Source of the DNA: an uncultured Gammaproteobacteria bacterium
Lineage (GTDB): Bacteria; Pseudomonadota; Gammaproteobacteria; CAWUKA01
Length of the DNA: 47,818 nucleotides
Assembly: GCA_963922965.1 (NCBI GenBank)
Contig: CAWUKA010000003.1
Span: forward strand, 1-47,818
Direction: 5' to 3'
In this document: in pieces, positions 1-47,818 of the stretch
Numbering within the stretch: position 1 is the first letter of the stretch
Layout: every line of letters starts with the position of its first letter
The notes under the pieces: model-generated
Told to the model about the DNA's origin: nothing
Seen by the model: only the letters and a program-made list of their open reading frames with translations
Databases searched by the model: none
Program-made: the position numbers and the translations under genes

Positions 1-140
1 GCAATTAACAGGCAGGTTAGTGTAGCACTTAAAGTGTTTGCTATGTAGTAAAAGCCCTAGGTTATGCGATATTTATTTGTTTAAATGAAGCGCACTAGGC
101 CTGACTTTTCGGGCATCAAGTCCGGTTTGTTCTTGATTGC

Positions 141-1291
141 TTGGGAATAGATGCCATAATAGTTGGCACAGATCGCGCCACTCAACACCACATTCCGCAG
201 GATTTGCCGAGTAAAATCGTCTTGCTCACCGGCCCGCGCCAACGTGGTAAAACCACTCTCGCTAAGCAGCTGACCGGCTCATTTGATTATCTCAATTACG
301 ATACTGCTGAATCGCGCATGATACTGCAGGTAAAGAGTTGGGATCGCTCAAAGGCGTTGATTATCTTCGATGACCTACACAAGATGAAGCAGCAGAAGCG
401 CTGGTTGAACGGTGTCTACGATACTGAGGTGATTCCACCACAAATCATTGTTAGCGGCAGCGCGCGCTTGAATACTTATCGCAAGCTGAGTGACTCATTA
501 GCCGGCCTTTTTTTCAATTTCGCTCGCATCCTTTTGATGTGCAAGAAGTGATTCAGCATGATAGCGCAACTGAAGCTGAAGTGTTCAATAGGTTGTGGGC
601 TTGTGGTGGTTTTCCCGAACCTTATCTCAAAGGAGAGGCGTTTTATAAACGCTGGCGTCGTAGTCATCTCGATATTATTTTGTGGCAAGACTTGATTGAT
701 CTTTATTCGGGCCGAGATATTCAAGCCATTGAAACACTAGTTCACTTATTAAAGCAGCGTGTTGGTGCCAGTGTTTCTTATACGAATCTAGCTCGCGATT
801 TAGAGTGTGATGCAAAAACGATAAAGCGCTAGTTGTAGTTGTTAGAAGATTTATACGTGATTTTTCGGGCCATACCGTATCACAAAAAAATAGCCTGTTC
901 ATTATTACGCGAGCCAAAATTTTATTTTTATGATCATGCGCGAGTTAATCATGACGATGGTGCTAAGTTGGAGAATATTGTTGCTTCTGCACTATTGAAG
1001 CAGTTACAGTTTCTCGAGGATACTCAAGGTGTACAAAGGTGTACAAACGCAGTTGTATTATCTACCCACCAAAGATGGTAAAGAATTTGATTTTTAATTT
1101 GTCTTGATGAACAGCCAACCCATATCATTGAGGTTGAAACGACTACAGCAGGATTGGCTCCTGCTTTTGATCATTTCAGTCAATTTTTACCGGCTGTTCA
1201 TCAATTACAACTGGTCAAAGATACTAAGCGTAAAAAAACCTATCCAAATGGCGTTGAAATCGGCGCACTGATCCCTTGGTTAGCCACATGA
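141..1291 (+). pseudogene. AAA+ ATPase (COG1373 / DUF4143 type), fragmented
   Basis: Walker A GPRQRGKTT, Walker B IIFDDLHK, SGSARL, GGFPEP, KFYFYD and LEN motifs spread over three frames; TAG stops at 830 and 836; frameshift from a 10-bp duplication at 1026-1045; C-terminal 'YYLPTKDGKEFDF...IPWLA' continues to about 1291. Confidence 0.85.
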
Positions 1292-1501
1292 ATTTAACTG
1301 CAGTATCGTGATGCTGTGATGGTTTTATTTTTAGTCGAGCTTGTTTATCCTGATCTGATTATAAGTCAATTTTTACTAGTGGTTAGTAAATTATAATTTA
1401 TTAAAGATTTTAAGCGTGAAGTATTTGTTCACATGAGCTCGAAAATCAAAGCAAATTTCTCACGACTTAAGCCAATGCTAAGTGAAATGCGCTTGACCCT
1501 A

Positions 1502-2560
1502 TTAGGGTTTGATGATGGCTTGAATTGTTGTTTGTAATCCTTCTAATTTAATTTCTTGTCGTTTTATTTCGGCATCAAAAAGTTGATTAAAACTATTCAC
1601 CGTTGTTGGTAAAGTACAGTTTGGTTGTAGAGCAATATAGGGTCGTAACTGTTGGTAGCTTTGATCAGTACGACTACTCGTGCCGATTGTTTTTTCTTTT
1701 GCGGGGTGATGTTGTTGTAAAATAGTTTGAACAGCGTTTTTACCATTTCGTAGCAAGCGTATTTTTGTCTCTTTAAAACTAATTTTTCTCTGCAAGAATC
1801 CGACTGTATCTGCTGTCAACACACCCTCGGTCAAGAGTTTGTTGATGCCAGTTTCTAATAATTCAATTTTATCTTGATTAGCTGGGCCACCGAACAGGAC
1901 AGTTTGGTATTTAATAATATAGTTGGTCAATAATTTGATAATCTTATCAAAGTCCTGTTTAACTTGATCTAAGTTTTCAGGACCATCAGCATAGTACTGT
2001 TGCGATAAGTGCTGAAGCGGGAAGTAATCACGAGAGGTATCAAAGGTTTTATATCTTGGTGTTGGTGTGCGTCCCAAAATTGATCTCATCATCCAATACT
2101 TCAACAGCAAATACGTTGGCTTAAATACCAAATGCTGTGCAGCAAATAAAATATTGATGCAGATGGCGATAGCGTTAGCGTAGTTGAGGAAAGCAAGTGA
2201 TAGTGTTGACAAACTCATGCTTGACAGCCCAGCACTTAGGGCTCCTCCTGCGAAGACGACACCAAATGTCATCGCAGCGAGTATTGCGATGCTATTGAGA
2301 AGCAACTCTAATCGGGTGAACTGATTATAATGAATGTTGTAAAAAAAAGTACTGAGAAAACCAGCAGCAAGAATGATATTAGTCAGCACTAATAAAATAT
2401 CTTGGATGAGAAGATTACTCAAAACGACAAGCGGTGTAAAAAACACCAATAAAAATGCTTTACTTAACCACGCAAGTCCACTCTGCCAGCGTTTGAAAGA
2501 GTAACCTTGTAACTTCTCTCGCCAGCGGTTGCGTCTATAAAAAGGCTCCAGTGATAGCAC
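1502..2560 (-). CDS. hypothetical membrane protein (about 4 N-terminal TM helices, helical C-terminus)
   Basis: Long intact ORF; likely GTG start at 2560 preceded by AGGAG; hydrophobic segments; no family recognised. Confidence 0.7.
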   Translation of the reverse strand: MLSLEPFYRRNRWREKLQGYSFKRWQSGLAWLSKAFLLVFFTPLVVLSNLLIQDILLVLTNIILAAGFLSTFFYNIHYNQFTRLELLLNSIAILAAMTFGVVFAGGALSAGLSSMSLSTLSLAFLNYANAIAICINILFAAQHLVFKPTYLLLKYWMMRSILGRTPTPRYKTFDTSRDYFPLQHLSQQYYADGPENLDQVKQDFDKIIKLLTNYIIKYQTVLFGGPANQDKIELLETGINKLLTEGVLTADTVGFLQRKISFKETKIRLLRNGKNAVQTILQQHHPAKEKTIGTSSRTDQSYQQLRPYIALQPNCTLPTTVNSFNQLFDAEIKRQEIKLEGLQTTIQAIIKP

Positions 2561-2627
2561 AATCTTTACTCCTAACTGGGTGGCGATGTAGCACTTTGTT
2601 TGCGATGTTAGCAAGAGTATTGGCAAA

Positions 2628-2693
2628 GGGCAATCAAGCGACTATGGCGTGTCTCGGTAGCAGTTCCTCATCGAGGCAGTGGGTGGATTGTCC
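2628..2693. ncRNA. candidate structured small RNA or leader hairpin
   Basis: GC-rich intergenic nested stems GGGCAATC/GATTGTCC and TGTCTCGGT/ATCGAGGCA, complete with G-U pairs on the + strand; no family recognised. Confidence 0.35.
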
Positions 2694-2803
2694 CCCGGCT
2701 TTACAAGGCCTTAGTATACTGTGACAGCCGCTTTTTTGTCGTTAAGGTTATTTGTGGTCAAGAGAAGTAGCCATCTTTATAACAAATGACGCAAATATCG
2801 CGA

Positions 2804-3751
2804 TCAGGCTGGCGTTGTTGCGGTTTTCGCTGCCGCTGCTGATGTAGTTTGCTGCAGCGCTTGACCCTGTATCGCAACGTGGCCACTGCGACCCGCAACT
2901 TGACCTTGGACGATTTCACAAATCGGGATTGATTCAGGCTTGCTGAGCAGCTGCTCGGCGTAGTCATCTAAACGGATAAAGTTGACTTGCCGTTGTTTGA
3001 GCTCTGTCAACAAGCTATCGAACCAAGCCAAGTGCTTGATGCCTTCGAGTTCAGCATGAAGCGTCAGCACGTTAACGCCATCTGTTAATTCAGATAGATA
3101 GTGCTGTGACAGGTGACTCAGTGAGCTACGCCGTTGTCTCAAGCGCTCATCGAGTGTTGCTAAAGTGGTTGGAATTTGCAGGGTATCAAAGGTATAGATG
3201 CCAATCTTAGGGAAGAATGGGGAGTGACCGCGACAGTCACTCGCGTAAGCCATATCAGCAAAATCGTTGCAGTGCAGGCTATGGGCGTTGGCCTGCCAAC
3301 CGGCAGCACCAATCGCTTTAGCCTGTTCACCAAAGACTTTGTCAAATTCAATCAAGGCAGCGCCGTACAGCGCAGAGACATCATCAAATTGCAGCTTATG
3401 CAAGTAATCTTGCCAGCGTGTGTGGTCATAGCTGTGTATACCAACTTCAAAGCCGGCATCACGCGTGGCGCGCATCAGGTCGGCGTGTTTTCGAGCGATG
3501 TGTGGGCCGCGCCGTAATAAGCCATTAATCAAACTGCGGATGCCATAAATACCAGTCACATTACTGCGAGTTTTGCTAAAAAAACCGCGCCGAAAAATAC
3601 ATTTTATGGTTTTGCCAGTATTGTCTGGTCCGAACGAGAATAGAAACGTGGCCGGTATATGGTGTTTGTTGAGGAGGGCGATTAAGTTCGGTACTCCGCG
3701 CCGGGTGCCTTTTTCAGTATTGACGTCAATTTTGAGGGCGATAGTCTTCAT
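2804..3751 (-). CDS. arnD: ArnD-like polysaccharide deacetylase/deformylase (CE4)
   Basis: IALKIDVNT..GT..GVP.L, ATFLFSFGPDNTG, EVGIHSYDH..WQD, AAGWQ, YASDCRG, QIPTTL.TLDE, VLTLHAELEG motifs. Confidence 0.8.
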   Translation of the reverse strand: MKTIALKIDVNTEKGTRRGVPNLIALLNKHHIPATFLFSFGPDNTGKTIKCIFRRGFFSKTRSNVTGIYGIRSLINGLLRRGPHIARKHADLMRATRDAGFEVGIHSYDHTRWQDYLHKLQFDDVSALYGAALIEFDKVFGEQAKAIGAAGWQANAHSLHCNDFADMAYASDCRGHSPFFPKIGIYTFDTLQIPTTLATLDERLRQRRSSLSHLSQHYLSELTDGVNVLTLHAELEGIKHLAWFDSLLTELKQRQVNFIRLDDYAEQLLSKPESIPICEIVQGQVAGRSGHVAIQGQALQQTTSAAAAKTATTPA

Positions 3752-3885
3752 GGATACACTAGGCTAATTGCTAAATTTCGAGGCTTCAGTTTAAGGATTT
3801 AAGCCTCGATCTGCAAGGTTTATGACCTATTTTCGGCTAATGCTGCTCACTGTTAGCCTTAGCGTCATGCCGGTGCCAATCCACT

Positions 3886-5271
3886 TTAGTTATTCGTGTA
3901 ATAACGTTGCCGCAAGTATTCGATCAATTGCTCGCTCGCAACCCGCTCTTGCTGCAAAGTATCTCGGTCTCGCACAGTGAGGGTATCTTTATTGCTAGTG
4001 TCGTCATCAGCACCAATGGTTTCAAAATCGATGGTGATGCAGGCGGGGGTGCCAATTTCATCGTGGCGTCGATAAGCTTTGCCGATGTTGCCAGTATTTT
4101 CTTGTTCGATGCGACCCCAGCGTTGTTGCTTTAGGCTCTGGGTGATTTTGTCGGCATACTCAACTAACTCGGCGCGATTCTTCGCAAGTGGCACCACTGC
4201 AGCTTTGACTGGAGCGAGGTGCGGTTTTAATTGCAGGACGACACGTTTGCCATTATCGAGTTGTTGTTCGTGGTAAGCTTCTGCGAGTACCGCGAGTACA
4301 CCGCGATCAACCCCAGCTGAAGGCTCGATGATAAACGGCACGAACCATTGTTTGGTCTCGATATTTTGTACCGCCAACTTACTGATGCTGTCATTATTGG
4401 GTTTAACCTTGGCAGAAACATTCAATTGTTGTTGGTTTTTGGTGTGCGAACCCAAATCATAGTCGGTGCGGTTAGCAATGCCTTCAAGCTCCTCTAAGCC
4501 GTGTGGAAAGCGATAAAGGATATCAACCGTGGCTTTTGAGTAATGCGCGAGTTCATTGGCGGTTTGGGGTTGTTGTACTAAGTTATCACTCGTCAGCCCT
4601 TGTGCCTGCCACCACTGTAAGCGCCGTTGCAGCCAGTATTGGTGCCAGTCGTCATCCTCGCCAGGTTTAACGAAAAATTCAATTTCCATTTGCTCGAATT
4701 CACGGACTCGAAAAATAAAATTACGTGGTGTGATTTCATTCCGAAACGCTTTGCCAATTTGTGCAATGCCAAACGGTAACTTGGGTGATAAGCTATCCAT
4801 GACATTTTTAAAATTCACAAAAATACCTTGCGCGGTTTCAGGCCTGAGATAAGCCTTAGCTTTGTCATCAAGGACGGGACCAACGTTGGTGCTAAACATT
4901 AAATTAAAATCACGCGGCTCAGTTAAGTTGGTTGAGCCACAGTTTAAGCACTTACCTTCAGTCAGAAAGTCAGCGCGCCAACGACTCTTGCAATCGCGGC
5001 AATCAATCAATGGATCAGTGAAGGTGTCTTCATGGCCAGAGTGTTGCAATACGGTTTGATGCATGAGAATACTGCTGTCGAGGCCGTATATGTCATCACG
5101 AGCGTAGACATTGTCTTGCCACCAACTTTGTTTCAACTGTTGCTTAAGCTCAATGCCAAGCGGGCCGTAGTCATATAAGCCTTGTAGGCCACCGTAGATT
5201 TGACAGCTCGGAAAAATAAATCCGCGTCGCTTACAGAGCGCGGCTAATTGTTCCATGGTGGTTACTGGCAT
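3886..5271 (-). CDS. glyQS: glycine--tRNA ligase, homodimeric alpha2 type
   Basis: [90 protein letters not shown] anticodon-binding domain. Confidence 0.95.
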
Positions 5272-5286
5272 ACTAGTATCCTGAGA

Positions 5287-6174
5287 TTAAGTGCTTGGTC
5301 CAGCAACTGCAGCTGGTGCGGGTTGGGCTAGCCATTCAGCGAGGTTTAGTTCACCAAGGTAAGCGATAGTATAGCCTTGCTCTTGAAGTAGTTTAGCAAG
5401 CCCTTCATGCGCTGCATTGCTGATCGCTGCCGCTGCTGCTACACCTTCAGGTGGCTGTGGTGGATAACCAGTGATGTGAAAACTGATTTCGTCGGCTGGA
5501 ATCCCTTGTTGGAGCAGCTCAGTACCAATATGTTGATAGAGATCTTTTTCTTGCAATTGATGCTCGGCAGTTGAATAAAATCGGTACTGGCCCATAACTT
5601 TATGCGTTGTCACCCCGTCATCACTCATTGTCACTATGCCTGCTGCTAATAATGCGCTGATGTGTATCGCATTGGTGTTGGCGACAAAAATGATATCATC
5701 TCCTGGATATCTAGTCTCAAGCTGCTCTAGAATATGTACGAGTTGTTGCTGCTTCTCGGCCAAGTCACCTAGCATGGCAGACCAAGCTTCGCAAAAGTTT
5801 TCGTAGCTGAGGTCAATTGAAAATTTTACACCACCGCGCTGGTTGGCACTCAGTAGCGATACGACATGTTGGTAAAACCATTCGTCTGAGCTAAGCTCGT
5901 CGCCTGCGGCTACATCTTCAGCAGCTTGGACTGGCTCCTCAGTAGCTGCTCGTTCAGCACCAGCTTCTGCGGCTAACTGCTGCTTGAGTTCTTTTAACGA
6001 GCCGGCATCGCAGCGGCCGCTATTATGATAATCACGACTCAGCCGTGTGATCTGAGCAATGAGTTCGCCGGTCCAATTTATCTGAGTGGGGTTGAGCAGT
6101 TGATTTAGCTTTTGAATCGTTGCGGCATGCTCAATCTTTAAAGCTGAGCCTAGTGAAAAAACTTGAATCGGCAT
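5287..6174 (-). CDS. hypothetical protein, degenerate HAD-like fold
   Basis: ATG at 6174 with GAGG RBS; 'VFSLGS', 'F.EAW.AMLG' and 'IIFVANTNAIH' resemble YihX-type HAD motifs I/II but lack the nucleophile Asp. Confidence 0.55.
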   Translation of the reverse strand: MPIQVFSLGSALKIEHAATIQKLNQLLNPTQINWTGELIAQITRLSRDYHNSGRCDAGSLKELKQQLAAEAGAERAATEEPVQAAEDVAAGDELSSDEWFYQHVVSLLSANQRGGVKFSIDLSYENFCEAWSAMLGDLAEKQQQLVHILEQLETRYPGDDIIFVANTNAIHISALLAAGIVTMSDDGVTTHKVMGQYRFYSTAEHQLQEKDLYQHIGTELLQQGIPADEISFHITGYPPQPPEGVAAAAAISNAAHEGLAKLLQEQGYTIAYLGELNLAEWLAQPAPAAVAGPST

Positions 6175-6327
6175 GATGTTGTCCTCTATTTGTTGGCTAG
6201 TATTGTCTATTTGGCAGGGTAACAAAAGCATTGCGGCATGTAAAAGGTTTACGCTAGTTTTCAGCGTCTTGCGCTTAGTCTACTATTAATAACATCAAAA
6301 CATTGTCTTATCAGCAGGGGATTGTTA

Positions 6328-6900
6328 ATGGATTATACAACTTTAGTGATTTATGGTTTACCGGCCGTTTTTGTCTATCTTTGGTACGTCAGCATCGTTG
6401 GTAAGCGTAATAAAGCCAAAGAAGCCTTGTCAGGCATCGATGTGCAGTTAAAAAAGCGCTCAAACTTAATTCCCAACATTTTAAAAATCGCGCAGAAGTT
6501 CATGGAGCACGAACAATCATTGTTATCTGAGATCACTGAGCTACGCAGTCAGGCTACTCAGCGCTACGACGAATTGGATAAGACCGCTGTACAGCAGCAC
6601 TTTGCTGCGGCTGAACAGCTGGCCTCTAAAATGGGTCAGCTTATGATTGCGGTTGAAGATTACCCTGATTTAAAATCCGACCAAACCATGTTGCAAGCTC
6701 AGCAAACTTATAACGAAGTGGAAGCGCAAATTGCTGCGGCGCGGCGGTTTTATAATTCAGCGGTTACTGAACTGAATAACTCAATCGAAATCTTCCCCGG
6801 TAATTTGATCGCACGCTTAGTAGGTGCTAAGCCAATGCCGTTTTACGAAGCTGATGCGGCAGCGCGAGCGCCAGTTGATGCTGGTGATTTTTTAAAGTAA
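6328..6900 (+). CDS. lemA: LemA family protein (copy 1)
   Basis: N-terminal TM; IDVQLKKRSNLIP, EDYPDLKSD, IAAARRFYN.AV..LN..I..FPG. Confidence 0.95.
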   Translation: MDYTTLVIYGLPAVFVYLWYVSIVGKRNKAKEALSGIDVQLKKRSNLIPNILKIAQKFMEHEQSLLSEITELRSQATQRYDELDKTAVQQHFAAAEQLASKMGQLMIAVEDYPDLKSDQTMLQAQQTYNEVEAQIAAARRFYNSAVTELNNSIEIFPGNLIARLVGAKPMPFYEADAAARAPVDAGDFLK

Positions 6901-6903
6901 CTC

Positions 6904-7865
6904 ATGGGCCAATGACATAGACCGGTTTCAGGTCGAACTGAGCAGTCACAAGCATCGCCACAACGTTTTCTTGAGTTGTTCGAAAAATCATTTGCACCAC
7001 ATTACCAGCAATATATTCAACACGGATCCATCGCTTTGAAAAACAGCGCCAACTAGCGCTGCGTATTTTTAGGTTGCGCCGTAGCGTGTCAGTTGTGTTT
7101 GGTATCGTGCTTGTTGTTAATTGTTGTGTTTGTTCTTTTAAATCAGCAATTGATGAAGATGCTCTGATCGGCTTCGCTATCATGTTCGGTTTAGTGGGCT
7201 TTGTCTTAGTTAGTTGGTGTTACCGACCGATTAAAGCCCATAACACATCGGTTAAAGCCTGTATCTACCCACATGTGTTTTGCTATTTTGGTGAAGGTTT
7301 TATTTATCTACCGACTAGGATCGATACTATCAAGCGGTATCAGGGTTCTGAATTGATCCCATCATTTACTACGAGAGAGTGGGCATGGTAATAAGAGGCG
7401 ACGGCGAACGGTATTTAAGGGTATTGTGATTGCGTTTTCCGCACACAACAAATTCACAGGCAAAACCATTGTTGTGACTAATGCTGGTACAATTGGTAAT
7501 TGGCTGCAAGGCTAAGTAAAAAACTAGTTGAGTGACTTAGAATAAATTCAACTTGAAGATCCAGTGTTTAAGCAACGTTTTCAAGTCTATGTGAGTGATC
7601 AAATTGAGGCACGTTATTTGTTGACCACAAGTTTTATAGAGCGTATTTTACGGCTGAGATTCTTGTTTCGGAGTAATAAAATTCAATGTAGTTTTTACGA
7701 CGACCGGTTGTTATTTATGATTGTAAGTAAAAAAATCGTTTTGAATTGCGCTCTATATTTAAGCCAGCAACTTTCGTCAATGACATCAATACTATCTTAC
7801 GCGAGATGCAACTATTGTTTCAGATGATTGATGTGTTAAAGCTGGATGCAATTACAACAGTGTAG
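6904..7865 (+). pseudogene. DUF3137 membrane protein, disrupted
   Basis: Fragments homologous to 8636..9709 (FLELFEKSFAP, IYP.VF.YFG, FTGKT, LEDP.FKQRF.VY.SDQIEARYLLT.SF, IDVLKLD) with frameshifts, stops and an internal deletion. Confidence 0.85.
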
Positions 7866-7953
7866 GTGTAATGCTGCTACGCTCAATGGTGCCCGGCCAG
7901 CATGCTTGTTGCTGAGTTATGTTGTTAGTATGTCTACGCAAGTGCAATTATCC

Positions 7954-7986
7954 CTTAATCTTCCCTTAAGCTTCCCCTGTTATGCT
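7954..7986 (+). promoter_or_regulatory. PmrA box plus -10 element upstream of lemA copy 2
   Basis: CTTAA-tc-TT-cc-CTTAA, then 11 nt, then TATGCT; matches the Legionella/Coxiella PmrA element cTTAA-N2-TT-N2-cTTAA. Confidence 0.75.
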
Positions 7987-8047
7987 GGTGTTTGATCGTA
8001 GCTAGACTAACTCAAATCGTTATTATTTTACCGTAGGGGATTAATTC

Positions 8048-8623
8048 ATGGTCTTAATGTTCATACTGTCACTATTTCTGATACTAATATTATTCGGTTA
8101 TTCGTGGTACGTATCGATTATCAGGAAACGTAATAAAGCTCGAGAAGCATTGTCAACTATCGACGTTCATTTAACAAAACGCTCTGATTTAATACCTAGC
8201 GTTTTGAAGATTGCACAAAAATATATGCAATTTGAGAAGTCACTGATGATGGAGATCACTGAACTGCGTAGCCAAGCACAGCAGCATCACGCGAGAAACA
8301 CCCAGGTTGATGTACAGAATTATTTTGCTACAGCCGAAGAGCTGGCTGCCAAACTAGGCCAGCTTATGGTTGCTGTTGAGAATTATCCAGATTTAAAATC
8401 AGATCAGGCAATGCTGCAAGCACAGCAAACCTATACTGAAGTTGAAGCACAAATTGCTGCGGCGCGCCGGTTTTATAACTCAGCAGTGACCGAACTAAAT
8501 AATGCTATCGAAATTTTTCCTGGCAAACTAATTGCACCTTATGCTAATGCTGAGACAATGCTGTTTTATCAGACTGACAGTGCAGCAAAAGCTGCAATAG
8601 ACGTCGACAACTACTTTAACTAA
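8048..8623 (+). CDS. lemA: LemA family protein (copy 2)
   Basis: Close paralog of copy 1: ENYPDLKSDQAMLQAQQTY.EVEAQIAAARRFYNSAVTELNN. Confidence 0.95.
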   Translation: MVLMFILSLFLILILFGYSWYVSIIRKRNKAREALSTIDVHLTKRSDLIPSVLKIAQKYMQFEKSLMMEITELRSQAQQHHARNTQVDVQNYFATAEELAAKLGQLMVAVENYPDLKSDQAMLQAQQTYTEVEAQIAAARRFYNSAVTELNNAIEIFPGKLIAPYANAETMLFYQTDSAAKAAIDVDNYFN

Positions 8624-8635
8624 GTTATTCGCTTT

Positions 8636-9709
8636 ATGGATGAGTTACACATACCTGAGGTAGGTTATTCTTTAGTGTCCCAGTTTTCGAAAGAATCTTA
8701 TGTGCCAGTTCGGAGCGAATCTATTAATCTCCCCAAAAAACACAGTCGACTTCAACATTGTGATTTTCCAGAGTTATTCGAAAAGCAGTTTGCACCTTAC
8801 TTTAGTAGACATATTTATCCCTACATTGGGAATTTAGAACAGCAACGACAACAAGCAGCAGTTATATCTGGTAGACGTTTTAAAGTATCTAGTGCACTTG
8901 CTCTCTTTCTGCTGATATTTGCTTTTGCTACTTTTATTTACTGTGGCGATATCGGTGTTGATATTGGTGATGTGGTGCAAGGTTATTCGATCGTCATTCC
9001 TGCGCTATTTTCTTGGTGCTATTGGCCGATGTATCATTATAGAAAAAACCTACAAGAATCCATTTATCCAAAAGTAATTGCCTTTTTCGGTGATGAGTTT
9101 ACTTATCAGCCAGAAGTTGCCCCCAGCATTGAGTCATACTATCTATCGAATCTGATTCCACCGTGCAATGTCAAATCAACCGAAGATTATGTCAAAGGGA
9201 ATTATAAGAAGGTTGCAATCGAATCTTTTGGCTTACATTTAACCAGGCATGTTACAAACGGCAAACATACGATTGAGGAAACTGTTTTCAGGGGGCTAAT
9301 TATTGCTTTGTCATTGGCTAAAAATTTTACCGGTAAAACAGTCATTACTAATAATTTCAAGCTCGGCTTGCCACATCGGCTCGAGCATATCAAACTAGAA
9401 GACCCGCTGTTTAATCAATATTATTGCGTGTATGGTACTGATCAAATAGAGGCGAGGTGTCTGGTAACACCAAGTTTTATGCAGCGATTATTACAGCTGA
9501 GATCGTTGTTCAGTAATGCTAACATAAAATGTATTTTTTACGACAAGCAGCTGTCGTTTGCTATCGAAACAGGAAAAAGTCGCTTTGAATCTGATTCTAG
9601 GTTTGAATCAGAAAAATTTATTACTGATGTAACAAACATATTGCGTGAGATGCATTTGATTTTTCAAATTGTTGATGTGTTAAAGCTGGATGAGAAAACC
9701 ATAATCTAA
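8636..9709 (+). CDS. DUF3137 domain membrane protein
   Basis: Two TMs, EDYVKGNYK, TVFRG, KNFTGKT, LEDPLFNQYY.VYGTDQIEAR..VTPSFMQRL; directly after lemA, the usual context. Confidence 0.85.
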   Translation: MDELHIPEVGYSLVSQFSKESYVPVRSESINLPKKHSRLQHCDFPELFEKQFAPYFSRHIYPYIGNLEQQRQQAAVISGRRFKVSSALALFLLIFAFATFIYCGDIGVDIGDVVQGYSIVIPALFSWCYWPMYHYRKNLQESIYPKVIAFFGDEFTYQPEVAPSIESYYLSNLIPPCNVKSTEDYVKGNYKKVAIESFGLHLTRHVTNGKHTIEETVFRGLIIALSLAKNFTGKTVITNNFKLGLPHRLEHIKLEDPLFNQYYCVYGTDQIEARCLVTPSFMQRLLQLRSLFSNANIKCIFYDKQLSFAIETGKSRFESDSRFESEKFITDVTNILREMHLIFQIVDVLKLDEKTII

Positions 9710-9725
9710 TTGACTAGCACTATTG

Positions 9726-10733
9726 ATGAAAAAACTCATAAAACAACTCGGTGTTGATGAACAAGGTTTTCTTGCTGGCTTTCCACAGCCATTTGCACCT
9801 TACTATCAGCAAGTCATCTTGCCGCTAGTGAACCAAATTCGTCAGCGTCGTAAGCTAAGTTTGCAGCGCTTTCTGATCATTGCGGTAGTCTTTGTGATCG
9901 TTGTTAGCATTGCTGTGAATGAGCTAATCCAGGCTTATCATCAGCGGCAACAGTTTTATGGCAAAGGTGCGGTTTTCGTCTCTGTTGCTGCGTTGCTCTG
10001 GTATGTCGCTTTGGCGCAGTTGCGGCGCTTTAAAGTCAATCTTAAAACCGAAATTTATCCATCTGTGTTTAAATTTTTTGACCCAGGTTATCGCTATCAT
10101 GCTGATGGTTTGATTCCAATTGAACAGTTGCATGGTTCCGCACTGATACCCTATTACGATGATGGTCATGTTGAAGATTACATTTATGGTATTTATAAAG
10201 GCGTGCAGCTTGAATTTACCGAAGCAGTATTAAAAAAATTTATCATTGAAGACAAGCAAAAGCGCTGGCGAACGGTATTTCGTGGTTTTTTTATTGTACT
10301 AAGTTTGCCTAAAAAGTTGCACAGTCGTATCATTCTTGATAGAGATGCTGGTAAACTCGGTAATTTGGTTACTGACGTGTTCGGAAAAGCAGGCCGAATT
10401 GGTTTGAGCAAAGTGAAGCTTGAAGATCCGTTGTTTGAACAACACTTTGAAGTGTTTGCCAATGATCAGGTGGAAGCGCGTTATATTTTGACACCAAGCT
10501 TTATGGAGCGCTTGGTTCAGCTGGTTGACTGTTATGGCCGCGGTAAAATACAGGCGAGCTTTTATGATAACAGCCTAGTGTTGATGGTCAGTTCAAGTAA
10601 AAATCGGTTTGAACCATCCTGGTTTTTTAATCAATATACAATAAAAAAAGATATCAATTCGATACTCAGAGAGATGTATGCTCTGTTTCAAGTGATTGAA
10701 GTGCTGAAGCTACAAGAGCAAACTGGCTTATGA
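9726..10733 (+). CDS. DUF3137 domain membrane protein (paralog)
   Basis: EDYIYGIYKGV, TVFRGFF, VKLEDPLFEQHFEVFANDQVEARYILTPSFMERL. Confidence 0.85.
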   Translation: MKKLIKQLGVDEQGFLAGFPQPFAPYYQQVILPLVNQIRQRRKLSLQRFLIIAVVFVIVVSIAVNELIQAYHQRQQFYGKGAVFVSVAALLWYVALAQLRRFKVNLKTEIYPSVFKFFDPGYRYHADGLIPIEQLHGSALIPYYDDGHVEDYIYGIYKGVQLEFTEAVLKKFIIEDKQKRWRTVFRGFFIVLSLPKKLHSRIILDRDAGKLGNLVTDVFGKAGRIGLSKVKLEDPLFEQHFEVFANDQVEARYILTPSFMERLVQLVDCYGRGKIQASFYDNSLVLMVSSSKNRFEPSWFFNQYTIKKDINSILREMYALFQVIEVLKLQEQTGL

Positions 10734-10767
10734 TACAGCAACATCATTTTATTCAGCCGGAGCGGTT

Positions 10768-11253
10768 ATGCAATTGTTAACAGAACGTTTACTACTGCGC
10801 GAATGGCAGTCTGATGATATTGACCCATTTATTACAATGAACCAAGATCAAGTGGTGATGCGTTATTTCCCTGCCTTGATGAGTGATAATGAAACTATCG
10901 CTACGGCTGAGCGACAAACTAATCAGTTCATTGGTTTTGTCGGTTTAAATGAGGTGACGTTTACTGCCGATTTTACGCCAGCGATAGAGATCGGCTGGCG
11001 ACTTACACAGCATGCGCATGGTGTGGGTTATGCAACCGAAGCGGCAAAAGTAGTATTAAACTTTGCAAGGCAGCAGACGATGCTTGGTGAAATTGTTTCT
11101 TCTACCTCGGTTCAGAACCGTGCTTCGATCCGAGTTATGGAGAAAATCGGTTTAAATCATAATCCAGATGATGATTTTATCCATCCAAAATTGCCTACCG
11201 ATCATCATTTAGCAAAACACGTTCTTTATCCGCTTAAGCTAGTGAACAATTAG
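10768..11253 (+). CDS. RimJ/RimL GNAT acetyltransferase with in-frame internal deletion (possibly non-functional)
   Basis: TERLLLREW, FIGFVGL, FTPAIEIGWRL, GYATEAA, N.ASIRVMEKIG; about 17 aa shorter than the paralog at 46895 between 'ET' and 'ERQT'. Confidence 0.8.
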   Translation: MQLLTERLLLREWQSDDIDPFITMNQDQVVMRYFPALMSDNETIATAERQTNQFIGFVGLNEVTFTADFTPAIEIGWRLTQHAHGVGYATEAAKVVLNFARQQTMLGEIVSSTSVQNRASIRVMEKIGLNHNPDDDFIHPKLPTDHHLAKHVLYPLKLVNN

Positions 11254-11346
11254 CACTACTCGGTTAAGTCAAAAGCTGTTTATCCAATATCAAAAACAAC
11301 CTGGCATTTTTATCTTATTTTAAAATTCTCACTATTCTATATTCTG

Positions 11347-12408
11347 TAGATCAACCACGAAAAATTGTGAATTTTCTCATGATACTACCGGATCAAAATC
11401 AACCCAGTGGCGATTTATTTCGCGAAGAATACACTTAGTTGATTAACTAGAATCATCCGTTATGCCAGCTTGCTGAAGCGATTGATTGGGAGGCGGTTGA
11501 TGACATTGTATTAAGGCTGGTTTGACGCTGATGCCAGCCGAATGGCTAAGCCAATCCGATTGATTGCTGGATTATTTTTCTTCAAGCAACTATTCAGCAT
11601 TGGCGATTGCAATTACACCGATCGTTGAGTGGAAAATCGGTATTAGCAGTATTTGTGCGGTGTGAGGTATTTTCAATATAAGTTTCCAATCCACGCGACG
11701 TTGATGACGAAATGGACAACCGGATAGCGGAACCCGATGCCGAGCGATTACTTGCGCTGAGGATTGAGTTGGGCTTAACGATCAAATGCAGTGATGTAAA
11801 GCGAGTGACATCGGTACCAGGTTCAGGGGAAAGCGTTCACACATCCAACCACTCCCAAAATCATGTCCAAACCGATTGAAAAACCCAGGCAACTAAGCAA
11901 AGTCACCGACTTGCTGGTCAAATAAAGTGATAACTATGTCGCGATGAAGCTCTGTTCAAAGTGAATAATGATGCTCGAGCTCAGCAATACAAAGGCAAAT
12001 GGATGGACATTAGTCGATGCGTTAACTCAAACAGAACAACTCACTGGCGTGTGTCCGGCTTACGCATTTGTCGATAATGGCAATAAAGAGCATGGCGGAG
12101 TGACCACCACCGTGTATGTGGCGAGAAGGAAAAGACGTATGTCATGCGCTGGCTCAAGCAGTTAATGAAGCATCGTAGTGCAATTGAAGCGAAATGATTT
12201 GAAAGGCAGTCATGGTGATAAACTCAACGCACTCTTGACTACAGCGGAGACACAATCTACGCTTGATTCTCAAGGCAATCACGCTTATTGATGCTTATTG
12301 GCTACGCACAATTACTGGAGAGGTTAAAAAAATACTTGTAGTGATAGAGAAGAAAAATTTAATGAGGCCAGCTTGTGGGCTGATATATCTGTAATTCACG
12401 GATAACTA
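11347..12408 (+). mobile_element. IS5-family insertion sequence remnant
   Basis: Decayed transposase pieces DLFR, HPLCQLAEAIDW, RLIAGL, TL..ALTQ.EQLTG..P..AFVD.G, RSAIE, GDKLNALL; degenerate ends TAGATCAACCACGAA / TTCACGGATAACTA. Confidence 0.8.
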
Positions 12409-12576
12409 GCTAAATTTTTAAATGTGCCTTACTATAAAATCTAGCTTACTTATGAATGTTAGAATTTATTATTTGAATATTAAGCGGGATGTTTTCAGTA
12501 AATTTAATTGCTTGAAGCTTTGGTTTACTGATACCGATGTGCCATAAAAGCTGTTTAACCAGGTGTTTTTATCCCT

Positions 12577-13458
12577 TTATGTTGGCGTGTAGAGTTTATT
12601 TTCCAGTTTATACTTGGTATTACTCATACCCGTTAAGTGTATCCAGAATTTTTGTAACTGATGAGATGTGTAAAATTTGAGTATTTTTTGATACGCCTAA
12701 TTTTCTTTTGATATTTTCTAGATGAGATTGAGCAGTTCTTCTTGAAATATTTAAAATTATACCAATTTCTTCTGCAGTTTTACCTTTGCTTGTCCAATAA
12801 ATACATTTTAATTCGGCTAATGTTAAGTATGTTTCACCGTTGTAGCATTAATATAAAATCTTTTTATCCGTGTTGAAGTATGAAAATTTTCTATCTTTTC
12901 TGCTGCAATAGTGTTTGTATCTGGCTTATTATTACTTTGATTTGGAACAAAAATTAATTTTGAGTGATTAGTTGAGTCATCAATTAATTCTCTTGCTTGT
13001 TCATTAAAGTATAAGATAAATTTTTCAAAAATTTCTAAGTGTTGCACATAGACTTCATTAATACTAACGTTTGTTTTATGGGTTGCAAACTCAAATATTT
13101 CATGAAAATTTTTTGAAACGCGAATTAATGAAAAGCCATGGCACACGTCATACTCAATAGCAATATCACCTACAGTAGTATCTTCGCTTAGCCCTTTTAC
13201 GTCCCATATGTATTCCATATCTTTTTGATAAAGCGAGCTAGCTTTGTCAAACCAAGAAATTTTATATAATTCCTGTGAATAAAACAAATTAATCAACTCA
13301 GGATGCGTGCATAAATCAATTCGAGATAAATCTTTATAAACCTGCAGGTATCTAAAAAATGTTAAATCAAGTAAGTCAAAAATAGGTTGGCAAATCACCT
13401 TAATCTGATTATGCGAGTTAAAAAAAATACTATTTTGCGGAATGATCAATACAGACAT
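12577..13458 (-). pseudogene. LuxR-family regulator (ligand-binding N-domain plus HTH), frameshifted
   Basis: ORF 12823..13458 has HGFSLIR...EIFEFAT; the HTH (ELKCIYWTSKGKTAEEIGIILNISRRTAQSHLENIKRKLG) follows in another frame after a shift near 12845. Confidence 0.85.
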
Positions 13459-13574
13459 GTTAAATATATCAAAGAGTAGTAATAGTAATGGTGATTAATT
13501 AGCAAGATTAGTAATTCCAGATTCATAACTTTCACTTGATAAATACACTAACCTAATAGTCAAGCTTTTACTAT

Positions 13575-13622
13575 CGTAAAAAATACCGATGCTGTAGCCG
13601 TTTTCGTTACGTGATATTTACG
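13575..13622. promoter_or_regulatory. paired pseudo-palindromic boxes, putative LuxR operator (site A)
   Basis: CGTA-AAAAA-TACC (13575-87) and CGTG-ATATT-TACG (13610-22); same arrangement recurs at 15852-15897. Confidence 0.55.
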
Positions 13623-13820
13623 GATATTAAAAGATAGTTAAAAACGATCATATTTAATACTAGTAGCAACTTGTTCGCTCACCTGATGGTGACATAAGTT
13701 TAATGTTAGGTAGTAGCACGTGTCTAAGATACTTTATATCAAATTTTGTGATAGAGAATTCTGTAAATATCAATGGTAAATTAAGGAGAGGAAAAATTGT
13801 TATAGATTATTAGATCGACT

Positions 13821-15485
13821 ATGATAAAATTTGCACCATTTTCACTTCATGGTCTATTTCAGCTTAGCGCAATCTTCTTAGTAGATGCTGTAGCAATTGT
13901 CTCAACAGATGGTGAGAAAGTGTCATCTATTATTTTACCGATACATGCTATTGTTTATGCGGTTGGCTTAACTTCAGCGCGTGCTACTGGCATGTTGATC
14001 AGCAAAAATTGTGGTATGCAAAAAGACTTGGAAATAGGACAACTGATTCGAGTAAGTGGGTTGTTATATTGTCTCATAAGTCTTGGTTTTTCAGCTGTTA
14101 GTCTGTTGGCGCAACCGATATTATTTTATTATTTCGATCAGCAGGTAGCACATCATATTAGTTATTATTTTGTTATTACTGCTATTGGTCTTACTCCATC
14201 ATTATTAGTCTTTTCTGATTCACAGCTATGCTCTCAAGAAAAAGCAATGTTAATTCAGCCTAGCGTTAGTGCTCTTGTTTTTGGGCTAACAGGCTACTTT
14301 TGTTACTTATTCTGCTTTCGGTTAGGTTATAGCATGCCTTGGGCTGCTTTTAGTCCCACCATAAGTCAGTTTATAGGAGCGTTTACTCTAAAAATCTATT
14401 TATTGCGGCATCAGTATGAAAAATACGAGTTATTTAATTTTAGTCGAACTGAAGTTAGAGTTGGGTTTCAGCAAATATGGCATGAGTGGCGTTCGCTGCT
14501 GACAGAAAAGTTAACTGATTGGTGGCCATTTGCTATTTTGACTCTTAGTTGTCTCTTACTCAGTGAGACTGCTTTTGAAGCAATGCGGTCATCTATCCAT
14601 CCGAGAGCAATTTTTGACATGATAGCAGATTATATAGCACATGCTCTTGTAATGCCGATTAATACCAATATTGCTGCGCTACGTAGGCTAAAGCGATTAC
14701 CCCATTCTCATATGGATGAAAAGAAAGAACTTCTTAAGCAGAACCAATCGATTTTTAAGACTGCTAAACGAGCAGGTATTATTCTTGTTATCACATTTAT
14801 ATTGGCTGCGTATGCTCTGAAGCGACTAATGCAAAAGCTGCACTTAATCGATCATATTCAAGATAACTCATCAGAGCTTCACACTTTATTGACCTACTCC
14901 TTTTACGTTGCATCTTTAGCTAGTCCAGCTAAAACTATCTATTCAGAATTTTTGTATGCTTATAGTGGATATAGTCAAAAACTATTTTTATGACATATTT
15001 TATTAACAACTACTAATGCAATATTATACCCACTTACAATAGCCACTGGAGTACAACATCATGATACAGCTATTTGCGCTATTATATTAATTGGGTTTGC
15101 TGATAGTTTTAGTGGGGCATATAGTCTCCTCAAACAGGTTCTAGAGCAAACCAAGTATTTAGAAAAGCAGATGGGTATTGATCAGGATAGTATAGAAAGG
15201 TCAGACGACGAAAATCAACAGCAAGAGCAGCGTGAGTCGTACGAATTTAGTGATATTGCTGATGCTGATATGCAAACTAATGATCAAGTGGTTCTAGCAT
15301 TAGAAAAAAATGTCATTCCGTCAGTTACAGTTACGATACTTGCTAATACTCCTGCTCCGATACGAAGTAGATTCAGCCATACTTTCTAGTCGCAGTCTTT
15401 TTATCCACTTGCAGCTGCGCCATTGGTAGAGGAATCGTTGCTCGAGCCTGAGGTATGTGATGATGAAAATCCAATACTTTACTAA
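13821..15485 (+). pseudogene. MATE-like multipass membrane protein with acidic C-terminal tail, two in-frame stops
   Basis: MATE-like N-half (ISKNCG...IGQLIR, YF...AIGL.P); same frame continues through TGA 14991 and TAG 15387 to TAA 15485. Confidence 0.6.
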
Positions 15486-15581
15486 AACCAGGAGTGTAGA
15501 GATTTTATCTGAGTACCAGAAGTATGAGTCATTTAGCCTATGGTGACACTAAAATCAAGATGTTACGAAAATCAAACTAGT

Positions 15582-15776
15582 CTACATGTATTTAAGTGCG
15601 CTATGGATTCGCGGTTTGGTCTGTTTGTGAATCTTAGAGTTTGTTGTTTGACAATTTAGTAAGACCTTTTGAATGAATTTTATTGCTTCAAAGTTTGGTT
15701 TGCTGATACCAATCCGCTGTAAAAGCTGTTCGGCAGCGTACCGCGATTCCTGCTGACTGAGTGGTTTCGTTATCAT
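15582..15776 (-). CDS. small basic hypothetical protein (64 aa)
   Basis: ATG with GAGG RBS just upstream; divergent from the PAS-LuxR gene. Confidence 0.55.
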   Translation of the reverse strand: MITKPLSQQESRYAAEQLLQRIGISKPNFEAIKFIQKVLLNCQTTNSKIHKQTKPRIHSALKYM

Positions 15777-15850
15777 GTTGACCTCATTAATGGTGATTAG
15801 TTAAAAAAATCAACTAATGTCATTTTAATTTGGGCAGGATTTATGCGATA

Positions 15851-15898
15851 CCGTAAAAAATACTGACTCTGCTTGGTGTAATTCAGTAACTACTACGG
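15851..15898. promoter_or_regulatory. paired pseudo-palindromic boxes, putative LuxR operator (site B)
   Basis: CCGTAAAAAATACTGA-N16-TCAGTAACTACTACGG; the two arms are inverted copies (CCGTA-N5-TACTGA). Confidence 0.6.
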
Positions 15899-16075
15899 AT
15901 AGCTGCAAAAATCGCTTTGTAAGTCTATTTTATCCCTCACTGTTTAATTAAAATAACTAGTCGATTACTGCTTTCAACTAAAAAGTAATAGTTAAGATTT
16001 AATAAATTGGTCTTCATATCTACTTTGTTGCTTTTCATAAAGTGTTGTTGACCCTTACTAAAAGGGAGTATTTTT

Positions 16076-17245
16076 ATGAATTTTGCTTATACTGCTGCAG
16101 ATTTTATTCGTTATCACCTTGAGCTTGAACAACGCTCAGTAAAACAAATTATCGAGACATTTAATATCCCAGTTTTATTAGTATCAGATTCTAGTACGAT
16201 TATAGAGGCAAACTTGAAGGCGATTGAACTATTCGGATTTGATGTTGAGACACTCAAATCAGTTAATCTTGCTAAAATAATTAGTGATCTTAATCTTGAA
16301 CAACCCAAAGCTGTCACTCAAACGCTGTATAGCGGTCAGGGTGATTGCTATATTGTAGAGTGGAATGCGCTAAAGCTGAATCGTGTGGTTTATGATAGTG
16401 GTGTCAGTAGCATCGTGGTTGGTGAAATTAAGGATCTCATAATTCGAAAAAAACATGATCATGATAAACTGCAAAATTTTATTGATTTATTTACTAATTT
16501 AGCACAACAACCTAACTTACTTGATACTGATCAATTTCATGATGAATCTCTACAACCGATGTTAAGCTGTTTACCTGGGGCTGCTTATATTAAAAGTAAA
16601 AAATACGGCTATACGCATAGTAATGAGTATATGTTAGAAATAATTTGTGGCATTGATACATTTAGAATTGTTGCTGGTAGAGACGATTATTATCTATGCG
16701 ATCAAATTATTGGTAGGCGCTGGCCAAGTCAATTTATTAGCTCGATTAGGCTTGATGATATTCAAGTTGTTGAGCAGAGAATACCAGTGTTTAATAAGAC
16801 CGAGATCCCATTTTTATCAGTTGATAATCAAGTCATTATTCAGTCTACCCGAAAAATTCCATTAACAAATCACAAAGGACAGGTAACAGGAGTATTTGGT
16901 TTTTCATACGATATTAGTGAACAAATCGATAGAGTTCGATTACTTGATATTTATCACAAATTCCATGATAGCAATGCCGAAGCAGTTAGTCACTTTATCA
17001 AACATGTTTTACGTGCTAAACAGGATTCCCCCCTTTATTTATTGACTAATATCGAATTGGTTTGTGCATTGTATTTAGCGAAAGGCTTAACTATGAAACA
17101 AATTGCGAGAATTCTTCTATTGTCACCTCGAACTATTGAGTCACATGTGAATAGAACGCGAGATAAACTAGAAGTTGGGTTCAAATCTGAGATCATTCAG
17201 CTATTTAATATCAAGTATAAACAAGTTGAGCTTGATTTTGCTTAA
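16076..17245 (+). CDS. PAS-PAS-LuxR HTH transcriptional regulator
   Basis: PAS motifs (IIEAN..A.ELFG; LPGAAYIK...KIPLTN.KGQVTGVFG.S.DI) and LuxR HTH (LT..EL.C..YLAKG.TMKQIA..L.LSPRTIESHV...R.KL); GGGAG RBS. Confidence 0.9.
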   Translation: MNFAYTAADFIRYHLELEQRSVKQIIETFNIPVLLVSDSSTIIEANLKAIELFGFDVETLKSVNLAKIISDLNLEQPKAVTQTLYSGQGDCYIVEWNALKLNRVVYDSGVSSIVVGEIKDLIIRKKHDHDKLQNFIDLFTNLAQQPNLLDTDQFHDESLQPMLSCLPGAAYIKSKKYGYTHSNEYMLEIICGIDTFRIVAGRDDYYLCDQIIGRRWPSQFISSIRLDDIQVVEQRIPVFNKTEIPFLSVDNQVIIQSTRKIPLTNHKGQVTGVFGFSYDISEQIDRVRLLDIYHKFHDSNAEAVSHFIKHVLRAKQDSPLYLLTNIELVCALYLAKGLTMKQIARILLLSPRTIESHVNRTRDKLEVGFKSEIIQLFNIKYKQVELDFA

Positions 17246-17844
17246 GTAGTGTTTTTTTGTAAATGCTACTGAATATATCATTTATATCAGAAAAGATACT
17301 TAAAATTGCTTTGCGCTTCGTTCGAGGAATGTTGTCAATTTGTCTGTTTTTACTTCTGTTACAATATAATAGTGCTGGTTAAATATGTTCTATCACTTCG
17401 ATGCTTGGTTTGCTGAAACTAATTCGGTGCGATAGGTCTGTTGCTAATTGACGATAATAATTTATTTCAAATGTGTTTAAGTCTATTCTATTCTCTATGC
17501 TGATAAGAGCGATTTTTATCAGTGTCACAATCATTGTTGCTCTAATTGTAGAGTGACTACAGTTATAACTCACGGCTGATACTGTAAAATGTGCTTTGGA
17601 TTGATTGATTTCAGATCAATGTTGGTTGCTCAACATAAAATAGCTTCATATATCAGCGTGTTTTTTCACGTGCAAATAGTTTGTAAGATAAACTAAAGTT
17701 AAAAATATATTTGCTATATTAGGTCTCTCAGTTATGAATGCGTCGCTAATTTTATTACTTAATCAACTCGGATGCTTGCCTAATACTGGTTTTAGTTTGT
17801 TGGGCTTCCGACTTGCTGGTAATAAATTTGAGGATGTGCCTGCC

Positions 17845-18573
17845 ATGGTAAAGCCCCAAAAATTTATCACAGATGAACAGAAAATTTTCTTTGATCAATT
17901 ACTAATAACTAGCGGTTGTAAAGACTTAAACTCGGAGTTTACTTATGCGAATCAAGTTTATGCAGGCTTGGTTAGTTTAGTTCATAATGCAGATCTTATT
18001 GATCAAACCGATTTTGATATACCGTGCGAGACTGTGAATTACACAGAGTTATTTCGTGATCAAGATTAAGCAGTCGTAAAAAACAGGAGGTGATACGTAT
18101 CCTTGATGTTCATCTTTTCGCTAGTGGCGAATGGCGTGCTTACGTTTTTTCTAAATCTCCTATGTGTCAGAATGCGAGTGTTATTATTGATACGATTTTT
18201 ACTGATTAAGATATTACAAGCTCCTCAACCTTAGAGTTAGCATCATTGTTAGCAAGGGCAAAAGTTGAAGAGACATCAGCTGATTGGCCAAGACAGTTAT
18301 ATTTTAGAGGGTGAATACAGTGGTGCTATTCGACTATCTAATCGCGAAACAGAAGTGCTGTTTTACTTACTAAGCACTAAAAAATTACCTGAGATCGCCT
18401 CATAGCTCGCTTTGTCGAAGCGAACAGTCGAGTCGTACAAAAGCTAGCTTGTGTAATAAGTTTAATATTAATACTGTGGCCGAGTTGCTCGATCGTGCAA
18501 TTGAGCTCGGTTGCATGAATATGCTACCCAACTCAATTTTACCAACACAACTACACTAGCACTGAAGGACTAG
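17845..18573 (+). pseudogene. VqmA-like PAS-LuxR regulator, disrupted
   Basis: EQ..FF.QL...GCKDLNS.F.YANQ.Y, TDFDIPC.T, F..QD, RILDVH...GEW.AY.F.K.P, LSNRE.EVLF.LL, SKRTVESY; collinear with Vibrio VqmA as I recall it; several stops and frameshifts. Confidence 0.8.
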
Positions 18574-18615
18574 ATAGCGCATGGCTGAGCTAGCTCTGTG
18601 TTAATGTGCGTTTGC

Positions 18616-19611
18616 TTACGCTGGCGTTATGGTTAAGGCAAGATGCAGTATTTTATTGGTGTTTTCTACGTTGTTCTGTTGCTCAAGCTGCATTTTGAGA
18701 AAATCAAGCAGCGCTTTTAATTCATTGTTGGCTTGTTGATTGTCCAAGGTTTGTTTTGGAAGAGGAGGTGGTGATGGATGACTGCCAGCTACCATTGATT
18801 GCTCAGTAAAGCCCTGTACTTCCTTGTACAAGTTGGTGTACTCCTCAATTTTGCTTTGCGACACTTGTAAATCGAAGCCTGCAATGGTTGCTGTGTCGTA
18901 ATCAAATAAGTCTACTAAAGCAGACGTTGCTGCATCATTGTCGCTGCTGGTATCACCCATTAAACGCTTGATTTCATTTTCAAGATTGGTCTCGCCAGCA
19001 AATAATTCATCGGTATAGGTTCGCATATCAGTCAGTAGTTCATTTACTGCTGCCGCTTCTGATTCATTTAGATCGCCAATTACTGCGACACTAAATGACA
19101 GCTCTAGTTCTGATGTTTGTTCAGTGACAAGTTGTGCTGACTGAGTTGTCGCCCTGACATAGCTTTCATGCTGTCCCTGACGCAAATAACTACTCGATTC
19201 AGCAGACTGGACCCTGGCATAAGTCACTTCACTTTCTTGTTCAAAGTAGTCTGCTTTGATAGTGATGATGTCGCCTTCTTGGGTTGCAATAGAAAATTCA
19301 AGCTTATTCTCGATTGAGGAGCTATAGCGTTCCATACTCTCATAATGTGAGTAACTCGTTTGCGTGTGGCTTGCATATCCTGGTCTAGCAGGCTGATTGG
19401 CTTGCTGTGGCTGAGTTTCACTGCTTTGCTCAGTTGTCGCCGAATTCAGTGGTAGTGCTGTATGATTCGCGCCATGCACACGAGTCGGCAGTGCAGCTGG
19501 TAAGGATTGTGAATCACCGCTTGTTGCTCGCTGCTCACCAAGGCGTGATAGTAATTGATTAAACTGAGCGTGGTTTTTTCTGCTCGATAAACCACTCGCA
19601 TCAATATACAT
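18616..19611 (-). CDS. acidic S/Q-rich hypothetical protein (DUF5610-like)
   Basis: Motifs I.TQEGD.ITI and FSV.V.GDLN.SE..AV.ELL typical of this uncharacterised proteobacterial group; GAGG RBS. Confidence 0.6.
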   Translation of the reverse strand: MYIDASGLSSRKNHAQFNQLLSRLGEQRATSGDSQSLPAALPTRVHGANHTALPLNSATTEQSSETQPQQANQPARPGYASHTQTSYSHYESMERYSSSIENKLEFSIATQEGDIITIKADYFEQESEVTYARVQSAESSSYLRQGQHESYVRATTQSAQLVTEQTSELELSFSVAVIGDLNESEAAAVNELLTDMRTYTDELFAGETNLENEIKRLMGDTSSDNDAATSALVDLFDYDTATIAGFDLQVSQSKIEEYTNLYKEVQGFTEQSMVAGSHPSPPPLPKQTLDNQQANNELKALLDFLKMQLEQQNNVENTNKILHLALTITPA

Positions 19612-19650
19612 GTTGGCCTCTCTACCGAAGTATGATGATGTTCAGCTATG

Positions 19651-19677
19651 CTGTCGGCTCGGGCTCGATAAACTTGA
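19651..19677 (-). promoter_or_regulatory. sigma-28 (FliA) promoter
   Basis: TCAAG-N14-GCCGACAG on the minus strand, 40 nt upstream of ATG 19611. Confidence 0.65.
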
Positions 19678-19999
19678 GTGATGGGGTGTTCGATTTTCAC
19701 CGCTGTGTTGCCGGCTGTTTAGAGAACATATGGGCCTATTGTAGATTCTCCTAAAAATCAGTCTAGCATATAAAAAAGACATAAAATCAGATAGATAAGT
19801 TTGAACTGCATCACTGTTAATCACACGTCTGACTCAACTACTGCCTCATGCATGTTAGAGTTTGACAAAACTATATTTGTGATGAGGCTATTTTGTGTGA
19901 ATTCAGCAGCTTATTCAGTTACCATCGCAAAACACACTGACTCATGGCACTAACCTGGTACATTATCGCCTTATAGCATTTTTTATTGAGGGTACAGAG

Positions 20000-21742
20000 A
20001 TGACGTTAACCCGTTTTGCATGGCTGATCTTTAGGCCATACCGTTTTTATCTTGGCGCAATCATGTGTATCGGCTTATCTTGGGGTCTCTACAACAGTGC
20101 TTCACCTTACATACTCAAAACTATCGTCGATCAATTAGCTGAGGCTAAACCTATGGCAGTCGTTTACAAGCCTACTTGTACTTATGTAGTGTTGTATTTT
20201 TTGATGGCGATGCTGCTACGATTGCTCGATTGGGTAAAGTATAAAATCATGCCGCCGATCAAAAAAGACATCGCTATGCAGATGTTCAACTACATCAAGT
20301 ATCACTCGCATGATTATTTCCAAAATAGCTTGGCCGGTTCGATCAGCAATCAGGTCAATGATATGGTGGTAAACTTGGAGTCATTGCTGAATCAAGCTGA
20401 CGAATTCTTTGCGATCTTCTCCCAGTTTGTTAGTGCTATCATTGTCATGGCAATGGTTAATGGCTTATTTGCTACCGCGCTGGTTTGTTGGTGGCTTTGC
20501 TTTATCGGGATATCAATGTGGTTTAGTCGACGAATTTTATTGCTATCAAGGAAAACATCAGCTTCTTATTCGCGTTATTCTGGTATGTTGGTTGATATCT
20601 TAGCGAATATTGCCAGCGTGCGCTTGTTTGCTCGCTTCCAATATGAGACGAGTAAACTAACCGAATCAGTTGACGATTTGGTGATGCATGACCGTAACAT
20701 GTTACGTTATATTATTATCATGCGTATGATGCTGGATATTGCGTCAGTGTGTTTGTTGTTTACCATGCTTTATCTATTGATTTACTTATATCAAGTTCGG
20801 CAGGTCAGCATCGGTGATTTTGTCTTGATTTTGATGGTCACGGTAAGCATTTTTCAAGGTATGTGGTATCTAGCAAATAAAATCGTTGATGTTTATAAAA
20901 GTATCGGTAAGTGTCATCAAGCCATGAGTTTGCTTGAGGTCAAGCATGGCTTGGCTGATTTAATTGATGCTACACCACTCGTTGTTCGCCGTGGTGATAT
21001 TACTTTTAATAGCGTTAGCTTTAGCTATGCTGCTGCGACCAAATTATTTTTAGATACCTCAGTCACGATCGCTGCTGGGACCAAGGTTGGTTTGGTCGGT
21101 TACTCTGGTAGTGGGAAAAGTAGTTTTATCAATCTAATTTTGCGGCTATACGATCTCAATGCTGGTGAGATCTTAATTGATGGTCAGAATATTCAAACTG
21201 TGACTCAGCAAAGTTTGCGCGAACAGGTTTCCATGATCCCACAAGATGTGAATTTATTTCATCGTAGTTTAATGGATAATATTCGTTATGGTGATGTTAG
21301 TGCTAGCGAACAGCAAGTGATCGCAGCAGCGGGAAAGGCTTATTGTCATGAATTTATCAGCCAGCTTGAGCAAGGCTACGAAACTATCGTTGGTGAGCGT
21401 GGCATTAAATTATCCGGTGGTCAGCGCCAGCGTATTGCGATAGCACGCGCTTTACTAGAAAATGCACCGATTTTGCTATTGGATGAAGCCACTAGCGCGC
21501 TGGATTCAGTCACTGAGAAGTATGTGCAAAAAAGTTTGCGGGTAGCGATGGAGGATAGAACTGCGATCATCATTGCTCATCGACTCTCAACCTTGCTCGA
21601 AGTTGATCGTATTTTAGTTTTTCAGCACGGTCAGATCATCGAAGATGGTAGCCATAACGAGTTAATTCAAATCAATGGTCACTACGCTAGAATATGGGCC
21701 ATGCAATCAAATGGTTTTCTACCCAGCGATGACGTGAGTTAG
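20000..21742 (+). CDS. ABC exporter half-transporter (TMD+NBD, MsbA-like)
   Basis: 6-TM domain; GYSGSGKSS, LSGGQRQR, LLLDEATSALD, IAHRLST. Confidence 0.93.
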   Translation: MTLTRFAWLIFRPYRFYLGAIMCIGLSWGLYNSASPYILKTIVDQLAEAKPMAVVYKPTCTYVVLYFLMAMLLRLLDWVKYKIMPPIKKDIAMQMFNYIKYHSHDYFQNSLAGSISNQVNDMVVNLESLLNQADEFFAIFSQFVSAIIVMAMVNGLFATALVCWWLCFIGISMWFSRRILLLSRKTSASYSRYSGMLVDILANIASVRLFARFQYETSKLTESVDDLVMHDRNMLRYIIIMRMMLDIASVCLLFTMLYLLIYLYQVRQVSIGDFVLILMVTVSIFQGMWYLANKIVDVYKSIGKCHQAMSLLEVKHGLADLIDATPLVVRRGDITFNSVSFSYAAATKLFLDTSVTIAAGTKVGLVGYSGSGKSSFINLILRLYDLNAGEILIDGQNIQTVTQQSLREQVSMIPQDVNLFHRSLMDNIRYGDVSASEQQVIAAAGKAYCHEFISQLEQGYETIVGERGIKLSGGQRQRIAIARALLENAPILLLDEATSALDSVTEKYVQKSLRVAMEDRTAIIIAHRLSTLLEVDRILVFQHGQIIEDGSHNELIQINGHYARIWAMQSNGFLPSDDVS

Positions 21743-21784
21743 CTCTATTGTGCTTAATCAGCTTTGACGATGCATTGCCAACGT

Positions 21785-24700
21785 TTAAATTGACGCAGCA
21801 GCTTGTGCTTGGTAAGCCTCAACTGGATGTTGCCATTGCTTTTCTACCATGACGCTACGCCATTCACTGATGAGCTGACGCTCCACGCTGGCTTCGTTAG
21901 CGGTGATGATGTGTGGGTGTTGTTGAATGTTAAGTTTTGTTAGCTCAGCTTGAACAGCAGCAATCTCATCTTTGGTGGGTACAATGACATAAGCAATTTG
22001 ATAGGTAAGCGCGATTGGGTCCCGTAAATCAATGACTTGACCGAGGCCAACCCAAAAACCGTTCTGGTTGGTTATATATTTATAAGCTCGGGCTTGAAAT
22101 TCAACAGCGCGCTGATCAAGTGCAATCACGTAGTTACCATAAGCAGATTCCGGTTTTGTTGAGAAAAATGCACCAGGAAAACTACCACGGTGATCCATGC
22201 TAATGCCGGCATTGATCATGCTGGCAACATTGGCTGGCTCTCTAGTTGCATGATAATAGCAGGGTAGGTTAATCGACTGGCCGTGTTGCAATTGTTGCTG
22301 ATGCTCTCGATAGCGAGCTTGAATCGATTGCATATGCGTCTCACTCTTTCCATTACAGAGTGCCAGCACATGCTCGACTAATCCGATATCATCGTTGTAG
22401 CCGTGTTTCGCAACAATACGACCATAAAATTGGCTGTTGACTCGTTGGCGTAGATATGCGACCTCAGCGCCACCACTACGTAAGTGATTCATCAGCCTAT
22501 GCCGAGTTGACAGCGGCATCTGTTGCAGCAGTCGTGCAACTAAGTTTTGATAGCGACTGCTTGCACTTAGTGCTAATACCAGCCTAATATTGTCGGCAAG
22601 TTCTACTATGTGAGCGATGATATATTGATTTTGGTCGCTAGATAATTGCTTACCATCAACAAGACTTTGTATGATAACTGCTACTGGATTTAATTTTGGC
22701 TTGAGATCAATGGGCACAGGAAATTGCTCTGCTGCAGCCAGCACTGCGGGCGTTTCAGCGCTATGGCTCATCTTAGCCACTTGCTGTGCTTGATCACGTG
22801 TTTCAAACACGTAACCCGCGATGTCTTTTTGAATAGCTTGCCCTTGTGCTTGACTAATCAATGCGGCTTCACTGGTAGCCTCATTATCATGTGTCAGCGG
22901 TTCAACAGCAGCTATGATTGCTTGTTGGAGTGCTTTGAAGGTTGGGTCAGCTTCAAGCGCCGTAGTTAACTCACCGATAGGTCGCGTATCATCATCCCAC
23001 AGAGCCAGGAAAGCTCGGTGCTTTTGACTATCCAAGTCCTGCATAAACGCGACAACTGCTTCTCTCATGTAGCGACGAGCAACTTCGATTGGCTCGATAG
23101 CAAGTTGAATGTATGCCAAATCACCGTGAAACGCTTCCCCCAGTTTACCTAGGGTACCAACTGGACAAGCAGGCTGATCGTTTGATAAGTGTTCACCGTA
23201 AAAATCAGGGTAAGGCTGTTGGGTAGCAGGGTTAAAACCGAAGCTACAGTGGGTGCGTTGAATACGACAGAGTGCTTCGACGAGACTGCGTATCCGTGCC
23301 TGTGGTGTGGTGAGTACCACTTTATCATCTTTTTCTAACTGACAAAGGTGGATTAACATCGCTAATAATTCCGGTAGCCGGTCACGCCACGCATCCGGTA
23401 AGCCGTCTTGTGGCAACCATGTTTTTAAGCGTCCCATTGCCCGTAGGGCAACGGTTAACTTTAGCTTCAGCTTTTGCTCAAATTGCTGTTGTAGGTGTCG
23501 TTCCATGACTTCTGTTTGTAGTATTTTATGCAAGTGTTGTTGTGTTGTTGTTTCAGCTTGTCTATGATCTTGATCGACTCTATCTCGATTTGACTTACGC
23601 TTCGCAGCACGCTCACTGATGATATCAGTGCATAACTGGCTTGGGTCTTTTAGTGTTTGCTGTAGCGTTTGTTCAAATTGACGGAACAAACGCTGTCTGA
23701 CCTGAGGGCACGAACAATCAATTTGGAGTTCGCTGATATGCTTTGCAAGAGCGCGCGCGTTCAGTGTAGCCGAATGCCGCGCATTGGGATCATGGGCATT
23801 ATGCTGATCATCAGCAAACGCTTGTGCTACATCACCACCTTGTCCACCACGAGCGGCTGGCTGGGTCACACCAAAAAGCTGGGCTATTGCTGGGGTAATG
23901 AGATGGCGGCCAAACTGATTCGCTTGTGCTTGCGTCAGGCTAAGCCCGTGCTGTTGCAGTGCAGCCAGAACTTGTAGATTCATCTGTAGTAAAATCGCAT
24001 TTTCAACTAATGTCTTATTTTTATATCGAAATTGAATAAGTGCTTGGCTGTCGATGTCCGAGTTTGCAAGCAAAGCTATTACCTGATCAGAGTAATTTTT
24101 GGTAAAGCCTGTTATGAGTGTCTCGTTAATCGAGCGGTTGATGAAGTTTCGGCATCCTGCAGGTTCAGGATACCAGCGTCTAAATTCAGCAAACCATAAT
24201 TGAAGATCATGAGGGTCATAATGAAGATAAAACTCAAGGTTTTCAATATCAGATCTTGCAATAACATTAGTATACTGACCCGCACTATTATCTGCTGACT
24301 GATTGATAGCCCTAGCTTTGCGTAGCATGCGAATAAGTTTCACATCAGTGTAGCTAACTGACGTGTCGGTTCCTTGTTCTAGCTTTCTCATCTCTGCACA
24401 TAAAACACTTAAAGAGGGTACATAGTGATAGGCTAGAGCACGACGACGAAAAAAACCAAAGTTAGCTAAGCTATCGAGAAAGTCGCGATCAGCCGTTGTG
24501 ATCACTTCTGTCTCCTCCGGTAATAACATCTTCAAGAGTAATAGAGCTGAGTTAGCATCAGTTGCGCTACCAGCCAGGTTTTCATGGCTACATGCTAGAT
24601 CAGGTTGCGTGAGAAATGCTTTGATTGCTTCTTGTCGCGCAGGATTATTGCTTAGATAAATTTTATATAGATGCTGAATTGCTTGCTTGCAAAAGAACGA

Positions 24701-25444
24701 ATTGAAGGTCGTTGCTAAATCCTCATTACGATCTAAATAGTGATTATAAGAGGGACAAAATATTTGGTCGTCACTAAACTTTATATAAAAGTTAAACTCA
24801 CTGAACAGGGTGCTATTCATATATAGATAGACAGTTTGGTAGTTAAATTGACTGAATACGAGCTCAGCAGATAACAAAAATATTAGTGTAGTGGTTGCAA
24901 TGATCCAGAGTGGTGAAAGCTGAAAATAAATTGCACTGAGAACAGCAATTGCTACCATATCGATCAGATGATAATAAAGTGCCCGGAGCAAACGCAGTGC
25001 CATTGGCTGACCGACTAGGGATAACTGGAGTTGGAAGCTTGGTGGTTTCTGCCACGAGTCAAATATGCGGTAAGCATAACAGCCGATAAAGAGCACGAGT
25101 AGTATTGGTAGAATAGTACTTAGACTGATCACACTTGGAATTGACAAACTTAACTCAACCATACTGAACATAAAAGCAAGGATCAGGATGAGCGATAGCG
25201 CAAAAAGTCCAATCCAGCTGGCGACACGGGCTAATTCATCTAGTCGTGTAACGTCTTCTCTTATAGGTAAGTTTTCACTGATAGCCAAGCCACTAAATAT
25301 AACGAAAATTGGCGTGCCGATAATGGCACAGGCTAACGTAACACTCTGCAGGAATGTCACTGAGTACGCTAATGCAAAGAGAAAGAGTGTCGCACCACAG
25401 GCGGTAGCTATTTTTAGTACTATGCGTTTCAAGAGCTGCATCAT
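21785..25444 (-). CDS. large multidomain effector-like protein: N-terminal TMs, central putative Cys-catalytic domain, C-terminal ADP-ribosyltransferase-like domain
   Basis: Intact 1219-aa ORF, GAGGGA RBS; about 6 TMs in the first 200 aa; QHNAHD...IQR...DQPACPVGT.GKL; YYHAT...GAFFST.PESAYG.YVI. Confidence 0.75.
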   Translation of the reverse strand: MMQLLKRIVLKIATACGATLFLFALAYSVTFLQSVTLACAIIGTPIFVIFSGLAISENLPIREDVTRLDELARVASWIGLFALSLILILAFMFSMVELSLSIPSVISLSTILPILLVLFIGCYAYRIFDSWQKPPSFQLQLSLVGQPMALRLLRALYYHLIDMVAIAVLSAIYFQLSPLWIIATTTLIFLLSAELVFSQFNYQTVYLYMNSTLFSEFNFYIKFSDDQIFCPSYNHYLDRNEDLATTFNSFFCKQAIQHLYKIYLSNNPARQEAIKAFLTQPDLACSHENLAGSATDANSALLLLKMLLPEETEVITTADRDFLDSLANFGFFRRRALAYHYVPSLSVLCAEMRKLEQGTDTSVSYTDVKLIRMLRKARAINQSADNSAGQYTNVIARSDIENLEFYLHYDPHDLQLWFAEFRRWYPEPAGCRNFINRSINETLITGFTKNYSDQVIALLANSDIDSQALIQFRYKNKTLVENAILLQMNLQVLAALQQHGLSLTQAQANQFGRHLITPAIAQLFGVTQPAARGGQGGDVAQAFADDQHNAHDPNARHSATLNARALAKHISELQIDCSCPQVRQRLFRQFEQTLQQTLKDPSQLCTDIISERAAKRKSNRDRVDQDHRQAETTTQQHLHKILQTEVMERHLQQQFEQKLKLKLTVALRAMGRLKTWLPQDGLPDAWRDRLPELLAMLIHLCQLEKDDKVVLTTPQARIRSLVEALCRIQRTHCSFGFNPATQQPYPDFYGEHLSNDQPACPVGTLGKLGEAFHGDLAYIQLAIEPIEVARRYMREAVVAFMQDLDSQKHRAFLALWDDDTRPIGELTTALEADPTFKALQQAIIAAVEPLTHDNEATSEAALISQAQGQAIQKDIAGYVFETRDQAQQVAKMSHSAETPAVLAAAEQFPVPIDLKPKLNPVAVIIQSLVDGKQLSSDQNQYIIAHIVELADNIRLVLALSASSRYQNLVARLLQQMPLSTRHRLMNHLRSGGAEVAYLRQRVNSQFYGRIVAKHGYNDDIGLVEHVLALCNGKSETHMQSIQARYREHQQQLQHGQSINLPCYYHATREPANVASMINAGISMDHRGSFPGAFFSTKPESAYGNYVIALDQRAVEFQARAYKYITNQNGFWVGLGQVIDLRDPIALTYQIAYVIVPTKDEIAAVQAELTKLNIQQHPHIITANEASVERQLISEWRSVMVEKQWQHPVEAYQAQAAASI

Positions 25445-25493
25445 TGAGTATAATTGTCCCTCTTGTTCATGCTCGGCTATTTGAGTGCTAAGC

Positions 25494-25526
25494 AGTTTAC
25501 CTCATTTTTCTTAAGTTAATATTAAG
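25494..25526 (-). promoter_or_regulatory. PmrA box plus -10 element upstream of the 1219-aa gene
   Basis: Minus strand CTTAA-ta-TT-aa-CTTAA, 11 nt, TAAACT. Confidence 0.8.
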
Positions 25527-25714
25527 GTTGGGTAGAATAGAGAAGCCGCTTTCAGCAAGTAAGTCTTTTTGCTGAGTGAGTAATTGAGTTTTGGTAACTA
25601 TTGAGTATGAAATTGTCGGTTTTTTCAAGTTCACTGTCAAGGTTATCAATCTCCAGCGATTAATATAGTTTAGAGTCATCTGGCCGCATTGATGTCAAGA
25701 CTATGATGCTTAGA

Positions 25715-26913
25715 CTAAAAATTATTTTTTACAATTTTTTTTAATACCGCTGCAATTTTATTACTTCCTGCCCGCTTGAGTTGGGCTTGTTCGGCATAGC
25801 TAGACCATTGACTTGTTGAAGATTTGACAGTATCAATGATCTGATTCGCAGCTTGCAGCTTGATGCCAGAGACTTTTGCTAACTGTTGTAGTTGGTTTAA
25901 GCCCGGTTGTTTCCCCTCACCCATAATCATTGTGCAGTGTTCACCAGCAGGGCCGCTAGAAAAAGTTAAATCATATGCTGGAGAGACACGCCACTTACCG
26001 GTGCTATCCATGAGGAAAGAAAAGTTTTTTGCGTGATCATCTCGATTGTGGCTGAGAATATTAAAGGCACAAAGTCGAAATAGTTTTTCACACTCAGTAA
26101 TACTGCCTGTCAAATGCAGTGTGGCTTTAATGATTGACTCATAATCAAGGCTTGGTAGCCGATGATTAGCATGCAATAAACCACTCACAGTGTGCATATG
26201 TGTCGATTCATTTTGCGTCCGATCGAAACGCTTTGAGCCAAAACAGACATCTTGCTTATCAGCAGGAAAGAGTTTTACAGCTGGCCGCTCAAGTCCGGCC
26301 GCGCTCGCCATTAAATTGTAAGCATACTCAATACGACCAATACTCTGGCTATCGCTCATAGAGGGAAATTTAATTAGCCAAGCTTCGTCATCAATAGTGA
26401 GAGAAACTTTTGGTCTAGCACCGGTTGAAGAACTATTAAGGTGTAGCAAGTCTTCAACAAATTCGTCTTGATCGCTTTGCTGAACTTGATAGATTTGTTT
26501 GGCAATAGCATCCAATTCATATGTTGATGCTGGTGCTAAATTTTCCATCACTGGTTCATAAGTTAATGTTCCCATACCGTGTTGACCAATAAACCTGAGT
26601 CGATCTAGCGGTGATAGTAACGCTGGATTAATTGCTAATCTTGTCAAATGGCGATCAAGTAGTAAGCGTCCCCAGCCATCTAGTAAGCTATGATTAAAAA
26701 CAGCAAATAAACCATCGAATACCTGATTTTGACAGGCTATCAAACCAAGCTGTCGGGGTAAAGTAGATGGTGAAAGCTTGAGGTTGCGTTGCAAAAAATT
26801 TGTATCATGTTCAAAAAAAATTTCCTACCCTTTATCGCTAATTGGCCAACTAATATTTTTTTAGTGTGCGGAGTGTAGTAGACCAGTTGCCGTTGCGTAG
26901 CTGAAAACTTCAT
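25715..26913 (-). pseudogene. hipA: HipA-family kinase toxin, frameshifted
   Basis: DGWGR, GARPK, WLIKF, RFDR, NRDDHAKNFSFL, SPAYDL; ATG 26913 overlaps the antitoxin stop (ATGA) but is out of frame through the A/T run at 26813-26823. Confidence 0.85.
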
Positions 26914-27215
26914 TCTCTATCTCGCTGTCTTGAGTCATCCTTCAGTAGCTCACCGAAAGTAACTGCATGCAGCATCGACTTGTCCATAAATAATTTATCA
27001 AAATCATCGAAAGCATTGAGTACGACAGCAAGTTTGAGTAATGACAGCAAAGGAATTTGGCTGATTTTCTCAAATTTCTTTAGGCTGGTGTAACTCACCC
27101 CAGAATGAGTTGCCAGGCTGCGCTGGCTTAGATTTAAGCTAAGACGTTTTTTCTGTGCTTAAGTCGAGATCTTTTTACTGACTTCATGAGGTGATTTAAT
27201 TATAACTGACACTAT
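26910..27215 (-). pseudogene. HipB-like Xre HTH antitoxin, disrupted
   Basis: KRLSLNLSQRSLATHSGVSYTSLKKFEK HTH; in-frame TAA at 27159-61; ATA/GTG at the start position after AAGGA. Confidence 0.8.
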
Positions 27216-27430
27216 AATATCCTTTAAGTGCTAAAATAGTCTATAAAAGCAGTCATAATAGCTATTAAAAATGAGTCAAGCTTGTCTTAATTCAGTTGGA
27301 ATGTGTCTTCTTTTAGGTAATGTAAGCTGAGCTATAGTCACTAATTGAAAATTTAACTGGTTGAAAGGATCAGTACTTACTGCGGCTAATAGAGCTGTGC
27401 TGCAGTCCAGACCACTCGTAAAAATTAAAT

Positions 27431-27619
27431 TTAGATTGAATCATCGCTATTAAAGACAATGATAGCTCATAGAAAACTGATGATACTGTGCTTGTCTGCA
27501 CACAACTAGGCTGCCACGCCGCTGATGCGGCTCGCAGTGGGCTGAAGAGGAAAACGCCAATCTTAGATTTAATCACCGTTGTTAAAGACAATCATAGTTT
27601 GCGCAAAGCTGATAATCCG
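27431..27619 (+). repeat. degenerate direct repeat, about 57 bp units, 132-bp period
   Basis: TTAGATTGAATCATCGCTATTAAAGACAATGATAG (27431) vs TTAGATTTAATCACCGTTGTTAAAGACAATCATAG (27563): 30/35 identical, similarity continues. Confidence 0.7.
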
Positions 27620-27687
27620 ATATAGCTCATTACGAGTGAGCGCTAGCGAGCGTGGCAACCCAGCAAATATAATCATCACAAGCAATC

Positions 27688-27957
27688 ATGAGTATCTTTG
27701 CCATCGGTTTTGCTTTGCTTTATCCAATCGTATTTGCGCGATCATTAACAATTTTCCCAGCGCTTAAAGGTACAGCCTCATCAGCAATTATGAGCGCAAG
27801 ATACTTGATTTGTGCCTGGTTAACAGGGCTAACGACTAGATTGTACGGTAACTCGGTATTGAGCTTTGGCATTGTGATTGTAGTAGCGACCATGGTTAGC
27901 GTTTTGCTGTGCTTGTATTTATTGCGTACTGATGATTTTTTGCTAGATATTGATTAG
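27688..27957 (+). pseudogene. C-terminal remnant of a Bcr/CflA-type MFS transporter
   Basis: SL.IFP.LKGTASS...S.R plus last TMs only; 5' part absent. Confidence 0.6.
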
Positions 27958-28065
27958 GTATGTGCTGAGCTATATCTTGTACTGGCTTATCGAGATGAAT
28001 CACTAAGTCAGTTAGCATGCAATCGCTGGCCAATTACCCCCTTAGCAGTTGGTACCTCGCCTTGT

Positions 28066-28108
28066 GTTATTCTACCAGCTGGGACGATGCTCCATCTGGT
28101 AGAATAAC
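28066..28108. repeat. inverted repeat, 13-bp perfect arms
   Basis: GTTATTCTACCAG (28066-78) / CTGGTAGAATAAC (28096-108), with further inner TGG/CCA pairing. Confidence 0.8.
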
Positions 28109-28332
28109 GAAAAATACTTGGGTGCGGCTGCAAAATCATGATTTGACTGATATATCGATCCGCTTACAATAAGACCAACTTTTGTAGGGCCGCCCACTTA
28201 ATAGTTCATCCTACTGATAATTGTTTATTTTTTTTCATTTTATGATATTATTTGCTCTATTAGTTGACGGTTTGGAGCAAAAAAAGTACAGAATCGTATC
28301 CAGATCAATCAATTAGCAAGAGGTTAGGAGCA

Positions 28333-30126
28333 ATGGCTAAGGTCATCAGTGCTGAGCAGGTTATGCCAGTTGAAGTCAATAGTAATACGCCACAAATGAG
28401 TTTGACAACTTATTTTCATGCTTTCATTGCGCAGTTTTATCTCTATATCTTATCGTTGACGCTGATAGCTATCGCTGGTGCTTTATTTGAGATGTCGGTC
28501 GACTACAAAATTAAGGAGATTATAGACACTATCGCCGCGGATCGAACTGCCGGTCTCGCGACGCTGTTAGCGCTTTTTGTTTGTTATAAACTATTGCATC
28601 ACGGGATCTACTTTATCGACCGTTTGCTCGATATTCGTTTCAAGCCAATGATTATCGAAAAAACAGTGACCGATATGTATGCCAAAACAGTACGCCACTC
28701 GTTGCATTGGTTCGATTCGCATTTATCGGGTGAGATAGCCAGTAAGATTTCTGATTTTCAGAATAGTATCATGGCGCTTATCTCTCATCTGTTTCAACTG
28801 TTTAATATTATTGCTGTTGTTGTCATTGCAACGATTTTTTTAGTCAAAGTTAATGTTTCAGCAGCATTGGTGTTGCTAGGTTTTATCTTGATTTACACAC
28901 CGGTCATTTATTTGTTGCTACAAAAGCAGATAAAGCTACAAGAATCGGCAACGCAAGCTCGGCAACACACCATAGGAATTGTGAACGATTCTATTGCTAA
29001 TATCTATACAGTCAAAGTCGTCGGTAATGTTACAAACGAGTTTAAATTAAAGTTATTGCCAGCACTTCAAAACTGGAAATTGGCGGAGAAGATAACAAAA
29101 AAATATGATGCTTACTACGTAGATAATGCTGATACTATCATGGTTGTCATGATGAGTGCTGTGCAAATTTATTTGTTAGCTCATCTTTACCAAATTGGCG
29201 ATATTTCAGCAGGTGGTTTTGCATTTGTAGCGATGATGACATTGAAGATCCATAGCTATTTACACAGCTTTTTAGAAAACCTACTTTTCAATATTAATCC
29301 AAGTATTGCTCAGATCAGATCTTCTTTTAATTTTGTTAATGTGCCTGTTGATGTTGTTGATTCAGCAGCTGCTATTAGGCTGCGACGTGTTAATGGTGCT
29401 ATCGAATTCAAAAATGTTAGTTTCGCTTATGACGATGCTAAGCCAGTACTGCAACAGTTCAATTTGCGAATTAAGCCTGGTGAGCGCATTGGTCTTGTTG
29501 GTACCTCAGGTGCAGGTAAAACAACATTAACCAAATGTTTGCTGAGATACTTTGATGTTTCAGGTGGTGCTGTTTTGATTGATGGTCATGATATTCGAAC
29601 CTTGAGTCAAGCCTCATTGCGTCAAGCGATTTCGATTATTCCGCAAGACATCACTATGTTTCATCGTAGTATTAATGAGAACTTACGCTTAGCGAAATAC
29701 GATGCCACTGATGCTGAAATTATTATAGCGTGTAAGCGCGCAAAAATTCATGGTGATATAGCAAAGATGCCAAGCGGTTATGACACTGTTGTTGGCGAGC
29801 GCGGTGTCAAGCTCAGTGGTGGTCAGCGCCAACGGCTTGCAATTGCACGAGCGATCTTGAAGAATTCACCTATCTTGATTTTAGATGAAGCGACTAGTAG
29901 TTTAGATACGCCAACTGAGCAGTTGATTCAGCAGTCACTCGATGAACTGTTGGTTGACGCTAAGCTAACCGTGATTGCTATCGCGCATCGACTGTCTACT
30001 TTAAAGCACATGGATCGTATTGTGGTGATTGAACAAGGTCAGATTATAGAAATGGGGAGCCATGATGACTTGTTGAGTAGAGAGCATAGTTATTACAAAA
30101 ATTTATGGCAAATGCAAGTGCTTTAG
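28333..30126 (+). CDS. ABC exporter half-transporter (TMD+NBD, MsbA-like)
   Basis: ATG 28333 after AGGAG; GTSGAGKTT, LSGGQRQR, LILDEATSSLD, IAHRLST. Confidence 0.93.
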   Translation: MAKVISAEQVMPVEVNSNTPQMSLTTYFHAFIAQFYLYILSLTLIAIAGALFEMSVDYKIKEIIDTIAADRTAGLATLLALFVCYKLLHHGIYFIDRLLDIRFKPMIIEKTVTDMYAKTVRHSLHWFDSHLSGEIASKISDFQNSIMALISHLFQLFNIIAVVVIATIFLVKVNVSAALVLLGFILIYTPVIYLLLQKQIKLQESATQARQHTIGIVNDSIANIYTVKVVGNVTNEFKLKLLPALQNWKLAEKITKKYDAYYVDNADTIMVVMMSAVQIYLLAHLYQIGDISAGGFAFVAMMTLKIHSYLHSFLENLLFNINPSIAQIRSSFNFVNVPVDVVDSAAAIRLRRVNGAIEFKNVSFAYDDAKPVLQQFNLRIKPGERIGLVGTSGAGKTTLTKCLLRYFDVSGGAVLIDGHDIRTLSQASLRQAISIIPQDITMFHRSINENLRLAKYDATDAEIIIACKRAKIHGDIAKMPSGYDTVVGERGVKLSGGQRQRLAIARAILKNSPILILDEATSSLDTPTEQLIQQSLDELLVDAKLTVIAIAHRLSTLKHMDRIVVIEQGQIIEMGSHDDLLSREHSYYKNLWQMQVL

Positions 30127-30165
30127 TTTTTTTGCTCAACTCAGTAGCGCTCAGTGGTGTTGCTG

Positions 30166-31020
30166 TTAAGCGAGTAGTTTTTCCATCACAAATTGTTCAA
30201 AAGAATTAACCGCGATATTAGCATTCCCATGTTTTAACATTGACACATGAGTGTCTGCTAATGTTGGTATGTGTTGAGCTTTATGCATCATCCGCATTTC
30301 GCTTGGTATCATATTGCGCGGTAATACAGTGATGCCTAAGCCAGCTTTTACTGCGGCAATTTTACCTGCAAAGCTATCGCTACAAAAAACCATGCGCCAT
30401 TTTCGTTTTGCTTGTTCAAGAGCGTTAATCGCTCGCAATCGATATACGCAAGGCTGTGGCGATAGGATCAGAGGAATCACTTCATTAGTTGATCGGCTAA
30501 AGAAATGTTCTGAACCAACCCACTCTAATTGTTCTGACCAGACGTCAATGCCATTGGGGAAGTCGCTTGGCTTGTTCATCTTAACCAATACTAAATCAAA
30601 AGCTTTTTCTTTAAAGCGTTGAAATAAATTAACAGTGAGATCACATTCTATATTCAGTAGGATGCGAGGATGCATTGCTGCAAACTCACTCAGCACATCA
30701 GACAGAAAAACACTGGCAAAATCTTCTGGCAAACCAAAGCGGACTTCACCTTTAAGCTCAGGTTGTTTAAAGCGATCAACCGCTTCGTGCTGTAGCTGCA
30801 TGATTGAGCGGGCGTAGCGTAGCAGAATTTCGCCTTCAGCTGTCAATGCGAAGCTCTTGCCTCGAATAAACAATGTTTTCTCAAGTTGTAATTCAAGTTT
30901 TGCAATTTGTTGGCTAATCGCTGACTGAGTGCGGCCAACTTTGTCGGCCGCTCGGGTAAAGCTACCGGTGTCACAAACGGCAATGAAGCAATCGAGTGTC
31001 AGTGCATCAAATCCAATCAT
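30166..31020 (-). CDS. LysR-family regulator divergent from the dab operon
   Basis: GSFTRAA..VGRTQSAISQQI..LE HTH; VRFGLPEDFA substrate-binding domain. Confidence 0.93.
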   Translation of the reverse strand: MIGFDALTLDCFIAVCDTGSFTRAADKVGRTQSAISQQIAKLELQLEKTLFIRGKSFALTAEGEILLRYARSIMQLQHEAVDRFKQPELKGEVRFGLPEDFASVFLSDVLSEFAAMHPRILLNIECDLTVNLFQRFKEKAFDLVLVKMNKPSDFPNGIDVWSEQLEWVGSEHFFSRSTNEVIPLILSPQPCVYRLRAINALEQAKRKWRMVFCSDSFAGKIAAVKAGLGITVLPRNMIPSEMRMMHKAQHIPTLADTHVSMLKHGNANIAVNSFEQFVMEKLLA

Positions 31021-31122
31021 TAGCAACGCTTATCAGGTTAATTAGTATTAATTATTTTACTTATATCAGATGTGCTTATAATCTTAACTCAATAAATTTG
31101 TTTTGTTAATGGTAGATAAAAA

Positions 31123-32457
31123 GTGACAAGTTTTGAATTATTTCATATCGACAGGGTCAGTGTGCTAATGATGGCGGTCATTACTTTAATATCAGCGTCG
31201 GTGTTTTCATTTTCAAGACGATATTTGGCTGGGGATTCCAAGCAACGCTATCAGCTATGCCACCTTGTTGCTATTAGTTTTTCTCTCTATCTACTTGTTT
31301 GTATTGATAATTTTATATTATTTTTATTTGCTTGGTTTATTAGCAACAGCTTATTAACGCGTATGATGTTACACAAATCTAACTGGCCAGCCGCCAAGGC
31401 TTCTGCTCGATTAGCACGTGATAATTTCATGATTGGCTTTATCTTTCTCACTGCTGCTTTCCTGTGTCTCAACTTTTACACTGGGCTGGTTTCAATTCAG
31501 AGCTTACTCATTTACCCCCTGCCAATCACAATTTTATTGCCAAGTGGTCTTTTATTGCTACTCGCTGCAATGACACAGTCAGCGTTGTGGCCTTTTCACC
31601 GCTGGTTGATTAGCTCATTAAACTCACCGACACCTGTCTCAGCCATGATGCATGCTGGTTTAGTCAACGGTGGTGGTTTTTTACTAATTCGCTTTGCACC
31701 ATTGTTTTTGCAGCAACAGCAGTTGCTGCTCATGGTGTTTCTAGTCGGTTTATTAACAACAGTGCTAGGAACAAGCTGGAAGCTAATGCAAGCAGATGTT
31801 AAACGAATGCTAGCTTGCTCGACGCTTGGGCAAATGGGCTTTATGATCCTTCAGTGTGGATTGGGCTTTTTTTCTTTAGCGCTCATGCACCTGTGTGGCC
31901 ATGCTTGTTTTAAGGCTTATTTATTTTTAGCATCAGGTTCAGCAAGTAAAGAAAAACGAGTTGATAGTGCTAGAGTTGCAAGCTTTACGAGCATTCTAGT
32001 TGCGTTGAGTTGTGGTGTAGTTGCGTCTTATTTATTTGTTAAATTTAATCAACGTATTACTTTTTCACTTGATACGAATCTTTTTGTTATTGCGCTTATA
32101 ATAATGTTTGCAACCCAATTAATGCTATCGTTATCAAGCAATACGAATCACTTTATGATACCAATATTGTTTATTATTACACTTGCAATAGTAATCGGCT
32201 ATGGCTTGATGCTCAATGTTATGGAGACGTATTTACTGCCGTTAAATTTATTACAACCGCAACCCTTGACTGCTATTCACCTTATAGCGTTAATAATATT
32301 GGTTATGGCTTGGTTGTGTTTTATTAATAGAGCATCTATAAAATTATTCCAGCGCCAACCACAGTGGTTACTCAAGCTATATGTTTACATGCTGAATGCA
32401 AGTCAACCGGATCCTAGAACCGTAACACTACACCGTAATCAGTACCAATATCGATAA
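31123..32457 (+). CDS. dabB: DabB/MpsA-like proton-conducting membrane subunit (NuoL-like)
   Basis: SALWPFHRWL...SPTPVSAMMHAG.VNGGG, DVKRMLACST.GQMGFM.LQCGLG, HL.GHACFKAYLFL; directly upstream of dabA. Confidence 0.88.
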   Translation: MTSFELFHIDRVSVLMMAVITLISASVFSFSRRYLAGDSKQRYQLCHLVAISFSLYLLVCIDNFILFLFAWFISNSLLTRMMLHKSNWPAAKASARLARDNFMIGFIFLTAAFLCLNFYTGLVSIQSLLIYPLPITILLPSGLLLLLAAMTQSALWPFHRWLISSLNSPTPVSAMMHAGLVNGGGFLLIRFAPLFLQQQQLLLMVFLVGLLTTVLGTSWKLMQADVKRMLACSTLGQMGFMILQCGLGFFSLALMHLCGHACFKAYLFLASGSASKEKRVDSARVASFTSILVALSCGVVASYLFVKFNQRITFSLDTNLFVIALIIMFATQLMLSLSSNTNHFMIPILFIITLAIVIGYGLMLNVMETYLLPLNLLQPQPLTAIHLIALIILVMAWLCFINRASIKLFQRQPQWLLKLYVYMLNASQPDPRTVTLHRNQYQYR

Positions 32458-32467
32458 CGAGGCTAAT

Positions 32468-34693
32468 ATGAAAGCAGTTAATCACTCAGCTGAGCTTCAG
32501 TCTAAGGCATTGACTGGTAGTACTATTGCTTGGAATCCATTGCAACAGCTAATTGAACAGAGCTGGAGTAAGATACCGCCGTTTTGGCCGCTAACACAAT
32601 TAGTTGCAGTCAACCCCATGATGGGGTTTGAAGACTTGCCGTTTGATGATGCTCTGCAACAGGCACAAGCTTATTTTCAGCAAGCTGATTTGCCACAGCC
32701 AATGCAGAACGTTAATCGCGAAACTATCAAGTGGTCACAAACCTACTTTGATGAAGGGGTTGCGACGATTAAAATGCCATATCGAGAGCGAGGCTTTTTA
32801 AACGCTATCCTGACTCTATTGCCATTCGATAAAGACCTTAACCTCAACAACTCAAAAAGCCGCCTATTCCTTCAAAAAAATCCATTAGCAATTATTGCAG
32901 AATGTTTGTTTTATTTGGGTATCCCTACACAAAATTACCAGCAGTTTTTGACGTTGATGTTAACTACATTGCCTGGCTGGGCGACACACATTCAGTATCG
33001 TGCCAGTTGGGATGATTCGGATCAGTATTGTACGCAGGGTTCGATATTGAAAGAAGACTATCTCGCTTTGCGTTTAATGCTTACCTGCTTACTGTACCCG
33101 GAGGCCAAAGTATTACTGATTTGGCATGATGTGACACACGCTAATACTGATATTGAATCAACTAAGCAGCGACTTTTTCAGGCTGAGCAAGCTTATACAA
33201 AACAACTTCTTAGCCAGATTAGTCAGCAGCAGCGGAATAACAAGCAACAATTACCAGTTGCTCAATTTATCTTTTGTATTGATGTTCGTTCGGAACGGTT
33301 TCGTCGCTTACTAGAAGTGCAAGGCAATTATGAAACTTTTGCTTGCGCAGGATTTTTTAACTTGCCAATTGTAGTTGAAAATTCACTTAGTGATGAGGTT
33401 CATCCATCATGCCCAGTGTTAATCAAGCCCAGCGAAAAAGTAATAGCCGGCTCAGGGTTGACTATAACTACCAGACTATACTCAAGTTTATCGCGAATAG
33501 TGAATCGAGCCTATCAGTCACTCAAGTATGGTTTAGTGACACCGTTTGCGCTAGCCGAATTGACTGGTTTTGTTAAGGGTTTGTTTATGGCTTTACGTAG
33601 TTTCTCACCCAAAATAACCGGCTTAGTGATAACAGGATTAACCACAGCTACATCTGGTAAGCCTTCAGTTCACTTCTCGTTAGATTCGATACCTTTGTCT
33701 CAGCAGCTTACCTATGCAGCAGAAGCATTAAAATTGCTTGGTTTAACCAGTAACTTTGCCTCGACTATTGTATTGTGCGGGCACGGTAGTTCGGTGCAGA
33801 ATAATCCATATGATAGTTTATTAAACTGCGGTGCTTGTGGTGGGCGACATAGTGGTGTTAATGCTGAGGTGCTTGCAGCTATACTAAATCAGGTTGTTAT
33901 CCGTCATGGCTTAATTGAGCATGATATCAAAATCCCACAGACGACTCATTTCATTGCTGCTGAGCATAATACTTTGACTGATCAGGTTGAGGTTAACGAT
34001 CGGGGTCTCCCTAAATCACACCAGCACATATTATCTCAACTGCGTCGTGACCTGCAGCAAGTCAGTTTGCTAAGTTGTGCTCAACGCGCATCACAGTTTG
34101 ATACTAAAATAGCAGAAAATGGAGAACGTGACATAAAAATACGTGCATACGATTGGGCTGAAGTGAGACCAGAATGGGGTTTGGCGCGTAATGCTGCTTT
34201 TGTTATCGGGCCGCGCTGGCTAACAAAAAATATTGACCTTCAGGGTCGTTGTTTCCTTCATTCATATGATTGGCAGCAGGATACTAGCAATGATGTGCTA
34301 ACAACCATATTGCTTGCGCCAATGATTGTTGCGCAATGGATTAATGCTCAGTATCTTTTCTCTACTCTCGACAATGTCGCTTTTGGCAGTGGTAGCAAGG
34401 TTACTCAGAATATCACTGGCAAGGTGGGTATCATGCAGGGCAATGCTAGTGATTTGATGCATGGTTTGCCATTGCAATCTGTTTTTAAGACTGACACTGA
34501 TCCATTTCATGAGCCGATGCGCTTATCTATAGTTGTTTATGCGCCTAAGGATAAATTGATGTCAATTATCAAAAATCAACCAGTATTAAACAAATTATTT
34601 AGTAATCAATGGTTGCATTTGAACTGTTTTGAGCCAGATTTTAGTAGTTGTTTCAATCTAAAAGAGGATTTGACATGGCAATCGGTGCATTGA
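32468..34693 (+). CDS. dabA: DabA/MpsB (DUF2309) beta-carbonic-anhydrase-like inorganic carbon pump subunit
   Basis: P.WPL...VAVNP, FCIDVRSE, CGHGS...NNPY...LNCGACGG, AAEHNT, DWAEVRPEWGLARNA, FLHSYD, QWINAQY, GSGSK, HEPMRL; Zn ligands C/D/H/C present. Confidence 0.93.
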   Translation: MKAVNHSAELQSKALTGSTIAWNPLQQLIEQSWSKIPPFWPLTQLVAVNPMMGFEDLPFDDALQQAQAYFQQADLPQPMQNVNRETIKWSQTYFDEGVATIKMPYRERGFLNAILTLLPFDKDLNLNNSKSRLFLQKNPLAIIAECLFYLGIPTQNYQQFLTLMLTTLPGWATHIQYRASWDDSDQYCTQGSILKEDYLALRLMLTCLLYPEAKVLLIWHDVTHANTDIESTKQRLFQAEQAYTKQLLSQISQQQRNNKQQLPVAQFIFCIDVRSERFRRLLEVQGNYETFACAGFFNLPIVVENSLSDEVHPSCPVLIKPSEKVIAGSGLTITTRLYSSLSRIVNRAYQSLKYGLVTPFALAELTGFVKGLFMALRSFSPKITGLVITGLTTATSGKPSVHFSLDSIPLSQQLTYAAEALKLLGLTSNFASTIVLCGHGSSVQNNPYDSLLNCGACGGRHSGVNAEVLAAILNQVVIRHGLIEHDIKIPQTTHFIAAEHNTLTDQVEVNDRGLPKSHQHILSQLRRDLQQVSLLSCAQRASQFDTKIAENGERDIKIRAYDWAEVRPEWGLARNAAFVIGPRWLTKNIDLQGRCFLHSYDWQQDTSNDVLTTILLAPMIVAQWINAQYLFSTLDNVAFGSGSKVTQNITGKVGIMQGNASDLMHGLPLQSVFKTDTDPFHEPMRLSIVVYAPKDKLMSIIKNQPVLNKLFSNQWLHLNCFEPDFSSCFNLKEDLTWQSVH

Positions 34694-35559
34694 ATCTCGC
34701 AACAAAACTCCAGTCAGTCTATGTTGGCTCTCGAGTGATACTAACTACTAAGCATCATAAGTCAGAAGCTTTAGCTGAGCCGTTTGCAAATAGTCTTGGA
34801 GCTGATGTTTTTGAGTATAGTGCTGATACCGATCGGCTAGGCACATTCAGTGGTGAAGTCGAGCGACCAGCTGATACGCTCGAGACTGTGCGTAAAAAAT
34901 GTGAATGGGGTTTGCTAGCAACTGATGCTGATTATGCAGTAGCCAGTGAGGGTAGCTTCGGTCCGCACCCAGATTTCGGTTTTATTCCATCAGATTTTGA
35001 AACCCTCTACTTTATTGATCGGCGAAGAGACTTTCATCTTTATGTGACTGATATCTATACCGAAACAAATTATCAAGTACAGCAAATTACAACTTGTGAA
35101 GAGTTGTTGAAGTTCGCAGAGCAAGCCTTATTTCCATCGCATGGTCTCATTGTGCGTTCAGATAAGAATAAAACACCTGAGGTGCTCTGCAAAGGTTTGC
35201 AGAGCCGTAAAGCATTAATTGATGCATTTTATAAAGCAAAGCAAAATTCTACTAGCGGCTATATTTATGTTGAGACTGATATGCGCGCACACTTGAACCC
35301 AACTCGAATGAAAGTGATTCGCTTGCTAGCTGACAAGCTTGTTGCTCGACTCGCCACTCCATGCCCAGCCTGTTACACGCCTGGTTGGGGAGTGACTAAT
35401 TTAGAAGCTGGTTTACCTTGTAGTTGGTGTGGTTCACCGACTAATCAACTTAAAGCAGAAATTTACCGCTGTGTGAAATGTAACTATAAAGATAGTCGCC
35501 GACCTTCACATGGTCAATTCAAAGCTGATCCGACTCATTGTCCCTCTTGTAATCCGTAA
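34675..35559 (+). CDS. DUF6671-like protein with four C-terminal CxxC motifs
   Basis: TKH.K, DTD.LGTFSGEVER, ASEGSFGPHP, ETDMRAH.NPTRM, CPAC..PGWG, CSWC, CVKC, CPSCNP; overlaps the dabA stop. Confidence 0.75.
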   Translation: MAIGALNLATKLQSVYVGSRVILTTKHHKSEALAEPFANSLGADVFEYSADTDRLGTFSGEVERPADTLETVRKKCEWGLLATDADYAVASEGSFGPHPDFGFIPSDFETLYFIDRRRDFHLYVTDIYTETNYQVQQITTCEELLKFAEQALFPSHGLIVRSDKNKTPEVLCKGLQSRKALIDAFYKAKQNSTSGYIYVETDMRAHLNPTRMKVIRLLADKLVARLATPCPACYTPGWGVTNLEAGLPCSWCGSPTNQLKAEIYRCVKCNYKDSRRPSHGQFKADPTHCPSCNP

Positions 35560-35580
35560 AGATGCCATTATGTGATAGAG

Positions 35581-36010
35581 TTATTTAATTATCATATTAT
35601 TGATGTCGTAATAATGTGTAATATTGATAGCTTGCAGGAAATCTTCATCATGACTTAAAACAATAATCACACCAGGATATTGTTGCAGAATTTGAATAAT
35701 ATGTTGCTTTGTCATAAAATTGAGATTATTCGTCACTTCGTCTAGTAGCAGTGAGCTAGGAGGATTTACTGCAATAAGACAAAGCGATAGTCTAGCTTTT
35801 TCTCCACCAGAAAGATTGCTCACTAAAGTGTAGACTTGATAATTTTTACGAAATAAAAACTCGTTTAAATGGCATCTCAATTCTTGCTGATGCCAGTCTG
35901 GTCTCACACATTGGAGTTGCTCGATAACTGAAAGTGTCGGATTAAGATTCGCATAGTGTTGATGAAGATTCGCATAGTGTTGATGAAGATAACCTATCTG
36001 TTCTTGCGTT
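35581..36010 (-). pseudogene. C-terminal remnant of an ABC-F ATPase
   Basis: IGYL.QHY, LSGGEKARLSL, LLLDEVTNNL, SHDEDFL; no Walker A or start; contains a 21-bp duplication. Confidence 0.8.
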
Positions 36011-38077
36011 GGTGCTAGAACTTGCTGCTGCAAAACCAGAACTTTCAGTTGTAGCAGGTGGCAGAAATAGTGGTCGGCACGACCTACAATTGCAACTTGG
36101 TAATATAGGAAGCTTTGATCTTTGATCATCATGAGAAAGTTGATCGCAAACTGTAACTTGGGGTGTCGTCATCATCTGTTGCAACGTGCTCGGCTGAGAA
36201 AAGGTTGTGAGCGAAACTGCACCCAAGACGGCGATACAAAAACCAGATACTGCAAAACAGGCAGCAGCCGGTGGAAAAGTTAAGCCTGATAATGCGAAAA
36301 ACAAACCATTGATCAGTGCTAACAGAAGCAAGTTGTACCCGAGCGCGCTACCCATGCAATAGCGATAGGTTTGTTGGGCTTGCCCTAACATCTGCATCAA
36401 GCCAGCCAGTGCGGATAACTTGTCTTGCGCAACAAAAAAGTTTGCTTGTTTTGCAGCCTGGTCATTGAGGTTATTGAGGTCCGCTGCAACACAGATCCCA
36501 ACATCTGCTTGTTGCATAGCCTCGACATCGTTATTACCATCACCAACCATGCCAACAACATGGCCGCCAAATAAGCGCTTAAAGTGAGACATAAACCAGG
36601 CACTTGATCCGAGGACTGGTTTGGTTACTGAGCCGTAGCGTTGTAGATTGGTAATAACTTTGCGTTTTGCGCCATGCTTAGGATCGTGATACTCGACGTC
36701 GAAGATAATGTTTTCGCCATCAACAAGACCGTTTAGCTCCGTTTTGCAGGCTTGTAAGTGGGCCTGCCAATCACCTGTGCCGTGGCCACTTAAAATATAA
36801 ACGGTTATACCTTTTGCTTTTAGTTCCTGTAATAGTGCCTTAACACCGTTACTAAGAATATATGGCCCGCTAAGATCTTCACTGTTTGGTTGATACAGGG
36901 TATGGGTTCTATCAAATACCATGATGGTTGGCGCACCACGACTTGGCATCTGATTAAACTGGAATGACTTTTCCTTGTTAACCCAATCGAGTAGTTTGGC
37001 GTGAATAATCGGCTTCGCGACTAGAAATACGCAAGGACAGGAGACCATCAGGTTCATGCAAAAACTTTGAAAGCCAGCAACGATGGAGCCAGCAGTAAAG
37101 CCTTGCCACAAGCCAGCAATTACTGCAATACTTAATACCAAGATCAGAAAAGCTTGTAGCAGTCGGTCGGGGGTTTCGGTTTGTTGGCGTTGACTCGCAT
37201 GATTAGTGGGTTGGTAGTTTGCTAGGCATTTCACAGAACCAGAGTAATAGTATGTGTTAACGTTGATGATTTCGTCGCTGCTTTTTTTTAACATGCCTTC
37301 AGAGACATCATCACGGATGTGGCACGTGTCTACTACTTGGCAAGCCACGGGCAGCATCAATCCTTGCTTGATCTCGATCACCATACCCTGTTTAAGCTCG
37401 GTTATCGGTATGGTCTTTGATTTACTCTCATCTGGATCGGAAATACTAACAGTCGTGCTAGCATGATTGTGCGGTAAGGCTGTGGATTGCATGCGCTGCT
37501 TTATCCAACTTGCCAAATTAAAGGTGCCTAAGGTTAATAGGGCATCGTGCAGCACAAATGAGTATATCAGTTGGCTGGAAGCAACTAAGCTAGCGAACGA
37601 AATACTCCAATTTAAGATGACGAACAGCAAGATAATCTGCTCAACTGAAGGTAACCGCAGTACTGAATTAGGTTGAGTTAGTCGTGCGGTTTTTTGTTCT
37701 GAACCGGGATGTAGCGCTTGATAGCGGTGTTGCCAGACTGCGTCGTTAACAAATAATGCGACGGCGCCGAGTGAAACAGCAACAGTCAGAAACACAGGCG
37801 CTAACAGCGTACCAGCTACGATGGGTGCCGACAGTGCTAAGCTAACTGCAATTAGCATTGTAAAGCAATAGTTACGTTGGTGAGCGAAATCTTTTGCTAT
37901 TGAATAAGTTAGTAGCGTTGTTAAGCCTAGCAGGCAAATGTAGCCGACTACACCTGTAGTGACAAACGCTTCAACTGGCGGGAGTAATAATAAACAGCCA
38001 AGAATCAGGCAGTAGAGTGAGCGGCCAAGTAAGCCTTCAGTATGCGCTCTTTGTTGTCCACAACAATCATCAGCCAT
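35942..38077 (-). CDS. divergent P1B-type ATPase-like membrane protein lacking the N-domain
   Basis: SCPC, VFDRTHTL (vs DKTGT), ILSGH (vs TGD), MVGDGNNDVEAM.QADVG, YN in a late TM; only about 12 aa where the N-domain normally sits. Confidence 0.75.
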   Translation of the reverse strand: MADDCCGQQRAHTEGLLGRSLYCLILGCLLLLPPVEAFVTTGVVGYICLLGLTTLLTYSIAKDFAHQRNYCFTMLIAVSLALSAPIVAGTLLAPVFLTVAVSLGAVALFVNDAVWQHRYQALHPGSEQKTARLTQPNSVLRLPSVEQIILLFVILNWSISFASLVASSQLIYSFVLHDALLTLGTFNLASWIKQRMQSTALPHNHASTTVSISDPDESKSKTIPITELKQGMVIEIKQGLMLPVACQVVDTCHIRDDVSEGMLKKSSDEIINVNTYYYSGSVKCLANYQPTNHASQRQQTETPDRLLQAFLILVLSIAVIAGLWQGFTAGSIVAGFQSFCMNLMVSCPCVFLVAKPIIHAKLLDWVNKEKSFQFNQMPSRGAPTIMVFDRTHTLYQPNSEDLSGPYILSNGVKALLQELKAKGITVYILSGHGTGDWQAHLQACKTELNGLVDGENIIFDVEYHDPKHGAKRKVITNLQRYGSVTKPVLGSSAWFMSHFKRLFGGHVVGMVGDGNNDVEAMQQADVGICVAADLNNLNDQAAKQANFFVAQDKLSALAGLMQMLGQAQQTYRYCMGSALGYNLLLLALINGLFFALSGLTFPPAAACFAVSGFCIAVLGAVSLTTFSQPSTLQQMMTTPQVTVCDQLSHDDQRSKLPILPSCNCRSCRPLFLPPATTESSGFAAASSSTNARTDRLSSSTLCESSSTLCES
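35944..35990. repeat. perfect 21-bp tandem duplication
   Basis: AAGATTCGCATAGTGTTGATG x2 plus AAGAT. Confidence 0.95.
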
Positions 38078-38279
38078 TGATTAACTCGATATCAAAAAAC
38101 TAAAAAGGGAATGTATTTTATACAAAATTTATCCCGTCGACAAGCCGTGGATCGAGATATTGCAGCAATGAGGCAATAAATTCGTACAGTGTCCCTTCGT
38201 TTGCTTAAAAATAGGTGCAGAGGGCATCAGTGGCTAGAAAAGACCTACCTAATAGAAATAATCAACTGTTAATTAAATA

Positions 38280-38420
38280 ACTTCGCTTGTAACCGCATTT
38301 GCGACATAAAGACCTTCAATAAATCCCCGAGCTTCTACTGATTATGAGCCATTAAATTTTCTTTACCGCATGCTTTCATGAATCCGATTTGGTCGACTAA
38401 ATTGCAAAGCAAGTTTGCTG
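38280..38420 (-). pseudogene. possible GNAT acetyltransferase fragment
   Basis: Short translated pieces IGFMKA and ARGFIEGLYV; boundaries approximate. Confidence 0.25.
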
Positions 38421-38472
38421 TCTCTGCTATCGTTGATTGAGCTTCTATAGATAGCTATGGTTAAATGTGTTG

Positions 38473-39404
38473 ATGAGCTATCCAGAGACAACAATAAATT
38501 TAAGTCTACGGGGCTTGACAGAAATTCCAGCTAACATTTTGCTGCAAAATCAACTTGAGCAGTTATGGCTTGATGAGAATCAGATTCAGCAGCTGCCCGA
38601 AGTTATTCGCCAATTTAAATGTTTGAGGATGCTGAGTTGTTATCATAATCAGCTAAAGTCATTACCAGATGGGCTTTTTCAATTAACAATAATTGAACGT
38701 TTGAATCTAAGTGCTAATCAAATAGCCCTAGTGCCTGAGTTAATCGCAAAACTAGTTAATCTAACTATGCTCGATGTTCAGTATAATTTACAAACGGCAT
38801 TACCTGATGCTATAGGTAGCCTCACAGCACTTCAGTTTTTATATTGTGCTGGTAATCAGATAACCGTGTTGCCTGCATCGATCATATAATTGACTCAGCT
38901 GATTTATTTAAATTTATCTGACAATCAATTTGAATCATTACCAGCATGTATTGCTAGTTTTACTCAGCTCATTGAGTTAAAAATTCAAAATAATAATCTT
39001 AAGCTATTACCAGATGTTTTTAATAGCTTGGTCAATTTAAAAGAATTATATGCAATGCAGAATAAGATTACAGACTTACCTGAGTCAATTGGCTGTCTGT
39101 TGTAGCTAAGAAAATTAAATCTCGCGCAAAATCAACTGGGATCAGCGCCTAACAGTATTGGGCTACTTCAAAATCTTAGTGAACTCAATCTGCGCTCAAA
39201 TTACTGACCGTGCTCCCTGATGCAATAGGACAATTAGGATGTCTGAGATATTTAGATTTGCCAGAGAATCAAATAAAATGTTTGCTAGGCAGCATGTAAA
39301 ATCTTCACCAGCTTGAGAAGCTTGATCTTCGTCTCAATAAAAATATAATAATTCCAGCTTGGATTGAAGAACTTGAAGTCAAAAGATGTGTTGTTTATTG
39401 GTAA
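38473..39404 (+). pseudogene. leucine-rich repeat protein, disrupted
   Basis: About 12 23-aa LxxLxLxxNxLxxLP repeats running through stops at 38887, 39103 and later frameshifts to 'CVVYW*'. Confidence 0.85.
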
Positions 39405-39619
39405 ACGTAGTATTTTTTAATCTATTCTTTATCAAACTTAAATAAAACCTCAAGATTCTAATGGCTCGCTTACCGTAATTAGATGCTCATGTGCTAACGC
39501 TACCACTCAAAGACGTGGGCTTCACAGAAGCAGTAGTGCGAATGGTCGACTTGGTTCAAATAACCAGATAACTTTGAGTGTTAAATGATGCAAACAATTC
39601 TGTACCCTGCCAGTCAAAA

Positions 39620-40069
39620 TTATTCACTACACTCGTCTAACACCATATTGCTCCCCCCATTTTTTAAAAACGCGGTCTTCTGAGCTGAATTCCAATAATT
39701 GAAAAAACGCTTAAATTGGCGATCAGAATCGATCTGTGCCAAAAAAACTGGCTTAATAATCTCTACTTGATAGCTTTTTGAAAGCTGTTGAATAATTAAG
39801 TTCAGTTTGCTATCGACAGTATAGAACGTTTTAATTTTTAAAGGCATCCATGCCTGTATAACTGATAGTGTATCTCCTTCAATAATTTCAACTGGCAGTT
39901 GACAGAGCGTTTCATAAATAAAGATAAGTCGCTTTAGTGAGTAGGAACGATCATAAAAGTAGCTATTATCCCAGATAAACACTGCTTGAGTTTCATTATC
40001 ACTTATTTCTAATTCGCACTGTTTACTATTCATTGCTTGATCATGAACCCAGAAAATTGTTTTAGCCAT
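39620..40069 (-). CDS. photolyase-associated alpha/beta (antenna-like) domain protein
   Basis: IFWVHD.AM, AVFIWD, SLKRLIFIYETL, KRFF.YW; overlaps the stop of the FAD-domain gene. Confidence 0.65.
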   Translation of the reverse strand: MAKTIFWVHDQAMNSKQCELEISDNETQAVFIWDNSYFYDRSYSLKRLIFIYETLCQLPVEIIEGDTLSVIQAWMPLKIKTFYTVDSKLNLIIQQLSKSYQVEIIKPVFLAQIDSDRQFKRFFNYWNSAQKTAFLKNGGSNMVLDECSE

Positions 40070-40856
40070 CGTGTTTGCCCAAGTCTGGAAATAATCGTGC
40101 TGATAGCTTTTCGTAGCTTGCGTTGAGGGCTTGATTGTTTTCTGGTGTTACATCAACAAGCGTACCAAAATATTTACTTACGTTTTCAAGATTAAAAATA
40201 TAGGGTTTATTGCTAAAAGTGCTGGCAACCCATTGCCAAGAAAAATTATTACTAGCTTCATCTCCATCTAATAAATGTTGTAAAAACCACTTCGCACCAG
40301 TCTGCCATTTGACTCGCCTGAAATGGACAATGTAGCTTGCTAAGTACATGCGCGCATGGTTATGAACATAGCCTATAGTCACCAAATCGTTTATAAAGTT
40401 ATCAATGCAGGCGATACCAGTACTCCCAGTCGCGATATCGTTTGGTAACTCATCTTGGTAATCTGTGTGATTAAAACCGGTTTTATACTTTTCCACATCG
40501 TGCCAAATCCAATTCGGGTGTTGAGCGGCAACCCGCTGCCAAAAATCTCGCCATGCAAGCTCTTGAATGAATTTTGTAATCTGTTTCGGTTGTGAACATT
40601 TTGTTAGCGCATAATTTCTAATTTCGTTTAAGTCAATGATGCCGTGGTGGATGTAAGCTGATAGCCTAGTTACTTTACCAGTGCCAAAATTCCTAGTATT
40701 GCCGTAATTTAATGGATCAATATTTTTCAATTTTGCCTCGGCTTCACGTCGTCCGCCACAAATAGGTGATGCTTGGCCGGATGCATATGGACTAAGTGCT
40801 TTTACATATGTAATCAATTCGGGTCTGTCAGTAAAATTAGTTTTTAGTTTTTGCAT
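40062..40856 (-). CDS. DNA photolyase FAD-binding (catalytic) domain protein
   Basis: TRLSAYIHHG, FIQELAWRDFW, TG...ID, GYVHNHARMYLASY, LLDGDEASNNFSWQW. Confidence 0.9.
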   Translation of the reverse strand: MQKLKTNFTDRPELITYVKALSPYASGQASPICGGRREAEAKLKNIDPLNYGNTRNFGTGKVTRLSAYIHHGIIDLNEIRNYALTKCSQPKQITKFIQELAWRDFWQRVAAQHPNWIWHDVEKYKTGFNHTDYQDELPNDIATGSTGIACIDNFINDLVTIGYVHNHARMYLASYIVHFRRVKWQTGAKWFLQHLLDGDEASNNFSWQWVASTFSNKPYIFNLENVSKYFGTLVDVTPENNQALNASYEKLSARLFPDLGKHDG

Positions 40857-41302
40857 TAGTCAATTTTAAATTGTTTTAATGTAGCTTTTGACACATATTC
40901 GAGTGCCTTTTTATGTGTTGATTTTATTTTGATTGGCGGTGCAATGCCAGCTTGATAGGCTTGTTTCCAACGTAGTATGCAAAGACACCAGCTATCGCCG
41001 GCTTTAAGACCAGGAAATCTTGCGTTAGCAACTGGTGTTATCAAATCATTACCATGAGACTTTGTAAAGTTTAAAAACTTATCGGTAACTACAGCACAGA
41101 CAACATGTGTACCATGATCTAATTCGTCTGTGTTGCAGTAGCCGTCTCTAAAGAATCCAGTTGTTAAATTAGCATTGCAAGGTTCTAATTGTTCGTTGAG
41201 TATATTCTTTGCTCGCTTATTCGCTGCTGCTTGGGTTTCATGCATAATTAATATAACCAGTGCTAACAACAGTAGTAGTAACGACTTTGTTGGCAGTCGC
41301 AA
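40856..41302 (-). CDS. DUF2237 family protein with signal-peptide-like N-terminus
   Basis: TGFFRDGYC, HVVCA, GNDL.TP, FPGLK.GD.WCLC..RW; start uncertain (TTG 41302 or ATG 41243); TAATG overlap with the photolyase gene. Confidence 0.85.
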   Translation of the reverse strand: MRLPTKSLLLLLLALVILIMHETQAAANKRAKNILNEQLEPCNANLTTGFFRDGYCNTDELDHGTHVVCAVVTDKFLNFTKSHGNDLITPVANARFPGLKAGDSWCLCILRWKQAYQAGIAPPIKIKSTHKKALEYVSKATLKQFKID

Positions 41303-41736
41303 GCGACGACAGTTGCTGATTACAGTGCTAGATTTTGTTAGCTTTAAGATAATCACTCTATTGCTCCTTGTATTTTTACACTCGCGACTCATTTGTTGAA
41401 ATACTATCACTTTCACACAACTTAGCGAACCAATCACTGTGATAAAATTTTGGTTAACAACACAGTTGCTTTTTGTTGCTTATTTTAAAAAATCTATTTT
41501 GCATGTTATTTTGAGCCATCAATGCCTGTCTCAATCAGTATCAATATGTTCGAGATTTGTCGTTCGCTTGTTCAATGCCTACATAGTGCTCATTTTTAAT
41601 AAAGATCGATTTTGAGTGGAAAGTAGTACAATGATTTATATCTCATTATCAACAAAAATGCATTTTAAGCAGATATAATTACTCTCAGAGTTCATCCATC
41701 ATATTCTTGTATATAATTTGAGTAAAAGAGGTCGCC

Positions 41737-43189
41737 ATGTCAACTCCATTATTTATTAGCGGTAGTTAAAGAATTGCAACAGCTTAAATGCGCTGTACAA
41801 TAAAAAAATATCTAGTCTGGTTGTTATCAAAGGTAAGCGTAGGGTTGGTAAAAGTCGGTTAATCAACAACTTTGCCTCTAAACATACAAAAAGCAGGTTT
41901 TGGGATTTTGCCGGATTGGCGCCATAAGGAGGCATCAGTGCTCAAAGCCAACGTGATTATTTTGCGAGACAGTTAGCAACACACTTACATTTGCCACCTT
42001 TTACCTTTCAAGATTGGGCTGATGCTTTCGAACACTTGGCTAAGCAAGTAAAAGCGAGTGATATTATTTTATTCGATGAAATTTCCTGGGTGGGTTCAAA
42101 AGATTCAAGCTTTATTCCGAAATTGAAAGCCTGGTGGGATAAACAACAGATACCTATTATGGTTGTTTTTTGTGGTTCGGTTTCAATCTGGATCGAAAAT
42201 AATATTTTAAAAAGTACTGCTTTTTTTGGTCGGATCAATCTTGCTCTGTCATTAGAACCATTGCCGATACCTGAAGCCAATCAATTGCTACGAGTCTCTG
42301 GGTTCCAAGGTTTAGATTATGATACCTATAAATTACTTAGTATCTTTGGCGGTATACCATGGTATTTACAACAAATTACACGGGGTCAAACTGCTGATAC
42401 TTTAATTAAGCAGTTATGCTTTGATAAAGACGGTTTATTAGTATTGAAGTTTGATCGAATTTTTCGCGATTTGTTTAATGGAAAAGGAACGCTTTATAAA
42501 AAGATACTTGATAGTCTGAAAGATGGTATGATAACCTTAGCTGATGTGCGAAAACACGCTGAGCTTCCACGCAGTGGGATGCTAAGTCATTTAATCGAGC
42601 AGCTGATTATTGCAGGATTTGTTCAGAAACAAAATCTTTGGTCTTTTAAAACTAGTAAAACATTGAAGCAAAGCCTGTATCGTATCTGTGATCCTTATAC
42701 ACGATTCTATCTCAAAGTAATAAAACCTCAGCGTAATAAGATAGATTTAGGTAGCTTACAAGCGTTAGTAATATCAAGCTTACCAGGGTTTGAAGCTCAT
42801 CTCAGTTTGCAATTAGAACAGTTACTTTTGCAGAATAGAAATATCTTAATTAATGCAATTGGTGCTAATCCAGCAGATATCGTCGCAAGTGGACCGTTTC
42901 GACAATCGAAGACGGCAACTAAAGCAGGATGTCAAATTGATTTTTGCTACAGACAACAATCAAGAGTTTATTTGTCTGCGAGTTTAAATTTAAACGCCGA
43001 GAGTTAGGTTTGGATATTGTATCGCAGGTTCAAGAAAAAATTAGCGCGCTTAAAGTGCCTAGAGGCTTTGCGACGATTCCAATCTTGTTTCACATCGGCG
43101 GTGTCTCTGACAATCTGGCAACTAATGGCTATTTCTATAGAATCATTGATATTGCCGACTTTTTAACAGAATCTTCTATGCCTGAATAA
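41737..43189 (+). pseudogene. AAA+ ATPase (COG1672 type) with C-terminal nuclease-like domain, disrupted
   Basis: GKRRVGKS, ILFDEISW, CGS, GGIPWYL, YRICDPY.RFY, QIDF, VCEFKF; stop near 41925 and frameshifts near 41760 and 42940. Confidence 0.85.
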
Positions 43190-43433
43190 CATTTTATGAA
43201 TCTCCTCAATAAGATTGATTAGTTCAGAAAATTTTATCGATCTAGCGAATTGTTTTATTGATTGAACTTGCATTCATTTGAAAGAGCAAAAATTGGTTAT
43301 CTGAGATCCAAGAGAATCAACGTTTGGCTTTTCAGAAGACTTGGTACTTTGTAGCGAGACCGATAAAGCATGCAAAGCAAAGTTTGTAGTTAAAGCCGCC
43401 AATAACTTTTTAAGACAAATGGAGCATAAAAAG

Positions 43434-43895
43434 ATGCAGCCTCAAGATATTGAAAACTATATTTTAGAAAGTTTCGCAGACGTAAACCTACTGGATAGTT
43501 GGGGCGAAAAAAGCTTCTTCCTCAATCCCGGACATCAGTTAAAATGCGGAACCTATTTTGCCACGTTGAAAGAAAAAGACGGTGACAATGATAAAGCGTC
43601 ATATTTGGATCGTAAGGGTATTTTCAGGCTGAATATGGGTGTCAACAAAGATGTTTATTTATCATTCTTCAACACGCTGCCAAAACGACCAGCAAAGGGT
43701 TGTTTCATAGATGGTGACTATGATTTCCAAAGAACAGACATTGTATTACCACATCCTGTTTATGGCTGGATGGGATGGATCTGCGTTCTAAACCCAAGTA
43801 AGGAAACGTTTGAAACGTGCAAAGACTTTCTTGATGATGCCTATAACAAGGCTTTGAAAGCAACTATGAAGAAACTTTCAAAGTGTCAATTATAG
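43434..43895 (+). CDS. DUF6194-like hypothetical protein
   Basis: SWGEKSFF.NP, YFATLKEKDG.ND.AS.LDR.GIFRLN.G, PHPVYGWMGWICVLNPS; ATG 43434 after GGAG. Confidence 0.75.
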   Translation: MQPQDIENYILESFADVNLLDSWGEKSFFLNPGHQLKCGTYFATLKEKDGDNDKASYLDRKGIFRLNMGVNKDVYLSFFNTLPKRPAKGCFIDGDYDFQRTDIVLPHPVYGWMGWICVLNPSKETFETCKDFLDDAYNKALKATMKKLSKCQL

Positions 43896-44376
43896 GCATA
43901 GACTGAAGCGAGCTGGCCAATTGCCAAACCCTTGATTTATCAAGACTAAAACCCCCGTGCTTCACTTTTCCAAATAGGGTATTTTTTAGGAAAGGGGTAT
44001 ATATAGGAAAAAAATTAGAGAAAAACCGGGTGTTTTTATAGAGAGGCAGTCGATTACAAATAGCGAAAAAGATCATAAATGCCTGGTTTTTGAAGTTAGA
44101 CTATCTTCGGCATGGACAAGTTCGTTTGTAGCCAATGGCGGAGGCTAGCATCCCTCAATATAACGCTCTCCAAACTGGGTGGGAAATATGCAATTCGATC
44201 CCACCTCGCTTGAGTATATTACACTGTTCGAAGGTAAAAATTTGCACCTAAATTAAGCTGTTCGACTGGTTTGAATTTAATCATACCATGGTACTAGTAG
44301 TACCTAGATATGAAAAAATCTAAACTAGCTTTATCTCTCAGATGTCCTATTTTTGTCCATTTTTTATGTTCAGCGC

Positions 44377-44494
44377 GTCCTTAAAGTTAGGATATTATTA
44401 ACTTTAGGGGTATGGTCTTCATGATTTTGTTTGACTTACCTATCAATCGTGGTTACCGCGTCCTTTTAGTTAAGATATTCCTAACTTTAAGGAC
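44377..44494. promoter_or_regulatory. two 35-bp inverted-repeat operators of abiE
   Basis: 44377-44411 and 44460-44494; outer arms GTCCTTAAAGTTAGGA / TCCTAACTTTAAGGAC are perfect 16-bp complements; TTGACT lies between. Confidence 0.75.
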
Positions 44495-44504
44495 ATGAAA
44501 ACAC

Positions 44505-45311
44505 ATGCATATACAGTCATACATAAAAGAAATCAGAAAAGCTGGTAAGTGTTGTTTTACTATTCAGGATGTAGTTGATAAATTTGGTGCATCCAGGGGT
44601 CTAGTAAGAGTTTCTGTGAATAACTTACTAAAATCTGGCGATTTAATATCATCGGCACGTGGGCTATATGTCATCGTCCCGCCAGAGCACCAGCACCACG
44701 GCTCTATTCCAGCACAAGAATTAGTTCCTTTAGTAATGAGATATTTAGATGCCAATTATTATGTTGCCTTGTTGAGTGCAGGATTACTATATGGCGCAGC
44801 TCATCAAAAACCAGCAAGATTCCAAGTCATATCAGATAAACGTATCAAGTACCCTTCATCTTTTGATGATGTGGAAATTGATTATATCTATAAAAAATCT
44901 ATTTTAAATTTGCCAACTCAAGATTTTACTGTGGCTACTGGCTATCTTAAAGTTGCAACTCCTGAATTGGTTGCGCTTAATTTATTTAAATACCCTGATC
45001 ATGCCGGCGGTTTAAACCATATTGCAACAGTATTTTCAGAACTCATTGAAACCTTAGTTCCTATTAAATTAATAGAACTTGCAAAAAATACCAATTCTGA
45101 ATGTCAGTTGCAGCGTATTGGTTACATTTTAGATCACATTGATCTTATGGATGAAGATAATGCTGAAATAACAATTAATGCTCTTGCCCAGTATGTGCAG
45201 AAAAATAAACCAAATTATCTACCTCTTGCATCTGAAATTTCTAAAACAGGTTACCCAAGATGTAAGAAGTGGAGAATTATTGAAAATACAGAAATAGAGA
45301 ATGATTTATGA
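44505..45311 (+). CDS. abiEi: type IV TA antitoxin AbiEi
   Basis: N-terminal wHTH, RGLYVIVPPE, YYVALLSA..LYGAAHQ.P, VATPE, QRIGYIL, W.IIEN. Confidence 0.85.
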   Translation: MHIQSYIKEIRKAGKCCFTIQDVVDKFGASRGLVRVSVNNLLKSGDLISSARGLYVIVPPEHQHHGSIPAQELVPLVMRYLDANYYVALLSAGLLYGAAHQKPARFQVISDKRIKYPSSFDDVEIDYIYKKSILNLPTQDFTVATGYLKVATPELVALNLFKYPDHAGGLNHIATVFSELIETLVPIKLIELAKNTNSECQLQRIGYILDHIDLMDEDNAEITINALAQYVQKNKPNYLPLASEISKTGYPRCKKWRIIENTEIENDL

Positions 45312-46093
45312 TTCCAGAAAATTTTATTAAAGGTTGGCGTAAAACTGTCTCATGGCAAATGGATGAACAAATAGAACAAGATTTAATTATTAGCCGAGCA
45401 TTAGTTGATTTATATAACGACCCTCATATCAGGGAGGCACTTGTGTTTAGAGGCGGCACTGCCCTAAATAAACTGTTTATAGAGCCTCCAGCAAGATATA
45501 GTGAGTATATAGACTTTGTCGCAAAAAAAACTGATCCTATTGGGCAAACCATCGATGCTATTAGGAACTTACTAAAACCATGGATGAGAGATCCAAAATG
45601 GAAAATCATGCAACGTGGTGCAAAGCTAATTTATAAATATGAATCTGCTAACTAGGTCCCTGCAAAGCTTAAAATTGAAATAAATACAACAGAACATTTT
45701 CAGGTATTGCCTTTAAAAAAAGTTCCTTTTTCTATAAATTCTGAATGGTTCAAAGGAAATGCAGATGTTATTACTTATGAAATAGATGAGTTGATGGCTA
45801 TAAAACTAAGATCACTCTATCAAAGGCGTAAGGGACGTGATTTATTTGATGTGTGGTATGCAGTAGATCGTAAATTAATTAACCTAGATAAAGTGTTTGA
45901 TATATTTTTTGAATATAATGTCTATAACAATGTGAAAATTTCTGGCGAAGATTTTATAAAAAATATTGAGTTAAAAAAGAATCACCGTGATTTTAATATG
46001 GATATGAGAGTTTTATTGCCTTCTAAACTGTATTAGAATTTTGATGAAGCATACCAGTTTGCTGTAGGTAAGGTAATCAGCAGGCTGCCATGA
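45308..46093 (+). pseudogene. abiEii: type IV TA nucleotidyltransferase toxin AbiEii, two nonsense stops
   Basis: EQDLIISRAL, FRGGTAL.KL, RYSEYIDF, LKIEINT.E, K.R.LYQR.KGRDLFD; in-frame TAG at 45653 and 46034. Confidence 0.88.
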
Positions 46094-46898
46094 AGCTAGC
46101 TTGGGATACTGATATTCATCTGAATTTTCTAGAATCTGCTGACAGAAAAATATTCTATCATGATATTGTTGCGAAAAAATCTAATACGGTTTTAGTTAGT
46201 GGTGACATTGCTGAGGCACCAACTGTTTCTGATATTCTTGAAGAAATAGCCCGTCATATCGCTAAACCAATTTATTTTTTTTAGGTAACCATGATTATTA
46301 TCAAAGCAGTGTTGAAAATGTTAGAAAAAAAGTTACTCAGTTATCCAAAGAAAATCCATCAGTAAATTGGTTGCCCGAAACTAGTTTAGTACAGTTAAAT
46401 AAAGAGACTGTATTGCTTGGAGAAAATTGCTGGGCTGATGGTCGTTACGGCAATTATGCTGATAACAGAGTGATGCTTAATGATAGCCGAATGATTCAAG
46501 AGCTTCAAGAAGGTAATATTATTGGTTAATGCCAGTTTCTAGATGCGATGCAAAAATTAGCTGATAGTGGTGCTGCAAAATTAAAGAAAAATCTGCAATT
46601 AGCAATTCAAGAACATTTGCCTAAAAAAATTATTGTTTTAGTTCATGTCCCACCATTTAAAGAAAGCTGTATGTATGAAGGAAAAATCAGCAACGATAAT
46701 TATCTGCCATTTTTTGCTTCGAAAATAGCTGGCGATGTGCTGCTGAACACTACAAAAGTAAATCCAGACATCGATTTCTTAATTTTATGTGGCCATACCC
46801 ATAGCAGATCCTACTACAAACCTCTTGATAACTTAACAGTCAAAGCGGGTAGCGTAGAATATGGCAAACCTATTGTTCAGGAGGTTATTGAATTATGA
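46090..46898 (+). pseudogene. metallophosphoesterase (calcineurin-like), disrupted
   Basis: DIH, GDIAE, GNHD (after a frameshift in the T run near 46280), HVPP, GHTH; extra in-frame TAA near 46528. Confidence 0.85.
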
Positions 46899-47454
46899 AA
46901 ATATTAGAAACTGACAGATTAATTTTAGGCACATGGATTGATGGAAACCTGGAGTAAATGCTTGCCATTAACCAAGATCTAAAAGTTATGGAGTATTTTC
47001 TGAATTACAGAATTTAGAAAAGACTAAAAATTTAATTGTCAGGATAAACAGCTACTTTGAAAAATATGGTTACACTGTTTATGCAACAGAACGAAAAGAT
47101 TCAGATGGGTTTATAGGATTTATTCGATTATTTACTCCAGAATTTGAATCGCATTTTACACCTGCCACAGAAATCGGTTGGCGTTTATCATCCAACCACT
47201 GGGGGCAAGGCTTTGCCACTGAAGGTGCTAAGGCTGTTTTAGATTATGCATTTGGGGAATTAAAGATACCAGAGATCGTATCATTCACCGCTGCTGAAAA
47301 TGCTAAATCAATTAGAGTAATGCAGAAAATTGGCCTGCAACATAATGAAGCCGATGATTTTGACCACCCAAAGCTAGATGATGAAAGTCCATTAAAACGA
47401 TATGTGTTGTATAGGCTAAGCCGTAAAAAATACACTCAAGGATCGTCAATATGA
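46895..47454 (+). pseudogene. RimJ/RimL GNAT acetyltransferase, disrupted
   Basis: MKILETDRLIL, FTPATEIGWRL...WGQGFATEGA, SIRVMQKIG; early stop and frameshifts; ATGA overlaps at both ends. Confidence 0.85.
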
Positions 47455-47636
47455 CTGTAATGTTAAAAAAAATAGAGCATTACTAGATCTGGACAAGGGA
47501 CTACCGTTTTCAAAAACAGAGCATGATGATGCAATGGTTGCCGATGTTTAAAAAATTGAAAGTTTAGAGAAGCCATGCTTTATTCTAAAAATATGTGATC
47601 GTCCTAATGACTATACTAGTGAGGTATATTTCCTTT
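47451..47636 (+). pseudogene. 5' fragment of a possible phosphotransferase (APH/kinase-like) gene
   Basis: EHDDAMVA, FILKIC.R..DY..EVYFL; stops at the att repeat. Confidence 0.4.
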
Positions 47637-47644
47637 GTAGTCAA

Positions 47645-47734
47645 TGGCGGAGAGAGAGGGATTCGAACCCTCGATACGCTTTCACGTATACACGCGTTCC
47701 AGGCGTGCGCCTTCAACCACTCGGCCACCTCTCC
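47645..47734 (-). tRNA. tRNA-Ser (GGA)
   Basis: GGAGAGG acceptor, D-arm GCCGAGTGGTTGAAGGC, anticodon arm CACGC-CTGGAAC-GCGTG, long variable arm, GGTTCGAATCC, encoded CCA; 90 nt. Confidence 0.98.
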
Positions 47735-47745
47735 TAAACTGTGGC

Positions 47746-47774
47746 AGGATAAATGACTTTATCTGCGGATGCAA
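47746..47774 (-). promoter_or_regulatory. sigma-70 promoter of tRNA-Ser
   Basis: TTGCAT-N17-TATCCT followed by a GC-rich discriminator. Confidence 0.55.
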
Positions 47775-47818
47775 ATGTCAAACTAACAATTGCTGGCTTG
47801 ATTAATCTGGTAATAAAA

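Follow-up and report, generated by a model that had tools for sequence, protein, structure and literature searches.

Textbooks and reviews present the A, P and N domains as an engine common to all P-type ATPases, in which the N domain is the built-in kinase (PMC10654040). A gene from an uncultured gammaproteobacterium raises the question of what such an engine might do when the phosphorylation site is kept and the N domain is gone. The gene lies at 35942..38077 on the minus strand of a stretch of 47,818 nucleotides (47.8 kb; 'the window', meaning the whole stretch analysed), is an unbroken open reading frame (ORF) of 711 codons plus stop, and encodes a 711-aa N-domain-less, CopA-like (P1B-derived) membrane protein of what we call the D-R-T family. 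Features of the gene and its upstream site are all given on the minus strand, and the position of each motif in the protein was verified by translation of the corresponding nucleotides.

Excision of the N domain and the family that shares it

To our knowledge, the N domain is inserted at the flap position in all known P-type ATPases. At this position the 711-aa protein has a flap or linker of 18 residues (394–411; 36845..36898), LYQPNSEDLSGPYILSNG, which is all that separates the motif DRTHT from the P-domain helix (helix 412–421 in the model). In an alignment of 120 rows, made up of 53 N-less rows (the D-R-T family) and 67 canonical DKTGT rows, the final Thr of motif I and the Ser/Thr of motif II lie 35–44 residues apart (median 37) in the former and a median of 146 apart in the latter. 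An N-domain HMM trained on 30 canonical P1B proteins matched 73 stored proteins, canonical without exception, and none of the D-R-T family, and in an hhalign comparison of the family and canonical profiles (probability 100, E 1.3e-43) only the N domain was missing. The N domain is cleanly excised from the D-R-T family, and with Asp389 present in 53/53 family rows the initial annotation, which had described a P1B-ATPase derivative that lost the ATP-binding domain but kept the phospho-Asp, was correct. The AlphaFold2 model (pLDDT 86.4, pTM 0.83) has a short hairpin at the N-domain site, and the comparison of such a model with CopA, proposed from the outset, returned P1B-ATPases as the best PDB matches: they account for all of the top 10 Foldseek matches, the best being 4bbj (L. 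pneumophila CopA in the E2P state; E 1.6e-17). Among the matches listed with TMq >= 0.42, six of seven are in E2P, E2-Pi or BeF3 states, the pose being AlphaFold's own choice of state. By sequence, A. fulgidus CopA was the closest solved relative (E 4e-33), and the ESM Atlas gave only Cu-pump look-alikes for the marine homologue P0008.

A full HMMER search returned 69 cluster representatives at E<=1e-10, 46 of them at E<=1e-30. Eleven relatives of near-equal length (30–42% identity) all carry D-R-T, the deletion and CPC; the search for homologues sharing DRTHT and the deletion, which the initial annotation had suggested, found D-R-T and the deletion in these 11 and in 53 of the 120 alignment rows, and the closest homologues have neither DKTGT nor an N domain. 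Family proteins are only 20–45% identical and nevertheless keep the catalytic residues, C347, P348, C349, D389, R390, T391, T393, K471, G512, D517 and A520 being invariant in a 48-sequence alignment. The set of changes goes beyond chance because it recurs in 53 divergent proteins, and these sequence comparisons support a remodelling that is coordinated, as had been proposed for this unbroken ORF, and under selection, the same deletion and motif set being present in 53/120 rows. In a FastTree phylogeny all 53 N-less rows fell on one side of a branch with support of 94, with 51 of them in a clade at 98, and with IQ-TREE (LG+C20) 31 of 32 D-R-T rows formed a clade (SH-aLRT 98). Within the CopA-like (P1B) P-type ATPases, the gene belongs, in intact form, to an uncharacterised branch that is old and monophyletic. 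On the IQ-TREE tree, parsimony requires five changes between having and lacking the N domain, at least four of them forced by well-supported branches. The same excision, with 35–50 residues between motifs I and II, is found in five sporadic DKTGT proteins (P0100, P0132, P0133, P0143 and P0148) which, unlike the D-R-T family, keep DKTGT, TGES and an MxxSS-type M6, have an HMA domain in 3/5 cases, and are scattered singly inside canonical clades with no diversified family.

Profile searches placed the protein at the margin of known models: the NCBIfam model TIGR01494 was narrowly passed (63.4 bits, cutoff 62.3), and TIGR01525 (P1B; 58.7 bits vs cutoff 346.25) and TIGR01511 (Cu; 41.1 vs 397) fell below. 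Relatives are annotated only as 'HAD family hydrolase' and, since this is their sole annotation, the D-R-T family escapes transporter censuses. Literature searches found none of DRTGT, DRTHT or DRTNT as a P-type motif and no account of a P-type ATPase without its nucleotide-binding domain, a search on FUPA likewise gave nothing relevant, and no published description of the family was found, a mention in the superfamily census of Chan et al. (2010) or in TCDB being possible. A tblastn search of plasmids was without match, and a scan of genome contigs (601 stretches matched; best E 1e-10), dominated by ordinary P1B pumps through their GDGxN pattern, yielded no D-R-T ORF in the best 80 of 441 confirmed loci.

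Upstream of the gene a promoter-like site, TTGTCG-17-TAAAAT (38115..38143), lies about 38 nt from the ATG and is called by consensus match only. A riboswitch search of 37900–38600 gave no Rfam match at E<=1, and no operator-like palindrome was found at the promoter-like site, the only palindromes being >200 nt away from it. The gene's GC3 of 0.419 falls within the range of its neighbours (0.31–0.49). Its 3' end overlaps the remnant of an ABC-F gene that is read in a different frame, a 21-bp tandem repeat (35940–35990) spans the last codons, and the encoded tail (35945..36076) is unconserved and disordered in the model (pLDDT <50, residues 640–711). A Dot/Icm-type secretion signal in this Ser/Thr/Glu-rich tail was considered and dropped, the tail being unconserved, disordered and partly read through the ABC-F remnant. 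The flanking genes are broken, with the ABC-F remnant on one side and a divergent LRR gene with in-frame stops on the other, and the region also holds a split AbiEii gene. Between the LRR gene and the remnant the D-R-T gene appears to stand alone, and PADLOC returned no match for it.

Phosphorylation core and actuator domain

The motif DRTHT (HAD motif I; 36899..36913) carries the presumed phosphorylated residue Asp389, its codon at 36911–36913 as originally placed; Asp389 is kept in every family row and Thr393 in 51/53, and Arg390 takes the place of the DKTGT Lys (R in 52/53 family rows vs K in 67/67 canonical rows). Motif II reads SGH (36782..36790; residues including Ser430 and His432) where pumps have TGD, and is itself conserved across the family (S 52/53, G 50/53, His432 48/53). 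Lys471 of motif III (36665..36667) is Lys in 53/53 family and 67/67 canonical rows, and motif IV, GDGNND (36527..36544), has D513 in 51/53 and D517 in 53/53 family rows. All four HAD core motifs (Asp nucleophile; Ser/Thr; Lys; Asp-Asp) are present in the 711-aa protein, and the HAD phosphorylation core is complete: Asp389, Thr391, Ser430, Lys471, Asp513 and Asp517. From the motif III helix to the motif IV strand runs an insert of 23 residues (483–505; 36563..36631), modelled as a loop plus helix 491–504 and missing from some subclades; the D-to-GDG spacing is 95–100 in some family members.

The protein resembles cap-less (C0) HAD phosphohydrolases (e.g. HAD-IIIA) in its Rossmann-like core, its four motifs and the short flap past motif I, and the NCBIfam model HAD-SF-IIIA matches residues 385–524 (E 2e-5, under the curated cutoff). 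Unlike in these enzymes, the core sits inside a membrane protein of 10 helices that also has an actuator domain, the Asp+2 residue is Thr, and the sequence is far nearer to P-type P domains. The Asp+2 residue, Thr391 (51/53 family rows), is pump-like and is not the Asp of HAD phosphatases, which, at least in the case described in PMC4081830, need a general-acid Asp at nucleophile+2 (D215A lowers kcat from 24 to ~0.0004 per second).

The actuator (A) domain, a beta-rich fold, was delimited by hhalign to the canonical A domain at residues 196–304 (37166..37492), with the modelled strands between residues 209 and 284. An absence of TGE had been noted in this region, and this holds for the literal motif, in which the Thr is lost and the residue before the Glu is Gly in only 11/53 family rows, but not for the Glu. 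Two MAFFT alignments and a profile–profile alignment put Ser259-Glu260 in register with the G-E of TGES, and on this basis the actuator loop retains its catalytic Glu: Glu260 (37298..37300), the counterpart of the TGES Glu of the dephosphorylation loop, is in a column with E in 49/53 family and 63/67 canonical rows. Pfam PF00122 matches 4/48 alignment members, and the 711-aa protein is not among them. Mean pairwise identity of the P-domain core is about equal in family and canonical sets (0.52 vs 0.55 and 0.31 vs 0.28), whilst that of the A domain (0.21 vs 0.31) and M5-M6 (0.25 vs 0.46) is lower in the family, the sets not being depth-matched; the lower values could reflect weaker constraint on the transport parts.

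Membrane part and the candidate metal site

The N terminus (MADDCCG) has a vicinal Cys5-Cys6 (38060..38065), read from the translation, that MAFFT places in the CxxC column of the HMA domain. A Cys-Cys pair within the first 30 aa is found in 35/53 family rows vs 7/67 canonical rows, and a CxxC ahead of M1 in 6/53 vs 58/67. Neither the 711-aa protein nor the 48 alignment members match the HMA domain (PF00403). In its place hydropathy indicates two additional transmembrane helices (about residues 20–61; 37895..38020), the model having helices at 2–29, 33–40 and 42–63, and the number of hydrophobic segments preceding M1 has a mode of 4 in the family and 2 in canonical rows. The HMA domain is replaced by these two extra helices and the terminal Cys-Cys. 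Equivalents of MA, MB, M1 and M2 follow at residues 65–195 (37493..37885) by alignment to canonical P1B proteins, covered in the model by helices 65–83, 92–109, 112–122, 145–162 and 176–195.

The CPC of M4 (Cys347-Pro348-Cys349; 37031..37039) is present in 53/53 family rows, and the M4 helix is broken there in the model (helices 332–345 and 349–369). M5 and M6 (36197..36367) hold Tyr581-Asn582 (36332–36337), Cys607 and Cys614. The P1B-1 (Cu+) group is marked by Tyr-Asn in M5 and MxxSS in M6, represented in A. fulgidus CopA, as given in PMC7558416, by Y682 and N683 and by M711 and S715. Both residues of the M5 pair are present in the 711-aa protein, and across the family Tyr581 is found in 25/53 and Asn582 in 30/53 rows. 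M6 of the 711-aa protein reads AACFAVSGFCIAV, and MxxSS is therefore absent: its Met position is Val (Met in 23/53 family rows), and the column of its second Ser is occupied by Cys614 (Cys 43/53 and Ser 10/53 in the family; Ser 61/67 in canonical rows). Cys607 is Cys in 48/53 family rows, where canonical rows have Ala or Gly. As read from these aligned columns, the putative membrane metal site is now richer in thiolates (Cys347, Cys349, Cys607 and Cys614). Beyond M6 a further cluster, CNCRSC (36077..36094), was read from the translation, and a CC or CxC occurs in this tail in 34/53 family rows vs 2/67 canonical rows. The initial annotation's account of these motifs, with TGD changed to SGH, GDGNND, CPC and YN kept, MxxSS lost and Cys clusters near both ends, agrees with the translated coordinates throughout.

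The top sequence and fold matches were to the Cu(I) P1B-1 pump CopA (A. fulgidus 3j08/3j09/7r0g; L. pneumophila 3rfu/4bbj), with which the protein shares its fold and helix order (MA, MB, M1-M6), an A domain rich in beta strands, an M4 broken at its CPC, a P domain with the Asp of motif I, the Lys of motif III and GDGxND, and the M5 Tyr-Asn. Unlike CopA, it has no N domain, DRTHT for DKTGT, SGH for TGD, S-E for TGES, a Cys...Cys pattern for MxxSS, two helices and a Cys-Cys for the HMA domain, a Cys-rich C-terminal tail and the 23-residue P-domain insert. The Zn/Cd/Pb P1B-2 pumps (ZntA 4umv/4umw; plant HMA2/HMA4) were also among the top fold matches and share the CPC in M4, and they are known for vicinal Cys-Cys pairs in their terminal extensions; the M5/M6 residues of the 711-aa protein are, however, nearer the Cu-type pattern, and the differences from CopA apply here too.

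What may drive the protein

Since the remodelling is coordinated and selected, and the closest homologues lack DKTGT and the N domain, a role other than classical ATP-driven pumping is indicated, and ATP is probably not what powers the D-R-T family. Motif content and analogy with known pumps lead us to propose, at a little less than an even chance, a soft-metal translocator that cycles through an aspartyl-phosphate, the phosphate coming from a non-nucleotide donor. Asp389 would still form and hydrolyse the aspartyl-phosphate, and via the actuator domain this switch would remain coupled to whether a soft-metal membrane site of the Cu(I), Zn/Cd or Hg class is occupied or accessible. PMC10654040 describes the A domain as the 'in-built protein phosphatase' and the N domain as the 'inbuilt protein kinase'; a protein that lacks the latter could not draw its phosphoryl group from N-domain-bound ATP. 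The uncapped active site would most likely be charged by a small high-energy donor of the acetyl-phosphate type or, alternatively, by Pi through a 'backdoor' E2-to-E2P route. For the Na,K-ATPase at least, PMC2217063 describes phosphorylation by acetyl phosphate and equilibration of E2P with Pi. The family-wide replacements, Arg for Lys in DRT and His for Asp in SGH, may then represent an active-site rim adapted to the new donor, and the protein would be a non-ATP-driven metal translocator or facilitator and not a phosphoester phosphatase. Against the translocator count the loss of the Thr and Gly of TGE and of the TGD Asp, an M5 Tyr-Asn kept in only 25/53 and 30/53 rows, the lower family identity in the A domain and M5-M6, and the lack of a metal riboswitch or operator upstream of the gene.

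The initial annotation had inferred a new function such as a metal-gated membrane HAD phosphatase or sensor or a passive carrier; a non-classical role is sensible, but the HAD phosphatase is disfavoured because Asp+2 is Thr (51/53) and not the general-acid Asp. As a phosphatase or sensor, the uncapped HAD core would cleave a phosphoprotein or small phosphoester and metal would switch this activity without any ion being moved. The N domain is a C1-type cap, and cap-less HAD cores serve large substrates, which, together with the sub-cutoff HAD-SF-IIIA match (E 2e-5), four intact HAD motifs and an A domain and M5-M6 less conserved than in canonical pumps, speaks for this idea. We nevertheless consider it rather improbable, as the actuator Glu, which serves auto-dephosphorylation only, is kept in 49/53 rows, CPC is kept in 53/53 with two membrane Cys gained, and a scan of the 48 alignment members and of 17 proteins that are long, basal or short-spaced revealed no fused signalling domain. 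There is a similarly small chance that the protein is a passive metal carrier or channel, a pseudo-enzyme without phospho-Asp turnover whose cytoplasmic domains are scaffold only. In its favour, there is neither a kinase domain nor the Asp of TGD, TGE has lost its T and G, and free soft metal is very scarce in the cytosol, so that downhill uptake may need no energy; a mere scaffold, however, would not be expected to keep its catalytic residues as this family does (D389, K471 and D517 in 53/53, T391 and D513 in 51/53, E260 in 49/53).

Continued dependence on ATP, with a separate N-domain-like ATP binder, kinase or phosphotransfer protein phosphorylating Asp389 in trans, seems less probable still. 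The uncapped site is open to a protein donor, for which Arg390 and His432 might form a docking rim, but among 376 ORF pieces from a six-frame translation of the 47.8-kb window the N-domain HMM matched none (best E 0.71), the gene is apparently solitary between the broken LRR gene and the ABC-F remnant, and none of 65 scanned family and short-spaced proteins has a fused kinase, HPt or receiver domain. That this is a copA pseudogene in decay, or an artefact of assembly or gene calling, could be suspected from the broken genes nearby (ABC-F remnant, LRR with in-frame stops, split AbiEii), the tandem repeat at the 3' end and the isolated DKTGT proteins with the same deletion in otherwise canonical lineages, but is very hard to reconcile with 711 unbroken codons, a deletion and motif set shared by 52 other representatives in one clade, a pLDDT of 86.4 and a composition like that of the neighbours.

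Returning to the translocator with a non-nucleotide donor, its boldest form, which we regard as unlikely though less so than the alternatives above, is that of a first P-type pump that is no ATPase, an aspartyl-phosphate, actuator and membrane engine charged by acetyl phosphate, pyrophosphate, polyphosphate or a phosphoprotein, with the Arg390/His432 pair as a new donor-binding rim. Because the kinase has been removed whilst the phosphorylation site, the phosphatase residue and the metal site are kept, the D-R-T family is a natural experiment on the remaining engine, which may have been put to use with another phosphoryl donor, in gating by Pi or in new metal-coupled signalling. The D-R-T protein also offers a small, confidently modelled scaffold in which to study the isolated E2P half-cycle. 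A non-ATPase pump, if true, would tie soft-metal movement directly to the acyl-phosphate or phosphate status of the cell.

The ORF and its genomic surroundings

The minus-strand ORF at 35942..38077 (hereafter the target) is a single uninterrupted frame of 711 codons. The initial annotation had described it as a P1B-ATPase derivative without the nucleotide-binding (N) domain but with the phospho-Asp kept, and all of its listed motifs were recovered by translating each coordinate range: DRTHT (36899-36913; Asp389 codon 36911-36913), CPC (37031-37039), SGH (36782-36790), GDGNND (36527-36544), YN (36332-36337) and the Cys clusters Cys-Cys (38060-38065) and CNCRSC (36077-36094), all on the minus strand. 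The sole Pfam assignment was a partial match to HAD 'Hydrolase', in which target residues 404-525 cover the model's second half (profile positions 95-191 of 191, E 3.6e-8), with no E1-E2_ATPase or HMA domain, whilst amongst the NCBIfam models the general P-type score was barely above its cutoff (63.4 against 62.3 bits) and the P1B (58.7 against 346) and copper (41.1 against 397) scores were far below theirs. A pseudogene reading is effectively excluded.

The target appears to stand alone as a gene, with a GC3 (0.419) inside the range of its neighbours and a promoter-like site upstream (38143-38115, minus strand), where no riboswitch or operator was found. Further upstream, on the opposite strand, lies an LRR gene broken by in-frame stops (38467-39300, plus strand), probably a pseudogene, in which ORFs 38467-38889 and 38890-39105 share a frame and more stops follow; its resemblance to LRR effector families is weak and below cutoff. 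Downstream, only the C-terminal end remains of an ABC-F ribosomal-protection-like gene (35581-36132, minus strand; NF000355 positions 368-497 of 499): the last ~130 residues, with the first three quarters missing. This remnant overlaps the unconserved tail and last codons of the target in a different frame. A 21-bp tandem repeat (2.4 copies, 35940-35990) spans the target stop codon, encoding two copies of SSSTLCE in the frame of the target and two of LHQHYAN in that of ABC-F. Past this remnant come a DUF6671 gene (34648-35559), whose Cys-rich motifs resemble zinc ribbons and which overlaps DabA, and then, on the opposite strand, an inorganic-carbon cluster (30166-34693) with LysR divergent from the uptake pair DabB (31123-32457) and DabA (32468-34693).

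Elsewhere in the window, an intact AbiEi antitoxin gene accompanies an AbiEii toxin split into two ORFs (profile 1-113 and 135-240 of 260; 44505-46036, plus strand), and two LemA genes (6322-6900, 8048-8623) with two adjoining DUF3137 genes (8636-9709, 9723-10733) form a plus-strand array (6322-10733) that looks like a local duplication. A dimeric-type glycine-tRNA ligase (3886-5271, minus strand) is 78% identical to one unnamed protein; the closest named sequences, at 64-67%, come from Herpetosiphonaceae, a Legionellales assembly, Candidatus Aquirickettsiella and assemblies of Gammaproteobacteria, and this mixture of Herpetosiphonaceae with Legionellales- and Coxiellaceae-like sources hints at horizontal transfer of this enzyme type. 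A Legionellales-like gammaproteobacterium is at most a tentative candidate for the host. A 1219-aa ORF (21785-25444, minus strand) was without matches in Pfam, NCBIfam, PADLOC and PDB sequences, and several others of 200-370 aa (1502-2626, 5287-6231, 12823-13458, 18616-19611 and 41991-43007) likewise have no family.

A family lacking the N domain

A word-indexed search with the target (8000 candidates scored) returned 13 proteins at E≤1e-3, namely the target itself, 11 relatives (618-708 aa, 30-42% identity) and one canonical pump covering only 17% of the query. An exhaustive HMMER search covering 1.84 billion representatives returned 1790 matches at E≤0.001, of which 69 reached E≤1e-10 and 46 reached E≤1e-30. 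Amongst the first 80 proteins, a motif script identified a family with D-R-T-(H/N/G)-T, CPC ~42 residues before it and GDGxND just 87-135 residues after it, whilst ordinary pumps had DKTGT and a spacing to GDGxND of 178-225. The target belongs to this family, hereafter D-R-T, and is not an accident: all 11 near-length relatives have D-R-T, CPC and the N-domain deletion, as do 53 of the 120 rows aligned below. Database names are 'HAD family hydrolase' only, and assemblies are Gammaproteobacteria or Pseudomonadota. In the accessible literature (motif strings, 'lacking the nucleotide-binding domain', FUPA families, a 2023 review) we found no description of the family, though an uncommented listing is possible, for example in a 2010 superfamily census or in supplements.

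In a 48-sequence family alignment C347, P348, C349, D389, R390, T391, T393, K471, G512, D517 and A520 were invariant, and E260, S430, G431, H432, D513, N516 and C614 were at least 90% conserved. For comparison with canonical pumps we aligned 120 rows (155 proteins from both searches minus 35 shorter than 560 aa), comprising 53 family rows (D-R, one D-L) and 67 DKTGT-type rows. Core residues are common to both sets: Asp389 (53/53 family, 66/67 canonical), Thr391 (51/53, 66/67), Thr393 (51/53, 67/67), Lys471 (53/53, 67/67), Asp513 (51/53, 65/67) and Asp517 (53/53, 67/67), as is CPC (53/53; canonical Cys347 67/67, Pro348 67/67, Cys349 66/67). Family rows differ in Arg390 (52/53; canonical Lys 67/67), Ser430 (52/53; canonical Ser 35, Thr 32), His432 (48/53; canonical column gapped), Cys607 (48/53; canonical Ala or Gly) and position 614 (Cys 43/53, Ser 10/53; canonical Ser 61/67), and in a motif I to motif II distance of 35-44 residues against a canonical median of 146. 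Cys-Cys occurs within the first 30 residues in 35/53 family and 7/67 canonical rows, CxxC before M1 in 6/53 and 58/67, and CC or CxC in the post-M6 tail in 34/53 and 2/67.

The best solved relative in a family profile search was A. fulgidus CopA (E 4.3e-33), matched in two stretches with the N domain skipped, and this domain was the sole large gap when family and 30 canonical P1B proteins were aligned profile to profile (probability 100, E 1.3e-43, family positions 144-624). The initial annotation had reported no TGE in the actuator (A) domain, which does not hold for the Glu: in the profile-profile and two MAFFT alignments the family S-E aligns with the G-E of TGES, and Glu260 (49/53) shares an identical column with the canonical Glu (63/67). 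The absence of the N domain stood when tested with an HMM of that domain derived from the canonical proteins: its 73 matches amongst the stored proteins were all canonical, with no family member, and a scan of the window in 376 six-frame pieces was negative (best E 0.71).

From hydropathy together with the positive-inside rule, ten helices are predicted, two of them extra and ahead of the MA/MB equivalents; the termini and the three domains are all placed in the cytoplasm. The AlphaFold2 model of the target (48-sequence alignment; mean pLDDT 86.4, pTM 0.83) has M4 split at CPC (helices 332-345 and 349-369), a beta-fold A domain (strands between residues 209 and 284), phosphorylation (P) domain strands ending at Asp389, Ser430 and Asp513, a short hairpin only (390-411) in the N-domain position, a 23-residue insert forming a loop and helix 491-504, and a disordered tail (640-711). 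The top ten Foldseek matches in the PDB were P1B-ATPases throughout, headed by the E2P state of L. pneumophila CopA (4bbj, E 1.6e-17); TM-scores were modest (0.34-0.46), which is unsurprising given that one domain of several is missing, and 6/7 matches listed with TMq≥0.42 were in E2P, E2-Pi or BeF3 states. The Atlas model of the marine family representative P0008 likewise matched Cu pumps (TM 0.56-0.59). Its ESM Atlas matches also included two 'hypothetical proteins' clusters (~557-575 aa, mostly Chloroflexota) with E1-E2_ATPase in 89-94% of members and no second common Pfam family listed, which may be further shortened P-type derivatives.

Evolution of the N-domain loss

FastTree (120 rows), run on the 507 columns with at least 80% occupancy, which leave out the N domain itself, placed 53/53 family rows to one side of a branch (support 94) and 51 in a clade at 98. 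IQ-TREE, under a site-mixture model with 32 family rows spanning the clades and 32 canonical rows (five short plus 27 random), recovered clades of 31/32 (SH-aLRT 98) and 30 (95) family rows; the branch with all 32 to one side had a support of just 69, the long-branch row P0070 being unresolved. Basal members retain the HMA-like CxxC start and the Met...Ser M6, which on this unrooted tree suggests that the N domain was lost with the Lys to Arg change first, the ends and M6 being remodelled afterwards.

In five otherwise canonical DKTGT/TGES/MxxSS copper-pump proteins (P0100, P0132, P0133, P0143 and P0148), a clean excision has removed the N domain and left a motif I-II gap of 35-50 residues; a 260-aa ORF piece (L066) is also of this type. 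The five are scattered singly inside canonical clades, and N-domain presence or absence requires 5 changes on the tree, at least 4 forced by well-supported branches; excision therefore recurs, implying independent losses, with later diversification seen in the D-R-T lineage only.

A putative non-nucleotide phosphoryl donor

In P-type pumps the N domain is described as a built-in kinase and the A domain as a built-in phosphatase (PMC10654040), dephosphorylation of the DKTGT Asp requiring the GE motif (PMC7558416). The target retains the actuator Glu and the complete HAD machinery for phosphoryl transfer, and has a thiolate-rich membrane site, with no nucleotide-binding domain in it or in the window around it. 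That it is instead a metal-gated phosphatase or sensor seems unlikely; HAD phosphatases need an Asp at nucleophile+2 as general acid (PMC4081830), where the family has Thr. This Thr, together with the retained auto-dephosphorylation Glu, would suit the protein to form an acyl-phosphate on the motif I Asp, hold it and later discharge it, and not to hydrolyse phosphoesters.

We consider it equally improbable that the target is a passive carrier with the P domain as scaffold. Counting against the reading favoured below, mean pairwise identity is lower in family than in canonical rows for the A domain (0.21 versus 0.31) and M5-M6 (0.25 versus 0.46) whilst equal for the P core, and Tyr-Asn is just half conserved (Tyr581 25/53, canonical 61/67; Asn582 30/53, canonical 66/67); the CopA metal ligands are Cys380, Cys382, Tyr682, Asn683, Met711 and Ser715 (PMC7558416). 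Phosphorylation of the target by a trans-acting kinase is a still less probable alternative.

For a donor other than ATP there is a precedent in Na,K-ATPase, which is phosphorylated by acetyl phosphate and whose E2P is in equilibrium with Pi (PMC2217063). In the D-R-T family the donor would require a good leaving group and access to an uncapped site; the likeliest candidates are small acyl- or pyro-phosphates and, via a backdoor route, Pi. The rim Lys and Asp, replaced by Arg and His in the family, are probably in contact in canonical pumps, and both replacements at the active-site rim may be part of the donor change. By analogy, we favour one of these non-nucleotide compounds as the donor, whose phosphorylation of the protein would drive or gate the movement of a thiophilic metal.
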